Shown here: one piece after another, positions 1 through 64,000 of the stretch | Layout: each line of letters starts with the position of its first letter | Numbering within the stretch: position 1 is the stretch's first letter | Source of the DNA: Candidatus Eiseniibacteriota bacterium | Lineage (GTDB): Bacteria; Eisenbacteria; RBG-16-71-46; DASYSL01 | Reading direction: 5' to 3' | Assembly (NCBI GenBank): GCA_046598045.1 | Contig: JBKJJJ010000174.1 | Span: 42,148 to 106,147 of the forward strand | Length of the DNA: 64,000 nucleotides | Program-made: the position numbers and the translations under genes | Notes under the pieces: model-generated | What the model was told of the DNA's origin: nothing | Database searches by the model: none | Seen by the model: only the letters and a program-made list of their open reading frames with translations

Positions 1-164
1 AAACCGATGGGGCATGCGGAGTTCTCCCGGGCGATGTGGTTCATGCCGATCGTCACGAGGGAGGCCCGGACCTTAGGGGGTTCGGCCCGGTGCGACAAGG
101 GGTTGTTCCCGGCGCGGAAGGGGCGTAGGCTCTTTGCACGCCGGGCACGAGCAGGAGCTTTCGC

Positions 165-917
165 ATGGCGCATCCGTTTCTCCCACTGATCCCCCTGTAC
201 TTCGCCGCCTCCACCATCGTGGGCGGTCCGGTCGGCGTGCCGCCGGCAGACACCCCGACCGCGCTGCACGCCTGCGCCATCGCCGCCATCACGAACGACG
301 ACGCCTCCGCTGCGACCGCGTGCGATCGCCTGCGCGCGAACGGCCCTGCAGGGCTCGACGCGCTGCTCAACGAACACAAGGACGTGCTTGCCCGGGGCGC
401 GAGCGACCCGCGCTGGCCGCGGGTCACGGCCGCGATCGACCGCGTGGCGGCGCAGAAGGACGCGTTCTCCTCGCGGCTCTTCTGGTACACGGATCTCTAG
501 GAGGCCAAGGCCGCGGCCCGCGCCACTGGCCGGCCGATCCTCTCGCTCCACATGCCCGGGCGGCTTGATCGCAGTCCGCGCACTTCGCTCTACGCCGATC
601 CGAAGGTCTCGGCGCTCCTGCGCGAGCGCTTCGTCCTCCACTGGGAGAGCGAGGCGAAAGCCCCGAGCGTCGTGCACTACGTGCTCGATGCCGACGGCCG
701 CCCGGTCGATGCGATCCCCGCCGCGGCCGCCGCGAGCGAGTTCCGCGCGGAGCTGACGGAGGACGCCGACCTCGAGCGCGCGGTGCGCGGGCTTTCCCCG
801 GCCGACCGCGCGGCGCGGCTGCTGCACCACCAGCAGCTGAGGCGCCGCGTGCTGAACGAGGAGTGGCCCGCGTTCATGGTGGATGCGCGGCCCGCACGCA
901 TGGAGGCAAGGGCGTAA
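165..917 (+). pseudogene. Secreted thioredoxin-fold-like protein interrupted by an in-frame TAG at 498-500. The two track ORFs 165..500 and 552..917 are in the same frame. Alternatively they are two small genes.
   Basis: N-terminal signal-peptide-like MAHPFLPLIPLYFAASTIVGG. The motif WYTDL[TAG]EAKAAARATGRPILSL spans the stop and matches the W-x-T-D-L-E-E-A-K start of thioredoxin-like domains, with TAG where GAG (Glu) is expected. Both ORFs share frame 0. Confidence 0.35.
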
Positions 918-1040
918 TCGATCCGGCATGCGGTGCTGTCCCCGGATGCGCTGATCCTTGCGTCGGGGCCGGCGCCGGTTCATCCTCCGGGTGGAGGCCC
1001 CGTTTCCCGGACCGTGATCCACCCGCAAGGAGCGCGACCC

Positions 1041-1319
1041 ATGGCGACCAAGAAATCCACCGGCAAGAAGACCCGACGCACGACGATGCGTTCCAGCACC
1101 GGCACGAAGCTGTACGCCGTGCGCGACGCCTCCGGTAAGTTCAAGGACATCCAGACCTACAAGCGCGCCCAGGGCGCCGACATCAAGCGCAGCTCGGCCG
1201 CGGAATCCGGCGGGAGCAAGAAGCTCGCGAAAAAGAAGGCTGCGAAAAAAGCGGCTGGGAGAAAAAAAGTCGCCGCGAAGAGGAAGGCGACGAAGAAGCG
1301 CGCGGCAAAGCGCAAGTAG
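1041..1319 (+). CDS. Lysine/alanine-rich histone H1-like (HC1/AlgP-like) DNA-binding protein
   Basis: ATG at 1041 preceded by AAGGAG. The C-terminal KKAAKKAAGRKKVAAKRKATKKRAAKRK repeats are typical of bacterial histone H1-like tails. Stop codon is TAG. Confidence 0.6.
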   Translation: MATKKSTGKKTRRTTMRSSTGTKLYAVRDASGKFKDIQTYKRAQGADIKRSSAAESGGSKKLAKKKAAKKAAGRKKVAAKRKATKKRAAKRK

Positions 1320-1338
1320 CCCGCGCCGCAGCATGCGA

Positions 1339-1378
1339 AAGGCCGCCGAGCCTCTGGCCCGGCGGCCTTGTTCGTTGT
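1339..1378. terminator. Bidirectional GC-rich hairpin terminator between convergent genes
   Basis: Perfect 10-bp inverted repeat AAGGCCGCCG ... CGGCGGCCTT followed by GTTCGTTGTGG, lying between the + gene ending at 1319 and the - gene ending at 1398. Confidence 0.4.
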
Positions 1379-1397
1379 GGTTCCCCGAGCTTGCGTG

Positions 1398-2774
1398 TCA
1401 GGGCGCGTGAAATGTCGGCTTCCCCGGCGTGCCCTCGTTGGTGGCGACCTGCGGCAGCCTCTCGGGGCCGTCGTCGGCGTCCACCCAGCGCACGCCCTTG
1501 GAGCACGGGCAGACCGAGTCGGTCTTGCGCTTCAGCACGGGCGACTTCATCGCGGCCTGCTCGCTCGTCACCTCGCCGGCCGCGACCTTCCGGATCAGGT
1601 CCCGGTACTGCATCATGTCCTTGCTCGCGAGGTATGCCGCCGGCAGCACGCGCGCGAGGTGGCGGACGTACTCCTCGACGTCGGCAATCGGGTCGCCCTC
1701 GACCGACACCATGCGGTACGCCGGCTCGCCGCGGCGGCGAAAGAACTCGCGGTGCGGCATCTTGAGGATCTCGTCGTAGGTCGTGCCCTCGATCGTGGAA
1801 CGCTCGCGCAGCAGCGTGGCGAGCATGCGCTCGATGTCGTCCGGCGACTTCGACGCGTAGCGCGCGCGCAGGAAGCGCAGGTTGAGGTCGTGCAGCAGCT
1901 TCTTGACCTCGTCGTAGTACTTCGATTGCGCCTCGCGGTTCTTCATGTCCTTGAAGCCGAGCTTGATGTTGGTGTCGCCGCCGCGCTCGTCGCCGAACAT
2001 CTCGAGCCCGCGCGGTACCCACTTGTTGATCGCCATCTGGATCTGCTCGGGCGTGATGAACGCGTCGCCCTGGGCGGCGGCCTCGAGCCAGCGCCGCATG
2101 GGCACCACGCCGGCCGCGAGGTGGAACGCCTCCTCGCGCAGCATCGGCGGCATCGACTGGGCGAACGGGCGGTAGGCGCAAACCTTCTGCATCGAGAGCT
2201 GGTACTTGCCCACGCGGTCGATGATGCCCGAGAACACCACGTTGTCGACGAACGAGTCGTAGGGGAGGTTGAACGCCTCGAGCACGTGGCTGCCGGTCTC
2301 CATCTGCAGCACGTCCTCGACCATGTCCTCGGTCTTGACGCCGGCGAGCTTCTCCCAGTTGCGGCTCGTGAGCATGTGGAACATCTGGTAGCCGTGGCGC
2401 AGTTCCTCGGCCATGACGCGCAGCACCCAGAACTTGTCCTGGTCCGACGGCGAGCGCTCGAGCGTCACCTGGTGCTGCTGGATCGAGCCGAACTCGGTCG
2501 AGGCCTGGGCGCGGATGATCGCGAGCAGGTGCTTCGCCGCGTCCTCGGTCAGCTCGCTCGGGTCTTCGGCCTTGGGCTGGCCCTGGTGCTCGCCGATCTC
2601 CTGCGTGCGCGACGTCGAGAGGTCGAGCTTGGCGCACAGACAGAACGCATCGTCGGCGGGGAAGTGCTTGTCCCAGTACTTGTGCAGGATCGGCAGGTCC
2701 TGGAAGTTGTGCTTCACCCAATGCGCGATCGCGTCTTCGTACTTCTTGGGAATCTGCGTGGTCTCGACGTTCAT
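1398..2774 (-). CDS. Diiron oxygenase of the PaaA/BoxB family (benzoyl-CoA 2,3-epoxidase subunit B-like)
   Basis: 458 aa. Two E-x-x-H diiron motifs (VMAEELRHGYQMF and MLREEAFHLAAGV) and overall resemblance to BoxB/PaaA-type ferritin-like oxygenases. No boxA or boxC partner is in the window. Confidence 0.55.
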   Translation of the reverse strand: MNVETTQIPKKYEDAIAHWVKHNFQDLPILHKYWDKHFPADDAFCLCAKLDLSTSRTQEIGEHQGQPKAEDPSELTEDAAKHLLAIIRAQASTEFGSIQQHQVTLERSPSDQDKFWVLRVMAEELRHGYQMFHMLTSRNWEKLAGVKTEDMVEDVLQMETGSHVLEAFNLPYDSFVDNVVFSGIIDRVGKYQLSMQKVCAYRPFAQSMPPMLREEAFHLAAGVVPMRRWLEAAAQGDAFITPEQIQMAINKWVPRGLEMFGDERGGDTNIKLGFKDMKNREAQSKYYDEVKKLLHDLNLRFLRARYASKSPDDIERMLATLLRERSTIEGTTYDEILKMPHREFFRRRGEPAYRMVSVEGDPIADVEEYVRHLARVLPAAYLASKDMMQYRDLIRKVAAGEVTSEQAAMKSPVLKRKTDSVCPCSKGVRWVDADDGPERLPQVATNEGTPGKPTFHAP

Positions 2775-2783
2775 CGCGCTCCC

Positions 2784-3236
2784 CTAGCCCAGTTTCTGTT
2801 CCAGCGCCGTGAGCGCGCTGGGTCCGAACCCGACCGCCTTGAGGAAGGTCGCGGTGTCGGTCTGCCCGGCGTCCACGAACGTGCGCATCGTGCGCGCGCC
2901 CGACGCCTTGAAGTGCCCGGCGAGCGCGTCGAACATCATGCGCCCGATGCCCTTGCCGCGCGCCGCCGGGTCGACCCCGAAGCGCTCGATCCAGCCGCTG
3001 GTCTCCTCCAGCCCGAATTCGCCGCCGCGCAGGTCGCCGAGCATGAAGCCCACGACCTCGCCGCCCAGGTCGGCGACCCGGGAGGACTCGGGGTCGCGCC
3101 GCAGGTAGTAGGCCACCCGGTCCTCCCAGAAATCGGGGCGATAGCGCCCGGTGACCTTCTCGTCGATCCGGGTGATTGCGTCGATGTCCGTGTCGGACAG
3201 CGGACGAATCGTGATTTCGGGGGCCACGGCCGCCAT
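2784..3236 (-). CDS. GNAT family N-acetyltransferase
   Basis: Internal ATG at codon 155 of track ORF 2784..3698, with AGGAGG upstream. Acetyl-CoA-binding motif V-x-x-x-x-R-G-x-G-I-G (RGKGIGRMMFDAL). TAG stop. Confidence 0.7.
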   Translation of the reverse strand: MAAVAPEITIRPLSDTDIDAITRIDEKVTGRYRPDFWEDRVAYYLRRDPESSRVADLGGEVVGFMLGDLRGGEFGLEETSGWIERFGVDPAARGKGIGRMMFDALAGHFKASGARTMRTFVDAGQTDTATFLKAVGFGPSALTALEQKLG

Positions 3237-3465
3237 GAACGTCCTCCTTGGGGAGCGCCAGGAACGAGTCCAAAATACCACATTGGGCGGGCTTGCCGCA
3301 GCCCCGGGCGGGCCGTGATTCGGCACTTGCGGGGGCGGGGCCGCAATGGCTAACGTCGTCTTGACGAGGAGGTGGGTTTTCGGGGGCTCCTCCGCAAGCC
3401 ACCGAGTGGGGCCCGTACACCGACGGGCCCCGGCCCGCCTCCTTCCTTTTCTCCGGATCACCCCC

Positions 3466-4272
3466 ATGACCCACGCGCCATCCCCGGATACCGCGAACAC
3501 GGTTCGCCTCGACGTGCGCGCGCACATCGCGTGGCTGACGATCGATCGCCCACCGCTCAACATCCTCGACATCCCGACCAATCGCGCGCTCGCGGCGCAG
3601 GTGCGTGCGCTCGCCTCGCGCGACGACGTGCGCGTGGTCGCGCTCCAAGGCGCCGGGACGCGGGCGTTCTCGGCCGGCGTCGAGATCGCGGACCACACGA
3701 AGGAGCGCGTCGGGGCGATGCTCGAGGCGTTTCACGGAGTGTTTCGCGCGCTGCTCGAACTCGGCCGGCCCACGGTCGCGGTCGTGCGCGGCGCGGCGCT
3801 CGGCGGCGGCTGCGAGCTGGTGGCATTCGCCGATGGGGTGATCGCGAGCGAGTCGGCGACGTTCGGGCTGCCGGAGATCGTGCTCGGGTGTTTCCCACCG
3901 GTCGCGGCGCTGGTGCTGCCGGCGGTCGTGGGCGCGCACCACGCCGCCGAGTTGCTGCTCACCGGGGACCCGATCGACGCGCGCCGGGCGCTCGCGATCG
4001 GGCTGGTCAACGAGGTCCTGCCCGACGCCTCGTTCGACGCGGCCGCGGAGGCGTTCGCCCAACGCTTCGCGCGCCACAGTGGGGCCGCGCTTGCTCTGGC
4101 CCACGAGGCGATGCGGCCCGCCGCGCTGGGCGGGCGCTCGCGCGAGGAGTTCCTGCGCGAGCTGGCCCGGATCGAGGCGCTCTACCTGGAGCGCCTGATG
4201 GCGACGCACGACGCGAACGAGGGGATTGCCGCGTGGCGGGAGAAGCGTCTTCCTACGTGGTTAGATCGCTGA
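3466..4272 (+). CDS. Enoyl-CoA hydratase/isomerase (crotonase family)
   Basis: Start MTHAPSPD at the internal ATG of ORF 3346..4272. Crotonase signatures AFSAGVEI and GAALGGGCELVAFADGVIASESATFGLPE. Confidence 0.8.
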   Translation: MTHAPSPDTANTVRLDVRAHIAWLTIDRPPLNILDIPTNRALAAQVRALASRDDVRVVALQGAGTRAFSAGVEIADHTKERVGAMLEAFHGVFRALLELGRPTVAVVRGAALGGGCELVAFADGVIASESATFGLPEIVLGCFPPVAALVLPAVVGAHHAAELLLTGDPIDARRALAIGLVNEVLPDASFDAAAEAFAQRFARHSGAALALAHEAMRPAALGGRSREEFLRELARIEALYLERLMATHDANEGIAAWREKRLPTWLDR

Positions 4273-4423
4273 GATCAGCTCGGAGTGTCCTCCTTGGGGC
4301 CCGCGTACAATTGCGTTGCAACGTCCGATATCGTTCAGCACAGGGCATTAACCCCCGGGGCAAGGTAGACACACGGCCACCCCTGCACCCGCAGGGATGG
4401 CCGCGCTCACACCACCGCTGCAG

Positions 4424-5020
4424 CTAGCGGTAGTAGCCCTTCACGCTCCCCCAGCTCGAACGAATCGCCGGAGTTGGATCGAGTCCCCCGAACTCCACGA
4501 GCACGAACGTCTTGAGGCAATTGTTCGGCGGGCCGCAGCCCGGGCAATACACGCCGGAGCGTGCCGTCTCGTACCAGTTGCCGCCCCAGCACACCAGAAC
4601 GGTCGAGAAGGCGCCGCACGAGACGAACGTGTTCCGGCGGAAGACGATCGCTTGCCCCGCCTCCGGCCCAGTGGCCCATTTCCAGACGCCCTGATCGAGG
4701 ACACCTCCCGAGTACACCTCGGAACGCAGTTCGTTGTAGTCGAAGAGCATCTGCGCTTCCGCCTCGGTGTTGATCGTCGCCGCGTATCCCGGGAAGCCGA
4801 GGTAGCTGAGCGATGAGGCGAACTGCGCCGCGGCGTTCCACGAAAACGGCTCGCCCTCGGCGAGCGTGGCCTCCCACACTTGGTAATAGTGCCCCGTCGC
4901 GGGCAGGAACGAAGGGGGCGCGCTTCGCGCGTGCCACGTGTAGGCGTCGGCGGTCGTGAATGCGAGCATCCCCGCAATGAGAGTGCCGGTACAGAGTCCT
5001 GCTCGAACCAATGCGTCCAT
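4424..5020 (-). CDS. Secreted C-type lectin-like domain protein
   Basis: Signal peptide MDALVRAGLCTGTLIAGMLAFTTADA. CTLD-like pattern GHYYQVWEATLAEGEPFSW...FASSL...LATINTEAEAQ...GVWKWATG plus C-terminal Cys pairs. Confidence 0.5.
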   Translation of the reverse strand: MDALVRAGLCTGTLIAGMLAFTTADAYTWHARSAPPSFLPATGHYYQVWEATLAEGEPFSWNAAAQFASSLSYLGFPGYAATINTEAEAQMLFDYNELRSEVYSGGVLDQGVWKWATGPEAGQAIVFRRNTFVSCGAFSTVLVCWGGNWYETARSGVYCPGCGPPNNCLKTFVLVEFGGLDPTPAIRSSWGSVKGYYR

Positions 5021-5116
5021 GGTGTTTCTCCTCCTGTTGGAATCCGACGGCGGTGCTGCGGTGGATCACGCCCAATGGGCGCGAGTTGGGGGGAAAGTGG
5101 GTGTGGAAGGCGCCCC

Positions 5117-8100
5117 TTACCTAGAGCCCACGGCGACGAACGCGCCCCAGCCCTTCGGGTGTGTGCTGGCGTGGTTCTTCCGTCGGGACTCGATCATTGC
5201 GATCGACGCGCGGCGTGCGGCCTGCGTGAGGTCGCCATGCGCCGGTAGGTAGCCATTGTAGAACTCGCCGATCCAGATGCGGGTCTGCAGGTCGTCCACC
5301 CGCCAGAGGCTCATCACGAGCGAGCGGGCTCCCGCAAGTTGGAATGCGCGGCGGAGGCCCATCATGCCCTCGCCGGCCATGACGTCCCCAACCCCGCTCT
5401 CGCAGGCCGAGAGCACGGCGCACCGCGCCTTCGACAGGTCGAGCGCGCTGATTTCCTCCGCCGTGAGGATGCCGTCGTCGCCGGTTCCCTGTCCGCGCCG
5501 GTTTGCACCGGCGAACACCAAGCCGGACCGACGGAGGGGGTTGGGTTCCTGGCTCGATGCCGACTCGCGGCGTTGATCGACAACCTGCGGTCCGCTCGAT
5601 GACGGGCTGCAGTTGTCCCCGAGGAAGAACCCATGACTCGCGACATGGATGTGTGCGCATCCCACCGCCAGGTGCTTGAAGGCGGTCTCTGTCGCTGCCT
5701 TCCCCATGAGTTGGTGCACGTTGCCGCCCCCTGCACGCCGCCAGGCCGCGGTGGTCTCGTCCGCCTCGACCGCTGTCTGCGCGAGCGGGTGGAACCGCTC
5801 GAGCGCGAAGCGAGCGCAGTCGGGCGCCGCGCCTCGGTAGACGCCACGAGATGAGAGCAAGGCCGGGAACGCCTTGGTCGGCGATTCCGCCGGGGCGGCG
5901 CCATCGAAGTCGACGTTGCCGACGACCAGCACCCCGCTCCCCGTGGCCGCCTCGGTGTTGCGCGCGACGAGGTCGCGCTCGCAGGTCTGAGGCGCAAAGA
6001 CCGGGCCCGTCTCCTCGAGGTACTTGCCGCCCTCGACGGGCAGAGTCCCAAGGTTGATCAATTGCAGGGAGCCATCAGGGACGACGTAGAGGACTTTTGG
6101 GGATCCGAGAGCGCCGGCGACCGGATCCCACACCGCCTCGCGCAGCCGTCCAGCCGCGAGCCGGTACGAGGCTTCGCCCGCGGACATCGAAGCCGAGTCC
6201 GAGGTGGCCTGCCGGTGCCACTCCGCAACCCTCGAGTCGATCCCGGCGGCGTCCCCGAGCAGGATGAGCCGGGGAGCGCCGCCCGGCGTCAGGACGAACG
6301 CCGCATACGATGCGATGCGACGAGCGATCTCGTGGCGCGCGTCGCCATGCGGCCCGCGGCGCAGGTACCTCACATAGGAGAGGAGCGCGGTCCCGGGCGG
6401 GAGCGTTCTAGAGACCTCGGTGAGTCCGGCGCGGCTGCGCGCGGAATCGAGCGCGAACCGAGCGCTCAGTCCACCCAGGCGTCGCTCGATCGCCTCGACA
6501 CTCCGCCTTGCGCTGTCGACACGCGCCTCGAAGTGCTCGATCGTGTCGTCGCCGGGTCCCTCTTCATGGAGCGTGGCCAGCGCTCCTGATTCGCGCGCCA
6601 ACTCGGAGGCGACCCGGACCGTGGTGGTGTCCGTGCTGGTCCAGGTCGCGCGCAGTCGCTCGGAGATTCCGTCGAGCACGAGGCTGCGCGCGCGGATCAC
6701 CGCGTCCCATGCCGTGACGACGCGGTCGGGCGCATTCGCGAGACTGATCGCCAGGTCGGTGCCAGATGGGCGAATCGAGGCGTAGTCGAGCGCCTCCCGC
6801 TCGGACAATCCTCGCAACGAGACGCGTAGGTGTTCGCGCCCCACGTTCTCGGCCTCGAGCGCGTAGCGGAACGCGTTAGCCGAATCTCCCATGTCGGCGA
6901 GCAGCCCCGAGAGCGCATCGCAGCTCTGCGCATAATCTGGGTGCTCCATGCCCAGCGTCGCCTTCCGCATCGAGAGCGCCCGTTCGTAGTCCCGGCGCGC
7001 GTCCGAGTAGTCGCCCAGGGCGTGCTCGACCTCGCCCAGATTGTCGAGCACGTGCGCCGTCATGACGTCGTCACCCGGGGACGTCTTGGACCACGCGGCA
7101 AGCGCGGTCTGGTAGCGCGTTTTTGCGAGCTCGAGGCTGTCCTGCATGAACGCGACGTAGCCCAGGTTGTCCCCGACTCGTGCGAGCTCCGGGTGACCCG
7201 GCGGATAGGCCTTGATCCAGATTGCCTGCGCGTGCAGGTACAGCGTCTCGGCCGCTGCGAAGTTGCCGAGCTCGCGCTGCGCGTTGCCCTCGTTGTTGTA
7301 GCTGCTCCCAACCGCCGGATGCCCCGGAGGCATGCGCTCGATGAAGATCGCGCGCGAGCGTTCGTACATCGGGATCGCCTCGGCCTGGTCGCCGAGACGC
7401 CGCAGCGTGCCGGCAAGCCCGTGGAGACCCTTGCCGACGTTCATGCCGGTCGGACCCTCGAGCTTCTCCCACGTCCTCAGGACGTCCTCGTAACGCGCGC
7501 GCGCCTCGACGTACTGGCCGAGGTCGTTCATGAGCACTGCAAGGTTGTAGGTATTGCCGGCGACCTCGCCCGGATCCGCGCCGGGCGTCGCACGCCACAC
7601 CGAGTCGGCCTGCACGTACGCCGCGCGCGCGTTCGTGAAGCCCTGCGACAGGTAATAGAGCCTCCCGACGCCGTTGAGATTCCGCGCAAGGCCGCTTGCG
7701 TCGTTCGAACGTTCACGGATCCGTCGCGCGCCGGTCTGCGCGGCGATCGCAGGCGGGAAGTCGAAGAGCACTCCGAGCACGCCTGCGAGCTGCTCGAGGC
7801 TGGTCGCGAGCTCAGGAGACCCCGGCTGCAGGCGCTGCCGGATCCGGACGCTGCGTTCGGCCAGCGCGCGCGACGCGGAGTCGCGCACCGAGCTGCGAAC
7901 GAGCCGGCCCTCGAGGACGAGATCCTGCACGCCAGCCAGCTCGATCGACGCCGTGTCCGCACGAGACTCGAATTCACCGATGACCTTCTGGCCGAGTGAG
8001 TCTGCGGGCGCGAAGCGGCGGGATCGAACCTGCGCGCGGAGCGAGTCGACCTCGGCGGGCGACGCAAGTGCGGTCCGGGGCGCCGGGGCGAGCGCCAGGG

Positions 8101-8128
8101 CAATCGCCAGGATCCATGCGCGCCTCAT
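5117..8128 (-). CDS. Periplasmic/secreted TPR-repeat protein with C-terminal CHAT (caspase-like) protease domain
   Basis: Signal peptide MRRAWILAIALALAPAP from M10 of track ORF 5117..8155. Many TPR-like helices through the middle. CHAT dyad motifs HVASHG and LSACESG near the C-terminus. Confidence 0.8.
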   Translation of the reverse strand: MRRAWILAIALALAPAPRTALASPAEVDSLRAQVRSRRFAPADSLGQKVIGEFESRADTASIELAGVQDLVLEGRLVRSSVRDSASRALAERSVRIRQRLQPGSPELATSLEQLAGVLGVLFDFPPAIAAQTGARRIRERSNDASGLARNLNGVGRLYYLSQGFTNARAAYVQADSVWRATPGADPGEVAGNTYNLAVLMNDLGQYVEARARYEDVLRTWEKLEGPTGMNVGKGLHGLAGTLRRLGDQAEAIPMYERSRAIFIERMPPGHPAVGSSYNNEGNAQRELGNFAAAETLYLHAQAIWIKAYPPGHPELARVGDNLGYVAFMQDSLELAKTRYQTALAAWSKTSPGDDVMTAHVLDNLGEVEHALGDYSDARRDYERALSMRKATLGMEHPDYAQSCDALSGLLADMGDSANAFRYALEAENVGREHLRVSLRGLSEREALDYASIRPSGTDLAISLANAPDRVVTAWDAVIRARSLVLDGISERLRATWTSTDTTTVRVASELARESGALATLHEEGPGDDTIEHFEARVDSARRSVEAIERRLGGLSARFALDSARSRAGLTEVSRTLPPGTALLSYVRYLRRGPHGDARHEIARRIASYAAFVLTPGGAPRLILLGDAAGIDSRVAEWHRQATSDSASMSAGEASYRLAAGRLREAVWDPVAGALGSPKVLYVVPDGSLQLINLGTLPVEGGKYLEETGPVFAPQTCERDLVARNTEAATGSGVLVVGNVDFDGAAPAESPTKAFPALLSSRGVYRGAAPDCARFALERFHPLAQTAVEADETTAAWRRAGGGNVHQLMGKAATETAFKHLAVGCAHIHVASHGFFLGDNCSPSSSGPQVVDQRRESASSQEPNPLRRSGLVFAGANRRGQGTGDDGILTAEEISALDLSKARCAVLSACESGVGDVMAGEGMMGLRRAFQLAGARSLVMSLWRVDDLQTRIWIGEFYNGYLPAHGDLTQAARRASIAMIESRRKNHASTHPKGWGAFVAVGSR

Positions 8129-9123
8129 CGTGTGCGCACTGAGAGTTGGAACCACGAGTCCTGGAAGTCCTTCGTCGGATTTGCGGCGCTGGCAATCCGG
8201 AGCCGGTACAGGCCCGACACGAAGCCGTGCTCGCCGCGCGGGACCGCGATGCGCGGTGTGTCGGCGAACGAGCTCAACCGATCCTCTCGCCGAACCAGCA
8301 GGACGTGACTTGGATCCACAACCGTCACGATCACACGGCCATCGGGATCGAACGGGGGCAGGTCGAACTCAACGGGGATCAGGTCGACGCCCGCATGGAT
8401 CGTGTCGGCCGGGGCGCCCGGCGCGCGATCGGCGGCCGTGCGGATCGGGGTGCCGACGATCGCGGCGGACAGGTTCGGGGTCGATGGGGTCTCGACGGGA
8501 GCCGGCGGCGGGCTCACGGGGGCGGGTGCCGGCGTTCCGTGATCGACCGGCGCGGGCGCAACCGGCGTACCGGTCGCCGGGCCGCCCGGCGCCGGGCGAT
8601 TCATCGGGTTCACGACCAGGATCAGCACCGCGGCCGCCGCGGCGACCAGCCCGCCGAAGGCGCTGCCCGTCCAGAATTCCCGCGATCGCCAGCGCGGCTG
8701 CGGCATGGGCACGACACGGGCCGTGTTCTGCGACAATAGGTCGAGCACCTCCCGGGACGGCTCGAGCCCGGCAACGTGCTTCAATTCGGGCGCGTGCCCG
8801 AGGTGCTTCAGGATTGCGCGGCATTCCTCGCACTCCACGAGGTGGCGCCGCGCGAGCTCGCGCTGGAGCCCGCGCAACGCGGGAGCCTGCTCGCCCCAGT
8901 GAATGATGAGTGGTTCGGGCAGGTGCCGCGACGGAGCGGCACCCGAGGCTCGTGCACGCTCGAGGACCTCGCGGCATTCGTCGCACAAAGCGGCATGCCG
9001 CTCGACCCGGTCGTCGTCGGCCGGGTCCAACAGACCCGCCGCGAACGGCGCGAGTTGACGCCGCGTCCAGTCGTGGTCGTCAGGCGCCGGCGTCACGCGG
9101 ACTCCAATCGCGAGCGGAACCAC
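8125..9123 (-). CDS. Anti-sigma factor, zf-HC2 type, single-pass membrane protein
   Basis: N-terminal H-x3-C-x2-C motif (HAALCDECREV) and a second HLVECEECRAI. One TM helix (LVAAAAAVLILVV), then a Pro-rich periplasmic domain. Sits immediately downstream of and overlapping the ECF sigma gene. Confidence 0.65.
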   Translation of the reverse strand: MVPLAIGVRVTPAPDDHDWTRRQLAPFAAGLLDPADDDRVERHAALCDECREVLERARASGAAPSRHLPEPLIIHWGEQAPALRGLQRELARRHLVECEECRAILKHLGHAPELKHVAGLEPSREVLDLLSQNTARVVPMPQPRWRSREFWTGSAFGGLVAAAAAVLILVVNPMNRPAPGGPATGTPVAPAPVDHGTPAPAPVSPPPAPVETPSTPNLSAAIVGTPIRTAADRAPGAPADTIHAGVDLIPVEFDLPPFDPDGRVIVTVVDPSHVLLVRREDRLSSFADTPRIAVPRGEHGFVSGLYRLRIASAANPTKDFQDSWFQLSVRTR

Positions 9124-9716
9124 TGACCGAGGGGTCCGTCATCTGACTTGCAGATCGTGCGGGCGCGGTCGCGGCAGCGCACGGACCGCTGACGCACGGT
9201 CGCGTGACTGAGTCCCAGTTTCTCGGCGACTAATCGCAGGTTGAGCGTGGTGAGCCAGTGCTCGAACAGTTCCCGGCACTGCCCCCCGAGCGACCGCATG
9301 ATCTCCTGGATGTAGAACTGCGCGTCCTCGGGGCGTAGCTCGTCGTCGTCGAGTTCGGGCAGTGGCATGGGCAGGTCCTTCTCCGGCAGCGGCTCTGTTC
9401 GAGGGCGCCAACGCATGCGATCGATCGCGACACGCCTGGCGATCTCCACCTCGAGTGCGACCTGGTTGTCGATCGGCCCGCGCAGGACGGCGCGCATCAC
9501 CCGGATGCAGGCATCCTGCGCCAGGTCCTCGAGCTCGTCGGGACCCACGAGACGTGTCAGGTTCGCCGCGATCACCCGCCTCATACGCGCCCTCGCCTCC
9601 TCCCAGTTCACCTGATCGAGCGGGCCGCCGCCTTCGGGCGACCGGTTGTCCAGGGTCATATCGGACCGATCCTCGGGTCTGGGAGTGGAGTCGGGCTGCG
9701 GGCAGGGGTGTGACAA
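9093..9716 (-). CDS. RNA polymerase ECF-type sigma-70 factor
   Basis: Sigma region 2 (DLAQDACIRVMRA) and region 4 helix-turn-helix (LRLVAEKLGLSHATVRQRSVRCRDR). The true start may be the internal ATG at about 9659. Confidence 0.75.
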   Translation of the reverse strand: MSHPCPQPDSTPRPEDRSDMTLDNRSPEGGGPLDQVNWEEARARMRRVIAANLTRLVGPDELEDLAQDACIRVMRAVLRGPIDNQVALEVEIARRVAIDRMRWRPRTEPLPEKDLPMPLPELDDDELRPEDAQFYIQEIMRSLGGQCRELFEHWLTTLNLRLVAEKLGLSHATVRQRSVRCRDRARTICKSDDGPLGQWFRSRLESA

Positions 9717-9898
9717 CTCGGCCGTCTAGTATCCGGCAGCGGTCCCCCGGAATCAATCCCGTATATTGCCAAGCCTATTCCTGCTAGGGGATTGCCGCCG
9801 GCGCGACAAGCTAACAAATTCCCGCGTCACACTTGGCCGACCGCTCGACCTCCTCCGCGAAGGTCACTGGATCACCGATCCGTCCCGAGGAGCTCGCG

Positions 9899-10714
9899 AT
9901 GAACCCGAACTGGATTGAGATCGCTCCGATCGTCCACTCCCGGACCGAATTCGTCTTTCGAGACGTGCGTGGCAGGGAGGAATTGCTGCAGGTGCTTGCG
10001 CTGAGGTACCGCCTCTACTCGACGACTCCGGGCATGTGCCGGCTCGACTCGGTCGACCACGCGACCCGGCTCGACTTCGATACCTATGACCTGAACTCAC
10101 GGCACTTCGGATTGTTTGCCCGCAACGGATCGGACGACCGCCTGGTCGGCACGCTTCGCGCCACCGGAACCCGGACGGGGCCGATGGCGGGCTTGTTGCG
10201 GGAGATCGCCTCCGCCCACCCGACGCTCGAGGCGCGAGTCGCGAAGGGTACGACCGAGCTCCTGCCCATGCTGGCGGACCTCGCCCAAGCCCCGGCCGTA
10301 CGCGAGGCCATCCGGTTGCGCAGCGGGGAGGAGATCGCCGAGCCCGGGCGGCTGACGGTCGACCCGCGGGTTCGTCTCGCCGCGGGGCGGCGCGGGATCC
10401 GGCTGTCGCACTTCCTCGTGCACTGCGCGCTGGCGGTGGGCTGGGATCAGCTCGGGCTCGATCGGGTCTACGTCTATTGCAACGAGCGACTGGATTCGTT
10501 CTACCGCCGCGTCGGGTTCTATCCGCTCCCGGGAGGCGAGTCGACGTTCCAGCAGAAGCAACAAATCCCGATGGTCGTGTTCCAGGCGACCCCGGCCTCG
10601 CTCCCCGTCGACCTGCGCCCTGAGATCGAACTCTGCGCCCGGCAGTTGCGCGAACGCGGCGAGGCGATTCGCGAGCTTCTCGAGCCGACGGAGACCCGCT
10701 GCGCCGCAGCCTAG
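9899..10714 (+). CDS. GNAT-fold N-acyltransferase of the autoinducer-synthase-like superfamily (LuxI / FeeM N-acyl amino acid synthase / OlsB-like)
   Basis: ATG at 9899 with GAGGAG upstream. Motifs LRYRLY ... RLDFDTYDLNSRHFGLFA ... RLVGTLR match the R-x-x-V/L-F/Y, E/D-x-D-x-Y-D and RL-x-p-T landmarks of LuxI-like acyltransferases. Confidence 0.5.
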   Translation: MNPNWIEIAPIVHSRTEFVFRDVRGREELLQVLALRYRLYSTTPGMCRLDSVDHATRLDFDTYDLNSRHFGLFARNGSDDRLVGTLRATGTRTGPMAGLLREIASAHPTLEARVAKGTTELLPMLADLAQAPAVREAIRLRSGEEIAEPGRLTVDPRVRLAAGRRGIRLSHFLVHCALAVGWDQLGLDRVYVYCNERLDSFYRRVGFYPLPGGESTFQQKQQIPMVVFQATPASLPVDLRPEIELCARQLRERGEAIRELLEPTETRCAAA

Positions 10715-10742
10715 GCGCCACCCTACCTCAGAGGAGCCAGCG

Positions 10743-11378
10743 ATGTGGAACCGAGTCGTTCGAAACGCGATCGTCGTTGCCGCCATCTTCCTGCTTCCCC
10801 TCGCCGCGAGACCGGACCACCTGCGGCATCCCGCGCCCTGGCTTGCCGCCGCGGTGGCGCTCGTAGTGCTGATGTCGCAGCCGGCCGTCGACCTTTGCGA
10901 ATCGGCCTCGCGCGACGCATCCGATCGCGGATCGGCGCTCGGCATCTTTGCCGCGATGATCGGGGCCCAGGTTGCGTCCTCGCTCCAGTTCGCGGCGGGC
11001 CCGGCTGCACAGCCCGCTTGGACCCTCGCAGGCGGCGCCCTGCTCGTCGTGACCGGGCTCGCGCTCCGGCTTTGGGCGATCCGCACGCTCGGGCGCTTCT
11101 TCACGAGCACGGTGCGCGTGGCCGAGTCGCACCGTGTCGTTCAGGGCGGCCCGTACCAACTGCTCCGTCACCCGTCGTATACCGGCGCGCTCATGACCGC
11201 GCTCGGCACCGCGGCGTTGCTCGGCAGCACGGTCGGAGCGGCGCTGGTCGCCGTGCTATGCGTGCCCGCCTACCTGTATCGAATCGCCACTGAAGAGCGC
11301 GCGCTCATGAACGCGCTCGGTGCCGAGTACGCGGAGTATCGCAGCCGGACCTGGGGCGTCCTCCCCGGGTTGCGGTGA
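10743..11378 (+). CDS. Isoprenylcysteine carboxyl methyltransferase (ICMT/PEMT) family membrane methyltransferase
   Basis: Multi-TM protein with the ICMT signature GPYQLLRHPSYTGAL and C-terminal EERALMNALGAEYAEY. Confidence 0.75.
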   Translation: MWNRVVRNAIVVAAIFLLPLAARPDHLRHPAPWLAAAVALVVLMSQPAVDLCESASRDASDRGSALGIFAAMIGAQVASSLQFAAGPAAQPAWTLAGGALLVVTGLALRLWAIRTLGRFFTSTVRVAESHRVVQGGPYQLLRHPSYTGALMTALGTAALLGSTVGAALVAVLCVPAYLYRIATEERALMNALGAEYAEYRSRTWGVLPGLR

Positions 11379-11472
11379 GTTAGCCGGTCACAGATCCGAT
11401 CGGGCACGACTTCCCAGCATACCGGCGGATCGAGCCCCGGATCGCGAACGAGTTCAACAGTGGAGGTGGTCG

Positions 11473-12309
11473 ATGCAGGGAGTCCTGAAGTCCAGATGGG
11501 TGGTTGCGGTGCGCGTCGCACTCCTGTCGACGGCGCTCATTCTCGGGGGTTGCGGAAAAGACAAGATCTCCGATCCCCAGACGGTGGTGACTCCGGGTGG
11601 CGGGACGGATCCGGTTCCTCACGCGGTGATCGGCGCGAATCGATACACGGGTGACGCCCCGTTCGTCGTGAGCTTCAGCAATCAGTCGACCAACGGCACC
11701 AGGTGCGAGTGGTCGTTCGGCGATGGCGCGAGTTCCACGGAGTGGAGCCCGAGCCATACCTACACCAGCCTGGGGCGCTATACGGCGAACCTTACCGTGT
11801 ACAACTCGAAAGGCGCGACTTCGACCGACCAGCGTGTCGTCACGGCGTACTTGCTCGTCCGACCGTTCGGGGTCGGCGGTAGGGTCTTCGGCCCGTACTA
11901 CCCCAGTCTCACCCAGGGGGACTGCGACTTTGGCGGGCATGGCCCGGACGTCTGGATGGACGCCAAGCTGTCGGTCGCGTCCAGCAATCCCGCCCGACTC
12001 CAACTCAACGCATCGATGCGCGCGGTCGAGACCCAGGCCGACTGGACGACCGGTGTCGTGAATGTGGCCACCATCATCTACACGGCGCCGTCAGGAACGC
12101 GGATCGAAACCCTTCCCGACGTCAGCGAGCTCCACGAGGCGTATCAGGACAACGGATGGGGTCTCGCGACGACCGCCGGCAATGCGCTGGGGAGCTTCAC
12201 GTGGAAGGGCGATACGGATGGAAATGACGTCTGCGGAACGACCTCGGACGACACTCAGATGTTCGTGAACATCAAGGGCATTCAGCTGCGCCTGGGTCCG
12301 AGCCAATGA
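11473..12309 (+). CDS. Lipoprotein with PKD domain
   Basis: ATG at 11473 after GGAGGTGG. Lipobox LILGGCG. PKD-like segment FVVSFSNQSTNGTRCEWSFGDGASSTEWSPSHTYTSLGRYTANLTVYNSKGATS. Confidence 0.65.
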   Translation: MQGVLKSRWVVAVRVALLSTALILGGCGKDKISDPQTVVTPGGGTDPVPHAVIGANRYTGDAPFVVSFSNQSTNGTRCEWSFGDGASSTEWSPSHTYTSLGRYTANLTVYNSKGATSTDQRVVTAYLLVRPFGVGGRVFGPYYPSLTQGDCDFGGHGPDVWMDAKLSVASSNPARLQLNASMRAVETQADWTTGVVNVATIIYTAPSGTRIETLPDVSELHEAYQDNGWGLATTAGNALGSFTWKGDTDGNDVCGTTSDDTQMFVNIKGIQLRLGPSQ

Positions 12310-12347
12310 GCGCTCCCAGCGGTGTTGCTCACGAGGGGAGGCTCCCG

Positions 12348-13640
12348 ATGACGCTTTGCTTCCGCGCGCGATTTGCAGCTCGAGCCCTAGCATTGGTGGC
12401 GTTCGCCATCGGACTATTCGCCGGGGTCGCGCATGCCGTGGACACCGAACCGGCAGTACCGCCGATTCCGACTCGCCCGCCGAATTTCGTATCCAAGAAC
12501 CCCACGATCCAATCGGGGCCGAACCTTCGGTACATAAACGGCCCCGTGATTGCCAACGTCAAGATCGCGATGGTCCTCTATGGAACGGGTCCTCACGACC
12601 CACACGTCGCTGGGACCGTTCCGCCGAGCATGCCTTTCTACTATCAGGACATTGTCGATGACTGCGCCTTGGACTGGTTGAGCGAATACAGCACTCCGAG
12701 CCAGGCAATCGGGCGTGGAACGTTTCTGGGAATGAATCGCGTCACTCCCAGTGCCGGCCGTAGCGGCTCGAGCCTCACGGACCAGAATTTCCGTGATGAA
12801 TTGGCGCACCAGATCGACATCCAGGCCATCCCGCGACCGGATGCGAATACTCTCTACATGGTCCACATGGATCAGGGCCAGACGGTCAGTTTGGGAAAGG
12901 ATGTTCTGTGCGCGACCATGGGCGGTTACCACTCCAGCTTCAGCCACAACGGGGCGCCGATTTACTACGCCGTTCTTCCGGACCCGAGCACCTGTGGCTA
13001 CCAGACGATCCAGGTGCTCATGGGATCGGCGTTTCACGAGATCATCGAGGCCATCACGGACCCCGTGGCAGGGAAGGGCTGGTACGACCCCGATTTCGTG
13101 TATGTCTCGGGGACTTCCGGCGCGGAAGTCGCTGACATTTGTGATCCCAGCCCCGTCTTGTTCACGGGTCGCACGAGCAATGACTTCACAATCGAGACCG
13201 GATGGTCCAACCAGCGAGGAACTTGCTACACGGGCCTGGACTCGGTCCAGCTGATCAGCCCCTCGAACGGGGCGGGGTGTGTGAGCGTGAGCGGCACGCT
13301 GCACTGGTCTCCGGTCTCGGGCTCGACCAGCTACAAGGTTTCGATCAGCAACGCGTCCTACTTTCCGGGCCATATTGTTGAAGCGGGTAAAGGGAGCTCG
13401 GGCTCATACAGCTTTGGCCCGCTCCAGCCTCTCACTGCCTACTACTGGCAGGTGAAAGCCGTGGTTCAGTCGGGCTCTGCGGAGAGCCCGTCTGTGGTCC
13501 GATCTTTCGTGACCGGCCCGAATCCGCCTACGATGCCGGTCGTGTCCTATCCCGCCGACGGAGCGGTCCAACTGCCGGCGAATGGGCAGTTCGCCTGGCA
13601 ACCCGTACCCGGCGCCACGAACTATCATGTCATCGTGTAG
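12348..13640 (+). CDS. Secreted multidomain protein, N-terminal part: signal peptide, about 300-aa domain of unknown function, then an FN3-like module. It ends at an in-frame TAG and continues in frame as 13641..15140.
   Basis: ATG at 12348 after GGAGG. Signal peptide MTLCFRARFAARALALVAFAIGLFAGVAHA. The TAG at 13638-13640 falls inside a repeated W-x-x-V-P-G-A-x-G-Y module. Confidence 0.55.
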   Translation: MTLCFRARFAARALALVAFAIGLFAGVAHAVDTEPAVPPIPTRPPNFVSKNPTIQSGPNLRYINGPVIANVKIAMVLYGTGPHDPHVAGTVPPSMPFYYQDIVDDCALDWLSEYSTPSQAIGRGTFLGMNRVTPSAGRSGSSLTDQNFRDELAHQIDIQAIPRPDANTLYMVHMDQGQTVSLGKDVLCATMGGYHSSFSHNGAPIYYAVLPDPSTCGYQTIQVLMGSAFHEIIEAITDPVAGKGWYDPDFVYVSGTSGAEVADICDPSPVLFTGRTSNDFTIETGWSNQRGTCYTGLDSVQLISPSNGAGCVSVSGTLHWSPVSGSTSYKVSISNASYFPGHIVEAGKGSSGSYSFGPLQPLTAYYWQVKAVVQSGSAESPSVVRSFVTGPNPPTMPVVSYPADGAVQLPANGQFAWQPVPGATNYHVIV

Positions 13641-15140
13641 TGCGCCGCGGGCGATGTCGTGGCGTCCTCCGTGGTGGCCGCGAGTACTTACTCGTACAGC
13701 CTGTCACCAGCGACTTACTCGTGGCAGGTGTACGCCACGGATCAGTGCGGGCAATCGAGCGTCCTCTCACCCTCTCGAGCCTTCACCGTCGGAAACGGAT
13801 CAAGCTGTCCCGCGCCGAACAAGCTGATGCCAAGCGATGGCGCGGCGTGTCAACCGACCTCCGGCACTCTGCGGTGGGAGGCGGTCCCAGGGGCCACGGG
13901 GTACTTCGTCGACCTGCGATCCGGCACCTGCGATCACTTCAAGCCCAGTTCGACGCCGGTCCACGTGACAACGAACGCATACGACTATGCCGGGCTGCAT
14001 GCCGATGCGTCCTACTCTTGGGCTGTGAAGTCCGACTGTGCATGCGGGGCGTGTTCCACCTGTGCCAGCTTCAGGACAGCCGCGGATGCGTCCAGCTATC
14101 CTCCGCCCAAGTTGGCCTCCCCGGCGAACCTTGCCAAGAACATCCCAAGCAGCGGTACGTTGAGCTGGCAGGGCGTTCCCAATGCGGTGGGATATCGCGT
14201 ACAGATCGGAACGGCGTGTGGCACCGGGGCGGAGCAGGACGTCACCGCTCCGAGCGTACCCTACTCGGGCCTCGCCGAGGGAACAACGCACTATTGGAAA
14301 GTGCGCGCCAGATACGACTGCGGCGGGCTCGGATCGTACTCCAGCTGCTACAGCTTCACGACCGATCGCGTGACGGGTATCAATCGGGTCTACTTCCCGT
14401 CCGATCTCGCTTTCGCGCGAGGTCAGACGCACGCCTCGATCCCGGTGCGAGTCGAGAATCTGGGACTGATCGAGGGCGGGCAGATTACGGTGGAACTCAA
14501 TCCCGCGGTCTTCACCTATCGAGGATGTTCGCTTGCAGGCACGCGGGGCGACGGCGGAGCATCCCTGGTCGGTCAACTCGATGCGTCGCACACTCGAGTC
14601 CGGTTCACTCTCTCGTACTCGGCGACAGGGAGTTGCCCGCCATCCATTCCGGCGGGCCTCGGCGATCTGTTTGACATCCTGGTCGACGTCCCGGCCACGG
14701 CTCCGCTCGGCTCGACCGCGATCGGGCTCCCTTCGCCGGCCAAGCTTGATGCATGCGCCGATCACGGCACGCACTCGGTCAGCGCAGTGCTGCAGCCGGG
14801 TTCGGCCCGGATTGCCGAGTCGGTCGCCGTGGGAGATCCCCCGGCTGAGTCGCCTGAGCCGGGAAGGCTTCAGCTTCTCGCACCATTCCCGAATCCTGCT
14901 CGATCCGGCGCGATGATTCGATTCAGCGCTCCCGCGGCAGGCCGGGTAATCGTCACGCTCTACGACATCGCAGGGCGAGAGGCCGCCAGAATCGCCGATG
15001 AGGATTTCACAGCCGGCTGGCATGAGCTTCGCTGGGATGGCCGCGGGCTCAATGGGGTTCTCCTGGCGAGCGGGGTCTACGCGCTTCGCGTCAGCGGGGG
15101 CGGCCAGACGAGAATTCAGCACATGATCCTGATTCGCTGA
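13641..15140 (+). CDS. Continuation of the same secreted protein: FN3-like repeats and a C-terminal T9SS type-A / FlgD-Ig-like sorting domain
   Basis: Same frame as 12306..13640. Repeats LRWEAVPGATGYFVDL and LSWQGVPNAVGYRVQI. C-terminus LAPFPNPARSGAMIRFSAPAAGRVIVTLYDIAGREAA...WDGRGLNGVLLASGVYALRV matches the Por-secretion-tail / FlgD-Ig pattern. Confidence 0.55.
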   Translation, partial: CAAGDVVASSVVAASTYSYSLSPATYSWQVYATDQCGQSSVLSPSRAFTVGNGSSCPAPNKLMPSDGAACQPTSGTLRWEAVPGATGYFVDLRSGTCDHFKPSSTPVHVTTNAYDYAGLHADASYSWAVKSDCACGACSTCASFRTAADASSYPPPKLASPANLAKNIPSSGTLSWQGVPNAVGYRVQIGTACGTGAEQDVTAPSVPYSGLAEGTTHYWKVRARYDCGGLGSYSSCYSFTTDRVTGINRVYFPSDLAFARGQTHASIPVRVENLGLIEGGQITVELNPAVFTYRGCSLAGTRGDGGASLVGQLDASHTRVRFTLSYSATGSCPPSIPAGLGDLFDILVDVPATAPLGSTAIGLPSPAKLDACADHGTHSVSAVLQPGSARIAESVAVGDPPAESPEPGRLQLLAPFPNPARSGAMIRFSAPAAGRVIVTLYDIAGREAARIADEDFTAGWHELRWDGRGLNGVLLASGVYALRVSGGGQTRIQHMILIR

Positions 15141-15317
15141 CAAATACTCGCGGAATCGCGGTATTTCGTAACGCTCCGGGCACCCGCCGCGTTGCGGTCG
15201 CCCTGGTAAGGCGTCTTGACGGGGCCCCCGCGGGCAATAGTGTCGTTGTCCCCCCCGCTTTCCTCAGCACCCCAAACTAGGGGTCTCCAGGTTCCAGAGG
15301 AAGGAAGTGTTTCGACC

Positions 15318-16325
15318 ATGCCACTACGAGGCGCCTGCTCGGTCGTTGCCTGCGCGTTCGGCCTGTTGGCGGTTGGCCCGACGCTCTCGAGCGCGCAGTG
15401 TACCGGCGACGTCACCGACGACTTCGATGGCTCTACGCTTGGTCCGTTGTGGGCGAACGTTTCCCAGTGCGCAAGTAGCGTCACCGAGAGTGATGGGGTC
15501 CTCCATCTGTTCAAGCCCGACAACGGCCTCGGGTTCGCGATGGTACGTCTTGCGCCTGACAGGCTGCTGTGCGACGACTTCGATCTCGCAATCGACTACA
15601 CGCTGAGCATGCCGCCGGCGCAGGACATGGGAGGCAGCATCCATGGGACGCAGCTCTATACCGCGACCGGGACACTGGTCGCTGGCGCAGAGCGCTATAG
15701 GCAGGGGAGTACCTCATGCGTCTCGCCGCAGTATGACTCCTACAAGTTCTACACGACCGTGCCGGGGTGTCCGACGGATGCCATCTACCTTCCCACCTCA
15801 GCCGCGGCCGGAAGGTTTCGGCTCATCCGAACCGGCGGGACGATCGAAGCCTTCTATTGGAATGACACAGACTGGGTCCTGAGGATGAGTCGACCGATTA
15901 CGACGGCAGCTGTCTATCTTCAGCTCAACAGCGGCACGAACTTTAGCATTTCTCCGGGGTTGAAGGCCGCCACCGGCGGCACGTTCGACAATTTTCACGT
16001 GGGCCTGCCGAACCTGGCTGGTGTCGCGCCCGGGACCGGAGCTTCTGGGCTGGCCTGTTCCGTGCAGCGAAATCCGATGCCGCGCTCGATTCCGGTGCGG
16101 TTCGTCTTCGAAACTCCGCGTGATGGGCGAGTGACTCTGCGGATCTACAACGCAGGCGGAGCTCTTGTCGGGACGGCCCTGGACGAGGACCTTCCTTCGG
16201 GGGGTCACATCGCGAGCTGGAGTTCGACCTCTTCCGATGGCAGTCGGCTGGGCAGCGGTGTCTATTTTGCTCAGCTCGTCGCGAGCGGGCAGCGGGTTTC
16301 CACGCGAGTCGTCCTGCTTCCGTAG
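15318..16325 (+). CDS. Secreted concanavalin-A/LamG-like domain protein with C-terminal T9SS type-A / FlgD-Ig-like sorting domain
   Basis: ATG at 15318 after GAGGAAGGA. Signal peptide MPLRGACSVVACAFGLLAVGPTLSSA. DDFDGSTLGPLW jelly-roll motif. C-terminal RVTLRIYNAGGALVGTALDEDLPSGGHIASWSSTSSDGSRLGSGVYFAQL. Confidence 0.65.
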   Translation: MPLRGACSVVACAFGLLAVGPTLSSAQCTGDVTDDFDGSTLGPLWANVSQCASSVTESDGVLHLFKPDNGLGFAMVRLAPDRLLCDDFDLAIDYTLSMPPAQDMGGSIHGTQLYTATGTLVAGAERYRQGSTSCVSPQYDSYKFYTTVPGCPTDAIYLPTSAAAGRFRLIRTGGTIEAFYWNDTDWVLRMSRPITTAAVYLQLNSGTNFSISPGLKAATGGTFDNFHVGLPNLAGVAPGTGASGLACSVQRNPMPRSIPVRFVFETPRDGRVTLRIYNAGGALVGTALDEDLPSGGHIASWSSTSSDGSRLGSGVYFAQLVASGQRVSTRVVLLP

Positions 16326-16454
16326 TTGCGCGCGCCCTGCTCGTAGGGGATGGCAGGCGCCCTCGAGGCTTCCCCGGCCTGTGTTTAGGGGTCCACCGCT
16401 CATACTCACGGATGGGCGGTAATCGAGTTTGTTGACGGGCAGAACCGGTTACGC

Positions 16455-17528
16455 CTAACGCCCGCCGTCCACCCACGCCAGCCCGAACGGCTCGGGCCCC
16501 ACGCGGATACGATCGCTCACCGTGTTGGACGCGAGGTCGATGACTGAAAGCTCGTCGTCGCGCGTCGAGGCGACGTACGCGCGCCTGCCGTCCGAGTCCA
16601 GCGCGATGCCCAGCGGGTAGGTCCCGACCGGGATGCTCCCGAGCCGCACGCGCGTTCGCGCGTCGAAGTAGGCCACCGAGCCCTCGCCCGCGTTGACCAC
16701 GTAGGCGCGGCTCCCGTCGGCCGAGAGTGCGATGCGCACGGGCGCGCGCCCCGCGTTGAGCACCGCGAGCGAACCGAGCGTGTAGGGATCGAGCACGCTG
16801 ACCGTGCCGTCGTCGCGGTTCGCGACCCATACTGCCGACCCGTCGGGCGCGACCACGACCGCCTCGGGCCCGGAGCGGACGCGGGTCTCCTGCACGTCGC
16901 CACCGGTCAGGTTCACGGCGAACAGCGTCGGACCGTTGGCGTCGGTGACGTACAGGCGGGTCTCGCTCGGGTCGAGCGCGACCTCGTGCGGGACGCCGTG
17001 AGGCAGCACGAACGTACGGTCAATTTGGCGCGACAGCAGGTTGATCTCGAGCACCGAGCGGCGCGTCTCCGAGGCGGCGTAGAGGTACACGCCGGAGCGC
17101 GCGCAGGCCAGCCCGTGGAACCGTCCATAGGGATAGAAGTCCAGCCGGTCGATCTCCTGCCGCGACGACGTCGAGAGCACGGAGATCGTCCCCGCGCCGA
17201 ACTGGCCGCCGTCGTAGTTCACGACGTAGATCCGGCGCTGGTCGGGCGAGACTGCGAGTTCGCGCGGATTGAAGCCCACGCGCGCGTAGGCGAAGACGCG
17301 GCGCGTGTCGGGGTTCAGGAACGCGACCGCACTGCCCGAGTTCTGCGTGACCACGAGCATGCCGCGCAGGGTCGCGCCGGGGTCGCGCTCGCGCAGCGAG
17401 TCGGGCCACGAGGCTTCGGCGCCGCCCGGCCCGGGCGCACGCTGGGCGACCGCGCCGCCGGTGGGCGCGCAGCCCGAGGCAAGCGCGGCAAGAACGAGAA
17501 GCGCGAGCAGGGTCCGGGTGTGCGTCAC
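16455..17528 (-). CDS. YVTN-family beta-propeller repeat lipoprotein
   Basis: GTG start at 17528 with GGAGA upstream. Lipobox LAALASGC. Repeated YVVN, YVTD and YVAS blades (RIYVVNYDGG, RLYVTDANGPT, RAYVVNAGEGS, RAYVAS). The upstream part of the 590-aa track ORF is Arg-rich noise. Confidence 0.7.
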   Translation of the reverse strand: MTHTRTLLALLVLAALASGCAPTGGAVAQRAPGPGGAEASWPDSLRERDPGATLRGMLVVTQNSGSAVAFLNPDTRRVFAYARVGFNPRELAVSPDQRRIYVVNYDGGQFGAGTISVLSTSSRQEIDRLDFYPYGRFHGLACARSGVYLYAASETRRSVLEINLLSRQIDRTFVLPHGVPHEVALDPSETRLYVTDANGPTLFAVNLTGGDVQETRVRSGPEAVVVAPDGSAVWVANRDDGTVSVLDPYTLGSLAVLNAGRAPVRIALSADGSRAYVVNAGEGSVAYFDARTRVRLGSIPVGTYPLGIALDSDGRRAYVASTRDDELSVIDLASNTVSDRIRVGPEPFGLAWVDGGR

Positions 17529-17657
17529 GAGGGTCTCCGCGGTGGAAGCCGGCTTGGTCCTTCGGCGAGCGGCGAGTATATACTGCGCGTCCAGCGCTGG
17601 ATCGGAGGAACGCCACGGTCTTCGCTCGCGTTCCTCGTGCCGGTCACGGGCCCGCAC

Positions 17658-18197
17658 ATGCCGGCCGTGATCCATGCGCTCATCAACGTGGTCATGCTGG
17701 TGCGCACGCTGATGCGCGTGCCGGCGTACGTGCTCGGCCTGTTGGCCGTCACCCTGTGGGTCAACGGGGCGAAGTCGCCCGGGATCGGGTTCTTCACGCC
17801 GGTGGTCATGATGCTGGCGGCCTCGACCCGGACGGCCTCGGACCTGCTCGAGTATGTGGGCCGCGCCCGAGCGGCTGCCCAGCGGGCGCACTGGCCCCGG
17901 CCAAGCCCCTTGCGGCGTCAGGGGATGCGCTCTAATGTGACCCGGCCCGGGGCCCCGCCCGCTCAAGGATGGAGCATCCCCGGCCGATACCGTCAGGAGG
18001 CCGGCTTGCGCCGCTACGAATTGCAACTCTGGGAGCCGGACAAGGGTGGCTGGCGCACGGTCCTGACCGCGGCGAGCGCGGAAGTGCTCAAGCGCTCGGC
18101 GAGCACGCTCGAGTGGCAGACCCAGAAGCCCGTCCGGGTCCTGGGTCCCGACGGCGCCGTGCCTCACGGCGAGACCGAACTCGCCCATCGGGGGTAG
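17658..18197 (+). CDS. Hypothetical membrane-anchored protein
   Basis: ATG at 17658. Two predicted TM helices, then a soluble domain. No recognisable family. Confidence 0.3.
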   Translation: MPAVIHALINVVMLVRTLMRVPAYVLGLLAVTLWVNGAKSPGIGFFTPVVMMLAASTRTASDLLEYVGRARAAAQRAHWPRPSPLRRQGMRSNVTRPGAPPAQGWSIPGRYRQEAGLRRYELQLWEPDKGGWRTVLTAASAEVLKRSASTLEWQTQKPVRVLGPDGAVPHGETELAHRG

Positions 18198-18386
18198 ACC
18201 GTGCAGGGAATCAGCGAATTCTTCCATGCCATGGGCCGCGAGGCCGCTTCGCTCTGGGACCTGATCACCGTCTGGCTGATCTCGGTGTTCGATCCGCAGT
18301 CGGGGATGATGCCCAAGCTGATCTTCGGCGGGGCGCTGCTGGCGGTCGTCTTCTATATCTCGCGGCGGGGCACGAAGTCCTAGTTT

Positions 18387-19220
18387 CTAGCGGCTCGTTC
18401 GGGTGGAGAGTCCGACGCCCAACAGGATGAGCGCGGCGCCCACCGCTTGCGAAAGCGTCAAACCTTCCCTCAGCCACAACGCCGACGACCCGATCGCCAC
18501 GATCGGCTCGAGTAGCGCCACGATCCCGGCGCGCGAGGCATCGAGGCGCGCCAACCCCGCGTAGAACAGCCCGAACGGCACCAGCGCCGAGCCGAGCGCG
18601 ATCACCAGGAACAGCCCCCACGCGCGCGCATCGTAGTGCGCGGCCACGATGATCCCGGGCGGATGAAAGACCATCCAGAACAGCGTCGCCACCAGGAATC
18701 CGTAGAACAGCACCGTGTAGGGCGACAGCCGCGCGAGCAGCCGTTTCGCGTATACAATGTAAAAGGCGAAGAACAGCGCCGATGCGAGCCCGAGCGCGAT
18801 CCCCCTCGGGTTCGCGCGCGCGACCGCCGCGCCATCGGCGAGCACCAGCAGCGCCACGCCGAGCGTCGCGCAGGCGAGCGCCACCAGTTCGAGCGGCCGC
18901 GGCGAGCGCCGCGCGGCGAGGGCCTCGTACGCGACCACGAGCGTGGGCGCGAGATATTGCAGCAGGATGGCCAGGTTGACGCCCACCCAGCTGACGTTCG
19001 TGTAATACGAACCCTGCACGGCCGCGATGCCGAACGTGCCCAGCAGGAGCAGCGGCAGCACGTCGCCGCGCCCGATCCGGAACAGCGCCGGCCGAAACAG
19101 CGCGAAGATCCCTGCCAGGAGGACGACCGAGATCGCGAGCCGGAGCTCGACCACGGTCAGCGGCGGCACGTCGTGCTTCATGGTCCAGCGCGCGAGCGTC
19201 GCGCTCGTGCCCCACAGCAT
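18387..19220 (-). CDS. EamA/DMT-family transporter. The N-terminus probably extends upstream of the first ATG.
   Basis: Ten hydrophobic helices and the twin EamA-domain architecture. The frame stays open upstream of 19220 (..RARAGFLCVIAAT preceding MLWGTS). Confidence 0.7.
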   Translation of the reverse strand: MLWGTSATLARWTMKHDVPPLTVVELRLAISVVLLAGIFALFRPALFRIGRGDVLPLLLLGTFGIAAVQGSYYTNVSWVGVNLAILLQYLAPTLVVAYEALAARRSPRPLELVALACATLGVALLVLADGAAVARANPRGIALGLASALFFAFYIVYAKRLLARLSPYTVLFYGFLVATLFWMVFHPPGIIVAAHYDARAWGLFLVIALGSALVPFGLFYAGLARLDASRAGIVALLEPIVAIGSSALWLREGLTLSQAVGAALILLGVGLSTRTSR

Positions 19221-19288
19221 GGTGGCGGCGATGACGCACAGGAACCCCGCGCGCGCCCTTGCCGCCGCCGTTGCCCCGGACTCGCCGC

Positions 19289-20524
19289 TCAGTTCGCCTC
19301 CAGCACGAGACCCGGGCGATTCGACGTGTGCGCCAGCCTGGCGAGATCGACCGGGAGGATGTGCGCCCCGTAGCGCCGGTTGATCGCCTCGAGGAACACA
19401 TTGGCGAGGATGCCCGAGCCCAGCGCGGTCGGATGGATGCCATCGAGGCTGAACAGCCCGCCCGTGAGGAACGCGGTCGTGTAGCGCACGCCCCCGATCA
19501 CGACGCCGTCATGGTTGATGCGGTCATAGGTCGTGTACTCGTCGACCAGTGCCGCGCCCCGGGCCTGGGCCTCGGAGGCGATCACGGCGTTGTAGCCCTG
19601 GACCGCGCTCTCGATCGCCGCGCGCTCGGCGAGCGTGATCACGAGGCTGTCGGGCAACGGCGGCGCCGGCGATGGAAAGCCGTAATGCGCCTGGATCAAG
19701 GGGATCGCTGTCAGGAGGATGAGCGTGCCGTCGGGCAGCAGCCCCGCGCCGTCGCGCAGGCGCACGGGCACGAGCGCGCCGCCCGGGCCGATCGGCGCCT
19801 GCGCCACGGGCGGTACGGTGGCCGCGTAGGGGATGAGCGTGATCGGCGGGATGTTCGAGAGCGCGAGGCGGGCGTTCGGCGCGCCGGCGGCGAGCGAGTC
19901 CATGAGCTGCGTGTAGAGCGTGGCGAACACCGGTACCGGAGTGATGGCCGTGGGGTCGCCACCGCGGAGCACGGGGCGCACGGCCTCGTTCGCGCCCAGT
20001 TCGACGGTGATGAACGTCGGGTTCTGCGCGATGCACTGCCTGAGCATTGCGCCGTGCCCCTGGAGCACGAAGTCGAAGTAGGGTACGCCGGTCTCCTGCG
20101 CGATCGCTGCGGCGACGCCCGCCCCGGAGATCGCGAGATTGTCGTAGCCGTCCGGCGGGCGCGCATTGTAGGGCGCGGACGGCGGCGTGCCTGGAAGCGT
20201 GCTGAACGTGAGCGGCGAGAGCGAGACCAGCGTGATCAGGTTCGGCAGTCCGGGCTCCCCGCACAAAGGCTGGCTGAACCCGCCGCCGTTCGCCCGCGCC
20301 TGGCGCGCGATCAGCCGGGGCACGGACGTGACCTGGTTCTGGGCCAGCAACCCGCCCGACCGGATGCCCATCGAGACGCTGGTGCCGATCGCGACGTAGC
20401 TCGAAAAGTCGGCTTCGCCGGTGCTCGATGCGGGCGGCGCGATCGGGTCGAGCTTTGCACATCCAGAGGCCAGCAGGACGAGCAGCGCAGCCGCGCTGGC
20501 ATACCGGGTGCGATCGATGCGCAT
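19289..20524 (-). CDS. SGNH/GDSL-like hydrolase lipoprotein
   Basis: Lipobox LLASGCAK. N-terminal block VAIGTSVSMG (GDS-like). Overall length and C-terminal DGIHPT-like block (LDGIHPTALG) fit SGNH hydrolases. Confidence 0.5.
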   Translation of the reverse strand: MRIDRTRYASAAALLVLLASGCAKLDPIAPPASSTGEADFSSYVAIGTSVSMGIRSGGLLAQNQVTSVPRLIARQARANGGGFSQPLCGEPGLPNLITLVSLSPLTFSTLPGTPPSAPYNARPPDGYDNLAISGAGVAAAIAQETGVPYFDFVLQGHGAMLRQCIAQNPTFITVELGANEAVRPVLRGGDPTAITPVPVFATLYTQLMDSLAAGAPNARLALSNIPPITLIPYAATVPPVAQAPIGPGGALVPVRLRDGAGLLPDGTLILLTAIPLIQAHYGFPSPAPPLPDSLVITLAERAAIESAVQGYNAVIASEAQARGAALVDEYTTYDRINHDGVVIGGVRYTTAFLTGGLFSLDGIHPTALGSGILANVFLEAINRRYGAHILPVDLARLAHTSNRPGLVLEAN

Positions 20525-20543
20525 GGCGATCCTCCTCGCGCGG

Positions 20544-21842
20544 CTAGTGGAAGTGGAACCCGAGGCTCAGCCCCGAGAGAAACGTTCCGGTCGAGTAGGT
20601 GCCGTCGTAGCCGTCGCGATTCTCGCCCTCGGTCGAGCGGTCGGGCACGATCAACCACAGCGCGTAGCCGTTCACGGAAACGTTGCGCCCGTCGCGGCCG
20701 AACCCGAGCGAGACGCCGTGGCGGTCGGAGTCGGGGAGCAGCGGGCCGAGGCTGGCGCGCGGTTGCGGCGTCTGGTCGAAGTAGTAGCCGGCGCGGTACG
20801 ACCATGCCGCCGTGCCGCCCCTGCGATACTCGGTCCCGACGCGCACGTTGACCACGTCCTTCCAGTCTTCGATCTGAGTGAAGTTCGCCGATGGCGTCTG
20901 CTCGAATGCGACCTCGAGCCGGTCGAATGTGCTCCACCACGTGAGATTGAGGTCGGCCTCGAACGCCCACGACGGGCACGATTGGTAGGCGATACCGAGC
21001 GACCCCTGGGCGGGGAACGGGATCGACGTCGCCACCCGCTGGTCGGGCGGGAACGCGGCTGCCACGATGGGATCGAACAGCGGGTCGCCCGAGGGGGCCT
21101 GCGCGAAGTCGGCGCGCCCCGTGTATTCGATCCCGACGCGGCTCCGGTAGGTTGCGCCGAACTTGCAGCGGCCGGGCGGCCACCACTGCACGCCCAGGTT
21201 GTAGCCCGCGCCGAAGGTGCTCTCGCTCGTGAGAGCGACCCGCCCGACGTCCACCGTCGCCTCGAGGTACGGATCGTACGCCGCGATGTGGCGCGCGAGC
21301 TCGACGTGCGAGACCACGAGGTTCGCGCCCGCCCCCACGCGCAGGCGATCGTTGAGCGTGACCGCGACCGTGGGCACGAAGAAGAACGGCGTGATCTTCG
21401 AGTGCGTGGAGATAAAGCGCCCCGAGTAGAACAACGGCATCGCCCACTCGACCTCGAGACCGTACGGGTTGTAGATCCCGATGCCCGCAGAGGCCTTGCG
21501 CCCGATGCCCTGCGCATAATAACCGGCCATCGGCACGAACGCCTCGGTGCGCGTGTTCTCATGCACGCCATAACCCGGGTTCGGGTCGACGCCGGCGAAT
21601 TCGGTCTTGTAGAGGATCAGGTTCGGCGACAGAAGCAGCTCCTTGCCATCGATGCGCGACAGTCCAGCCGGGTTGAAATAGATCGACGAGGGATCATCGG
21701 CACGCGCGGTGAACGCGCCCGCCTGTCCGGTCGCACGCGCGCCCTGTTCGTACAGCCCGTAGCCGGCTGCGCGTGCGAGTGCGGGCGCGCACAGCATCAG
21801 CGTGGCGATCCCCAGGCAGCGCGCCCGGCGCGAGCTCTTCAT
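20544..21842 (-). CDS. fadL: Outer-membrane long-chain fatty acid / hydrophobic compound transporter, FadL/OmpP1/TodX family
   Basis: Signal peptide, then the hallmark N-terminal hatch GYGLYEQGARATGQAGAFTARADDPSSIYFNPAGL. Alternating beta-strand pattern ending in an aromatic residue (..FHFH). Confidence 0.8.
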   Translation of the reverse strand: MKSSRRARCLGIATLMLCAPALARAAGYGLYEQGARATGQAGAFTARADDPSSIYFNPAGLSRIDGKELLLSPNLILYKTEFAGVDPNPGYGVHENTRTEAFVPMAGYYAQGIGRKASAGIGIYNPYGLEVEWAMPLFYSGRFISTHSKITPFFFVPTVAVTLNDRLRVGAGANLVVSHVELARHIAAYDPYLEATVDVGRVALTSESTFGAGYNLGVQWWPPGRCKFGATYRSRVGIEYTGRADFAQAPSGDPLFDPIVAAAFPPDQRVATSIPFPAQGSLGIAYQSCPSWAFEADLNLTWWSTFDRLEVAFEQTPSANFTQIEDWKDVVNVRVGTEYRRGGTAAWSYRAGYYFDQTPQPRASLGPLLPDSDRHGVSLGFGRDGRNVSVNGYALWLIVPDRSTEGENRDGYDGTYSTGTFLSGLSLGFHFH

Positions 21843-23686
21843 GGCGTCCTCCCCGCGCTCGAATCCGGGTCGTGCGGAGCCGGGCCCGGAGTCTCGTGCC
21901 CGGCGTAGAGCGCGTCGATTTCATGCGCGTAGTGCTGGGCCACGATCTTGCGGCGCACCTTGAGCGTGGGGGTCAGCTCACCCTGGTCCTGCGAGAATTC
22001 CCGCTCGAGCAGGCGGAAGCGCTTGATCTGTTCGAAGCGCGCGAGGTCCTTCGTGAGCGTCATGATCTCGCTCTGCATGAATTCGACGATGGCCGGGTGT
22101 TTCACGAGGTCCTGACGCTCGACGTACGAGATGCCCTTCGCGCGCGCGTAGGTCTCGAGTTGCTCGAAGTTGGGCACGATCAGCGCGCTGATGAACGGGC
22201 GCTGGTCGCCGATCAGCACCGCCTCGGCGATGTACTTGCTGGTCTTGAGCGCGTTCTCGATCGGCTGGGGCGCGATGTTCTTGCCGCCCGCGGTGACCAG
22301 CAGGTCCTTCTTGCGGTCGGTGATCACGAGGTGTCCGTCCTCGTCGAGGTGGCCGATGTCGCCGGTGTGGAACCAGCCGCCCGTTATCGCCGCCTCGGTC
22401 TCGCCCGGGAGGTGGAAGTAGCCCTTCATCACGCCGGGCCCCTGCACCAGGATTTCGCCGTCCTCGGCGATGCGCACGACCACGTTCGCGATCGGCGGGC
22501 CGACCGTGCCGGGCTTGTTGCGGGCAGGTCGGTTGACCGCGATCACGGGCGAGGTCTCGGTCAAACCGTAGCCCTCGAGCACGGGCAGCCCCGCGCCCAG
22601 GAAGAACTCCGCGATCTCGGCCCCGAGTGGCGCACCGCCGGAGACGAAGAACCGGATGCGCCCGCCCATGCGCGCGCGCAGCTTCGAGTACACGAGCTTG
22701 TCGAAGAGCGCGTGCTGGAGCGCGAGCCACGGCGGGATCGATTTGCGCGCGACGAACAGCCGCGCCCAGCGCAGCGCCACCGCCTGCGCGCGCAGGAAGA
22801 TCGCGCGCGGGAGCGGCCCGCCCGCGTGCGCGCTGTCGACCACGCGACCGTAGATGCGCTCGAACAGGCGCGGCACCGCGAACACGACCGTGGGCCGGAC
22901 CTCCTGCAGGTTGGCGGCGAACGCCTCCACGCTCTCGGCGTAGGCCACACTGACCGCGCGCGAGATCATCGTGTAGTGCCCGGCCATGCGCTCGAAGATG
23001 TGCGACAGCGGCAAGACCGAGAGCGCCGAGTCGGCGGGCGAGATCTCGAACTCGAGGAGGCCGTCGCGCACGTTCGAGGCGAGGTTCGCATGGGTCAGCA
23101 TCACGCCCTTGGGCACGCCCGTCGTGCCCGAGGTGTAGATCAGCGTGGCGATCGACTCCGGCGTGACCGCGTCGCCGAGCCGGGTCGCCAACGCCGGATC
23201 CGCGGCGAGCGCGGCGGCCCCTTCGGCGATCAGGGCATCCCACGTCACGGCACCGATTGCTTCGCCCTGGGCGGGGTCCATCAGGATCGCCGCCTTGAGC
23301 GCGGGCAGCTCGCCGGCGATCGAGCGCACCTTCGCGAGCTGGGTCGCCGTCGAGACGAGGACGAGCCTGGACTCGGAGTCGTGGAGGATGTGGCGCACCT
23401 GGGCGGCGGTGAGCGTGGCGTAGATCGGCACCGTCGCCGCGCCCGCGGTCAGGATGCCGAAGTCGCCGAGCGCCCATTCGAGGCGGTTTTCCGCCAGGAT
23501 CGCCACCCGGTCCGCGGGCGCGATGCCGCGCGCGGACAACGCGGCGGCGAGGCGCTCGATCGTGCGCTGCGCATCGGCGGAGGAGACGTCCTGCCACGCG
23601 CCCGAGACCTTGTGGCGAAACGCATCGGGCCTCGGGTGGTCGCGAAACGCCGCTCGGTACAATTCGACCAGGGTCGTGAACGCCAA
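21839..23686 (-). CDS. fadD: Long-chain fatty acid--CoA ligase (AMP-dependent synthetase)
   Basis: AMP-binding motifs YTSGTTGVPKGVMLTHANL, GYGLTE and TGDIGHLDEDGHLVITDRKKD. Likely TTG start at 23686 after GGAGGA. The track ORF extends to 23761 with a GTG start. The stop overlaps the fadL start by 4 nt. Confidence 0.85.
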   Translation of the reverse strand: MAFTTLVELYRAAFRDHPRPDAFRHKVSGAWQDVSSADAQRTIERLAAALSARGIAPADRVAILAENRLEWALGDFGILTAGAATVPIYATLTAAQVRHILHDSESRLVLVSTATQLAKVRSIAGELPALKAAILMDPAQGEAIGAVTWDALIAEGAAALAADPALATRLGDAVTPESIATLIYTSGTTGVPKGVMLTHANLASNVRDGLLEFEISPADSALSVLPLSHIFERMAGHYTMISRAVSVAYAESVEAFAANLQEVRPTVVFAVPRLFERIYGRVVDSAHAGGPLPRAIFLRAQAVALRWARLFVARKSIPPWLALQHALFDKLVYSKLRARMGGRIRFFVSGGAPLGAEIAEFFLGAGLPVLEGYGLTETSPVIAVNRPARNKPGTVGPPIANVVVRIAEDGEILVQGPGVMKGYFHLPGETEAAITGGWFHTGDIGHLDEDGHLVITDRKKDLLVTAGGKNIAPQPIENALKTSKYIAEAVLIGDQRPFISALIVPNFEQLETYARAKGISYVERQDLVKHPAIVEFMQSEIMTLTKDLARFEQIKRFRLLEREFSQDQGELTPTLKVRRKIVAQHYAHEIDALYAGHETPGPAPHDPDSSAGRTP

Positions 23687-23796
23687 CCGTCCTCCGCTCG
23701 GTTCGAGGTGCGTCCACCATAGAACCCGCCCCGCCCCGCGCCAAGGGCCTTGACGCCACACCTCGCGCTTGAAACAGTCGCGCCGGGAGGGCCTCC

Positions 23797-24585
23797 ATGC
23801 GTTCCATCCGATCCGCGTTTACTCTGGCACTTGGCTTCGTGGCGCTCGTCTGTGCGCCCGGGATGGCCGCCGCCAGCCCCGGGGCGGCGCTCGCGCTCGA
23901 GCGCGGCAAGACGGCCGAGCGCGCGTTCGACGTCTACAGCGCCTACGGCGAGTACCGCAAGGCGGCGGCGATCGACTCCACCTCGTTCGAGTTGTGGTGG
24001 CGCCTCGCCCACGCCGCCGGCGACGCCGGGGACCGCGCCCAGTTCGATCATGACAAGAAGCGCGCCGAGGCCGCGTTCGCCGAGGCGGTTCGCGCCGCGC
24101 GCCGGGCCGTCGCCCTCGAGCCGGGCGCCTACGAGGGCCATATCGAGCTCGCGTCCTCGCTCGGCCGCTTTGCGCTGTTCCAGGGCGGCAAGGCCAAGAT
24201 CCGGATGGCGAACGAGGTCAAGCTCGAGGCCGACAAAGCGCTCGCGATCAACCCGCAATCGGATCGCGCGTACCACGTGCTGGCGCGCTGGAACCGCGCG
24301 ATCGCCGAGCTGTCGTTCTTCGAGAAAGCGGCGGCAAGGGTCATCTTCGGCGGCGTGCCCGAGGGCGCGTCCATGAACAACGCGGTCACCCTGTTCGAGA
24401 AGGCGATCGCGCTCAATCCCGACCATGCGAACCACCGCCTCGAACTCGGGCGGACCTATCTCGATCTCGGGCTCAAGGACAAGGCGCGCGAGCAGCTGAC
24501 CCGCGCGCTCGCGTGCCCGCGGCAGAGTCCCTTCGACCCCGAGTACAAGGCGGACGCGCAAGTGCTCCTGCGCCGGACGCACTGA
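23797..24585 (+). CDS. Secreted tetratricopeptide-repeat protein
   Basis: Signal peptide MRSIRSAFTLALGFVALVCAPGMAAA, then TPR-like helical repeats (AIALNPDHANHRLELGRTYLDLGLKDKAREQL). Confidence 0.55.
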   Translation: MRSIRSAFTLALGFVALVCAPGMAAASPGAALALERGKTAERAFDVYSAYGEYRKAAAIDSTSFELWWRLAHAAGDAGDRAQFDHDKKRAEAAFAEAVRAARRAVALEPGAYEGHIELASSLGRFALFQGGKAKIRMANEVKLEADKALAINPQSDRAYHVLARWNRAIAELSFFEKAAARVIFGGVPEGASMNNAVTLFEKAIALNPDHANHRLELGRTYLDLGLKDKAREQLTRALACPRQSPFDPEYKADAQVLLRRTH

Positions 24586-24591
24586 GGTTCC

Positions 24592-25914
24592 ATGGCGATC
24601 GGTATCGACGGGACCAACGGCCGGAGCATCGTGATCGTGGACGGACTGCGCACGCCGTTCGCCAAGGCCGGTGCGGCGTTCAAGGACGTTCCCGCAGCCG
24701 AGCTCGGCCGCGTCGCGGTGCAGGAGCTGCTCGCGCGCACCGGCTTCGATCCCGCGAGGCTCGATGAAGTCGTGCTCGGCAATTGCGGCACGCCCGCGGA
24801 CGCCGCGAACATCGGGCGCGTGTCCGCGCTCGAGGCCGGCGTGCCGAAGAGCGTGCCCGCGTTCACCGTGCACCGCAATTGCGCGTCGGGCATCGAGTCG
24901 ATCGCCCAGGCCGCGTACAAGATCGGCGCGGGCGCGGCGCACGCGATCATCGCCGGCGGCACCGAGTCGATGTCGAACTATCCGCTGATGTTCGGCCACG
25001 ACCTGGCGGAGGCGTTCGCGGCCTCGGCGCGCGGCAGGTCCCTGCCCGCGAAGCTCGCGCCGTTTCTCGGGCTCAAGCCCGCCGCGCTCCAGCCCCGCAT
25101 TGCGATCCTCGAGGGGCTGAACGATCCGGTGAGCGGGCTCAACATGGGCCAGACCGCCGAGGTCCTCGCGCGCGAGTTCGCGATTCCGCGGGAGGCGCAG
25201 GATGTGTTCGCGCTCGAATCCCATCGTCGCACGATCGCCGCGTGGGACGAGGGCCGTTTCAAGGACGAGGTCATCCCCGTCTATCCGGCGCCCACGTTCG
25301 CTCCGGTGGTCGAGGACGTTGGCCCGCGCCGCGAACAGACGCTCGAGCAGCTCGCGAAGCTCAGGCCGTTCTTCGACCGCCGCCACGGCACGGTCACCGT
25401 GGGCAACGCCTGCCCGATCACCGACGGCGCCGCCGCCGTGCTGGTGATGGACGAAGAGCGCGCACGCGCCGAGGGCTATCACCCGCTCGGGCGCCTGCGC
25501 TCGTTCGCGTTCGCCGGCCTCGACCCCGAGCGCATGGGGCTCGGGCCGGTGTACGCCACGCCCGTGGCGCTCGCGCGCGCGGGCGTCACGCTCGACGACA
25601 TCGCGCTGATCGAGATCAACGAGGCATTCGCCGCGCAGGTGCTCGCCTGCCTCGCCGCGTTCGAGAGCGACGCGTTCGCGCGCGAGAAGCTCGGCCTGGG
25701 CAAGGCGATCGGCGCGATCGACCCCGCGAAGCTCAACGTCAACGGCGGCGCGATCGCGCTCGGCCACCCGGTGGGTGTGAGCGGGACGCGCATCGTGCTC
25801 ACGCTGCTCAAGGAGTTGCGCCGTCGCGGCGGCGGACTCGGCCTCGCCACGCTGTGCGTCGGCGGCGGCCAGGGCGCGGCGGTGGTCGTCGAGTCGATGC
25901 CGGAGGCCGCGTGA
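24592..25914 (+). CDS. fadI: Acetyl-CoA C-acyltransferase (3-ketoacyl-CoA thiolase, FadA/FadI type)
   Basis: Thiolase N-terminal active-site Cys region (VHRNCASGIESIAQAAYKI) and C-terminal NVNGGAIALGHPVGVSGTRIV. The stop overlaps the downstream start (GTGA). Confidence 0.9.
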   Translation: MAIGIDGTNGRSIVIVDGLRTPFAKAGAAFKDVPAAELGRVAVQELLARTGFDPARLDEVVLGNCGTPADAANIGRVSALEAGVPKSVPAFTVHRNCASGIESIAQAAYKIGAGAAHAIIAGGTESMSNYPLMFGHDLAEAFAASARGRSLPAKLAPFLGLKPAALQPRIAILEGLNDPVSGLNMGQTAEVLAREFAIPREAQDVFALESHRRTIAAWDEGRFKDEVIPVYPAPTFAPVVEDVGPRREQTLEQLAKLRPFFDRRHGTVTVGNACPITDGAAAVLVMDEERARAEGYHPLGRLRSFAFAGLDPERMGLGPVYATPVALARAGVTLDDIALIEINEAFAAQVLACLAAFESDAFAREKLGLGKAIGAIDPAKLNVNGGAIALGHPVGVSGTRIVLTLLKELRRRGGGLGLATLCVGGGQGAAVVVESMPEAA

Positions 25915-28094
25915 TCGCGCCCGAGCCCGCCGCTGCCGGCACGCTCGCGCCCAGCCTGTGGCGCTTCGAGACGCCGGGGGGCGGCGCGATCGGCGTGCTC
26001 GCGATCGATGCGCCCGAGCAGAAGGTCAACGTGCTTTCAGCCGAGGCGCTCGACGAGCTCGGCGCGCAGCTCGAGCGCATTCCTCACTTCGGCATCTCGG
26101 GCCTGGTGATCACGAGCGGCAAGCCGCGCACGTTCGTCGCCGGCGCCGACGTGCGCGAGATCCAGGCAATCCAGAGTCCGGACGAGGGCGCGATGAAGGC
26201 CGCGCGCGGCCAGTTGATCTTCCAGCGCCTCGCGACGCTCGCTGTCCCGACGCTCGCCGCGATCGACGGCCTGTGTCTCGGCGGCGGCACCGAGCTCGCG
26301 TTGGCGTGCCGCTACCGCGTGGCTTCGGATTTCGAGCGCACGTTCCTCGGCCTGCCCGAGGTGCGGCTCGGAATCCTCCCCGGCTTCGGCGGCTCGACGC
26401 GATTGCCGCGCCTGATCGGCGTCCCCGCGGCGCTCGACCTGATCCTGACGGGCAAGACGGTCGACGCGTTGCGCGCGTTCAAGCTCGGCCTGGTGGACGA
26501 CGTGCTGCCGCGCGAGGACTTCGTTCCGCGCGCGATGCGTTGGCTGTCGACGCGGCTCGATGCCGCGGCGTTCCAGCGCGTGCGCACCGAGCGCAAGCGC
26601 CGCCGCGCCGGCCCGCCCGCATGGGCGCTCGAGGGCAACCCGCTCGGCCGCGCGTTCGTGTTCGCGCAAGCGAAGAAGAGCGTGTTGCGCGAGACCCACG
26701 GCCACTACCCGGCGCCGCTCAAGGTGCTCGAGATCCTGCCGCACACCAGTCGCGGTCCGGTCGAAGAGGCGCTCGCGCTCGAGGCGCGCGCGGTCGGCGA
26801 GCTCCTGGTCACGCCCGAGCACAAGAACCTGCTCTCGATCTTCTTCCTCACCGAGGGCGCAAAGAAGGATCCCCCGACGCCCAGCGCCGTGGACGTGCAT
26901 GCGGTCGGCGTGCTCGGCGCGGGGGTGATGGGCGGCGGCATCGCGTTCGCGCTCTCGGACTCCGGAATCCCGGCGCGGCTCAAGGACGTGGCGCCCGATG
27001 CCGTCGGCAAGGGACTGAAGGCGGCCTACGATCTCTACCAGCGCCGCGTGCGCCGCCGCCGCCTCAAGCCGGCGGAGCGCGATCGCAAGTTGCGCCTGAT
27101 CGCGGGCGGCACCGACTACGCGGGCTTCTCGCGCCTCGACGCCGTGATCGAGGCGATCGTCGAGAAGCTGGAGGTCAAGCAGGCCGTGCTCGCCGAGGTC
27201 GAGGCCCGTCTTCCCGCGCATGCGATCCTGCTGACCAATACGTCGTCGCTCGACGTCGACGCGATGGCGTCGCGCATGGCGGACCCCGGGCGCCTCGCGG
27301 GGCTCCACTTCTTCAACCCGGTCGACCGCATGCCGCTGGTCGAGATCATCGTGGGCGCGCGCACGTCGCCCGCGGCGACCGAGACCGCGCTCGCGCTCGC
27401 GCGCCGGCTCGGCAAGACGCCGGTCGTGGTCAAGAACGCGCCCGGCTTCCTCGTCAACCGCATCCTCATGCCCTACCTCAACGAGGGCCTCCACCTGTTC
27501 CGCGAGGGCGTGCACATCGAGACGCTCGACCAGGCGATGGTGGACTTCGGCATGCCGATGGGACCGCTCCGCCTGCTCGATGAGATCGGGCTCGACGTCG
27601 CGGACAAGGTCTCGCACATCCTGGGCGCCGCGTTCGGCGATCGCGTCGATCCGGCGGGCGTGCTCGAGGCGATGGTCGCGGGCGGGCGCGTCGGCAAGAA
27701 GGGCGGGCTCGGCTTCTATCGCTACCGGGAGGGCACGGGCACGCCCGACCCGGCGGTCTATCCGCTGGCCGATCGCCCGTCGCGCGACGTGATCACCGCC
27801 GGGCCGGCGGCATGGCGCGAGCGCATGACGCTCGCGATGATCAACGAGGCCGCGCGCTGCCTCGAGGAGCAGGTCGTGGAGTCGCCCGCGCAGGTGGATC
27901 TCGCGATGATCATGGGCACGGGCTTCCCGCCGTTCCGCGGCGGGCTCATGCGCTACGCCGACACGCTCGGCCCCACGGTTGTCGCCGAGCGGCTGCGCGC
28001 GCTCGCGCAGGTGCATGGCGCGCGCTTCGAACCCTGCGCGCTGATCGTACACATGGCGCAGGACGGGTACGTGTTCCGGCCGGAGTTCCGCTGA
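25911..28094 (+). CDS. fadJ: Fatty-acid oxidation multifunctional alpha subunit (enoyl-CoA hydratase / 3-hydroxyacyl-CoA dehydrogenase, FadJ/FadB type)
   Basis: GTG start at 25911 overlapping the thiolase stop. N-terminal crotonase fold (FVAGADVREIQ, GGGTELALAC). NAD-binding VGVLGAGVMGGGIAFAL. C-terminal 3HCDH domain. Confidence 0.9.
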   Translation: MIAPEPAAAGTLAPSLWRFETPGGGAIGVLAIDAPEQKVNVLSAEALDELGAQLERIPHFGISGLVITSGKPRTFVAGADVREIQAIQSPDEGAMKAARGQLIFQRLATLAVPTLAAIDGLCLGGGTELALACRYRVASDFERTFLGLPEVRLGILPGFGGSTRLPRLIGVPAALDLILTGKTVDALRAFKLGLVDDVLPREDFVPRAMRWLSTRLDAAAFQRVRTERKRRRAGPPAWALEGNPLGRAFVFAQAKKSVLRETHGHYPAPLKVLEILPHTSRGPVEEALALEARAVGELLVTPEHKNLLSIFFLTEGAKKDPPTPSAVDVHAVGVLGAGVMGGGIAFALSDSGIPARLKDVAPDAVGKGLKAAYDLYQRRVRRRRLKPAERDRKLRLIAGGTDYAGFSRLDAVIEAIVEKLEVKQAVLAEVEARLPAHAILLTNTSSLDVDAMASRMADPGRLAGLHFFNPVDRMPLVEIIVGARTSPAATETALALARRLGKTPVVVKNAPGFLVNRILMPYLNEGLHLFREGVHIETLDQAMVDFGMPMGPLRLLDEIGLDVADKVSHILGAAFGDRVDPAGVLEAMVAGGRVGKKGGLGFYRYREGTGTPDPAVYPLADRPSRDVITAGPAAWRERMTLAMINEAARCLEEQVVESPAQVDLAMIMGTGFPPFRGGLMRYADTLGPTVVAERLRALAQVHGARFEPCALIVHMAQDGYVFRPEFR

Positions 28095-28098
28095 GCGA

Positions 28099-28764
28099 TT
28101 ATTTCTTGAACGCCATCGGCACGCTCACCCACGTGGCCACGGGCTGCCCGCTCGTGGCCGCGGGCTTGAAGCGCCACTGGCGCACCGCGTCCTGCGCGGC
28201 GCCGTTGAGCATCGGGATCGACTTGACCACGCGCGTCTCGCGCACGCGACCGTCGGCACCGACCAGCGCCTGCACCACGACCGTGCCCTCGAGACCGGCC
28301 TGGCGGGCGAGCTCGGGGAACGCGGCCTTCACGGTGTAGATCGGTTCCGCGGGATCGTCGACCGCGACGAACGCGTTCGGGTCCGGAGCGTTGGCGATCC
28401 CACCCGACGTGATCGCGGGCCGCAGCGGCGCGCCGTCGGGCATGCCGAGCGAGTCGCCCAGGAGCGCGCCCGCATGTTGCATGCCGTACGCCTGCGTCTC
28501 GCGGTTCGCGCGCAACTCCGCGTTGATGCGTTGGGCCTCATCGATCTGGCGCTGGAGTTCGGCCTCGGTGAGCGGCGTCGGCGGGACCGGCGCATCGCTC
28601 CCGGGCAGGGAGGACAGCAGCTGGTCGGCGAAGCGCTGCGTGCCCCACGACGATGCGAACACCACGGCGAGGCAGGCTCCGAGGAATGCCAGCCGCGGGC
28701 GCCGCTTCAAGGAGGAGAAGGCGTCGCTGGCAATCTCGGTGAGTCGTGCGCGATTCAGGCCCAT
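28099..28764 (-). CDS. tonB: Energy transducer TonB (TonB C-terminal domain protein)
   Basis: N-terminal TM anchor, Pro-rich linker (PVPPTPLTEAELQRQ), and the C-terminal TonB domain with YP motif (..EPIYTVKAAFPELARQAGLEGTVVVQALVGADGRV..). Confidence 0.7.
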   Translation of the reverse strand: MGLNRARLTEIASDAFSSLKRRPRLAFLGACLAVVFASSWGTQRFADQLLSSLPGSDAPVPPTPLTEAELQRQIDEAQRINAELRANRETQAYGMQHAGALLGDSLGMPDGAPLRPAITSGGIANAPDPNAFVAVDDPAEPIYTVKAAFPELARQAGLEGTVVVQALVGADGRVRETRVVKSIPMLNGAAQDAVRQWRFKPAATSGQPVATWVSVPMAFKK

Positions 28765-28804
28765 GGGGCCCTCCGCGCCGGGCTGGCGGGTAGAGCGCTC
28801 GGGA

Positions 28805-30463
28805 CTAGCCGCGTCCGCTGACCGGCGCTTCGCTGCTGAAGAACACGTCGCGCAAGTACGGCAGCGGCGGCGTTCCGTGCGACAGCAGTGCGTCGTTGAA
28901 CTCGCGCAGGTGGAAGGCGGCGCCCTTCGCGGCCTTCTGTTCCTCGCGCAGCTTGAGGATCTGCTGCCATCCGACGAAGTACGTCGAGAGCTGCACCGAC
29001 GAGACCTGCGCGCGGCGGATCTTCTCCTCCGCCACCTTCTTCGTCTGGTAGCCCTCTTCGAGCAGCAGGCGCAGCGCCTCTTCCTCGGTCATGTTGCCGG
29101 CGTGCAGGCCGACGTCGATGATCGTGTTGAGCACGGCGCGCTGCCAGAACTTGAGCTGGCCCAGCTCATGACGTGGATCGTGATTCAGTCCCGCCTCGAG
29201 CATGAGCTGCTCCGAGTAGACCGCCCAGCCCTCGGCGAACGCGCCGTTCCAGAGCGCAGTCGGGACCAGGCGCCCGCCCTGGTTCGCGTGCCACAGCTGG
29301 AGGTAGTGACCGGGCAATGCCTCGTGCGCCGCGAGGATGCGCAACTGCCACAGGTTGTACTCCCTCAGGTAGTCGTCGGTCTGCTCGGCGGTCCACGAGT
29401 CCGGGACGGGCGTCACGTAGAAGAATGTCGGCAGGTGGGACTCGAGCACGCCCGGCGGGTCGCAAGACGCTCCCGGCACGCCGCGATTGAACTCGGGCGT
29501 GAGCTCGACCTTGAGGTCGACCTTCTCGGGCATGGTCACGAGGTCGTTCGCGCGCAGGAAGGCCTCGAGCTCGACGCAGTACTCCTTGCAGCGCGCCAGC
29601 AGGTCCTCGCGGCCGGGCTTGTCCTTCTCGAGCTGGGCGAGCGCGGCCTTCACCGACGCCACGCCCATCTGCGAGGCGACCTCTTCCATGCGCTTCTTCT
29701 GCACGGCCAGGACGCTGTACGCCCACTCGGAGAGCTTCGTCGGCGTGAGGCCCGCGACCAGCGCGAGCTCGAGCTTCTCGGCGTACAGTTCCTCGCCGAG
29801 GCGCCAGTCGCCGCCCGGCTTGTGGCCGAGCGCCTTGAGGTGCTTCTCGAACGCGACCAGCGCGGTGGTCGCTTCGTCGACCGCCTTGCGCGCGCGCTCG
29901 GAGAGCGCCGGCGCCTGGGCGTCAACCTGCGCGAGGAACGTCTCCTCGAGGAACTGCGACAGCCCGTCGACCTGCAACAGCCCGACCGCGACGTGGGGCT
30001 TGGGCACGCGCACCAGGTTGAGCGTCGCCTGCGTGAAGAACCCCTGGAACTGCTCGATGCGGCGGATCGCGTTCTCGTACCGCACCGCCGCCGCCGCGAA
30101 CTCACGCTTGAGTAGCGTCGAGACGCCCTCGCCGGCCTGGCGAATGTAGAAATTCGGGTCATACTGCCAGGGGCGCTCGTCCTCGAGCTCGAACAGGGCG
30201 GCGCGGGCGCCGTTGGTCAGGATCTTGAGGTCGAGCCGGTCCTCCGCGTCGAGTCCGTCCTCGGAGACGCCTTCGAGGCGCTCGAGCAAGGAGGTCAGGC
30301 CGCCGGCGGCCTTGCGACGACCGTCCTTATCGTAGGCCGGGAGCATATGATCCAGTCCGTGGTCCCCCATCGCGGTGGCGTAGACCGGGTCGGAGACGAA
30401 GAGGTGCTGAATCAGCTCTTTCGCCAGCGAGGCCAGCGCGGGGTTGGTGGGCAGTCCTTGCAT
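28805..30463 (-). CDS. DUF885-family protein (putative Zn-dependent peptidase-like, HExxH-containing)
   Basis: ATG at 30463 after GAGGA. Conserved block LAAHEALPGHYLQLW, characteristic of DUF885. Confidence 0.6.
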   Translation of the reverse strand: MQGLPTNPALASLAKELIQHLFVSDPVYATAMGDHGLDHMLPAYDKDGRRKAAGGLTSLLERLEGVSEDGLDAEDRLDLKILTNGARAALFELEDERPWQYDPNFYIRQAGEGVSTLLKREFAAAAVRYENAIRRIEQFQGFFTQATLNLVRVPKPHVAVGLLQVDGLSQFLEETFLAQVDAQAPALSERARKAVDEATTALVAFEKHLKALGHKPGGDWRLGEELYAEKLELALVAGLTPTKLSEWAYSVLAVQKKRMEEVASQMGVASVKAALAQLEKDKPGREDLLARCKEYCVELEAFLRANDLVTMPEKVDLKVELTPEFNRGVPGASCDPPGVLESHLPTFFYVTPVPDSWTAEQTDDYLREYNLWQLRILAAHEALPGHYLQLWHANQGGRLVPTALWNGAFAEGWAVYSEQLMLEAGLNHDPRHELGQLKFWQRAVLNTIIDVGLHAGNMTEEEALRLLLEEGYQTKKVAEEKIRRAQVSSVQLSTYFVGWQQILKLREEQKAAKGAAFHLREFNDALLSHGTPPLPYLRDVFFSSEAPVSGRG

Positions 30464-30636
30464 GGATATCCTCATCAGTCGGGGGCGGGGACGGCTGCCG
30501 GGGCGGGCGATCGCCCACCGGACCACCTTCACCGGAACGGCCGGATTATCCGGGGGGCCGCCGGGCGGGTCAAGGAAAGGCTGTCCGGTCGAGCGCATTC
30601 AAATGCGCACCAAATCTAGGTTTGAGGAGAAATGCC

Positions 30637-30960
30637 ATGACCGACGAGAAGTGGGAAGCGATGGTGGGCCAGATCCAGCGCAAGTTCAAGGTCACGGAGC
30701 ACACCACGGGCGAGCCCGATCCGCGCGATCACGGCGTGCGCGAGCTGATCGTCTTCGACGGCCCCTCCGGCCCGATGAAGCTCGAGCGGGTGACGCGTCC
30801 CCTGGTCCTCGAGAAGAAACCGATCTACACGCACCGCTCCGGGGGCGGCGTGAACTACGAATTCGTCTATCACCCCACCGAGAAGACCCACCGCGAGACG
30901 CTTTTCCGTTGGGAGAACAACGGATGGACGGAGATGGACCTGTCGTTTATGACCCGCTAG
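30637..30960 (+). CDS. Small hypothetical protein (107 aa)
   Basis: ATG at 30637 with AGGAGA 7 nt upstream. The track ORF starts at TTG 30622. No family recognised. Confidence 0.4.
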   Translation: MTDEKWEAMVGQIQRKFKVTEHTTGEPDPRDHGVRELIVFDGPSGPMKLERVTRPLVLEKKPIYTHRSGGGVNYEFVYHPTEKTHRETLFRWENNGWTEMDLSFMTR

Positions 30961-31103
30961 CGCCGACCGAAAGCCCGACGACCGCGCTGTGGATAAGGGT
31001 GCGCAACTCTGCGCAGCGGTGATTCTAGATCTCTGAAACCATTGTTATACAATCAGTTGCACAAAGTCACCGCGGCCGTACGTTATCCACCGTCGCGCTT
31101 GGC
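30961..31103. promoter_or_regulatory. Convergent intergenic region with two DnaA-box-like 9-mers flanking an unusually AT-rich ~50-bp core (candidate DnaA-binding / oriC-associated element)
   Basis: TGTGGATAA (30988-30996) is the reverse complement of the consensus TTATCCACA. TTATCCACC (31083-31091) is an 8/9 match. Between them lies GATTCTAGATCTCTGAAACCATTGTTATACAATCAGTTGCACAAAGTCAC, which is far below the genomic GC. Confidence 0.35.
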
Positions 31104-31682
31104 TTAAGCGGAACGTGGAGTCCCGCCGCGACTTGCCCCGCCAACCCCAGCCGAAGCTCCGCCCGAGCCCGCCATGCCTCCCGGCTCATTGTTGGGGTTC
31201 TCGTCCAGCATGGTGCAGCGCCCTGAGAAGCGGACCCCTTCATCGATCACGATCGCGTGCGAGGTCAGGTCCCCGCGCACGCGGGCACCCCGGAGGAGGT
31301 CAATCCGCTCCTCGGCCTGGATTCCGCCGTCGAAGACCCCCCCGACAATCGCCTCGCGCACATGCACATCCGCTCGGACGTGTCCGTACGGTCCCACGAT
31401 GATGCGGTCACAGTTGAGGATGTCCCCTTCGAAATCGCCGTCCACCAGCAGCGTGCCCTCGATCATCAGGGTCCCGCGGAAGCTCGACCCCACCCCGATG
31501 TGGCAGTTGGTGACGATGTCATCGTCGTCGCTCGCGTCCTCCCGGCCCCGCGCGAACGGATTCTTCAGACCGCCGCGCGACTCCGAGGAATCCATCTCCG
31601 TGGGATCGAGGCCGAGCGCCTTCGCTGCGACGCGTTGAGCGAGGGACCTCCCCCGCGCCGGGTTCTTCGTGTCGTTGGTCAT
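31104..31682 (-). CDS. Bactofilin (DUF583) cytoskeletal protein
   Basis: Internal ATG at 31682 of track ORF 31104..31823, overlapping the parB stop by ATGA. Central bactofilin beta-helix repeats (IGVGSSFRGTLMIEGTLLVDGDFEGDILNCDRIIVGPYGHVRADVHVREAIVGGVFDGGIQAEERIDL). Disordered charged and Gly-rich termini. Confidence 0.8.
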   Translation of the reverse strand: MTNDTKNPARGRSLAQRVAAKALGLDPTEMDSSESRGGLKNPFARGREDASDDDDIVTNCHIGVGSSFRGTLMIEGTLLVDGDFEGDILNCDRIIVGPYGHVRADVHVREAIVGGVFDGGIQAEERIDLLRGARVRGDLTSHAIVIDEGVRFSGRCTMLDENPNNEPGGMAGSGGASAGVGGASRGGTPRSA

Positions 31683-32653
31683 CAGAGGACTCCCAGGTTC
31701 TCGAGCAGGCGCTCGAGATCGGTCTCGTTGTAGTACTCGATCTCGATCTGTCCGCGATCCGTGCTCCCCACGGGCACGATACGGACCTGGGTCGCGAGTT
31801 TCCGACGGAGTTCGTTTGTCCACTCCGCGTAAGTGCTAGAAACCGCATCCACAGCGGCTTGTGACGCGCCGTCGCCGCCGCGGCTCCTGCGCGAGGAGAT
31901 CTTGCGACGCATCTTGCGCGCGACCAGCGCCTCGGTTTTGCGAACGCTGAGACCCATGTCCGACACGTAGCGCGCGCTGGCTTCGATCTCGGCGCCGGAA
32001 GGCAAGCCGAGAAGTGCGCGGCCATGGCCCGCGGTCAATGTTCCACGTGAAACCATCGACTGTACCGACGCGGGAAGCGTGAGCAAGCGCAGCGCATTCG
32101 TGATCGAAGTGCGGTTCTTTCCCACGCGCTCACTCAGGCGCTCGTGCGTGTACTTCAACTCCTCGATCATGCGCTGATAACCGAGGGCCTCTTCGATCGC
32201 GTTGAGATCCTCGCGCTGGAGGTTCTCGATGAGCGCGATTTCAAGGATCTCGTCGTCGCTCACCTGGCGCACGATCGCCGGAATGGTCCCCAGTCCGATG
32301 CGTTGCGACGCGCGGAAGCGGCGCTCCCCCGCGATCAGTTGAAAATGGTCGCCGGCAGGACGAACCAGCACCGGTTGGAGCACGCCCTGGGCGCGAATCG
32401 ACTCCCCCAACTCGGCTAGCGCATCCTCGGTGAACTCGATTCGAGGCTGCTTCGGGTTGGGAACGATACGATCCAGCGGGATTTCCTGCACTCGCTCGCG
32501 AGTGTCCTCGGAGGCGGCGTAGCCCTGGGAAGGTCCCCCGGTTTCGGGTAGGTCGGTCGCCACGGCTCCGCTGGGAGCCTCCGTTTCGTCGCCCGGACCC
32601 GGCGCGCCAGGAATCAGCGCGCCCAGGCCACGGCCGAGAGCCTTTCTAGTCAT
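31682..32653 (-). CDS. parB: Chromosome partitioning protein ParB (Spo0J)
   Basis: Start MTRKALGRGLGALI (GRGL box), ParB/Srx motif VRPAGDHFQLIAGERRFRA, and HTH region. Overlaps the parA stop by 8 nt. Confidence 0.9.
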   Translation of the reverse strand: MTRKALGRGLGALIPGAPGPGDETEAPSGAVATDLPETGGPSQGYAASEDTRERVQEIPLDRIVPNPKQPRIEFTEDALAELGESIRAQGVLQPVLVRPAGDHFQLIAGERRFRASQRIGLGTIPAIVRQVSDDEILEIALIENLQREDLNAIEEALGYQRMIEELKYTHERLSERVGKNRTSITNALRLLTLPASVQSMVSRGTLTAGHGRALLGLPSGAEIEASARYVSDMGLSVRKTEALVARKMRRKISSRRSRGGDGASQAAVDAVSSTYAEWTNELRRKLATQVRIVPVGSTDRGQIEIEYYNETDLERLLENLGVL

Positions 32654-33407
32654 GGTGAATGACCTCCTGCGCCAGAGCGCGGTAACTCTCTGCCCCTGAG
32701 GATGTTCCATCGTAATGGATGATCGGTTTTCCGAAGCTGGGAGCCTCGCTGAGGCGCACGTTTCGCGGGATGACCGTGGTATAGACCCGGTCCGAGAAGA
32801 ACTTTCGAGCCTCGTCCGCGACCTGCTGCGAAAGATTGAGCCGCGAGTCGAACATCGTCAGCAGCACCCCCTCGATGCGGAGCCCCGGGTTCAAATTCTC
32901 CTGCACGAGCTGGATCGTGCGCACGAGCTGGGTCAGGCCCTCGAGCGCATAGTACTCGCACTGCAGGGGAATCAGGACCGAGTCGGCGGCGGTCAAGGTG
33001 TTGACCGTCAACAGGCCGAGCGAGGGCGGGCAATCGACGAAGATGTAGTCGTAGACATCGCGAATCGGCTGTAGCGCATGGCGAAAGCGGGTCTCGCGGG
33101 CCATCACGCCGACCAGTTCGACTTCGGCGCCGCTGAGTTTCTGTCCCGAAGGCAGGACATCCAGGTTGGGCAGGACCTCGCGCTGGATCGCCTCTTCGAT
33201 CGGTAGGCTGTTGACGAGGACTTCGTAGAGCGTGGGGCGGGACTCGTCGACACTGACGCCCAGGCCGCTGGCCGCGTTGCCCTGGGGATCGATGTCGACC
33301 AGCAGGATCCGCTTGCCATCTTCAGCGGCACAAGCGCTTAGGTTGATTGCGGTTGTCGTCTTTCCAACGCCACCTTTTTGGCTGGCGACGGCGATCACTT
33401 TACCCAT
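32646..33407 (-). CDS. parA: Chromosome partitioning ATPase ParA (Soj)
   Basis: Deviant Walker A KGGVGKTTTAINLSA. Full-length ParA/Soj homology. Confidence 0.9.
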   Translation of the reverse strand: MGKVIAVASQKGGVGKTTTAINLSACAAEDGKRILLVDIDPQGNAASGLGVSVDESRPTLYEVLVNSLPIEEAIQREVLPNLDVLPSGQKLSGAEVELVGVMARETRFRHALQPIRDVYDYIFVDCPPSLGLLTVNTLTAADSVLIPLQCEYYALEGLTQLVRTIQLVQENLNPGLRIEGVLLTMFDSRLNLSQQVADEARKFFSDRVYTTVIPRNVRLSEAPSFGKPIIHYDGTSSGAESYRALAQEVIHHD

Positions 33408-33562
33408 CGACCTTGAACGTCCTTGCGGGGGCCAGGGTTGTGTTTCAACGGGCGTACGAGCGCGCTCAAGGTACTCGGGCGTTCGGGCTCGGTCAATGTG
33501 CTTCTGAAAACGTGCTGGATTGCAGCCATTTACGCGGCACTACGAGAATGTTCCGCAGGGCT

Positions 33563-33578
33563 GTTCCACGTGAAACAT
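33563..33578. promoter_or_regulatory. parS: parS centromere-like site (perfect match to the Bacillus-type consensus)
   Basis: TGTTCCACGTGAAACA, the canonical 16-bp parS palindrome, about 160 bp upstream of parA. Confidence 0.8.
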
Positions 33579-33627
33579 CCCGACCCACGGCGCCACGGCT
33601 CTTCGCCAGGAGATCAAAGAGGCTCGA

Positions 33628-33643
33628 TGTTCCACGTGGAACA
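33628..33643. promoter_or_regulatory. parS: Second parS site (one-mismatch, perfectly palindromic variant)
   Basis: TGTTCCACGTGGAACA, 65 bp from the first site. The small track ORFs translating MFHVEHRA here are artefacts of the palindromes. Confidence 0.7.
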
Positions 33644-33685
33644 TCGGGCCCCGAATCTCTCCTCGGACGGGTGTTCTTGAGCGGT

Positions 33686-34414
33686 CTACGCCTCCAGGCG
33701 CTGAAACACCACGTAGTGAAGATGGCGGTCCGGGACGGGCACGGTTTCCAGGTGCGTCCAGCTCTTGTCTCCGCTCTTGGACCAATCCAGCAGCTCCACG
33801 GGGTGCGAGCTCCCCTTGAACAACACGGCGTAGCCTCCGGGGCGAATGATCGGCGTCAGCCAGGGCAAAAGTTCGCCGATCAGGGCGACGGCACGGGCTG
33901 TCGCTGCGTCGAAGGGCCCGGCGCCATCGGCCGCGAGGCGCTCGGCGCGGCCGACGATGACCGTGGTGTTGGGGAGATCGAGGCCCTCGACAATGCGCTT
34001 GAGGAACAATCCCTTTCGGCGGCGCGATTCCACCACGGTCACCGCGAGCTCGGGGCGGGCGATTTGGATCGGGAGCGCGGGAAAGCCGGCGCCGCTGCCG
34101 ACGTCCACGACGCTCTTCGGAGCAAGGCGGTCGAGCAGGGGAAGCACGGCCAGGGACTCCGCGACATGTCGACTGGCAAGGCGCCCCAGATCGTTCTGCG
34201 CCACCAGATTGCTGTCCTGAGTCCAGTGGAGCAAGTCTTCGAGATAGGCTTCGAGACAGGCCAGCATGGGGCCTGCAGCCTCCGGGGTCAGGGCATACTC
34301 GGACGCCAGTTTTCGAAGAACGGAGCGCTCTCCGGACGAGAGCTGCCGGACGCTCTCCGCACTGGCGGCGCGTCCGGAGTCATCATTGCGAGGCTTGGCG
34401 GGAGAGGATCTCAT
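33686..34414 (-). CDS. rsmG: 16S rRNA (guanine527-N7)-methyltransferase RsmG (GidB)
   Basis: SAM-binding VVDVGSGAGFPALPIQI. Full-length GidB homology. Confidence 0.9.
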   Translation of the reverse strand: MRSSPAKPRNDDSGRAASAESVRQLSSGERSVLRKLASEYALTPEAAGPMLACLEAYLEDLLHWTQDSNLVAQNDLGRLASRHVAESLAVLPLLDRLAPKSVVDVGSGAGFPALPIQIARPELAVTVVESRRRKGLFLKRIVEGLDLPNTTVIVGRAERLAADGAGPFDAATARAVALIGELLPWLTPIIRPGGYAVLFKGSSHPVELLDWSKSGDKSWTHLETVPVPDRHLHYVVFQRLEA

Positions 34415-34461
34415 GTCCGCAGATTAACCCGGCGACGGCCCGCCGTGCTTCCTAAAGATAC

Positions 34462-36402
34462 CTACGAAGGCGAAGCGCTCAGCGATGCCAACCCGGCCTT
34501 GAGTTGGACCAGGAGGACCGCCACGTCCGCGGGAGAGACGCCCGGGATCCGGCCCGCCTGCCCCACTGTGAGCGGGCGCACCTCGAGCAGCTTCTCGCGG
34601 GCCTCACGCGAGAGACCGCGCAATTCCCTGTCCCAGAGAGCACTGGGAATGGGTGTCGATTCCATGCCGGCGAGCCGGGCTACGAGGCGCTCCTGGCGCT
34701 CCAGGTAGCCGGCATAACGGGTCCGGACCTCGAGCATCTCGCCCTCGAGCGGACCGAGTTCTGCGAGGCCGTGTTCGCGCAGAAGTTCGTAGGAGCCTCC
34801 CGCGTGGGTCAGCAGGTCTCCGAGCGCATGCATGCCCGCTGGGAGGTCGGTGCCCGAGCCGATCCGGGTGGCGAGCGCCGCGCGGTGATCCGTCGGGATG
34901 CGCGTCGCGGCCAGGCGACGAGCCTCGACCCCAATTCGATCAACCTTGGCAATCACTTGCTGTAGTTTGGTTTGTGAGATCAGACCAAAGCGTGCTCCAT
35001 AAGCCGAGAGCCGTTCGTCGGCGTTGTCGTAACGCAGCAGAAGCCGGTACTCGGCCTGCGAGGTGAAGAGCCGATACGGCTCCTCGGTGCCCCGCGTCAC
35101 GAGGTCATCGACCATGACCGCGAGGTACGCCTCGTCGCGCCGCGGAAGGAACGCCGGCTCGCCGCGCACGGCGAGCGCGGCATTGATACCCGCCACGAGG
35201 CCCTGGGCGGCGGCCTCCTCGTAGCCCGAGGTGCCGTTGATCTGGCCGGCGAGATGGAGCCCCTCGACGGTGCGCACCTCGAGGCCGGAGCTGAGCTGGG
35301 TCGGGATCACGAAGTCGTACTCGACGGCATAGCCGGGTCGGAGCATGACCGCATCTTCGAGGCCGGGCACGGTCGCGATTGCGGCCCGCTGCGCCTCCTC
35401 GGGCAGGCTGGTCGAGAAGCCGTTGACGTAGATCTCCTCGGCGGCCAGGCCCTCGGGCTCGAGGTGGAGCAGGTGCTGCGGCTTGTCCGCGAAGCGTACG
35501 ACCTTGTCCTCGACCGAGGGACAGTAGCGCGGGCCGATGCCCTTGATCTGCCCGCTGTACATCGGCGACAGGTGCAGGTTGTCGCGGATGAAACGGTGCG
35601 TCGCCTCGGTGGTGTGCGTGAGGTGGCAGACCGCGCGGTTCGCGACCGGCGTATCGCCCCAGTGCGAAAACGGCAGCGGCGGATCATCGCCGCGCTGCAC
35701 GGTGAGCGAGTCCCAAGCGATCGAGTCACGATGGAGCCGCGGCGGCGTCCCGGTCTTGAGCCGGCCGAGGCGAAGCCCCGCGCGCAACAATGCGGGCGAC
35801 AGCCCGGCGCTTGCGCGTTCCCCGCGACGACCACCGGTGACCTGGCGCGTGCCGCAATGCATCACGCCGTTCATGAATGTGCCCGGGGTGACCACCACGC
35901 GCGGCGCCGCAAGCGTGCGCCCGTCCTCGAGCACGACGCCGCGCATCACGCCGCGGCGTTCGAGCACGCCGGTGGACGAGAAGCGCGGCTCGTCGAACAC
36001 GAGATCCTCGACCATCGCTTCGATCAGCGCGAGGCGCGACTCGGCGCGCAGCTCGGCGGCCATCGCGGCCGGGTAGAGGTCGCGATCCGCCTGCGCGCGC
36101 GGCGACCACACCGCGGGACCGCGTCCCTTGTTGAGCATGCGGAACTGGATGCCCGCGCGATCGATCACGCGGCCCATCACGCCGCCGAGGGCATCGATCT
36201 CGCGCACGAGGTGTCCCTTCGCGAGTCCGCCGACAGCCGGGTTGCATGACAGGCGCGCGGTGGCGTCGACCGACGCGGTGACCAGCGCGGCGGACAGGCC
36301 CATGCGCGCGGCGGCAAGTGCCGCCTCACAACCGGCGTGGCCGCCGCCCACCACGATCACGTCGTAACTCGCGCGTTCGAAGATCACGGACGCCACGCTC
36401 AC
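34462..36402 (-). CDS. mnmG: tRNA uridine 5-carboxymethylaminomethyl modification enzyme MnmG (GidA)
   Basis: GTG start at 36402 overlapping the mnmE stop (GTGA). FAD-binding [23 protein letters not shown]. The upstream 369 codons of track ORF 34462..37509 are a spurious run-on through mnmE on another frame. Confidence 0.9.
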
Positions 36403-37775
36403 TTTCCGATGCAGAAGCGCGCGAAGATGCGCGCCAGGAGGTCGGGTGCAACGGCCTCGCCGGTGACTTCGCCGAGTGCCGCGAGCGCGACGCGGATCTC
36501 GCCCGCGACGATCTCCCCGGGCGCCGCGGCGGCTGCATCGCGCGCCTCGTCGATCGCCAGCTGCGCACGCCGCAACGCGTCGATGTGGCGCGCGTTGGTG
36601 ACGAGCGCGGAGGCGGGATCTTCGCTGCTGCCCGAGACCAGCGCGGCGGCAAGCGCACGCCGCAGCGTCGCGACGCCCTCCCCGCTGTGGGCGGACACCT
36701 CGATGCAAGCGGCGGTGGCGAGCGCGGTCGGCGCGGCGAGCGCGCGCGGCAGGTCGCTCTTGTTGAACGCGATCACGCAGGGTCGATCGGAGGCGAGCGC
36801 CCAGGCCTCCGCGTCCGCGGCGGTCCACGGCGCGGACGCGTCGAGCACGAGCAGCGCCAGGTCCGCGGCGCGGAGCTCCTCGCGCGTGCGCGCGATGCCG
36901 AGGCGCTCGACCACCTGGTCGCCCTCCGCCTCGCGCAGGCCCGCCGTGTCGATCAGGCGCACCGGGATGCCTCCGAGGTCGAGACGTTCGCTCACCGCGT
37001 CGCGCGTGGTGCCCGCGATCTCCGCGACCAGCGCGCGCGATTCTCCCAGGAGCGCGTTGAAGAGCGAAGACTTGCCGACGTTCGGCCGCCCGACGAGCGC
37101 GAGTCGCGCGCCTTCGCGGGCGCGGCGGCCGAGGTCGGCGCCGCGCAGCACGTCCTCGAGCGCATCCGAAGCGCGAGCGAGACCCTCGGCGACGTGGGGC
37201 GGCAACGTGGCCTCGCCCACGTCCTCGGCGAAGTCGACGCGCGCCTCGACCTCGGCAAGCAGGTCGCGCAACGGCTCGGCCACGTTCGACAATCCGCTCG
37301 AGAGTGCGCCCGCGACCTGGCGCGCGGCGAGGCGATGCGCGAGTTCGCTCTCGGCGTGGATCACGTCGGCGACCGCCTCGGCGCGCGCGAGGTCCATGCG
37401 GCCGTTGAGGAACGCGCGCTCGGTGAATTCGCCGGCCCGCGCCGCGCGCGCGCCCGCCGCGAGCAGCGCCGCGAGCAGGCGCGGCGCGGACCAGTCGCCG
37501 CCGTGGCACGTGAACTCGACCATGGTCTCGCCGGTGTAGGACGCGGGCGCGGGGAGGACCACCGCGAGCAACTCGTCGATCATCTCGCCGGACGCGTCGT
37601 GGGCGGAGCCGTGGCGCAGCGCACGCGGCGGGGCGTCGGCGAGCGGGCTCGCGCCCGGACCCCAGCCGCGGAACACGCGATCGCCGATCGCGCCCGCGTC
37701 GGCTCCGGAGAGCCGGACGATCGCGAGCGCGGAGCGCCCCGGGGGCGTGGAGATGGCGGCGATGGTGTCGGTCAT
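36399..37775 (-). CDS. mnmE: tRNA modification GTPase MnmE (TrmE)
   Basis: ATG at 37775 ([13 protein letters not shown]). G-domain [14 protein letters not shown] and DTAGLRE. C-terminal CIGK tetrapeptide (..FARFCIGK). Confidence 0.9.
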
Positions 37776-37819
37776 GGGAGCGCCGGGCGGCGCTCCCGCG
37801 ACGACCGGCTTGCCTCGGA

Positions 37820-38722
37820 TCAGCCCTTGATCGCCGGGCGGATGGCGATGCGTTTGAGCACGCCGTCGCCGTACGACTCGGTGGTCACGCTGCCGTCGGC
37901 CGTGAGCGCGCGATGGATGACGCGGCGCTCCTCGGGCGAGAGCGGCTCGGTCAGGGCCTCGTCGCCACTGGCGATCGCCTCGGCGGCGAGCGCACGCGCG
38001 CGACCGAGCAGCGATTCCTTGCGCTCGGCCCAGTAGCCGTTGACGTCGACCAGCAGGTGGGCCCCCGGTCCGCGGCGCGGGTTCACGAGGCGCGACAGCA
38101 CGTGCTGGATCGAGAGCCGGGTCTCGCCCCGGCGCCCGGTGAGCAGCGCGTCGTCGGTCTCGCTGGTGAGGCTGACGGTGACCTCGTCGTCCTCGTGCGC
38201 CACCGCAACCTTCGCCTCGAAGCCGAGGCGCTCGAGCAGCCACTCGGCGTCGGTGCGCACCTTCGCGAGGAAGGCGTCGTCGACGTCGAAGCGCTCGCCC
38301 GGCTCGAGCGGCGTGCGCGGGCGGCGCGGACGCTCGGGCCGATCACCCCGCGACGGGCGCTCGCGGCGCTCCCCGCGCTCGGGACGTCCGCCGCGCACGC
38401 CACGATCTCCACGGGCGCCGCGATCCTCGGCGGCGCTGCGGTCGATGCGATCCTGGCGCGCGGGACCGTGGTCGATCTCTTCGTCCTCGGAGTAGGCGTT
38501 GCGCTCCGCCTTCGGGGCCGGCGGCGGCGGTGGTGGTGGGGCGAACTCGGGGCGCCACGTCGCGCGCACGCGGAACAGGCGGGCCACGCCGCCCATGAGC
38601 CCGGCCGGACCACCTTCCTCGAGCTTCTTGAGGGTGGCCTGGTCGGGCCGGGCGCCCAGCGTGTTGAGGGCGTCCAGCACGGCTTCCTCGAGCGTGTTAC
38701 CCGAACCGACGGCGCTATTCAC
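37820..38722 (-). CDS. jag: Jag/KhpB-type RNA-binding protein (KH + R3H domains)
   Basis: Conserved position between yidC and mnmE. N-terminal Jag_N. Arg/Glu/Asp-rich linker. C-terminal R3H-like [36 protein letters not shown]. Confidence 0.8.
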
Positions 38723-38743
38723 GATCCCCTCCGAGCGTCATGC

Positions 38744-40456
38744 CTACGCGGCCTTGGCCTTGGGCTGCGCGTCGCCGCGGGCGATGAGCCACGACTGCAA
38801 CGCGGTCAGCAGGTTGATCACGGTCCAGTAGAGGACCAGTCCCGACGGCAGGTTGTAGAACAGGAACAGGAAGACCAGGTTCATCAACGTCATCGTGGTC
38901 TTCTGCTTCGGGTCGGTCGGCGACATGTGCATCTGGAGCACCATCGACCCGTACATCAACACCGGCATGAGGCGCAGCGGCACCGGCCCGATCTGGGCGA
39001 GCAGGTCCGGCGACGACAGGTCGGTGATCCAGCCCACGAAGCCCGCCTGGCGCAGCCCGATCGAATACCCGAGCACGTGGTAGAGCGCGAGGAAGAACGG
39101 CATCTGGATGACCATGGGCAGGCAACCCGAGAGCGGGTTGATCTTGTGCTCCTTGTAGAGGCCCATCATGGCCTCGTTCAGCTTCTGCGGATCCTTCTCG
39201 TGCTTCTTGCGGATGCGCTCGACTTCGGGCTGGATCTTCTGCATCGAGCGCATCGAGCGCATGCCCTGCGACTGCAGCGGGTGCGTCGCCGCCTTGGCCA
39301 GCGTCGAGAGCAGGATGATCGCGAGGCCCCAGTTGCCGACGACCTTGTGGAAGAACCCGAGCAGCCACGCCAGCGCGGACGAGAACGGCCGGAAGAAGTT
39401 GAACGCAAATGCGTGCGGCGGCTCGAGGTCCATGCCGATGCGCTGGATGTGCCAGTAGTCGAGCGGCCCGGCATAGAGCATGTACTGGTGGACGCGTCCC
39501 GCGGCGGGCAGCGGCAGCGTGATGTCGCCGATCACTGCGTCGTGGGCCTCGGGAAGCGTGCCCGGCGCGAGGTTGGCCGACGTGGCGACGCCATCCACGT
39601 TCTCGGCGACCAACCCGAGCAGGAAGTACTTGCTGTGGACCGCGAGCCAGGAGACGGCGCCCTCGCGCGATTTCACGCCCTTCTTGAGCCCCGTCGCCAT
39701 CTCGCGGCGGTTGTCCTTGCCGACCTTCGCGGTCACGCCGAGGTTGTTGAGGTCCTCGAGGTGATTGCGCTCGGTTGCCAGCGGCCACGAGCGCAGCGCG
39801 ATCCGGTAGTGCCTCAGGTCGAGCTTGGGGTCGAGCCCGGCGATCGAGACGGAGTAGCCGATGCGATAGTCGGCGGCGTTGAAGCGGAACGCCTGTTCGA
39901 TCGTGAGCCCGCTCGAATCCCGCGCGGTGAACGTGAGCTTCGCGACGTGGCCCGAGGTGTCGAGGCTCTCGGCCCACGCGTAAGGCACGTCGTCGAGGTC
40001 GATCGGAGTCTGCGCGTCGCCGAGGTCGAGCGCGAGCGCCGGATCCCCCGACAGCGTGGCGCGGCCCGAGTTGCCGTCCTTGTAATCCTTGAGCACGACC
40101 GAGAGCAGGCGCGCGCCGCGCGCGCGAAGGCGCGCCGTGTAGAGCGGCTGCTCGATGGTCAGGATGCTGTCGGCGCCGGCGGGTGCGAGCCACGTGCCGT
40201 TTGCTCCGCCCGCGCTGTCGGGCGCGGCCGGGACATGGCTGCCGAGGATCGCAGCGGCCGGACCCTTGACCGGCGCGGGCGCTTGCAACTGCGGCGTGCC
40301 GCCGGGGACCGTCGGTCCCGCGGGCGTCTGCACCTTGACCTGGGCCTGGCGCTGTTGCGCGGGCGTGGGAATCCACCCGAGCTTCTGGAACAGGAGGTTG
40401 GAGCCGAACAGGACGACGAACGAGAGCGCGATCGCGACCAGCGCGCGGCGATCCAT
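38744..40456 (-). CDS. yidC: Membrane protein insertase YidC
   Basis: N-terminal TM, large periplasmic domain, and the C-terminal five-TM 60-kDa-IMP core (..NPLSGCLPMVIQMPFFLALYHVL.. and NLPSGLVLYWTVINLLT). Confidence 0.9.
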   Translation of the reverse strand: MDRRALVAIALSFVVLFGSNLLFQKLGWIPTPAQQRQAQVKVQTPAGPTVPGGTPQLQAPAPVKGPAAAILGSHVPAAPDSAGGANGTWLAPAGADSILTIEQPLYTARLRARGARLLSVVLKDYKDGNSGRATLSGDPALALDLGDAQTPIDLDDVPYAWAESLDTSGHVAKLTFTARDSSGLTIEQAFRFNAADYRIGYSVSIAGLDPKLDLRHYRIALRSWPLATERNHLEDLNNLGVTAKVGKDNRREMATGLKKGVKSREGAVSWLAVHSKYFLLGLVAENVDGVATSANLAPGTLPEAHDAVIGDITLPLPAAGRVHQYMLYAGPLDYWHIQRIGMDLEPPHAFAFNFFRPFSSALAWLLGFFHKVVGNWGLAIILLSTLAKAATHPLQSQGMRSMRSMQKIQPEVERIRKKHEKDPQKLNEAMMGLYKEHKINPLSGCLPMVIQMPFFLALYHVLGYSIGLRQAGFVGWITDLSSPDLLAQIGPVPLRLMPVLMYGSMVLQMHMSPTDPKQKTTMTLMNLVFLFLFYNLPSGLVLYWTVINLLTALQSWLIARGDAQPKAKAA

Positions 40457-40459
40457 GCG

Positions 40460-40681
40460 TCAGGCGTCCCGCGTCGGAGTGGTGGGCACGGGATCGACGC
40501 CGTGGCCGCCCCAGGGGTGGCAGCGGAGCAGGCGCTGCGCGGTCAGGCCGAGGCCGCGCCACGAGCCGTGCCGGATCAACGCCTCCTCGGCGAATTCGGA
40601 ACACGAAGGCCAGTAGCGGCAGGTGGCAGGCAGCAGCGGAGAGACGAGGCGCCGGTAGAGCCGGATCACCAGGACGGTCAT
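40460..40681 (-). CDS. yidD: Membrane protein insertion efficiency factor YidD
   Basis: 73 aa from ATG 40681. YidD signature RYWPSCSEFAEEALIRHG and conserved Cys. The long track ORF 40460..40999 has a spurious N-terminal extension. Confidence 0.8.
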   Translation of the reverse strand: MTVLVIRLYRRLVSPLLPATCRYWPSCSEFAEEALIRHGSWRGLGLTAQRLLRCHPWGGHGVDPVPTTPTRDA

Positions 40682-40686
40682 GGGGA

Positions 40687-41085
40687 TCAAGAGTCGAGTA
40701 CTCCCAGTTGCTGCATGAGTTGGGCGACGTCGAGCGCCAGTCGATCGAAGTCTACGTGCGGCGCCGAGGGCAGCGCAATCAGCACGACCTGCCGGCCGTC
40801 GGGATGCACCCGGGGCCAGAGCGCCCGCGCGATCTGGCGCAGGCGGCGCTTGGTGCGATTGCGCAACACCGCGTTGCCCACCTTGCGGCTGGCGATGATC
40901 CCGACCCGGGACGGCTCGCCGACTGCGACGTGGGCGTAGGCCACCACGCACTGCCCGCGGCGGCTCAAACCCTCGCGGAACGCGCGCTGATACTGCCACC
41001 CGCGGACGAGGCGATGCGCGCGCCCAAAGCGCGCGCGCGGCTCCGGCCCGCCCGGTGGGACCGGGGGATCGGCGGGACGCACCAT
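40687..41085 (-). CDS. rnpA: Ribonuclease P protein component RnpA
   Basis: Position between rpmH and yidD. Basic RNR motif region (VLRNRTKRRLRQIARAL). Confidence 0.75.
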   Translation of the reverse strand: MVRPADPPVPPGGPEPRARFGRAHRLVRGWQYQRAFREGLSRRGQCVVAYAHVAVGEPSRVGIIASRKVGNAVLRNRTKRRLRQIARALWPRVHPDGRQVVLIALPSAPHVDFDRLALDVAQLMQQLGVLDS

Positions 41086-41119
41086 GTTTTCGTCCGGGAT
41101 GACGGCTCGGCGCGGGCGA

Positions 41120-41260
41120 CTACGAGGAGACGGTCAGACGCTTGCGGCCGCGGGCGCGACGACGCGCCAGGACCTTGCGACCGTTCGCCGTCTTCATCCG
41201 GGCACGGAAGCCGTGCACCTTCCTGCGGCGGCGGTTGTGGGGTTGAAACGTGCGCTTCAA
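41120..41260 (-). CDS. rpmH: 50S ribosomal protein L34
   Basis: TTG start at 41260, 6 nt downstream of GGAGG. Translates [47 protein letters not shown] (46 aa), matching the L34 consensus MKRTFQP..HGFRARM..GR.VL.RRRAKGRKRL. The 93-aa track ORF has a spurious extension. Confidence 0.8.
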
Positions 41261-41551
41261 GACAGACCTCCAGACAGGGGCGATTCCGGGAAACCCAAGA
41301 CCGGGAAAGTACTTAACTCCGGCCGGAAGGTCAAGGGTCGTGCCCCTGAAATTGCAGACCCTCTCCGAGGAGGCCGCGCCGGGCGCGGGCGGGAGGCCCA
41401 AAGTCGGCGGGCAGCCAAAATCGGACTCAACTCATTGTTCTGTATTGCATTAGGCTGACTCGCATATCATTTCAGGGGCACGAGGGAAGGGTTGCAGTCG
41501 TTCGCGGGGACCCTTAGCTTGTGTCCAACCCCCTCAGGAGGAGGCAAAACC

Positions 41552-42268
41552 ATGGACCAGAGCCTTTCCCGCGGCATCGCGATCGCCGACGCCGCACCCG
41601 AAGTCCGCTCGGCCTACCTGCGTAAGGTCCTCGGCATCACCGTCTTCGGCCTGGCCCTGGCGGCCGTCGTGGGCGTGGCGAGCGCGCTGGCGATCGCCAC
41701 TCAGCCCCGGCTGTTCTCGGGTTACTGGCCGCTGGCGCTGATTCTCGGCTGCTGGGCGATCACGAACTTCGTCGCCCGCCCGATGGTGTTCGGGACCGCC
41801 AAGTGGCCGGGGTTCCTGCTTGGGACCGTGGCGCAGGGCGCCGCAATGGGCTTCATCCTGCTGGTCGGCGTGCTGGTCTCGCAGCAGGCGTTCGCCAATC
41901 CCTTCCGACTCGTCGGGACGGCGCTCGGGATCACGCTCTGCACGGGCATCGGGCTGGCGATCTACGTCTCCGCGGAGCGGCGCGAATTCTCGCTCCTGCG
42001 CGCCGGCCTGGGTGCGGTGTTCATCCCGATGCTCATCCTGATGGGCGTCTCGTTCGCGTTCCCGAACTTCCTGGGCGGACCGATCGGGATCGCGGTCAGC
42101 GCGGTGTTCGTGCTGATCTCGGCTGCGGGGCTGCTCTACCAGCTCAACCTGGTGATGCACGAGTTCACCGAGGACATGGCGATCGAGGGCGCATACATCG
42201 TGACCATCGGCCTCTTGATCCTGTTCTGGAACGTGCTCTCGCTGCTCACCCGCATCTTCCGCCGCTAG
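41552..42268 (+). CDS. Bax inhibitor-1 / YccA family membrane protein
   Basis: ATG at 41552 after AGGAGGAGG. Seven TM helices. Family-typical N-terminal ..YLRKVLGIT.. and overall BI-1 topology. Confidence 0.75.
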   Translation: MDQSLSRGIAIADAAPEVRSAYLRKVLGITVFGLALAAVVGVASALAIATQPRLFSGYWPLALILGCWAITNFVARPMVFGTAKWPGFLLGTVAQGAAMGFILLVGVLVSQQAFANPFRLVGTALGITLCTGIGLAIYVSAERREFSLLRAGLGAVFIPMLILMGVSFAFPNFLGGPIGIAVSAVFVLISAAGLLYQLNLVMHEFTEDMAIEGAYIVTIGLLILFWNVLSLLTRIFRR

Positions 42269-42278
42269 GGAGCGCCCC

Positions 42279-42833
42279 TTGCCCACGCCCGCCGACGAGC
42301 TCACGAAGTCCGCGCTGACCGCGTCGGCGGGCGACCACCCCGGGACGATCCAGTCGTACTACCCGTTCTGGGACTCGTACTTCCGGCCCTACCTGCTCGA
42401 CGCGGTCGAGTTGCTGCCGGCGTCGCAGTTCGACTTCAAGCCGCGGCCCGAGATGCTGACCGCGAGCCAGCTCATCCTCCACATCGCCGAGGCCGAACGC
42501 TGGTGGATCCATCACATCGTCGAGCAGGAGCGCTACGAGGACTTCGTGGTCCGGCACGAGGACCCGGCCCGGGGCTGGGTGACCGTGTATGACGCGCCGG
42601 ACCACAACATGCTGCGCTTCACGCTCGAGGAGTACCACCGCCACACGCAGCGACTGTTCGGGCTGCCGGCCCGGGAACTCGAGCGCCGGGTGACGCATCG
42701 GCGGGAGAATGGCGTGGAGACGACCTACTCGCTGCACTGGATCCTGGCCCACGTCGAGGAACACGAGCTGCACCACCGCGCGCAGCTGAGCATGTACCTC
42801 CGGCTGCTGGGGATCCCGCCGCCGACTTTCTGA
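42279..42833 (+). CDS. DinB/YfiT-like (DinB_2) metal-dependent four-helix-bundle protein
   Basis: TTG start at 42279. His triad spread as LILHIAEAERWW ... HRRENG ... HVEEHELHHRAQL. Confidence 0.6.
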   Translation: MPTPADELTKSALTASAGDHPGTIQSYYPFWDSYFRPYLLDAVELLPASQFDFKPRPEMLTASQLILHIAEAERWWIHHIVEQERYEDFVVRHEDPARGWVTVYDAPDHNMLRFTLEEYHRHTQRLFGLPARELERRVTHRRENGVETTYSLHWILAHVEEHELHHRAQLSMYLRLLGIPPPTF

Positions 42834-42839
42834 GCCGAC

Positions 42840-44327
42840 CTACTCGACCATTTCCTCGGGGCGCACGTCGACCTTCTCCGGGTGGACCGCCTCCAGCACG
42901 GTGACGTGGCTGGAGTGGCCGCGCGGGACGCCCTGGTTCGCCAGGTCGATGCGGCGGCCGTCGAGCGACGGCATGCCGGACACCTCGCGCAGGATCTTGA
43001 CCACGGGGGCGGTGACGTCCTCGGCGTTCGGGTAGACCGACAGCGCGAGCTCGCCGCTCGACAGCCGCACGAGCGTGCCCGGGGGGTAGATCCCGACCGT
43101 CTGGATGAACACCTTGAGCAGCGTCGAATCGAAGCGCTCGGGAATCTTGCTCGTCATGTAGTGCAGCGCCTCGTAGGGCGTGAACGGGTGCTTCTGGTAC
43201 GAGCGGTGCGCGGTCATGGCGTCGAAGCAGTCGCAGACCGCGACGATGCGACTCATCAGGTTCTGCTCGCGCGGCCGCTTGACGTGCGGGTAGCCCGAGA
43301 GGTCGATGTTGAGGTGATGCTCGTAGGCGACGGCGATCGCGCGCATCGCCAGCGGCGACAACCCGTGGAGGCGCGTGATGATCTTCACGCCCTCGATCGG
43401 GTGGGTCTGCATGAGCGACCACTCCTCGGGCGAGAGCCGGCCGGGCTTGGCGAGGATCTCGTTCGGGATCACGACCTTGCCGATGTCGTGGAACAGGCCG
43501 GACACGCCGAGCTGCGAGAGCTGCTGCTTGGTGAGCCCGAGCCGGTGGCCGACGGCGATCGAGAGAATCGCGACGTTGACGCAATGCTGGTACGTGTACT
43601 CGTCGTAGTCCTTGAGCGTGGTCATGCCGAGCAGCGACAGCTCCTGCGACAGGATCAGGTCCACGATCGACTGCACGGCGCGCTTCGCCTGGCGCAGGTC
43701 CACGCTCTTGCCGCGACGCGCGGTGAGCATCACGTTCTTGGTCGACTGGATCGCGCGGAAGAACGTCTTCTTCGCGACCATGCGGCGACCCTGGGCCTCG
43801 GTGTCGGTCGGGTCCGCGGGCGGCAGCACGAGTTCGCGCACCGGCAGGATGCGCGAGACGCCCTCGACCTCGCACTGCGCGATGATCGCGTCGAAATCCG
43901 GCGGCGATTGCGCCGACTCACCGAGGAAGATGCGCGTGAAGGTCTGCAGCTCGCTGCGCTCGAGGCTCTGCGAGAAGCGCAGGCCCCCGACGTGCCGCCG
44001 CGCGAGCTCGTCGCAGATGAACTGGTGTGACGCGTAGCCGACCACGTCCACCTTGAGGCGCTGGTCGTTGATGTACAGGCAGTCGCCCACCACCTGGATC
44101 ACGAAGTCCGAGCCGAGCGACAGCATCTGCTGGATCGAGTCCATCAGGTTGCCGAGCGATTGCGCGTACGCGACGTTGCGCGCGTCGTAGAGGCGCGCCG
44201 TCTTCCAGAACACGGAGAGGTTCGCGGCCAGCGAGCGGCCGGCGACGGTCAGGCGCGAGGCATGGGCCTCGTCACCGACATCGCGCGAAAGTTCGCGGGC
44301 GGAGTTGCCGTCGTGATGGGGGTTCAT
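42840..44327 (-). CDS. HD-GYP domain c-di-GMP phosphodiesterase with an N-terminal DUF3391-like domain
   Basis: ATG at 44327 (MNPHHDG). HD motif GLFHDIGK. GYP motif HHLNIDLSGYP. The start overlaps the upstream gene's stop (ATGA). Confidence 0.85.
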   Translation of the reverse strand: MNPHHDGNSARELSRDVGDEAHASRLTVAGRSLAANLSVFWKTARLYDARNVAYAQSLGNLMDSIQQMLSLGSDFVIQVVGDCLYINDQRLKVDVVGYASHQFICDELARRHVGGLRFSQSLERSELQTFTRIFLGESAQSPPDFDAIIAQCEVEGVSRILPVRELVLPPADPTDTEAQGRRMVAKKTFFRAIQSTKNVMLTARRGKSVDLRQAKRAVQSIVDLILSQELSLLGMTTLKDYDEYTYQHCVNVAILSIAVGHRLGLTKQQLSQLGVSGLFHDIGKVVIPNEILAKPGRLSPEEWSLMQTHPIEGVKIITRLHGLSPLAMRAIAVAYEHHLNIDLSGYPHVKRPREQNLMSRIVAVCDCFDAMTAHRSYQKHPFTPYEALHYMTSKIPERFDSTLLKVFIQTVGIYPPGTLVRLSSGELALSVYPNAEDVTAPVVKILREVSGMPSLDGRRIDLANQGVPRGHSSHVTVLEAVHPEKVDVRPEEMVE

Positions 44328-46300
44328 GCGGCCTGGTCCTGGCTTTCCTCGAGCGCCTTCCTGCTGGCGCCCCGCACCGCGGGAATGAGGCTCCGGGCGT
44401 GCCGCCTGAGCACGGCCTGGGCATCGGGATCGTTCATGTGCGCCAGCGCCTGGGCGGCGAGTTCGCGGCGCGCGCGCAGGTCGCTGCCGCCGCCGAGGCG
44501 CCACAGGCCGAGCCACGCGTCGAGCGTGGCCAGCACCACGGGACCGCCGACGCCGACCAGCGTGTCGAAGTAGGCGCCGCGCTCCACCGTCGATTGCTCC
44601 GCGAAGCGCGGGCCGCCGAGCACGGCGAGCAGCCGCTCGGCGAGCGCGCGGCTTTCCTGCGCGGCGCCGAACGACTCGCGCACCGCGTGCAGGCCGGCCG
44701 CGCGGACCTGGGGATCGTCGTCGTCGAGCGCGCGCAGGAGATAAGGCCGCGAGTTGGGGTTGCCCGTCGCGGCGATCGCGGCGATCGCCTCCTTGCGCAC
44801 GCGGGCCTCCACGTGCGACGTGGCGGCCGTGAGCGCCTGCTCGGCGTCGGGGCTGCCGACCTGCGCAAGCACCTGCACGAGCAACCGCGCGGCCGCGGGC
44901 GGCGCGTGATCGATGCGCCCGCGCACGGCGGCGAGATCCTGCTTCGCGAGCTCGACCAGCGCGAGCTGGAGGTAGCCGTGCAGCGAGTGCAGGTCGACGT
45001 CGACCAGCAGGTCCACGACCGGGTCGATCACGCGCGGACCGAGGTGCACGAGAAATTCGGGAAGCAACGATCCGTCGGCCTCGGGGTGGCGCCCGAGCGC
45101 GGACACCGCTTGCGCGGTGAGATCGCGCACGTCGGGCATGAAGCCCTGTGGGTCGTGCCCGCGGCTGGCGGAGAGGGTCTTGAGCGTCGCGACGATCTCG
45201 ACCGCGTGGCGGAGGTCGGCCTCCTGCACGACGACGATCAGCAGGTCGCCGAACGCGCGCGCGAGATCGGCGAACGCCTCGGGCTTGGTCTCGATCTCGG
45301 CGACCTCGGTCAGGATCTCGAGCACCACGTCGTGCAGCGAGCGCGAGTGCTCGCGGTGGATCTCCTCGGCGAGCGCCTCGATCTCCTGCGACGTGAGATG
45401 CAGGAAGTCGCTCGAGCAGCTCTCGTCGACGTGCGCCACCGGCACGAGTTCGTTCCAGTCGTCGGCGCGGTGGCCGGAGCCGCCGTCCTCCGCGGTCCAG
45501 CCGTGATGCTCGGTCCAGGGCACGCCGGTCAGCTCGTCGACCGCCTCGGACTCGTCGCGCTGCGGGAACGAGAGCTCCAGCTCGGCGCGCGCCTCCGCGC
45601 TCAACTGCTGCAGGTCCATGCTCTCGTGCAGGTCGTCGATCGCGAGGTAGGCGTACGAGATGTGCGAGAACTCCTGCTCCCAGAACAGCGTCACCAGGTC
45701 GTCCTCGAGCGAGGCCGATTCCATCGCGTGCGCCATCACCGAGAGGAAATCCTCGAGCTCCTCGGAGGCGAGGCCCTCCTGGAAGACCAGCTCGGTGATG
45801 CCGTCCTTCGAGAAGCGGAACGCGATCGATTCCTTCTTGCTCGTGTTGTTGTAGATGCTCTGCCCGAGGAACAGGAGGTCGAACTGCTGCACGGTGACGT
45901 GGACGTCGCCGACGGCCTCGAGCGTCTCCGACATCGCGATCGTGGCTTCGGCGAGGATCCGTTGGAGCTGGGGATTGTTCGCCGGATACATGCGCTTGGC
46001 CTTGAGCGCGCGCACCAGGATGCGCATCAGGTCGCGCAGCCGCCCGATGGTCTGCTGCTCGCGCTGTTCGGCATCGAGCGCGGCGAGTCCCGGGGCGAGC
46101 GGAGTTCCCGCCGCCTCGCCGGCGGAAGTCGGGGACGACTCGTCGTCGTCGCCGGGCTCCACCGTCGAACCGAAACCGTTGATGGGCGTGTTCGGCAGTT
46201 TCAGGGGCTTCATGCGGGCGGGCGTGTTGCTGATGCCCTCGCCGCGCGAGCCCGGCCCGCCGGCCATGCCGCGTTCGTCTTCGGGTTGATCCACGGGCAT
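44324..46300 (-). CDS. HEAT-repeat protein whose N-terminal domain is homologous to the N-terminus of the downstream HD-GYP protein
   Basis: ATG at 46300 after GGAGGG. Acidic central region. C-terminal HEAT/PBS-lyase-like repeats (LLRALDDDDPQVRAAGLHAVRE). N-terminal block RMYPANNPQLQRIL...VTVQQFDLLFLGQSIYNN...FRFSKDGITELVF aligns with RLYDARNVAYAQSL...VIQVVGDCLYINDQ...LRFSQSLERSELQTF of the HD-GYP protein. Confidence 0.6.
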   Translation of the reverse strand: MPVDQPEDERGMAGGPGSRGEGISNTPARMKPLKLPNTPINGFGSTVEPGDDDESSPTSAGEAAGTPLAPGLAALDAEQREQQTIGRLRDLMRILVRALKAKRMYPANNPQLQRILAEATIAMSETLEAVGDVHVTVQQFDLLFLGQSIYNNTSKKESIAFRFSKDGITELVFQEGLASEELEDFLSVMAHAMESASLEDDLVTLFWEQEFSHISYAYLAIDDLHESMDLQQLSAEARAELELSFPQRDESEAVDELTGVPWTEHHGWTAEDGGSGHRADDWNELVPVAHVDESCSSDFLHLTSQEIEALAEEIHREHSRSLHDVVLEILTEVAEIETKPEAFADLARAFGDLLIVVVQEADLRHAVEIVATLKTLSASRGHDPQGFMPDVRDLTAQAVSALGRHPEADGSLLPEFLVHLGPRVIDPVVDLLVDVDLHSLHGYLQLALVELAKQDLAAVRGRIDHAPPAAARLLVQVLAQVGSPDAEQALTAATSHVEARVRKEAIAAIAATGNPNSRPYLLRALDDDDPQVRAAGLHAVRESFGAAQESRALAERLLAVLGGPRFAEQSTVERGAYFDTLVGVGGPVVLATLDAWLGLWRLGGGSDLRARRELAAQALAHMNDPDAQAVLRRHARSLIPAVRGASRKALEESQDQAA

Positions 46301-46404
46301 GCTCCCTCCGAGCCGGTTATCGGCGAAAGGGGGGCGTCCCTGAAGGGAAACCGTGTTGCAATCTGCATCGGAAGGAATGGTTGACCGCGCGCCCGCGCGC
46401 GCCT

Positions 46405-46585
46405 ACGGTGCGAACAGTTTCGATCGGGTGCCCTGCAGCCAGGGGTGAAAAGGGAAGGGGGTGCGAATCCCCCACGATCCCGTCACTGTGATGGGCGAGC
46501 CGCGATTCCACGATGCCACTGGCCGCAAGGCCGGGAAGGCGGAACCGGCGCCGAGCCCTCAGTCAGGAGACCTGCCCGGTCCACG
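46405..46585 (+). promoter_or_regulatory. Cobalamin (adenosylcobalamin) riboswitch, Rfam RF00174-like
   Basis: Conserved elements in order: GGTGCC ... AGGGAA ... GGTGCGAATCC ... CACTGTGATGGG ... B12 box GCCACTGG ... GGGAAGGC ... AGTCAGGAGACCTGCC. It lies immediately upstream of a TonB-dependent receptor gene. Confidence 0.85.
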
Positions 46586-46713
46586 TTCCCGTGACTCTCC
46601 GCGAGAGAGAGGCTGGGCGATTTTCCCGTCCCGCCAAAGCGGGCGCCCGCCCGCCGCTCTCCCGTCGTGACGAGTCGCATGCCTGGACCAGCCACGAGGC
46701 GGGAGACCTCGTC

Positions 46714-48744
46714 GTGTCCTTCGTTCCCGCAATGGCATTGCTCGTGGCGCTCGCCTCCGGCGACAGCGTGCTCACGCTGCCGGGCGTCGAGGTGCGCGAC
46801 GCGCGCCCGCTCGACGACCCGGCGCTCCGCCGCGCCCCGGGGTTCGCGCGCTCGTACGACGTGACGCCGGCCTACGGCCGCCTCGGCACGGTGAGCGACC
46901 TGCTCGCGCGCGGCGTGGGCGTCCACGTGCGCCAGTTCGGCGGGCTCGGCGCGTTCAGCGCGGTGTCGATCCGCGGCTCCTCGAGCGCGCAGGTCGCGTA
47001 CTACCTCGACGGCGCTCCGCTCAACCAGGCGCAGTACGGCGTGGTCAATGCCGCCGACCTGCCGATCGAGGCGCTGTCGCGCATCGAGGTCTACCGCGGC
47101 GGCGCACCGCTCGCGTTCGATGCACCCGGGGGCGGCGTGGTCGAGCTGGTCACGCGCGACGACCCGGGCCGCTGGATGCGCGCCGACCTCGGCGGCGGCA
47201 GCTTCGGCACGCGCAAGCTGGACCTCGCATTGGGCGCGACCCGCGCGCGCACCACGCTCATGGCCGTCGTGCAGAGCCTCGCGAGCCACGGCGACTTCCG
47301 CTACCTCGACGACAACGCCACCGATGCCAACACGGACGACGACACGCTGCGCACGCGCGCGAACAACGCATTCGATTCTTACGCGGTCACCGCGCGCGTG
47401 GCGCAGGGCGTGGGCCCGGCACGGATCGCGCTGACACATGACCGCCTCGGCAAGCGCCAGGGCGTACCGGGCACGGGCGCGAACACCGCGCTCGCGGCGC
47501 GGCTGCGCACCGACCGCGCGGTGAGCGTGCTGCGCGCGGCCGCCGAGACCTGGCCGCTCACGCCCGTGCAGTCGTTCTTCTACGCGCAGCAACGCGACCG
47601 CTTCTCGGACCTCGCGCGGGAGTTGAGCGGGACGAAGCAGGACAACGACGATCACACCACGCGCTACGGGGCGCGCACCGAGGCTGCGCTTGCGCTGCCC
47701 GGCGCGCTCGGCGGCACGCATCGCCTCGCGCTGCTGGGCGAGGCGCGGCGCGAACGCTACACGCCGAAGATCAACCTGCCCGCGCCACGCGTGCTCGCCA
47801 CGTCGCAGCGCGAGGTCGCGATTTATGGCGCGGAAGATCGCTGGTCTCCGGGCCGCGGCCGGCTCGGGCTGACCGCGCAGGCCCGGCGCGAGCTGACGTT
47901 CGACGCGTTCCCCGCCGGACCGGCGTATCCGGGCGCGCTCCCGTCGCCGGCTGCTGACCGGACGATCCGCCTGACGCGCTGGACCGTGGCTGCGCACGTG
48001 GAGTTGGTGCGCGGCACGGCGGGGACGCTCGCGCTTCGCACCTCGCTCGCGCGGCTCGCGCGCACGCCCACGCTCGAGGAGCTGTTCGGCAACCGCGGGG
48101 GCGTGCACGGCAACCGCGACGCGCTGCCCGAGCGGGTGCTCACGCGCGACGCCGGGCTGACCGGCGCGTGGACGCTCGCGCAAGGCGGCGCGGCGCGGCC
48201 GCGCGCGCTCGAGGCCCAGCTGTCGGCGTACCGCTCGGACGCAGACGACTTGCTGGTGTTCATCCAGAACTCCGCGCGCACGTCGGTGGCGCAGAACGTG
48301 GCGGCGGCGCGGCTCGAGGGCATCGAGCTGGCGTCGCGCGCGGCGTGGGCGTGGGGCCTCTCCGCCGATCTTTCGTGGACGCGCCAGTGGACGCGCGACC
48401 AGGGGCAGGTCGCGTACTGGCGCGGCAAGGACCTGCCCGGCCGCCCGCGCGACGAGGCCAGCCTCGGGCTGTCGCTCGAGCGCGGCCCGGTGCGCGGCTT
48501 CGGCGAGCTGCACGCCACTTCCCCCTTCCATCTCGATCGCTACAACCAGGTCACGATCCCGGCACGCGCACTGGTCGACGTCGGCGCGTCGTACGCATTT
48601 GCCGGGCGCACCACCGATGTCGTCCTCGAATGCCGCAACGTGGGCGACGCGCACGTGCAGGACTTCGGCGGCTATCCCCTTCCCGGGCGCTCGTGGGCGC
48701 TGGGCATCCGTTTCCATCTCGATCGAAAGGCAGATCTCCCGTGA
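46714..48744 (+). CDS. btuB: TonB-dependent receptor, BtuB-like (vitamin B12/cobalamin outer-membrane transporter by riboswitch context)
   Basis: Signal peptide ..FVPAMALLVALASG. TonB box-like DSVLTLPGVEV. Plug-domain motifs (VSIRGSSSAQVAYYLDGAPL, IEVYRGGAPLAFDAPGGGVVELVTR). About 22-strand barrel length. The start is uncertain (GTG near 46714 or ATG 46732). Confidence 0.8.
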   Translation: MSFVPAMALLVALASGDSVLTLPGVEVRDARPLDDPALRRAPGFARSYDVTPAYGRLGTVSDLLARGVGVHVRQFGGLGAFSAVSIRGSSSAQVAYYLDGAPLNQAQYGVVNAADLPIEALSRIEVYRGGAPLAFDAPGGGVVELVTRDDPGRWMRADLGGGSFGTRKLDLALGATRARTTLMAVVQSLASHGDFRYLDDNATDANTDDDTLRTRANNAFDSYAVTARVAQGVGPARIALTHDRLGKRQGVPGTGANTALAARLRTDRAVSVLRAAAETWPLTPVQSFFYAQQRDRFSDLARELSGTKQDNDDHTTRYGARTEAALALPGALGGTHRLALLGEARRERYTPKINLPAPRVLATSQREVAIYGAEDRWSPGRGRLGLTAQARRELTFDAFPAGPAYPGALPSPAADRTIRLTRWTVAAHVELVRGTAGTLALRTSLARLARTPTLEELFGNRGGVHGNRDALPERVLTRDAGLTGAWTLAQGGAARPRALEAQLSAYRSDADDLLVFIQNSARTSVAQNVAAARLEGIELASRAAWAWGLSADLSWTRQWTRDQGQVAYWRGKDLPGRPRDEASLGLSLERGPVRGFGELHATSPFHLDRYNQVTIPARALVDVGASYAFAGRTTDVVLECRNVGDAHVQDFGGYPLPGRSWALGIRFHLDRKADLP

Positions 48745-50180
48745 ATCTCCGCCCGTCCCTCCTGGTCCTCCTGTTCCTCGGCGCGCTCGCGCCCGGCGCG
48801 AGCGCCGCCGAAACCCGCGCCTACGTGTACTGCACCGACTTCGGCTCCGGTGCGATCTCGACCGTCGAGTTCGGCCCGCCGCGCACCGCGATCAACAACC
48901 GGGCGAGCGTGGGCTCCGACGCGGTCGTGCGCTGGTTCGGCGGGCAGCTCTACGTGGTCGAGCGCTTCGGCCTCGACAACATCCGCATCCTCGACCCGGC
49001 GACGTTCGCCGTGGTGCGGCAGTTCTCGGTCGGCAACGGCTCGAACCCGAACGACATCTACGTGGTCTCGCCGACCAGGGCCTACGTCACGCGTTATGAC
49101 AAGCCGGACCTGTGGATCGTGAACCCCTCGACCGGCGCGTTCGTGAGCAGCATCTCGCTGGCACCATTTGCCGATCCCGACGGCCTGCCCGAGATGAACC
49201 GGCTCACCTACCACGCGGGGCGCCTGTTCGTGTCGTGCCAGCGGCTCAATCGCGACAACTTCTTTTCGCCCACGGACTCGAGCCTCGTGGTCGTGATCGA
49301 CACGGAGACCAACCAGTTCGTGGACGCGGACCCGACCCTACCCGGCGCACAGGGCATCCTCCTGCCGCGCACGAACCCGACGACCGAGTTCGCCACCACG
49401 CCCGAGGGCGACTTCCTGCTCGGCTGCACCGGGGCTTACAGCGTGAACGATGGCGGCGTGGCGCGGATCGACCCGCGCGCGCTCACGTCGACCACGGTCG
49501 AGGTGACCGAGGGAGAGCTCGGCGGCGACGTCAACGACGTGGCGATCGGCCCGGGGGCGAGCGGCGTCGCGCGCGCGTTCTGCGTCGTGAGCGATCCGGC
49601 GTTCAACACCAACCTCGTGTCCTACCAACGCTCGGGCGCGCCGTCGGTGGCGACGGTGTTCCCCGGTGTCGGCTTCGTGCTCGGGGACGTCGAGGTCAAC
49701 GACCGGGACGAGGTGTGGCTGTGCGATCGCACCGGGACCGGACCCGGCGTGCGCGTGTTCGACGCGGTCACGAACGCGCAGCTCACCGCGAGCGCGATCT
49801 TCACCGGGTTGCCGCCCTCGGACATCTCGTTCGACGTGGTCGAGCCCGTCGGCGTTCCGGGCCCGCCGCCCGCAGCCGCGGTCAGCGTGGCGTTCGCGGG
49901 CATCGCCCCGAACCCGGCGGTCGGGGGCGCCCCGACGACGATACGCCTGCGCGCAGAGGTGGCCGGCGCGCTGCGCGTCTCGATCGTGGACGCCGCAGGC
50001 CGCCTGCTCCGGACCTGGCGGCTCGAAACCGCCGCCGGGGAGCGGGTCCTGGCCTGGGACGGCCGGGACGAGGCGGGCCGGGCGGCCCCGGCGGGCGTGT
50101 ACCTCGTCCGCGCCGCGCTCGACGATCAGCCGGGCGTCGCGAGCGCGCGACTGGTCCGACTGGCCCCGGCGCGGCTATAA
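48741..50180 (+). CDS. Secreted beta-propeller-like protein with T9SS type-A / FlgD-Ig-like C-terminal sorting domain, co-transcribed with btuB (candidate surface cobalamin-binding accessory protein)
   Basis: GTG at 48741 overlapping the btuB TGA (GTGA). Signal peptide VNLRPSLLVLLFLGALAPGASAA. Repeated Y-V-V / Y-V-T blades. C-terminus IAPNPAVGGAPTTIRLRAEVAGALRVSIVDAAGRLLRTWRLE...WDGRDEAGRAAPAGVYLVRA. Confidence 0.65.
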   Translation: MNLRPSLLVLLFLGALAPGASAAETRAYVYCTDFGSGAISTVEFGPPRTAINNRASVGSDAVVRWFGGQLYVVERFGLDNIRILDPATFAVVRQFSVGNGSNPNDIYVVSPTRAYVTRYDKPDLWIVNPSTGAFVSSISLAPFADPDGLPEMNRLTYHAGRLFVSCQRLNRDNFFSPTDSSLVVVIDTETNQFVDADPTLPGAQGILLPRTNPTTEFATTPEGDFLLGCTGAYSVNDGGVARIDPRALTSTTVEVTEGELGGDVNDVAIGPGASGVARAFCVVSDPAFNTNLVSYQRSGAPSVATVFPGVGFVLGDVEVNDRDEVWLCDRTGTGPGVRVFDAVTNAQLTASAIFTGLPPSDISFDVVEPVGVPGPPPAAAVSVAFAGIAPNPAVGGAPTTIRLRAEVAGALRVSIVDAAGRLLRTWRLETAAGERVLAWDGRDEAGRAAPAGVYLVRAALDDQPGVASARLVRLAPARL

Positions 50181-50187
50181 TCGAAGG

Positions 50188-50225
50188 CCCGGGGGCGGCG
50201 GCTTGCCCCGCCGCCCCGTTCGCTT
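50188..50225 (+). terminator. Rho-independent-like terminator after the btuB operon
   Basis: Perfect 10-bp GC stem GGGGCGGCGG-CTTG-CCGCCGCCCC followed by GTTCGCTTG. Confidence 0.5.
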
Positions 50226-50264
50226 GAATGCAGCTCGCTCGAGGTCCCCTCAGGGAGTGTCCGG

Positions 50265-51350
50265 ATGTTCACCGTGCCCCATCGTCCCCTGCGCGCCCTC
50301 GCTGCCGCCCTTTTCGTGACCGCCGTCCTGGTCACCGCGTTGCCCGGTCGCGCCGAGTCGCCCTGCGCCGGTTCGTTCTGCTGGATCCAGCGCGGCAACT
50401 ACGCGGGGCTCGAGTTCACCGCCCTGCTCTCGCCCCCCGGCAACCCGTGCGTCGTGGCGTGGACCGCGCTCTCGAACGGCGGGCTCGGCGTGTCGACCGA
50501 TTGCGGCGCGCAGTACGCGAACCTGTTCCAACTCAGCGCCTACGACGTGACCGCGCGCGACTCGAACGTGGGTTACGTCGCCGCCGGCGCGCTCGGCATC
50601 GCGAAGACCAAGGACACGGGATCGAACTGGTTCGCGATCAACAGCGGCCTGCCCGCGTTCCCCGACGCGCGCGCGATCCTCCTGCACGTGGCGAAGCCGG
50701 ACTCGGCGTTCTGCGGCCTGCACGGCGGCGGCGTGTTCATCGGCGGCCCCAAGGCCGGCGGCGGCACGGACTCGCTCATGCAGTGGACCGCGATCAACGA
50801 GGGTCTCTTAGACCTCAACGTGCGCGCGCTGGCGCGCGTGCGCGGCGGCACGTTCCTGGTCGCCGCGACCGACGGCGGCATCTGGCGCCGCGGCAACAAC
50901 GTGTGGTTGCTGGTCGGCCCCGCGGTGGTGGCGAACGCGCTGGTGATCGACTCGGCGGATTCGAGCCGCGTCTACGCCGCGACCGAGAACGGCGTCTACC
51001 GCAGCCTCAACCAGGGCCTGTCGTGGTTCCCGTCGTCGGCCGGCCTTCCCTTGAACACGCCGGTGAACGACATCGCGCGCCGCACCGACAACTCCGCGGT
51101 GCTCTACATCGGGACGCGCGGGCAGGGCGTGTGGCAGAGCACGAATTACGGCGCGAACTGGACGCCGTTCGGCCCGCCGCTGCCGGGCGACAACGACGTG
51201 CGCGCCGTGCTGTGCGCGGTGGGCGCGGCCGCGCCCGACTCTGCGAACGTGTTCGCCGGGACGCGCGCGAACGGGCTCTTCCAGAACGGCTACTCGACGC
51301 CCGCGCGGCCGGTGACCTGGGGCCAGATCAAGGACCGGTATCGGCGGTAA
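50265..51350 (+). CDS. Secreted BNR/Asp-box repeat protein (Ycf48/sortilin-like beta-propeller)
   Basis: Signal peptide. Asp-box repeats S-x-D-x-G-x-x-W (TKDTGSNWF, SLNQGLSWF, STNYGANWT). Confidence 0.65.
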   Translation: MFTVPHRPLRALAAALFVTAVLVTALPGRAESPCAGSFCWIQRGNYAGLEFTALLSPPGNPCVVAWTALSNGGLGVSTDCGAQYANLFQLSAYDVTARDSNVGYVAAGALGIAKTKDTGSNWFAINSGLPAFPDARAILLHVAKPDSAFCGLHGGGVFIGGPKAGGGTDSLMQWTAINEGLLDLNVRALARVRGGTFLVAATDGGIWRRGNNVWLLVGPAVVANALVIDSADSSRVYAATENGVYRSLNQGLSWFPSSAGLPLNTPVNDIARRTDNSAVLYIGTRGQGVWQSTNYGANWTPFGPPLPGDNDVRAVLCAVGAAAPDSANVFAGTRANGLFQNGYSTPARPVTWGQIKDRYRR

Positions 51351-51351
51351 G

Positions 51352-52719
51352 CTAGAAGTCGATGCGAGTCGTCGTCACTTCGCCCGCCCGGACGACCACC
51401 GAGTCCGTGGCGGGCGAATCGTTGCGGCCCGCCGCGCGCGCGAAGATCCGGTACAGCCCGGGCGCGAGATTGAGCCGCACCGCGGGCGCGCCCTGCGTCT
51501 GCGCGAGCGCCGCGCTCGCGGCGCCCCCGCCGCCCGCGGCCGCCCCCCAGAGGGGATCGAACTCGACCGTCGCGCCGTCGAGCACCGCGCCGCTCTCAGC
51601 CGCGCGCGCGTCGACCAGCACGTGGCCGCGCGCCCCATCCGGCGCCGGCCCTCCGGCGGAGAGCGCCCAGGCAGAGAGCGTGTCGGGCGGCACGATCACC
51701 TGCGATAGCGTGGTGTCCTGGTCGAGCGCCTGCGGCCAGCTCACGGTCGGCAGGAAGCCCGCGGCCGTCACGCGCGCGACGTAGCGCCCCGCCGACAGGC
51801 CGACCAGCGAAAACTGGGAGAGGAAATTCGTGGTCGAGGTCACCCCGGCGGTCGGGCCCTCGAGCACGCTCACGAGCGCGCCCGCGACCGGCGTTCCGCT
51901 CGAGCGCGCGGCGAACACAAAGCCGTTGAAGTTCGGCCGGGCGCGCGGCGCGGCGAACAGGACGACGCCCGGGCGCAGCGCCACATTATAAGGGCCGTCC
52001 CACACGTACCCGCCGCGCGCGAGCCCGAGCCCGAAGTCGCCGATCGCGGCGTTGACCAGCACGATCGGGTCCTTCCCCTCGCCGGTCTGGACGAGCGTGC
52101 CGCCGGGCGAGGGCGCGAACGAGACCAGCGCGTCGCCCAGCGGCACGCCCGTGCTCTTGAGCGCGAACAGCCCGAACAGCCCCTGCGCGCGGTCCCACGC
52201 CGGCGCGCCGCGGGCGAGGAGCACGGAATCGATCTCGGCGTCGGTGAACAGCGGCACCACGGCGTCGACCAGGTTCCTGGTCACGCGAAAGTCGTAGGTC
52301 ACCGTGGTGCGGCGGCCGGACCGGTCGGCGCGCAGCCGGTGGACGCCCGCAGGCAGGCCCTGCAGCACGAAGTAGCCGTCGGCGTCGCTGGTCACGCCGC
52401 GGATCAGAGGCTCGTTCTCGACCGAGATCGTCGCGCCGGCCACGCCCGAGATCGGGCTCGTGGTGGCGTCCACCACGCGGCCGCCCACGACGTAGACGAT
52501 CGGGATCGTGAGGTCCTTCGCGCCGCCCCCGCAGCCGGCGAGCGCGAGGGCGATTGCGGCCGCCACGGATGCGCGGGTGACGCGCGCGTGCCACACCGTG
52601 CGTGCCCACGCGCCACATACCGCGGCGGCGTGTGCGCCATGGCGGAACGCGTAAGCCCTGAGCTTTGTGGCGGCATGCAGGGCGCGCGCGGTGAGGGGAC
52701 TCAAGCCAAGTCGGAACAA
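51352..52719 (-). CDS. Lipoprotein with two carboxypeptidase-regulatory-like (CarboxypepD_reg) beta-sandwich domains
   Basis: Lipobox ALALAGCGG. GGRVVDATTSPISGVAGATISV...VTSDADGYFVLQGLPAGVHRLRA pattern, repeated later. The true start is uncertain (ATG 52719 or a GTG near 52566). Confidence 0.5.
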   Translation of the reverse strand: MFRLGLSPLTARALHAATKLRAYAFRHGAHAAAVCGAWARTVWHARVTRASVAAAIALALAGCGGGAKDLTIPIVYVVGGRVVDATTSPISGVAGATISVENEPLIRGVTSDADGYFVLQGLPAGVHRLRADRSGRRTTVTYDFRVTRNLVDAVVPLFTDAEIDSVLLARGAPAWDRAQGLFGLFALKSTGVPLGDALVSFAPSPGGTLVQTGEGKDPIVLVNAAIGDFGLGLARGGYVWDGPYNVALRPGVVLFAAPRARPNFNGFVFAARSSGTPVAGALVSVLEGPTAGVTSTTNFLSQFSLVGLSAGRYVARVTAAGFLPTVSWPQALDQDTTLSQVIVPPDTLSAWALSAGGPAPDGARGHVLVDARAAESGAVLDGATVEFDPLWGAAAGGGGAASAALAQTQGAPAVRLNLAPGLYRIFARAAGRNDSPATDSVVVRAGEVTTTRIDF

Positions 52720-53101
52720 TGCGTTGCGGCCTCCGTCAAGGTGTCGTCAAGCCCACGGGCGGTCAGGACCCTCGTGGCACGACGCTTGTATAAGGAATCA
52801 AACGCCGGCCGCCTGATCAAATCACGAGCCATGCAATACCTTGGCGGGTGAGCGGGGGCTCCGGGACCAGAGCGGTCCCGCGATCAGGCTGGCTGGTCCA
52901 AGTCCCGTTGCGGCGGGACTTGGACCGGTTCTTCCCGGTTCCGGCGCGGCCTTCCCGGCTGCGAACATTGTAACGCATGCCGGCGGGCCGCTCGCGCAAG
53001 TGGGCGGCCCGCGACCTTGAGGGGCGCGCCACATCCAGCGCTGCATCTTGCACTCGCGTCCAGCTCATTCATCCTGCGCGCGCCCCTTCAAGATCGCCTG
53101 C

Positions 53102-54520
53102 TCACTCCCCGAACAACCCGGCCTTCTCCAGCGGATTCGGCACGCGCGTGTTCCAGCCGTAGGTCTCCTTCAGGAGCGCGGCGAGCGACTCCGCCGACTC
53201 CGGCTCGCCGTGCGTCAGGAACACGCGCGAAGGCGCCGGCTTGCCGAACGTGCCCGCCCAGCGCACCAACTCGGAGCGGTCCGCGTGCGCCGACAGCGCG
53301 TCGATCTTCTCGATCTGCGCGCGCACCGGCACGAACTCGCCGAACATCTTCACTTCCTCCGCGCCCTCCAGCAGCGTGCGGCCGCGCGTGCCCGGCGCCT
53401 GGAAGCCGACGAACAGCACGATGTTGTTCGGGCCCGGCAGCCGGCTCCGCAGGTGGTGCACGATGCGGCCACCCGACGCCATGCCGCTCGCCGACACGAT
53501 CACGCGCGGGCCGGGCATGGTGTTGAGTTTCTTCGACTCCTCGACCGACTGCACGAGGTTCAGCTCGCCGAAGTAGAACGTGCAGCCCCGATCGCCCGCG
53601 TGGACGTGCGGCACCTTCTGCTCGGCGGGGTACTTGCAGTAGATCTCGGTGGCGTCGATCGCCATCGGGCTGTCGAGGTGAACCGGGACCTTCGGGATCG
53701 AGCCGTCCTTCATGCCCTCCTTCAGGATGAGCAGGATCTCCTGCGTGCGCCCGACCGCGAACGCGGGGATGAGCAACACGCCCTTCGACTCCACGATGCG
53801 TTTCACCAGGGACGCGATGTAGGAGCGCGGGTCCTTCTCCTCGTGCTCGCGATTGCCGTACGTCGACTCCATGACCAGCAGGTCCGCGCCCGTGCTCATG
53901 TCCTCGGGGTCCCGCATGAGGAGCGAGTCGTAACGGCCGAGGTCGCCCGAGAACACGAGGCGCTTCTTCTCCCCGTTCCGCTTCACGGCGAGCTCGACGA
54001 TCGCCGAGCCGAGGATGTGTCCCGCGCGGTGGAACACGACGTCGACCGAATCCGAGAGCGCGAGGCGCTTGCCGGGCTCGATGTCGTGGAACAGATCCAT
54101 CGCCTGCTCGGCCTGGCGCACGGTGTAGAGCGGCAGCGCGGGCTTGTGCTTGGAGTAGCCGCGCCGGTTCGCGTACTCGGCCTCCTCCTCCTGCAGGTGC
54201 GCGCTGTCCTTGAGCATGAAATCGCACAGGTCGCGCGTGGCGGGCGTCGCCCACACCTTGCCCCTGAACCCGTCTGAAACCAGCCGGGGCAGGTAGCCCG
54301 TATGGTCGATATGCGCATGGGTCAGGACCACGTGATCGATGCCCGCCGGATCGATCGGCAAGGGCTGCCAGTTGCGGAGCCGCAGGTCCTTCAAACCCTG
54401 GAACAAACCGCAATCCACCAGCACCTGCGTGCCGCCCGCCTCGACCAGGTACTTGGACCCGGTGACGGTGCGCGCCGCGCCCAGGAATTGCAGGCTGAAA
54501 CCGCCAAAGTCGTTCGCCAA
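53102..54520 (-). CDS. MBL-fold beta-CASP RNA-metabolising metallo-hydrolase (RNase J / CPSF-like)
   Basis: N-terminal FLGAARTVTGSKYLVE. MBL motif VVLTHAHIDHTGYLP. Beta-CASP region and C-terminal LTHGEP. Probable TTG start near 54520. The upstream 300 codons of track ORF 53102..55435 are noise. Confidence 0.75.
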   Translation of the reverse strand: MANDFGGFSLQFLGAARTVTGSKYLVEAGGTQVLVDCGLFQGLKDLRLRNWQPLPIDPAGIDHVVLTHAHIDHTGYLPRLVSDGFRGKVWATPATRDLCDFMLKDSAHLQEEEAEYANRRGYSKHKPALPLYTVRQAEQAMDLFHDIEPGKRLALSDSVDVVFHRAGHILGSAIVELAVKRNGEKKRLVFSGDLGRYDSLLMRDPEDMSTGADLLVMESTYGNREHEEKDPRSYIASLVKRIVESKGVLLIPAFAVGRTQEILLILKEGMKDGSIPKVPVHLDSPMAIDATEIYCKYPAEQKVPHVHAGDRGCTFYFGELNLVQSVEESKKLNTMPGPRVIVSASGMASGGRIVHHLRSRLPGPNNIVLFVGFQAPGTRGRTLLEGAEEVKMFGEFVPVRAQIEKIDALSAHADRSELVRWAGTFGKPAPSRVFLTHGEPESAESLAALLKETYGWNTRVPNPLEKAGLFGE

Positions 54521-54550
54521 GCTGCACCGCCCTTGCGCTAGGATGCGAGC

Positions 54551-55702
54551 ATGGGTGCGCCCGCATCGGCCGATTTGGATCGCGATTTGCGCGTGTTTTT
54601 CGCGCAGGGCCTCGCCGCGCCCGCCGACGAGCGCGCGTTCAACGACCTCGCGCTGCGCGTGTTCGCCTACCAGTACGAAGCGCTCGCACCCTACAAGGCG
54701 TACTGCCAGAAACGGGGCGCGCTGCCCCAACGCCTGCGCACCTGGGCCGAGATCCCGCCCGTGCCGGCGCAGGCGTTTCGCGACCTGCGCCTGTGGTGCG
54801 ACGACGACGGCGCGCCGGCCGCGGTGTTCCGGACCTCGGGCACCACGGCGCAAGGCCGTCCCGGCGAACACTACATGAGCGCCAGCGGGCTTGCACTCTA
54901 CGACGCCTCGCTCCTGCCCACGTTCCGCGCGTTCGTCCTGCCGGAGCTCTCCGACGAGGCGGACGCGCGCTCGACGATTGCGCTGCTCGCGCTCGGACCG
55001 CCGCCCGCCGAGGCGCCGCACTCCTCGCTCTGGCACATGGTGGGCGTCGCCGGCCGCGCGCTGTTCGAGCGCCCCGCGCGCTGGTTCCTGCCCGCTGCCG
55101 GCCTCGACGCGCCCGGCCTCGAGCGCGCGTTCGCCGAGGGTGGCGCGGCGTGCCTGGTCGCGACCGATCTCGCGCTCGACGCGTATCTCGAGTCCGCGCT
55201 GGCGCGCGGCTTCCGGGTCGCGCTGCCCGCCGGGTCGCGGCTCGTCCACACGGGCGGAGCCAAGGGCAAGCGGCGCGGGGTCGCGCCGGAATCGCTCTAC
55301 GTTCGGGCGCGGGCCGTGCTCGGCCTCGCGCCGGAGCGCTGCGTCAGCGAATACGGCATGACCGAGCTCGCCTCCCAGTTCTATGAGGACACGCTGCGCG
55401 ACACCCCAGCGTCCGCGCCGCCGCGGCTCAAGCACGCGCCGCCCTGGCTGCGCGCGATCGTAGTCGACGCCCGGACGCTCGAGCCGGTCGCGCCCGGCAG
55501 CTCCGGCCTCCTGCGCCTCTTCGATCTCGCGAACCGCGGCTCGGTGATGGCGATCCAGAGTGAGGACCGCGCCGCCTGTGCGACCGACGAGGAACTCGGC
55601 AGCTCTCCGGGGTTGGGCGCGCGGCCGTTCCGCCTGCTCGGGCGCGCGCTGGGCACCGAGCCCCGCGGCTGCTCGCTCGCCGCCGAGGAGGCGCTCGCGT
55701 GA
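54551..55702 (+). CDS. luxE: LuxE-family acyl-protein synthetase (fatty-acid activating, adenylate-forming)
   Basis: About 380 aa. N-terminal LuxE-like region (..FAYQYEALAPYKAYCQKRG..). Phosphate-binding motif FRTSGTTAQGRPGEH. The stop overlaps the next gene (ATGA). Confidence 0.65.
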   Translation: MGAPASADLDRDLRVFFAQGLAAPADERAFNDLALRVFAYQYEALAPYKAYCQKRGALPQRLRTWAEIPPVPAQAFRDLRLWCDDDGAPAAVFRTSGTTAQGRPGEHYMSASGLALYDASLLPTFRAFVLPELSDEADARSTIALLALGPPPAEAPHSSLWHMVGVAGRALFERPARWFLPAAGLDAPGLERAFAEGGAACLVATDLALDAYLESALARGFRVALPAGSRLVHTGGAKGKRRGVAPESLYVRARAVLGLAPERCVSEYGMTELASQFYEDTLRDTPASAPPRLKHAPPWLRAIVVDARTLEPVAPGSSGLLRLFDLANRGSVMAIQSEDRAACATDEELGSSPGLGARPFRLLGRALGTEPRGCSLAAEEALA

Positions 55703-57021
55703 GCCTCGCGCCCGATCCGCTCGTCGACTCGCCGGTCGCGCATCCGGTCACCGCCGCTCAGGTGGGCGCGATCTGGGAGGAGCTGTCGGACGCGCGGGGC
55801 GCGCTCGATCACCGGCTCGCCGCGGATCTCCTGCCCGCGCTCGTCGGCGCGATGCGCCGGCTGACCGCGCCGACGGGGCCCTACCGGCAGCGCCTGCTCG
55901 ATGGGCTCGCGCAATCGACCGGCTGGAACAGCGGCGCGATCGAGGAGGGCCTGGCACGCTTCACACGCGCCTACACCGAGAACGCGCTGCGGGCAGCGAT
56001 CGTGCGCGCGGTCGGGTCGCTCGAGACGCTCGATCGGCGCGGGCAGCGGCGCGCAATGAGCCCGCGCGGCGTGTTCCTCGCGCTCGCCTCGACCATTCCG
56101 TGGGCCGGCATCGAGTCGCTCACGTGGGCACTGCTCGCGCGCTCGACCTGCCTGGTGCGCGTCTCGGCGGGAGAGCCGTGGACCGTGCCTTTGTTCCTCG
56201 ATGCGCTCGCCGAGGAGTACCCGCCGCTGGCGCGCACTGCAGCCGCGCTCTACTGGCCGTCGGACGACGCCGAGGCGCACGGCGCCGCGATCGCGTACCC
56301 CGAGGCCGCGGTGGTCTACGGCGATGACGACTCGGTGGCGACCTGGCGTGCGCTCGCCGCCCGGCGCGCGAACCCGCCGCGCGTGATCGAGCACGGGCAC
56401 CGCATGTCGGTCGCGATCGTGGGCCGCGGATCGCTCGCGCCCGGTGTCGCCGACCAGGTCGCCGACGTGCTCGTGCGCGAAGCCGCGCTCTACGACCGGG
56501 ACGGCTGCCTGTCGCCGACGATCGCCTATCTCGAGGCTTCGGGCGCGATCCGCCCCGAGGATTTCGGCGAGCGCTGTGCGCGCGCGCAGGCGCGCTGGGC
56601 CGAACGCTGGCCCGCCCGGCTGCCCGACGACGCGCAGGCCTCGGCCACGCACCAGGCGCGCGGCACGTGCGAGCTCGCGGGCGGGCAGGTGTGGGCCGCG
56701 CCCGACGCGACGTGGACAGTGGCGCTCGATCGCCGCGATCCGCCGCCCGCGCCGGTCGCCGGGCGCTTCCTCTGGCTCCACCAGTTCACCGACTTCGAGG
56801 GGCTGCGCGCGCAACTCTCCTCCTGGGGCGACCGGCTCTCGACCATCGGCGTCTCGGCCTGGAAGGCGCGCGACGCCGAGCTGATCACGATCATCGGCCC
56901 GAGCGGCGCGACGCGCGTCTGCCCGCTGGCCACGATGCAGGATCCACCGCTGGACCGATTCCACGACGGGCGCTCCGAGCTCGCCGACCTGCTGCGCATT
57001 CGCGACTGGGAGCTTGCATGA
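55699..57021 (+). CDS. luxC: LuxC-family acyl-CoA / acyl-protein reductase (fatty aldehyde-forming)
   Basis: About 440 aa, the typical LuxC length, with a conserved Cys in ..LYDRDGCLSPTIAYLE.. Translationally coupled downstream of the luxE-like gene. Followed by another 4-nt overlap. Confidence 0.6.
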   Translation: MSLAPDPLVDSPVAHPVTAAQVGAIWEELSDARGALDHRLAADLLPALVGAMRRLTAPTGPYRQRLLDGLAQSTGWNSGAIEEGLARFTRAYTENALRAAIVRAVGSLETLDRRGQRRAMSPRGVFLALASTIPWAGIESLTWALLARSTCLVRVSAGEPWTVPLFLDALAEEYPPLARTAAALYWPSDDAEAHGAAIAYPEAAVVYGDDDSVATWRALAARRANPPRVIEHGHRMSVAIVGRGSLAPGVADQVADVLVREAALYDRDGCLSPTIAYLEASGAIRPEDFGERCARAQARWAERWPARLPDDAQASATHQARGTCELAGGQVWAAPDATWTVALDRRDPPPAPVAGRFLWLHQFTDFEGLRAQLSSWGDRLSTIGVSAWKARDAELITIIGPSGATRVCPLATMQDPPLDRFHDGRSELADLLRIRDWELA

Positions 57022-57419
57022 CCGCCTGCCTGCGCTGTGGAAAGCCTGCCGATGGCCGGTTGCGCGCCGCGATCTGGGAAGAGGAAGAGAAGGGCCGCCT
57101 CGGCGCGCGACCCGTGACGCTGTGCGCCGCCTGCCACAAGGCGTTCCTCAAGGGGAACGTCACGCGCGTCGAGATCGGCCGCGCCTATCACGCGGCGAAA
57201 GGCATCGAGCCGCGCGGCTGGATCGGGCGCATCGACCGCGACCTGCTGCTCAACATCGTGTGCCTCGAATGTGGCGTGATCCTGCCGCTCGAGTCGGCCG
57301 ACGACGCGCCGGCCTCGGACCACGACGCGCTGCCCGACACGCGCTGCCGCGAGTGCGGCACGACCAACCGCTTCGCCCGCCGCGGCGAGCGCTGGATCAC
57401 GGCCGAGATCGTGCCGTGA
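57018..57419 (+). CDS. Cys-rich zinc-ribbon protein (four CxxC pairs)
   Basis: ATG 57018 overlapping the luxC TGA. CLRCG ... CAAC ... CLECG ... CRECG spaced as two zinc ribbons. Confidence 0.5.
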   Translation: MTACLRCGKPADGRLRAAIWEEEEKGRLGARPVTLCAACHKAFLKGNVTRVEIGRAYHAAKGIEPRGWIGRIDRDLLLNIVCLECGVILPLESADDAPASDHDALPDTRCRECGTTNRFARRGERWITAEIVP

Positions 57420-58060
57420 GCAAGGTCGTCCCGCTCGAGTTCCCGTACTACTTCGTCTGCCTGGTGGGCGTGATGCTGGCGTGGGTGGGCTTCACGCTCG
57501 CGTTCGTCGTGTTCAAGCCGAAGACGCCGAAGGCCGCCCAGTCGCCCGCGGGGCCCCAGGAGAAGCCGGAGATCAAGACCCGCGACCGGCGCTCGCTCGG
57601 CGGCGTCCTGCTGCAATCGGTCGGCTATTTCCTGATGTGGCTCTCGTTCCGCCCGCCGTTCCCGACGCTCTCGCTGTTGCCCGCCCCGCTTGCGCTCGCA
57701 CTGGCGGCCTTCGCGGTCGTGCTCGCGTGGGCGGCGGCGAGCTTTGCGTTCTGGGCGCAGCGCACGCTCGGCAAGGAATGGAGCTTCCAGGCGCGCCTGG
57801 TGGAGGGGCACCGCCTGGTGAACACGGGCCCGTACGCGATCGTGCGCCACCCGATCTACACGGCGATGTGCGGCATGTGGCTCGCGACCGCGCTCGCGAT
57901 CGCGCGCCCGTGGGGCATCGTGCTCGGCGTGGTGCCGATGTTTCTCGGCACGCTGATCCGCGTCAAGCTCGAGGACGCGCTGCTGCGCGGCGCGTTCGGC
58001 GACAAGTTCGAGGAGTGGGCGAAGCGGGTGCCGGCGGTGGTGCCGATCCCGAAGGGCTAG
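57416..58060 (+). CDS. ICMT/PEMT-family membrane methyltransferase (second paralog in the window)
   Basis: GTG 57416 overlapping the upstream TGA. TM helices. ICMT signature GPYAIVRHPIYTAM and EDALLRGAFGDKFEEW. Confidence 0.75.
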   Translation: MSKVVPLEFPYYFVCLVGVMLAWVGFTLAFVVFKPKTPKAAQSPAGPQEKPEIKTRDRRSLGGVLLQSVGYFLMWLSFRPPFPTLSLLPAPLALALAAFAVVLAWAAASFAFWAQRTLGKEWSFQARLVEGHRLVNTGPYAIVRHPIYTAMCGMWLATALAIARPWGIVLGVVPMFLGTLIRVKLEDALLRGAFGDKFEEWAKRVPAVVPIPKG

Positions 58061-58085
58061 CCTAACTCGAACCACCGGCCCAGCC

Positions 58086-59801
58086 TCAGCGCAGAACGAC
58101 GAACTTGGCTCCGTCGGACATCTCCCCGCTCTGATCGCGCACCCGCGCGAAGTACACACCCGGACGGATCCCACCCCCCTGGAGTGGAATCTTCAGCGTC
58201 TGTGCGTCACGATCGGCTCGTTGGACCCTTGCCTGCTGAACTACGCGGCCCGCGAGATCATAGATCGTGACCGTGAGTTCGGATCCGATCGCATCGCTCA
58301 AATCAAGCGTGAGCGCGTCGGTCGTGAAGCCCCGCGGACGAGCCTCGAAGTGCCGCTTGCGGCCGCCTCCCGGGGAAAATCGCGCAATCGGGCTGAGCCA
58401 CTCGAACCGCGAGTCGACGCTCTCGCGGCGAATGCGGTACGAAATGTCGTCCCTCTGAGACCACCCCGAACGATTATCGAGGTCCGTCCAACTCATCGCG
58501 AGACTTGCTCCCGCCTGGAGCCGGGCGACCGCTGCGAATTCGCCAGCCCCGGTTCGCCGCAACACCGACCACCACGTCCCGGGAGCCAAGGTCGAGAGCG
58601 TCCAGGTCAATCGGGGATGTCCCTGGGAGACGTCCACCGCGGGAACGCTCGTGGTCGCGGAGGTATGGGTGTGCGTATAGCGGAAAGGCTGAAAGGATTC
58701 GGACCACGCGACCCAGGCGTCGCCGTTGCGGTCACGTCCGATCGACGGAACGGCGCCATATCCACTGCTGTAGAACTGATCGCCCGGATCCCAGCCATGA
58801 TCATTGGGGAAGTTGACGACGACACCGGCGGAGCCGTCGAGATAGTTGGTGTACGCCCACGTCACGAGCGGTCGGTAGGCGGCGTCCCGGCTCAGGTCGG
58901 TCGAGAGGGCCTCGGCCCCGCGCGGCGTCGTGATCGCAGGACAGAACAGCGTCTCCGGGGCCGACCACACGTGGCCGTCGAACCGCCGGAGAAAGACGCT
59001 CTGTTCCCCGCTGCTCCACGTCATCCAGGCGCCGCCACCGGCACTAAATCGAAGTCGGGGACCGCCCGCGAACCCGGATGTGAGGATTTCGGGAGAGCGC
59101 TCCCACCGGCTTCCGCGAAGAACTCCCCAGTCAAGCGGCTCTCCGTTTCCAGCCCATGCCATGAGCGCGGTCGTGTCGTCGAGCGCGACCAGGTTGAGGC
59201 CGTAGTTGCCGATCGCTCCCGTCGAGACTTCATTCCATCGGTCGCGCTCATCGGAATAGAACAGGCGGAGAACACCACGGTCCTCGATCGCCACCCATCG
59301 TCTAGGATCTCGAAACGCGCCACCGTACGAGGTTCGAAATTGGCCGACTTGAGCCACGATCTCGGGCGGGGTCGGGTGATCGTCGATCACCTCGGAAACG
59401 AAAAACGTGTGGTCCGTCGCGTAGGATCCGCCAGTGTACACGAGGGGATAGCGTCCGACGGGCGCGTCGACAGCATACAGTCCGAGCGGGTTCGCCCCAA
59501 GGGTCCACCACGGCTCCCACAAGCTCCCAAGCCACTTGTACGCAAGTCCGTCGTCCTGCTGCGAGTCCTGATACAGAACCCCCGTTCCGATCAGCAGAGG
59601 ACTTCCGGTGGCGGTCATCTCGACCCGCGGGACCACGAGTTCATTGAACCCGGAAACCTGTAGCACCTCGACGTCTCCCCACTCCCTGCCGGCAGGAGCC
59701 GCCACCGCTAGCATAGGAACCAACCAAGCAACGAGTCCGAGGCCTCTGACAAGAAGGCCGACGGCATCGCATTTCGACTTCCGCCCCATCATGACCTCCA
59801 C
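58086..59801 (-). CDS. Secreted protein with T9SS type-A / FlgD-Ig-like C-terminal sorting domain
   Basis: Signal peptide LVAWLVPMLAVAAPA. The large N-terminal domain has Trp-rich beta-propeller-like repeats. C-terminus LTLDLSDAIGSELTVTIYDLAGRVVQQARVQRADRDAQTLKIPLQGGGIRPGVYFARV. Confidence 0.6.
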   Translation of the reverse strand: MEVMMGRKSKCDAVGLLVRGLGLVAWLVPMLAVAAPAGREWGDVEVLQVSGFNELVVPRVEMTATGSPLLIGTGVLYQDSQQDDGLAYKWLGSLWEPWWTLGANPLGLYAVDAPVGRYPLVYTGGSYATDHTFFVSEVIDDHPTPPEIVAQVGQFRTSYGGAFRDPRRWVAIEDRGVLRLFYSDERDRWNEVSTGAIGNYGLNLVALDDTTALMAWAGNGEPLDWGVLRGSRWERSPEILTSGFAGGPRLRFSAGGGAWMTWSSGEQSVFLRRFDGHVWSAPETLFCPAITTPRGAEALSTDLSRDAAYRPLVTWAYTNYLDGSAGVVVNFPNDHGWDPGDQFYSSGYGAVPSIGRDRNGDAWVAWSESFQPFRYTHTHTSATTSVPAVDVSQGHPRLTWTLSTLAPGTWWSVLRRTGAGEFAAVARLQAGASLAMSWTDLDNRSGWSQRDDISYRIRRESVDSRFEWLSPIARFSPGGGRKRHFEARPRGFTTDALTLDLSDAIGSELTVTIYDLAGRVVQQARVQRADRDAQTLKIPLQGGGIRPGVYFARVRDQSGEMSDGAKFVVLR

Positions 59802-59831
59802 ATTCTTGGCATCGCCATCAATTCTAGCTTG

Positions 59832-59842
59832 CCCCCCCCCCC
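59832..59842. repeat. Homopolymeric C11/G11 tract in a divergent promoter region
   Basis: GCTTG-CCCCCCCCCCC-TAATCG lies between the - strand gene start at 59801 and the + strand ATG at 59984. Confidence 0.7.
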
Positions 59843-59983
59843 CTAATCGAGCGCAGAATGTTTGCCGAACTCCGTCGGCCGGTTAGCCACCCCCCGGCTC
59901 AGCCTTCCATAGCCGCAAGTGCCCTTCCGACTGCGCCCTGCAAATCGCCCTGGGAAACGCCCCTCCCGCCTTGGAGGTTCGAC

Positions 59984-62900
59984 ATGGACGTCAAAGTTCC
60001 CTCCTCAGCAACTGCGCTCGCCCTGGCGGCGGTGCTGCTCGTTTCAAGTGCAGAAGGCTCGGGGACTGGTATAAGCGTCGCCGGCGACGCTGTGACCACC
60101 TCGTCTACGACCGACACGCTCTTCTTTCCTTACAGGCCGAAGGTGACCGGAACGCAGTCTCGATATACGAGAGACTTGGAATTTCAGCTCTCTTCGCGAT
60201 ATTCGATTGGCCGAGGGGATGCCACTCCCGGACGAATCGGATCCGATAATTTGACGCTGATAAATTTCGGCGCGACTCTCACCGACTCGATCGGCAAGAA
60301 CCCGTTCAACGCGCCATACTCGGATTTGCATCTCGGCTACGACTATTTTTCCAGGACAGGCCAGCAGTACGATCCAAACCCATTCAACCCAGTCGGCTTC
60401 ACTCTCCCCATCAGCGACGGGAGCTACCCGACGGTCGACAAGGCCCATGTCGACTTCTACATCTTCGAACCGGGGCAGACCCAGGCCCTGAACTTCAGAG
60501 GTAGTGGAAGCGCTCCGTCGTTCTTCACGACACCGAAGGAAGATTCCTCGACCGGGCATTGGTCGTCGCCGACGAACTTCACCGTCCTTCCGAAGAATTC
60601 GGCCATGGGTGTCGGCCCGTCTCGCGCTGCGCTTGCGGATGTCGGGGGGACCGGCTGGACGCGGCCCGGACAGGCAGCCAACTGGACCTTCACGCATGAA
60701 TTTCAGCACCTCGTTTCTGGAGGCTCAGCCTCTACGGGGAATGCGCTGGAGGAGCTCTTCTCCGCCGGCGCTGAGGTGCTCACCGGGGACTTGCCGAGTG
60801 ATGCAGCAGCCTTCGATTACGCGTACACTTGGAGCTTATTGGTCAACGACAATGTCGGTCTGGGTGGCGTGAGAAGTGCCGGGGCGAACTACGCGGGCAG
60901 GCGACTCCTCGCGGCGTATCTCTTGTACAACTATCGCAATCAGGATACGACGGCGACGCTGAACGTGGGCTCGACGGTCGGGGGATTTGCGGACGACCTC
61001 TTCTATCGCTGGGCGCGGGAATCGTTACGAACTTTCGGCAGCCTCCAGGGCCTGCTCTCGAACGCCAGTTGCTACACTTGTTCTCTCCGCCCCTCGTTGA
61101 GTCCCGGAGGGCAACCGCTCTCGGACTACGATCGCCTGCAACTCGTGATTCACCAGATGAGGGTGGCCAGCTTCGTCAACAACCCGTTCCTCGCGGCCGA
61201 CGCGAGCGGTTACGGCCCGTACGGCTATCCGCCCCGGTTCGGCTTCTCGCCCGCGGCCGACGTGGGCGCCTGGCGGGACATCGATCCCAACGGCCCTAAC
61301 GTCGTCGCCATTCCGCAGGAAGTGACGGCGCGGCCGGGTTGGGTCTCGCGCGACACGGTCCTCTCGAAGGACCGCTCGAGGGACGGGGTCTCCTACCCGC
61401 TCGTTCTGCAGCCGTATGGGTCGGAGTACTGGGTGATCCGGTCCACTTCCGGCATCTCCGCGGGCACGGACTTGATGGTTCGGGTGGAGTCCGACAGCAT
61501 TTTTCGGACGTCGACGCTCTTGGGGCTGTACTGTCTTCCGCTTGGCAAGCTGGATGCCCGGCTGATGGCGACCGTGGTGGGCTATACGCAGCAATCCGAC
61601 AGCCTCTGGGCTCACCCCGAGTACGCGGGAACGGTCCTCGACACGCGTTGGGTGGACGTCGACAGCCTCGCCGGCGAGTTCGTCTTCTCCCTGCCGAACT
61701 TCGGCACGCAGTACCGTGCTGCCGTCCTCACCCTGACCCTCGGAGACGGGCCGTCGTTCGGGCTCAACGCGGCCAGTAGCTTTAACACGTATCAGGAGGC
61801 CGTGCATTACCGCCTCAATCTCGGGCTGCGCAAGTCTCCACCCGCCGGGTCCGACCCCGCGGCCTTAGTCGAATCGTCGGTGACCGAGGACTATCCCGCC
61901 TGGTCCCCCAATGGGACCGAGATCGCCTACGAGTCTGCCGATGCCCCGAACTCGAGAATCATGAGAAAGCCGGTCGCCGGCGGTGCGGCCACGGTCCTTG
62001 TCAGCGCGTCGAATTCCCAGCACACGCCCGATTGGTCCCCGCGCGGCGACCGCGTCGCCTTCGCCGAAGATGCCGCAGGGGGCAATCGCCACATCCGCTC
62101 GTACAACTTGACCACGCAGGTCGCGACAGACCTGACCACGGGAACGGTCTCCGATCTCTACCCGGTCTTCCAACCCAACGGCGAGCGGCTCGCCTACGTG
62201 CGCACCATCCCCGGCAGCGGCCAGTGGACGATTCGCCGTGTCAACGTGGACGGAAGCAACGATGCGGCGATCCTGACGACCGCGCTGAGCACGGCCATCG
62301 TGTCTCCGCGCTGGACCCCGAACGGCCAGGCCGTCTACTTCGTCAGCAACAGTCGGCTCTATTCCGTCCCCGTGAGCGGGGGAACAGCCACTCCTCAGGA
62401 CTCTCTCGGTCGAGATATCGCTACGTTCGATCTGCCGCGGGGGAGCGGTCGCCTGCTGATCGAGAACGCCGCCTCCCTGCGCTGGATCTGCGATGACGCA
62501 AACGCTCCAGCATTCATGCCCTATCGCCGCATCGCCCTGAGGGACACGCTCGCGAGCCCGAAGGATACGGAGATGCGCTGGTATCGCACCGGCGCCAGCT
62601 TCTGGAGCCCCCGCTACTCGTTCGACAACACGCGCATCGCCTACCGCTCGGACCAGAACGCCGCCTCAGGCGGGGATCTCTATATCGGCCAAGCCGTCTA
62701 CGATCACGCGCCGACGTTCGTGAGCACGGTCACGGACACGACGGTCGGCATGGGGATCGGATTGAGCCTGAGCCTCGCCGCCAATGACCCGGACGGGGAT
62801 GCCCTCACCTACTCCGGGGCCTACTTTCCAGCGGGGGCGAGCCTGATCGGCAACCTCTTCTCCTGGCCGAGCCCGGATACGACCGGCGGCCCGGTTTCGG

Positions 62901-64000
62901 TCGTCCTTCGAGCCCTGAGCCCGGGGGGCGCGCTCGCCAGCAAGGTGGTCAAGATCACGGTCGTCCCCAGGCCGGTGGCCGTTGCCACTCTGGTGGCCGA
63001 TGCGGGCAGGACCACCGCGGCTGCCGCGTGGTCCGAGCCCAATCAGCCACAGGGGCAGGCAACTTCCTACGAATTGCGCTACCTGATTAACACGACGATC
63101 ACCGAGAACAATTTCTCGACGGGGACGGTCGTCTCCCAGTCGGAGGTCCCCGGACCTGCGGGAACACCGCACTGTGTCCTGATCCCGGGCATTGCTTCGT
63201 GCAAGAATCTCTCGATCGCAGTGAGGACATGGAGGAATGGCATTCCCTCCACGATCAGCAATGTCGCGAGCGCGAGCACCGCGTGTTCGGGATCCCTTGA
63301 GGTGAGCTGCGGCGACTTCGGGCTGTGGGGTGGAGGAGGTGGCGGCGGGTTCTTGCGGGCCGGCGGTACGCGCACCGCTTCGACCTCGGGTTCCCCCGGC
63401 TCGGCCGTCTCGAACGCCACTTCGGCCTCGGAAAACTCCATACTCGGCGACGTCCACGGAACATCCAGGGCGGACCTTCTGCGGCTGCCCACCCCGATCG
63501 AGCCCGACCACGGCGAGTACGCGATCCATGTGCGAAGGAACGACGGCCGGACGATGGACCTCGACCAGGTCGCTCTGCTTGCGGTGGATCACGCGGACGG
63601 CGAAGCGGCCATCGCATCGAACGACGGCGTGCTGATCGGCACATGCGCGGGAGTCGCTTCGATTCGCGACCTGCTCGGGCAGGTCGGTTCCGATGCCGCA
63701 GGACAGCTCTCCGATGGTGGGATCGTGCTCGGACGGGAGAATGCTCTCACCATCGAACTGGACGACCGGGAACCGTCGTCGGTGCTCGTGATCGACTGCG
63801 TTGCCCCGGCGGCGGAGGTCGTGCGCGATTCAGCAGGCGTTGCCGTCCAGATTCCGACCGGCGACGGCGACTGGGGGACGATCGACCTGGTGCGGCCACG
63901 TGCGGCGGCGGATCGGAGGGCCGTCGACCTGCGAGGGTCGCACAGCGCACGCCTCGTGGCACTCGGGAAATACACGATTCTGCGGGTTCAGCGTCTGGCC
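59984..64000 (+). CDS. Very large secreted multidomain protein, 3'-truncated by the window edge (over 1338 aa): HExxH gluzincin-like metallopeptidase region, PD40/TolB-like beta-propeller repeats, cadherin-like and FN3-like domains, and a poly-Gly linker
   Basis: The ORF runs from ATG 59984 (GGAGG 8 nt upstream) in frame 2 to the window end and is absent from the supplied track. Signal peptide MDVKVPSSATALALAAVLLVSSAEG. FTHEFQHLVSGGSASTGNALEEL (HExxH with a downstream Glu). Five WSP-x-G-x-x-IAY/F PD40-like repeats (DYPAWSPNGTEIAYES, HTPDWSPRGDRVAFAE, LYPVFQPNGERLAYVR, VSPRWTPNGQAVYFVS, WSPRYSFDNTRIAYRS). NDPDGDALTYS cadherin-like motif. GGGGGGG linker. The 5' 400 nt is markedly lower in GC than the surroundings. 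Confidence 0.7.
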   Translation, partial: MDVKVPSSATALALAAVLLVSSAEGSGTGISVAGDAVTTSSTTDTLFFPYRPKVTGTQSRYTRDLEFQLSSRYSIGRGDATPGRIGSDNLTLINFGATLTDSIGKNPFNAPYSDLHLGYDYFSRTGQQYDPNPFNPVGFTLPISDGSYPTVDKAHVDFYIFEPGQTQALNFRGSGSAPSFFTTPKEDSSTGHWSSPTNFTVLPKNSAMGVGPSRAALADVGGTGWTRPGQAANWTFTHEFQHLVSGGSASTGNALEELFSAGAEVLTGDLPSDAAAFDYAYTWSLLVNDNVGLGGVRSAGANYAGRRLLAAYLLYNYRNQDTTATLNVGSTVGGFADDLFYRWARESLRTFGSLQGLLSNASCYTCSLRPSLSPGGQPLSDYDRLQLVIHQMRVASFVNNPFLAADASGYGPYGYPPRFGFSPAADVGAWRDIDPNGPNVVAIPQEVTARPGWVSRDTVLSKDRSRDGVSYPLVLQPYGSEYWVIRSTSGISAGTDLMVRVESDSIFRTSTLLGLYCLPLGKLDARLMATVVGYTQQSDSLWAHPEYAGTVLDTRWVDVDSLAGEFVFSLPNFGTQYRAAVLTLTLGDGPSFGLNAASSFNTYQEAVHYRLNLGLRKSPPAGSDPAALVESSVTEDYPAWSPNGTEIAYESADAPNSRIMRKPVAGGAATVLVSASNSQHTPDWSPRGDRVAFAEDAAGGNRHIRSYNLTTQVATDLTTGTVSDLYPVFQPNGERLAYVRTIPGSGQWTIRRVNVDGSNDAAILTTALSTAIVSPRWTPNGQAVYFVSNSRLYSVPVSGGTATPQDSLGRDIATFDLPRGSGRLLIENAASLRWICDDANAPAFMPYRRIALRDTLASPKDTEMRWYRTGASFWSPRYSFDNTRIAYRSDQNAASGGDLYIGQAVYDHAPTFVSTVTDTTVGMGIGLSLSLAANDPDGDALTYSGAYFPAGASLIGNLFSWPSPDTTGGPVSVVLRALSPGGALASKVVKITVVPRPVAVATLVADAGRTTAAAAWSEPNQPQGQATSYELRYLINTTITENNFSTGTVVSQSEVPGPAGTPHCVLIPGIASCKNLSIAVRTWRNGIPSTISNVASASTACSGSLEVSCGDFGLWGGGGGGGFLRAGGTRTASTSGSPGSAVSNATSASENSILGDVHGTSRADLLRLPTPIEPDHGEYAIHVRRNDGRTMDLDQVALLAVDHADGEAAIASNDGVLIGTCAGVASIRDLLGQVGSDAAGQLSDGGIVLGRENALTIELDDREPSSVLVIDCVAPAAEVVRDSAGVAVQIPTGDGDWGTIDLVRPRAAADRRAVDLRGSHSARLVALGKYTILRVQRLA

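Follow-up and report, generated by a model that had tools for sequence, protein, structure and literature searches.

Nature has few ways to make an aldehyde from a free acid, and pairs of LuxE and LuxC are one of them. Among the closest described systems is the LuxC-LuxE complex of Photobacterium phosphoreum (PDB 7XC6; PMC9157457), and the roles of Lys238, Arg355, and Cys364 of LuxE and of the catalytic cysteine of LuxC have been described (PMC9157457, PMC12041015). In the LuxC of bioluminescence, a C-terminal oligomerization segment (P460-P488) closes an L-shaped hydrophobic cleft. LuxE and LuxC are also encoded together in published flagellin glycosylation islands of Aeromonas and Enterobacteriaceae (PMC7874193, PMC4875605). 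In addition, TabE, from the biosynthesis of tambjamine BE-18591, is a stand-alone LuxC-like reductase that acts on acyl-ACP or acyl-CoA without requiring a LuxE (bioRxiv 10.1101/2025.08.11.669332). Non-luminous LuxE/LuxC pairs are numerous, though we found no biochemical characterization of them in the literature that we searched.

The window (the whole stretch of 64,000 nucleotides that we analyzed) is from an uncultured soil bacterium of Candidatus Eisenbacteria. It contains a tightly packed, real operon of four genes, which lie at the positions and have the names that were given in the original prediction, as judged by reading the open reading frames directly and by their Pfam families. The operon and its divergent neighbor are as follows:

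53102..54520, reverse strand: MBL/beta-CASP/RMMBL ribonuclease-type gene (by Pfam), a divergent neighbor that is probably outside the system
54551..55702, forward strand: LuxE-like acyl-protein synthetase (adenylate-forming), 383 aa (by Pfam LuxE and 7xc6_E)
55699..57021, forward strand: LuxC-like acyl-thioester reductase (aldehyde dehydrogenase [ALDH] superfamily), 440 aa (by Pfam LuxC and 7xc6_A)
57018..57419, forward strand: double zinc-ribbon protein, 133 aa, a lineage-specific partner of LuxE/LuxC (by four CxxC motifs)
57416..58060, forward strand: ICMT/PEMT-family membrane methyltransferase, 214 aa, accessory and subclade specific (by Pfam PEMT/ICMT and 4a2n)

Every junction within the operon is a 4-nucleotide overlap, as had been claimed. 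Read from the sequence, these are GTGA at 55699-55702 (not the ATGA that was originally given for this first junction), ATGA at 57018-57021, and GTGA at 57416-57419. Overlaps of 4 nucleotides are also present in relatives, at all three junctions in locus L007 and at the first two in loci L005 and L041. GC3 is 0.80-0.91 across all four genes, which is expected in a genome with 70% GC, so they behave as coding sequence. When 54.0-58.4 kb was scanned for signals, no promoter-like sites emerged, and the terminator-like sites, all of them inside genes, were no more than chance would give.

The assignments to the LuxE, LuxC, and ICMT families were checked with hidden Markov models, and all three are above the Pfam gathering scores. 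The LuxE-like protein matches PF04443 with 43.7 bits (gathering score 24.9), and its closest solved structure is the LuxE chain 7xc6_E (E = 3.4e-10). It has the adenylation motif TSGTT at residue 95; its Lys238 and Arg365 align with the Lys238/Arg355 pair of LuxE; and its Cys374 (RGCSL), 10 residues before the C terminus, aligns with the acylated Cys364. The LuxC-like protein matches PF05893 with 148.6 bits (gathering score 21), nearly along the full length of the profile (positions 25-400 of 401), and its closest solved structure is the LuxC chain 7xc6_A (E = 3.1e-8). The alignment with 7xc6_A, a chain of 477 residues, spans only residues 122-279 of the 440; within it, Cys270 (YDRDGCLSP) aligns with the catalytic cysteine of LuxC (FYDQQACFS). 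Both proteins score far below the cutoffs of the NCBIfam equivalogs for bioluminescence: 40.8 bits against a cutoff of 550 for LuxE (NF052244) and 42.6 bits against a cutoff of 750 for LuxC (NF052251).

We found no luciferase-like or LuxD-like families among the 40 window proteins that were scanned with Pfam (encoded before 12.3 kb and between 16.3 and 59.8 kb), and no luxA, luxB, or luxD in the related loci that we inspected. The original prediction had stressed that LuxE and LuxC stand here without these genes, but this is not unusual: luciferase-independent LuxE-LuxC pairs are common. An exhaustive search of cluster representatives identified 1709 that are LuxC-like at E ≤ 1e-3, with 898 left at the stricter E ≤ 1e-10, and unrelated contigs (L008, L036-L040, and L046) carry plain two-gene cassettes of LuxE and LuxC. 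(A word-indexed search was dominated by low-complexity candidates and gave close relatives only, so the wider family is taken from the exhaustive search.)

The truly conserved partner of LuxE/LuxC is the zinc-ribbon protein, which the original prediction gave too little weight. The order LuxE-LuxC-zinc ribbon, with the zinc-ribbon gene directly 3' of the LuxC-like gene, is found in 34 of the 35 loci for which upstream sequence is available, and these span two clades. From one clade to the other, the zinc-ribbon protein is 47-72% identical and is more conserved than LuxC (35-39%); LuxE is 43-46% identical. Locus L026 seemed at first to have a zinc-ribbon gene but no LuxC. We rejected this case, because an asparagine-synthase-like ORF there runs in frame into the final ~20 codons of LuxC, as a result of either a chimeric assembly or a deletion. 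Among the homologs that we found, the zinc-ribbon protein is confined to Eisenbacteria-type contigs, and none of the seven other LuxE-LuxC cassettes that we sampled has a zinc-ribbon or ICMT gene beside it. A literature search that combined LuxC/LuxE with a zinc ribbon or ICMT gave no relevant papers, and the association of the zinc ribbon with LuxE/LuxC is apparently a conserved feature that was undescribed so far.

The CxxC pairs of the zinc-ribbon protein are at residues 4/7, 36/39, 82/85, and 110/113. Across 26 sequences, C4, C7, C36, C82, C110, and C113 are invariant, and C39 and C85 are present in at least 90%, so that the paired CxxC knuckles of generic zinc-ribbon proteins are conserved across the homologs. 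The predicted structure is a confident model (pLDDT 90.4) that has no clear fold match. The protein does not reach the threshold of any family in Pfam or NCBIfam.

The surroundings of the operon limit how much can be read from linkage. The MBL/beta-CASP gene (Beta-Casp, 121 bits; RMMBL, 69 bits; Lactamase_B, 49 bits) has a TTG start, by homology with L001, and is 30 nucleotides from the ATG of the LuxE-like gene, so the proposed distance of about 30 bp is accurate. The shared regulation that was suggested along with it did not hold up: the gene adjoins the operon in the window's clade only (10 loci), while in the sister clade this flank is taken up by a CPA2/TrkA_C transporter, and we rejected a regulatory or functional link for this reason. 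This neighbor reflects synteny inside one lineage. On the other side, just beyond the gene that follows the zinc-ribbon gene, a convergent gene for an ADH_zinc_N oxidoreductase is found in 15 locus entries from both clades. The common flanking synteny indicates one lineage, and two genome loci and one homolog bear the name Candidatus Eisenbacteria or Eiseniibacteriota. As the synteny extends over the entire region in a single lineage, linkage by itself exaggerates how far the genes are functionally coupled. The triad of LuxE, LuxC, and zinc ribbon keeps its place in the chromosome from one Eisenbacteria-type contig to another, and it therefore resembles a housekeeping function of the lineage rather than a mobile biosynthetic cluster.

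Our preferred explanation, in which we have slightly more confidence than doubt, is that the operon encodes a luciferase-independent carboxylic-acid reductase of the LuxE/LuxC type, with a zinc-ribbon accessory and then a variable downstream step. By analogy to the solved Photobacterium complex, the LuxE-like protein would adenylate a carboxylic acid with ATP; the acyl group would form a thioester on Cys374 in its flexible C-terminal tail and then pass to Cys270 of the LuxC-like protein, which would reduce the acyl thioester with NAD(P)H to the free aldehyde. Since the four residues of the acyl relay from LuxE to LuxC are conserved, the chemistry with the best support is conversion of an acid to an aldehyde that depends on ATP and NADPH. 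Judging from context only, the likeliest substrate would be a fatty or other hydrophobic acid. The zinc-ribbon protein is strictly linked to the pair, highly conserved, and translationally coupled, which suggests that it may serve the reductase as an accessory subunit or an adaptor specific to the lineage. The next gene would provide a variable tailoring or detoxifying step: the short-chain dehydrogenase (SDR) of the sister clade could convert the aldehyde to an alcohol, and the ICMT/PEMT methyltransferase of the window's subclade could transfer a methyl group to the lipid product or to a related lipid of the membrane. Observations against this explanation include the scores far below the LuxE and LuxC equivalog cutoffs; the lack of an acyl carrier, a thioesterase, or a LuxD-like acyl supplier among the operon's genes; and the contexts of related pairs, described below, that suit amino or polar acids equally well.

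The methyltransferase has several hydrophobic spans and is predicted from its sequence to be a multi-pass membrane protein. It matches PEMT (PF04191, 44.8 bits; gathering score 25) and ICMT (PF04140, 44.3 bits; gathering score 24) about equally. Its residues 88-205 (118 residues) align with Ma-ICMT (4a2n, E = 3.6e-12), and the alignment takes in RHPxY and the E-rich C-terminal region. It scores 67.7 bits against the isoprenylcysteine equivalog (NF040696), below the cutoff of 160. Bacteria are not known to have prenylated CaaX proteins. Enzymes of the ICMT family act on carboxylates, phosphates, thiols, and amines, so the target of this methyltransferase cannot be named.

Six other loci (L007, L009, and L011-L014) have all four genes, arranged as in the window. 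With this co-conservation and the family scores above the thresholds, neither of the outcomes that would have refuted the original prediction was observed. Counting the window, an ICMT gene directly follows the zinc-ribbon gene in only seven loci, all of them close relatives, and it is present only where the zinc-ribbon protein is at least 66% identical to the window's. In the sister clade, the same slot holds an SDR gene in 13 loci, overlapping or close behind (adh_short, 89 bits); elsewhere, it holds a gene for a 320-aa lipoprotein (4 loci), a HigB-like toxin gene, or nothing recognizable. The methyltransferase is a local add-on in a variable slot, not a core member. Since the occupant of the slot varies, a pathway of acyl activation, reduction, and O-methylation, as originally proposed, would apply to at most one subclade. 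That proposal also drew support from an acyltransferase-ICMT pair at 9.9-11.4 kb of the window. The ICMT of that pair (10.7-11.4 kb) is just 35% identical to the operon's over 99 residues, which says little about the operon; on this basis we rejected the idea of a recent duplicate that would mark a common pathway.

The methyltransferase might even be a passenger that is co-transcribed but acts on an unrelated membrane substrate, in which case the functional unit would be only LuxE, LuxC, and the zinc ribbon. We consider this a serious possibility, at somewhat less than an even chance. The differing occupants of the slot and the restriction of ICMT to loci with similar zinc ribbons both point this way, as does the window's second, distant ICMT paralog, which is paired with a different gene. 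However, the GTGA overlap between the zinc-ribbon and ICMT genes is also called in L007, and in the other five ICMT loci the gap is a few codons (from tblastn coordinates). The ICMT is also kept at 67-77% identity across its loci, and a membrane lipid methyltransferase would be a plausible partner for a pathway that makes a hydrophobic aldehyde or alcohol.

It is unlikely, in our view, that the zinc-ribbon protein is a regulator of the operon (nucleic-acid-binding or anti-sigma-like) instead of an enzyme subunit. Small double zinc ribbons frequently bind nucleic acids, the calculated pI is about 8.2, and the source annotations of the homologs are RPC12/RpoP-, Com-, or S27E-like. However, these labels are generic for zinc ribbons, and none is backed by a family threshold; we did not find a match to a DNA-binding fold; and within the operon the gene stands among genes for enzymes, to which it is coupled in translation.

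Another alternative is that the substrate is an amino acid or another polar carboxylate, which the zinc-ribbon protein might carry or guide as LysW does. LysW proteins are zinc-ribbon amino-group carriers, and the substrate that they bind undergoes activation, reduction to a semialdehyde, and transamination. Class-III aminotransferase genes adjoin related LuxE-LuxC cassettes in other organisms, and a YbaK-type aminoacyl-tRNA editing domain has been added in four loci, so amino or polar acids fit as well as fatty acids. In the comparison of folds, LysW was the highest-ranking hit for the zinc-ribbon protein, though a weak one. Across the 26 homologs, the C termini vary in length and sequence and are non-acidic, with no LysW-type acidic tail ending in Glu; the conserved EEE(E) is part of an internal hairpin instead. 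We consider a substrate of this amino or polar kind to be quite unlikely. It is very unlikely that the LuxE/LuxC pair supplies an acyl or aldehyde block to decorate a surface glycan or polysaccharide, as has been proposed for the luxC/luxE homologs of flagellin glycosylation islands. PgaC/PgaB-like glycan genes upstream in L041 and a GT4 glycosyltransferase near the L036 cassette would fit this reading, but the acyl carrier protein, FabG, and glycosyltransferases that adjoin luxC/luxE in those islands are not adjacent here or in most of the related loci.

We can also speculate, with little expectation of being right, that the zinc ribbon is an obligate third component of LuxE/LuxC. It might be a carrier or adaptor for a non-fatty substrate, possibly by means of the Glu-rich hairpin, which is invariant; or it might be a subunit by which the pair is turned toward a new lipid-derived product, which would then be methylated (in the ICMT subclade) or reduced (in the SDR clade) to give an Eisenbacteria-specific membrane lipid or signal.

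We know of no cultured members of Candidatus Eisenbacteria, a soil phylum, and the function of the triad would be a first clue to a gene set that is conserved there. More broadly, LuxE/LuxC is always joined, in this one lineage, to a small and strongly conserved zinc ribbon. These three small genes should be easy to express and are a concrete handle that could reveal how LuxE/LuxC cassettes select their substrates and pass on a reactive aldehyde. Practical interest is modest unless the product proves to be new.

How, then, does the operon compare with known systems? It shares with Photobacterium phosphoreum LuxC-LuxE (PDB 7XC6; PMC9157457) the same two families in adjacent genes, and it keeps the adenylation motif, the Lys and Arg of LuxE, the cysteine in the tail of LuxE, and the cysteine of LuxC; because these catalytic residues are conserved, the same acyl-relay chemistry is expected. 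The similarity is remote, though, and far below the equivalog cutoffs; luxA, luxB, and luxD are absent from the scanned proteins; luxE precedes luxC, directly adjacent and overlapping; and there is an additional zinc-ribbon partner. The non-luminous LuxE/LuxC pairs (PMC7874193, PMC4875605, and loci L036-L040 and L046) are likewise luciferase independent, often translationally coupled, and functionally uncharacterized, but they stand with ACP, FabG, and glycosyltransferases, with class-III aminotransferases, or alone. TabE (bioRxiv 10.1101/2025.08.11.669332) is also an ALDH-like reductase with a catalytic cysteine, and its fatty aldehyde feeds a downstream tailoring enzyme; in contrast, the loci studied here always include a LuxE-like activating enzyme. 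Similarly to the LysW/ArgW amino-group carriers, a small zinc-ribbon protein is encoded beside carboxylate-activating and carboxylate-reducing enzymes, but the acidic, Glu-ended C-terminal tail that carries the substrate is missing. Ma-ICMT (PDB 4A2N) and the methyltransferase are both multi-pass membrane proteins whose C-terminal cofactor-binding regions align, while the score below the NCBIfam cutoff sets the methyltransferase apart from protein-S-isoprenylcysteine O-methyltransferase. Overall, luciferase-independent LuxE-LuxC pairs are already known; what is apparently undescribed is the lineage-specific zinc-ribbon partner.

The operon and the gene before it are arranged as follows:

53102-54520, minus strand: MBL/beta-CASP/RMMBL gene, starting 30 nt upstream of A
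54551-55702, plus strand: A, LuxE-like (Pfam LuxE, 43.7 bits; threshold, 24.9)
55699-57021, plus strand: B, LuxC-like (Pfam LuxC, 148.6 bits over nearly the whole profile)
57018-57419, plus strand: C, zinc-ribbon protein with four CxxC pairs
57416-58060, plus strand: D, methyltransferase (Pfam ICMT and PEMT, 44 bits each)

The original prediction assigned A, B, and D to the LuxE, LuxC, and ICMT families, and all three are above the Pfam thresholds; C did not reach the threshold of any Pfam family. NCBIfam gives the same families for the operon proteins as Pfam, with scores far under the cutoffs for true luminescence enzymes and for isoprenylcysteine methyltransferase. The genes were also predicted to be joined by 4-nt start/stop overlaps, which is correct, except that the first motif is GTGA instead of ATGA (A/B, B/C, and C/D read GTGA, ATGA, and GTGA). 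GC3 of the operon genes (0.80-0.91) matches that of other genes in this ~70% GC window. The best reading is that the operon encodes a LuxE/LuxC-type reductase that turns an acid into an aldehyde, plus a zinc-ribbon accessory specific to this lineage and interchangeable tailoring genes.

We gathered 39 distinct loci with a gene for the zinc-ribbon protein and mapped all of the genes on them by tblastn. A LuxC-like gene is next upstream of the zinc-ribbon gene in 34 of the 35 loci that have upstream sequence. In 3 of these 34, a secreted protein of 191 aa that matches no family sits between the two (L003:6415-6990, L004:2967-3542, and L031:671-1198; L numbers are related loci). The sole exception, L026, retains just the last ~20 LuxC codons: an asparagine-synthase-like ORF is in frame with this remnant and is followed by zinc-ribbon and SDR genes (530-1310). 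Either chimeric assembly or a natural deletion or fusion accounts for the fused ORF. A LuxE-like gene lies upstream of LuxC in every zinc-ribbon locus whose contig extends that far. In L003, LuxE and LuxC were called as one 863-aa gene product (3706-6297); by tblastn, the luxE-like part has a frame break.

The zinc-ribbon loci form two clades, the window's group and a sister group. LuxC is 77 to 89% identical to B within the window's group, and two genome contigs named Candidatus Eisenbacteria encode a LuxC-like protein that is 78 to 79% identical to B. Between the sister group and the window, LuxC is just 35 to 39% identical and LuxE is 43 to 46% identical, yet the zinc-ribbon protein is still 47 to 72% identical. 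In a rough neighbor-joining tree of LuxC, drawn without support values, the two groups are neighbors, apart from other LuxC-like proteins, and the window's group has a long stem. Both groups have the same flanking genes (a convergent ADH_zinc_N oxidoreductase, a 200-aa protein, and a methyltransferase), so these loci look like one lineage with conserved synteny.

The divergent MBL/beta-CASP gene, which lies at the predicted distance (about 30 bp), adjoins the operon in the window's group only. The sister group has a CPA2/TrkA_C (CPA2/Kef-like antiporter) gene in its place; in L041 and L043, this gene and the start of the luxE-like gene overlap. Among NCBIfam families, the MBL/beta-CASP protein best matches type VII CRISPR Cas14 (378 bits, under the 800-bit cutoff), with archaeal aCPSF1 behind it.

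As for the fourth gene, other genomes do share the full set, in line with the expectation of co-conservation: ICMT comes next after the zinc-ribbon gene at seven loci (the window, L007, L009, and L011-L014), which are close relatives only. The sister group has the operon LuxE-LuxC-zinc ribbon-SDR (L022-L029, L032, L041, and L043-L045), and in 13 of its loci an SDR gene overlaps or sits just behind the zinc-ribbon gene; 4 of the 13 have an extra gene for a YbaK-type aminoacyl-tRNA editing domain, overlapping or closely behind the SDR gene. The same slot holds a 320-aa lipoprotein in four loci and a HigB-like toxin and HTH antitoxin pair in L003. Thus, ICMT is an addition of one subclade to a variable position. 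It is less likely than not that ICMT works on the product of the LuxE/LuxC pathway; alternatively, D may be a passenger. Elsewhere in the window, a second ICMT/PEMT methyltransferase (77 bits) comes 28 nt after a FeeM-like N-acyl amino acid synthase (PF21926, 41.9 bits; both within 9833-11378), a combination that points to methyl-esterified N-acyl amino acids. This second methyltransferase is just 35% identical to D over 99 residues.

The solved structures nearest to A and B are the two chains of 7XC6, the Photobacterium LuxC-LuxE complex. In alignments to 7XC6, A retains the TSGTT adenylation motif; its Lys238 and Arg365 line up with the LuxE pair Lys238/Arg355; and its Cys374 (in RGCSL, 10 residues before the C terminus) lines up with the acylated Cys364. 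B retains the acyl-accepting cysteine (Cys270). In LuxE/LuxC, whose residue roles have been described, the acid is adenylated and moved onto the LuxE tail cysteine, and the LuxC cysteine then takes over the acyl group, whose reduction with NADPH yields the aldehyde (PMC9157457, PMC12041015). Given the conserved residues, A and B would use the same acyl relay from acid to aldehyde, and their sequences make LuxE/LuxC reductase chemistry quite likely. There is roughly an even chance that the substrate is a fatty or other hydrophobic acid; the competing view is an amino or polar acid, with the zinc ribbon being carrier-like.

The CxxC pairs of C are at residues 4/7, 36/39, 82/85, and 110/113. The protein has ~130 homologs; none of the 120 listed falls below 46% identity to C, and Candidatus Eiseniibacteriota is the sole taxon name among the matches listed. 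WEEEEKGRL, WIxRIDRD, and the cysteines are kept throughout, with the first Glu of WEEEEKGRL, C39, and C85 each variable in at most 10% of homologs. None of the papers searched ties LuxC/LuxE to a zinc-ribbon protein or ICMT. We tentatively suggest that C is a subunit of the reductase; it might instead be regulatory.

The window is ordinary chromosome, as it carries rnpA-yidC-jag-mnmE, parAB-like genes, and a FadL/FadD/thiolase group. It is probably near the replication origin because of the ParA/ParB-like genes and the mnmE-jag(R3H)-yidC-rnpA set (31682-33407 and 36399-41085). Fatty acid uptake and oxidation genes are grouped at 19292-25914 (GDSL lipase, FadL-type outer-membrane channel, FadD-like acyl-CoA synthetase, and thiolase), with an enoyl-CoA hydratase at 3346-4272. 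The minus strand at 5117-9123 encodes a 1012-aa TPR-CHAT protein and then a zf-HC2 anti-sigma-like protein. Directly behind the ICMT gene (58086-64000), GC falls to 0.62-0.64, and a Por_Secre_tail secreted protein (minus strand) and a giant ORF (>1390 aa) that leaves the window stand where relatives have the convergent ADH_zinc_N gene. This change marks a synteny break or insertion.

LuxE and LuxC without luciferase had been considered notable, which our searches do not bear out. An exhaustive HMMER search with the LuxC-like protein against 1.84 billion cluster representatives gave 1709 matches at E<=1e-3, 898 of them at E<=1e-10; a single representative covers the window's clade, and the next best match is 38% identical. 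Among distant members, L008, L039, and L040 are plain LuxE-LuxC cassettes. In unrelated organisms, LuxE-LuxC is translationally coupled to a class III aminotransferase that lies after the cassette in L036-L038 and before it in L046. This arrangement suggests an acid-to-aldehyde-to-amine route. A homologous protein from a lower-GC organism (P0239) is a natural LuxE-LuxC fusion of 871 aa. Glycan decoration is a competing but unlikely role for the window's operon, and published flagellin glycosylation islands include luxC/luxE (PMC7874193, PMC4875605). With so many LuxC relatives, luciferase-free contexts, and these islands, the missing luciferase is unremarkable.

Follow-up and report, generated by a model that had tools for sequence, protein, structure and literature searches.

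Promoter homopolymers that mediate phase variation are known from Neisseria, where poly-G/C runs occupy the spacers of the porA, opc and fetA promoters, and from the poly-C run of Bordetella fim; in Haemophilus, the repeats lie within the overlapping divergent promoters of hifA and hifB. To our knowledge, such promoter-repeat contingency loci have so far been documented mainly in host-adapted pathogens. The locus analysed here, within a stretch of 64,000 nucleotides (64 kb, hereafter the window) from an uncultured bacterium, resembles them in that a run of the 9-15-base class separates putative -35-like and -10-like elements within the intergenic region of a divergent gene pair, in front of a gene for a surface or secreted protein; such a tract is also found upstream of other paralogs, where it differs in length. 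The tract-bearing bacterium, however, is uncultured and apparently environmental, whereas the phase-variable pathogens are host-adapted.

The giant protein encoded downstream of the tract can be compared with three groups of described proteins. Like the M30 peptidases (hyicolysin, and lugdulysin of Staphylococcus lugdunensis, PDB 7bb8), which are placed in MEROPS subclan MA(E) (PMC3890501), it has an HExxH motif with a downstream Glu and is predicted to be secreted. Identity to M30 is nevertheless 13-17%, with Pfam M30 and PDB sequence searches giving no match; the lugdulysin chain that it matches in structure has 360 residues as opposed to 1520, which here include six further module types and a type IX secretion (T9SS) tail, and M30 hosts are Firmicutes whereas this host belongs to an uncultured phylum of the FCB group. 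With the T9SS metallopeptidases of Bacteroidota (T9SSA_dep_M36, T9SSA_dep_M6i) and mirolase, it shares the order of signal peptide (putative here), catalytic or pseudo-catalytic zincin, Ig-like module and type A C-terminal domain (CTD). Its catalytic domain, however, is unrelated by sequence to M36 or M6, and the two models matched the tail alone; the protein also has a PD40 propeller and CBM-like sandwiches as insertions, and the phylum is Eisenbacteria. Finally, PD40 repeats are common to this protein and the TolB/PD40 proteins, and some source databases label homologues 'Tol biopolymer transport system component', a name that misleads, since here the propeller makes up just a single module inside a larger secreted protein.

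Taken as a whole, we give a probability of roughly 70% to an account of gene, product and promoter in which an uncultured member of the Eisenbacteria encodes, at this locus, a zinc-peptidase-like protein that is secreted.

The gene, its family and its divergent partner

Translation of frame 2 of the forward strand gives 1339 codons free of stops from the ATG at 59984 to the end of the window (59984..64000), exactly as the original prediction had described. The frame is also missing from the supplied open reading frame track, where only frame-shifted or antisense ORFs are shown; the lister skips ORFs that run off an end, so the omission is a rule of the track. These are the first 1339 of 1520 codons, the last 546 nt including the TAA stop lying outside the window. 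The 3' end, whose recovery had been proposed, is supplied by an identical 1520-aa protein from public contigs (P0001) and by a Logan contig (L001), which is identical to the window DNA over 4169 nt and in which the gene terminates with TAA. The identical protein on public contigs shows the gene to be real and to be present elsewhere in full; the window holds the 5' 88% of what is a genuine gene on the chromosome of a Candidatus Eisenbacteria (FCB superphylum) bacterium. A Shine-Dalgarno sequence, GGAGG (59973..59977, +), stands 6 nt 5' of the ATG, a placement seen in most homologous loci.

The family is small, a set of 1.84 billion proteins containing 245 cluster representatives of it, and is almost restricted to Candidatus Eisenbacteria, where a genome carries several paralogs: nearly all of its 28 genome loci come from Eisenbacteria MAGs, which hold 2-4 paralogs each. 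The giant gene nearly always forms a conserved divergent pair with a gene of ~570 aa, here at 58086..59792 (- strand). This partner was upstream and divergent in all 22 loci with mapped starts, tblastn detected homologues of it at 35 of 54 loci, and it is 40% identical to the corresponding neighbour in another family locus (L002). It matches no curated family above cutoff, and has a hydrophobic N-terminal segment; its T9SS-type tail is weak, with 21.5 bits for Por_Secre_tail, a score below cutoff, and E 2e-5 with a custom CTD HMM.

The homopolymer and the putative promoter

Twelve consecutive C residues (C12; 59832..59843, +) are found 140 nt 5' of the ATG, in a putative promoter spacer. This is the sole run of at least 8 nt in the 64 kb, and C/G runs of at least 12 appeared in 0.5% of windows simulated under a first-order Markov model. 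Across the 28 loci (374 kb), 19 of the 20 homopolymers of at least 9 nt sit 90-330 nt 5' of a family gene, a zone that makes up 1.6% of this sequence (binomial P ~1e-33). The C12 run is not due to chance; it is a promoter feature associated with the family. Runs of at least 9 nt precede family genes in 16 of the 28 loci and tracts overall in 16-19, the base being C, G or A and the length 7-19 nt; in nine of the 28 scanned loci the upstream interval has no run of at least 8 nt, and the paralogs at three more loci (L030, L045-52 and L055) are tract-less too.

The putative spacer extends from a -35-like hexamer, TTGCCC (59829..59834, +), which lies within a CTTG(AC) box conserved across tract-bearing promoters, to a candidate -10-like hexamer, CAGAAT (59854..59859, +), chosen because the PWM score is best at a spacer of 19 nt. 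In 19 of 20 tract-bearing promoters, CTTG is found 0-9 nt 5' of the tract. Spacers of these promoters are mostly 19-20 nt as assembled, whereas the tract-less paralogs have TTGACA or TTGACT followed by 16-17 nt and the -10 element; a standard sigma-70 scan, which allows spacers of 16-18 nt only, called no promoter at the C12 site. Transcription would proceed from a sigma-70-like promoter in which C12 constitutes most of the -35/-10 spacer.

The original prediction regarded the homopolymer as one of the phase-variation type, and C12 exceeds the ~8 nt expected of a homopolymer in the regulatory region of a contingency locus. Its recurrence in the promoters of most family genes suggests on/off switching, and phase variation of the family promoters is plausible. 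If slipped-strand events changed the run length, the spacer would become longer or shorter and expression would thereby be switched or tuned, and each paralog could be an independently variable contingency locus. The homopolymer is upheld as a promoter feature associated with the family; length polymorphism, however, was not seen, neither in three near-identical contigs, each from a different sample and each with C12, nor in pattern scans of metagenome contigs. Phase variation is unproven because no such polymorphism was observed, and as the contigs are consensus sequences that report the majority allele only, minority lengths may have escaped detection.

The constancy of C12 in these three samples would also be expected if the homopolymer were a constant structural feature of the promoter, e.g., a rigid spacer or site-spacing element and no switch, with conventional regulation of the gene, a serious possibility that we nevertheless consider somewhat improbable. 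Two probable ortholog pairs (L020/L032 and L006/L025) are equally consistent with it, as they keep the same total spacer length, with 15 nt from CTTG to the downstream motif, despite an interrupted or shortened tract and hence differing tract purity, and so is the narrow 19-20 nt cluster into which most tract-bearing spacers fall. Yet their homopolymeric nature is the only property that C, G and A tracts at this same place have in common, and ordinary 16-17 nt spacers suffice in the tract-less paralogs. Moreover, assemblies break at the tract in several cases: five contigs (L001, L006, L017, L022 and L024) begin on it or at most ~70 nt 5' of it, and L015 begins about where a tract is expected.

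Extending switching by slippage to the whole family, one may envisage an Eisenbacteria phasome of several two-gene modules per genome, each comprising a T9SS-sorted M30-like peptidase and its ~570-aa partner and each switched independently. We put this forward tentatively and consider it doubtful. If true, the secreted and surface proteome of an uncultured, apparently environmental phylum would vary combinatorially, and the range of promoter-repeat contingency loci would extend to bacteria of this kind.

Domain architecture and the zincin-like domain

The translation begins with a putative Sec-type signal peptide (aa 1-25, MDVKVPSSATALALAAVLLVSSAEG; 59984..60058, +), which is hydrophobic and ends in AEG; the N-termini of homologues are comparably hydrophobic. 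It is followed by a zincin-like domain of the gluzincin type (~aa 45-445; 60116..61318, +), assigned by predicted fold and matching no curated family. The FTHEFQH zinc signature reported by the original prediction is indeed present, with H238, E239 and H242 in the HEFQH motif (60695..60709, +). These three residues and downstream Glu residues are invariant in 15 of 15 aligned homologues, and the motif is near-invariant in the wider family (H 131/133, E 132/133 and H 132/133). In the structure model, HExxH lies on a helix, in agreement with the gluzincin MA(E) motif, and the following helix (ExFSAGAE; 60752..60775, +) carries E257 (H242+15) and E264 (H242+22), which conservation and the model make candidates for the third zinc ligand and the second-shell Glu. 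E257 is kept in 123 of the 133 family sequences and replaced by H in 9; E264 is kept in 119 and replaced by Q in 8. Some paralogs may be inactive as a result of these replacements. H155, D157, E186, D187 and Y312 are likewise near-invariant polar positions.

The AF2 model of this domain has a pTM of 0.76, and the first model is of moderate confidence (mean pLDDT 65.5); Foldseek matched the predicted domain to 7bb8_A with a probability of 1.0. The N-terminal ~400 residues are predicted to adopt a gluzincin peptidase-like fold closest to that of M30 lugdulysin. This places the domain in the fold of a solved M30 member but outside the M30 profile: Pfam M30 gave no match at E up to 10 in the giant protein and 15 homologues, a search of PDB sequences with the family profile gave no hit, and no peptidase family was matched at the sequence level. 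The M6/M60 affinity proposed earlier did not hold, since the catalytic region has no profile match to these families and its nearest fold is M30. The HExxHxxGxxD motif of M6 is absent, H242 being followed by LVSGGS with no Asp at +9, and the T9SS M6-like model matched the tail only.

A beta-sandwich resembling PPC or collagen-binding domains (aa 445-617; 61316..61834, +) comes after the catalytic domain and precedes a PD40 (TolB-like) beta-propeller (aa ~620-900; 61841..62683, +). The WSPxG-type repeats from which a propeller had been predicted are present, Pfam PD40 (PF07676) scores 42.1 bits against a gathering cutoff of 20.9, and among PDB sequences it matches TolB chains best (E 1e-13). 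Assignment as TolB itself was rejected, the equivalog TIGR02800 scoring 78.4 bits, far under its cutoff of 343. The next module is Ig-like (aa 908-992; 62705..62959, +) and contains the NDPDGDALTYS motif, previously called cadherin-like. The motif stands, with D-P-D/E-G conserved in the 15-sequence alignment, but the matches on which a cadherin identity would rest are sub-threshold: the Cadherin profile did not match the giant protein, Big_9 reached 14.3 bits against a cutoff of 23.6, and He_PIG is precomputed in two homologues. The FN3-like modules of the same prediction fared similarly, a single one (aa ~1000-1100; 62981..63283, +) being assigned from weak, sub-threshold matches to FN3 domains in the PDB (E 0.019-0.5); it is seemingly triplicated in the alignment of one homologue (P0014). 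The Gly7 linker was correctly read (GGGGGGG, aa 1116-1122; 63329..63349, +) and lies in a region that the second model predicts at a pLDDT of less than 50.

A CBM-like beta-sandwich region (aa ~1150-1410) has its first part in 63431..64000 (+) and continues past the window; the T9SS CTD (aa ~1431-1520) comes next. The sorting tail to be looked for at the true C-terminus is thus present: it passes TIGR04183 (T9SS type A sorting domain) and folds like the CTDs of PorU, PorZ and mirolase. Four other CTD-bearing ORFs occur in the 64-kb window and suggest that a T9SS-type pathway exists in the host; in the literature, we found no paper that mentions type IX secretion in Eisenbacteria. Sec export and subsequent T9SS-type sorting would bring the protein to the cell surface or into the medium, where the zincin domain would cleave peptide or protein substrates; attachment to polymeric substrates or to the cell surface may fall to the other modules (beta-sandwich, propeller, Ig/FN3, CBM-like). 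In these respects the description of a real, very large, multidomain protein is supported, its secretion being predicted.

Since the bulk of the protein consists of such binding-type modules (propeller, Ig, FN3, CBM-like), it could instead be a surface adhesin or binding protein whose zincin-like domain is catalytically dead. The missing sequence match to active peptidase families, the Q at position 264 of some paralogs and the weak match of the tail to an NCBIfam model of a T9SS-dependent M6-like inactivated metalloprotease are in line with this view. We nevertheless judge it unlikely, because HExxH including the catalytic Glu is retained in 131-132 of 133 sequences even though the 15 closest homologues are only 33-48% identical overall, and because the five additional polar positions are near-invariant, a conservation pattern expected from purifying selection on an active site.

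Base composition and assembly of the 5' region

The AT-richer 5' region pointed out in the original prediction is real. Within 59911-60640, the GC of a 300-nt stretch falls to 0.533, the minimum for the window (mean 0.688, sd 0.044), and GC3 in codons 1-100 is 0.61 versus ~0.8 later, the joint lowest among 25 family genes compared. Its reading as the mark of a recently acquired or mosaic gene is, however, highly improbable. Other stretches of the window go down to 0.573 GC, and two of the low-GC ones overlap other CTD-protein genes. The family mean of GC3 is also lower in codons 1-100 (0.755 vs 0.81), and the same drop is found in other Eisenbacteria MAGs, the GC of the N-terminal domain being 0.57-0.69 against locus means of 0.68-0.72 in all nine homologous loci tested. 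The low GC is thus a family-wide trend and no sign of recent acquisition. In addition, the closest homologues (P0002 and P0003) align at 98-99% query coverage and share the N-terminal subfamily-specific segments, and synteny of the divergent neighbour is conserved in other MAGs.

That assembly or sequencing errors created the tract association, e.g., through poly-G from two-colour chemistry, is scarcely credible: although several tracts are close to contig ends and L026 has artefact-like C19, G25 and G14 runs beside a scaffold gap, the tract of the window is internal, between two genes of a contig with a reported length of 113 kb, C12 is common to three independent sample assemblies, A-tracts occur that a poly-G artefact would leave unexplained, and the position and flanking CTTGAC box are the same across assemblies from many studies and assemblers.

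The giant gene and its secreted product

The frame opening at ATG 59984 (+), which is preceded by GGAGG at 59973-59977, is free of stops over 1339 codons up to the window end at 64000. It is missing from the ORF track because the lister excludes ORFs that run off an end, and only frame-shifted and antisense ORFs are listed here. Its 3' end is found elsewhere: a protein search returned an identical product of 1520 aa (P0001; recorded from NCBI and Logan, contig of 113,290 nt), and the Logan contig L001, which matches the window without a difference over 4169 nt, supplies the remainder of the gene through a TAA stop. The share of the gene inside the window is 88%. The unlisted giant ORF of the original prediction is confirmed, with every quoted motif found in the translation, and its reading of the protein is largely right, an M30-like domain replacing the proposed M6/M60-like peptidase.

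The N-terminal 600 aa gave no meaningful match to Pfam, NCBIfam or PDB sequences, neither with the lone sequence as query nor with a profile or any of the homologues, and on these searches we reject the M6/M60 affinity. An AlphaFold2 model built on the family alignment (pTM 0.76, mean pLDDT 65.5) places HExxH on one helix and E257 and E264 on the next, and Foldseek matches it to chain A of lugdulysin (7bb8_A) with a probability of 1.0. Lugdulysin belongs to MEROPS family M30, which is placed in subclan MA(E) (PMC3890501). H238, E239, H242, E257 and E264 do not vary in a 15-sequence alignment; among 133 family sequences they are retained in 131, 132, 132, 123 and 119, respectively, with E257 replaced by H in nine and E264 by Q in eight.

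Further downstream, the PD40 propeller reaches 42.1 bits in Pfam (cutoff 20.9). Its score lies far under the TolB equivalog cutoff, so that a TolB identity is rejected, and the name "Tol biopolymer transport system component" carried by homologues in source databases is misleading. An Ig module of the Big_9 type, a sub-threshold match that carries the DPDGD motif, is followed by a module of weak FN3 likeness and then by Gly7. The C-terminal third of the first model is a beta-sandwich like the PPC and collagen-binding domains of collagenases, and a second model, of the C-terminal 416 aa, is all-beta (pLDDT 75.8). The tail passes the cutoffs of both TIGR04183 (28 vs 23) and FlgD_ig (35.2 vs 27); the T9SS tail sought at the true C-terminus is therefore present, outside the window. 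Our literature search found no paper linking Eisenbacteria to type IX secretion. The giant protein represents a new family of a known kind, namely secreted gluzincin-type T9SS cargo.

A genome scan with the N-terminal domain as query, using one genome per species, yielded 28 loci, nearly all from MAGs labelled Candidatus Eisenbacteria or Eiseniibacteriota; one bin carries the label Phycisphaerae and one Gemmatimonadales. Some MAGs hold two to four family loci, a multiplicity that suggests a role in extracellular polymer processing by these bacteria. A profile search of 1.84 billion proteins returned only 245 cluster representatives (E ≤ 0.001). The N-terminal domain defines a zincin-like family covered by no profile, nearly restricted to a single candidate phylum and identified by its fold only. 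The nearest relatives share 45-48% identity over the full length, while in distant ones, again with a FlgD_ig/T9SS tail, the N-terminal domain is joined to a right-handed beta-helix that replaces the propeller. Six such proteins (P0125, P0127, P0129, P0134, P0142 and P0158) have the zincin-like domain fused to a NosD/pectate-lyase-like beta-helix and lack PD40; the tail is seen in four of them (P0127, P0129, P0134 and P0142).

The low GC content at the 5' end, from which recent acquisition or mosaicism had been suspected, is real: the 300-nt minimum of the window, 0.533, falls within 59911-60640 (window mean 0.688, sd 0.044), other stretches descending to 0.573. The trend is, however, shared by the family. 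Each of the nine homologous loci tested has a lower GC content in the N-terminal-domain coding region (0.57-0.69) than overall (0.68-0.72), with a climb toward the 3' end. Across 25 family genes, mean GC3 is 0.755 at codons 1-100 and about 0.81 later, and codon positions 1 and 2 reach their GC minimum at codons 101-200. The window gene, with a GC3 of 0.61, marks the low extreme of the family, yet is in line with this trend. Since, in addition, the nearest homologues can be aligned over almost the entire protein and the divergent neighbour is syntenic, we reject horizontal acquisition and mosaicism alike.

A homopolymer in the putative promoters of the family

The C12 tract at 59832-59843 is the sole homopolymer of at least 8 nt in the 64 kb, and a C or G run of at least 12 nt arose in 0.5% of Markov simulations. 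Runs of at least 9 nt were sought over 374 kb, made up of the window plus 27 genome loci. Nineteen of the 20 runs fall in the zone from 90 to 330 nt ahead of the start of a family gene, which makes up 1.6% of the sequence, and are spread over 16 of the 28 loci (binomial P about 1e-33), several of the counted runs coming from L026, beside a scaffold gap, where they may be partly artefactual. With a threshold of 8 nt, 23 of 27 runs lie in the zone, in 19 loci. This strong association bears out the original remark on a tract upstream of the giant ORF. The one run of at least 9 nt outside the zone is a C10 at 2974-2983 of L002, within the coding sequence of the partner homologue. The L026 cluster comprises C19, G25, G14, G8 and C16 within 200 nt (2849-3030), adjoining an N run, and may be either an assembly artefact or the tract in an extreme form.

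The tract consists of C, G or A and is 7-19 nt long. CTTG(AC) precedes it by 0-9 nt on the gene strand in 19 of 20 cases, and a -10-like hexamer containing A/T follows it. It keeps a narrow distance to the family gene start, 124-198 nt in most loci, and a loose one to the start of the divergent partner gene (−20 to 172 nt); the tract therefore belongs to the putative promoter of the giant gene. Tract-less paralogs (L007, L045-52 and L055) carry TTGACA or TTGACT, separated by 16-17 nt from a -10-like hexamer, and a promoter-like site TTGACG-N16-TAGTGT is found at another window gene for a protein with a C-terminal T9SS-type sorting domain (CTD), starting at 15318. This shared TTGAC-type box indicates that CTTGAC is apparently the general -35 box of the lineage. 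In most tract-bearing promoters, a PWM scan places the top -10 candidate at a spacer of 19-20 nt (CAGAAT with a spacer of 19 in the window); a standard sigma-70 scan, confined to spacers of 16-18 nt, called no site at the window promoter. No further run of at least 8 nt occurs near the window's four other CTD-bearing ORFs, the partner included. The 5' UTR returned nothing from Rfam, and its predicted fold is no better than those of its shuffles (z 0.77). The homopolymer is a conserved, family-specific promoter feature of an uncultured phylum, a known kind of regulatory feature in a new setting.

In seven loci (L003, L006, L012, L016, L017, L018 and L025), CTTG(A) and (T)CAAG form a short inverted repeat flanking the tract, which could act as an operator, fold into a hairpin or be a coincidence.

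Possible phase variation of the tract promoters

Homopolymeric and other repeats are known from promoters of Neisseria, Bordetella and Haemophilus, and the architecture described here resembles such classical promoter-spacer repeats. We consider phase variation of the tract promoters plausible but unproven, with a probability of roughly 0.4. It is favored by this architecture, by the observation that the tracts of paralogs share their homopolymeric nature rather than their sequence, and by contigs L001, L006, L017, L022 and L024 beginning on the tract or within about 70 nt upstream. The tract stands at position 1 in L001, 7 in L024, 44 in L006, 56 in L022 and 72 in L017, and L015 begins at about the expected tract position. 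These breaks fit either read-level heterogeneity or difficulty in sequencing. Against variation, C12 is present in three of three near-identical contigs from three samples (contigs of the P0012 90% clusters), and in two probable ortholog pairs (L020/L032 and L006/L025) the spacing from CTTG to the downstream motif stays at 15 nt despite an interrupted or shortened tract. The clusters P0011/P0164, P0026/P0168, P0005 and P0010 are tract-less paralogs and carry no information on tract length. Pattern scans of metagenome contigs with the flanks of the window tract and of the L032/L020 tracts returned nothing, although L032-34 are themselves JGI contigs. This negative on length polymorphism is weak because contigs are consensus sequences. 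A frameshift at a coding tract in alleles of P0166 is rejected, the difference being only the start chosen by the gene caller. Among the papers listed by a literature search on phase variation, homopolymers and contingency loci, none mentioned Eisenbacteria. If the promoters are phase-variable, an uncultured phylum would use stochastic promoter switching.

The tract-less P0164 gene, whose promoter region reads CTTGACATATCAAG, is split within one population cluster at about codon 41: half of its contigs (L035-L039 vs L040-L044) have TAA and half TAT. This is a polymorphic nonsense allele located just after the signal peptide.

The divergent partner and other window features

The partner ORF (58086-59792, −) encodes about 570 aa with an N-terminal hydrophobic segment and a weak T9SS-type tail; its product has no match in the PDB and none above cutoff in Pfam or curated families. 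It shares 40% identity with the equivalent neighbour in L002. Homologues were detected by tblastn in 35 of 54 loci and are upstream and divergent in all 22 with both start codons mapped; in L010 the homologue sits downstream of the family gene. Since this neighbour is conserved and mostly upstream and divergent, the giant gene and its partner form a two-gene module. Just upstream of it are a LuxC-type acyl-CoA reductase (55699-57021, +) and an ICMT/PEMT-family methyltransferase (57014-58060, +), a housekeeping-like context.

Three further ORFs on the (+) strand, at 13641-15137, 15210-16322 and 47958-50177, end in a T9SS/FlgD_ig-type tail according to our own HMM (E 1e-10 to 5e-19), with no run of at least 8 nt upstream. 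At 12306-15140 (+), an ORF of 444 aa shares its frame with a CTD-bearing ORF of 493 aa, the two being split by a single TAG (13638-13640) inside an apparent repeated FN3-like motif (…PGATNYHVIV*); the locus may be a pseudogene, be read through or contain a sequencing error. A cobalamin riboswitch (RF00174, 119.7 bits) lies at 46409-46593 (+), about 1.4 kb upstream of the CTD-bearing ORF at 47958-50177.
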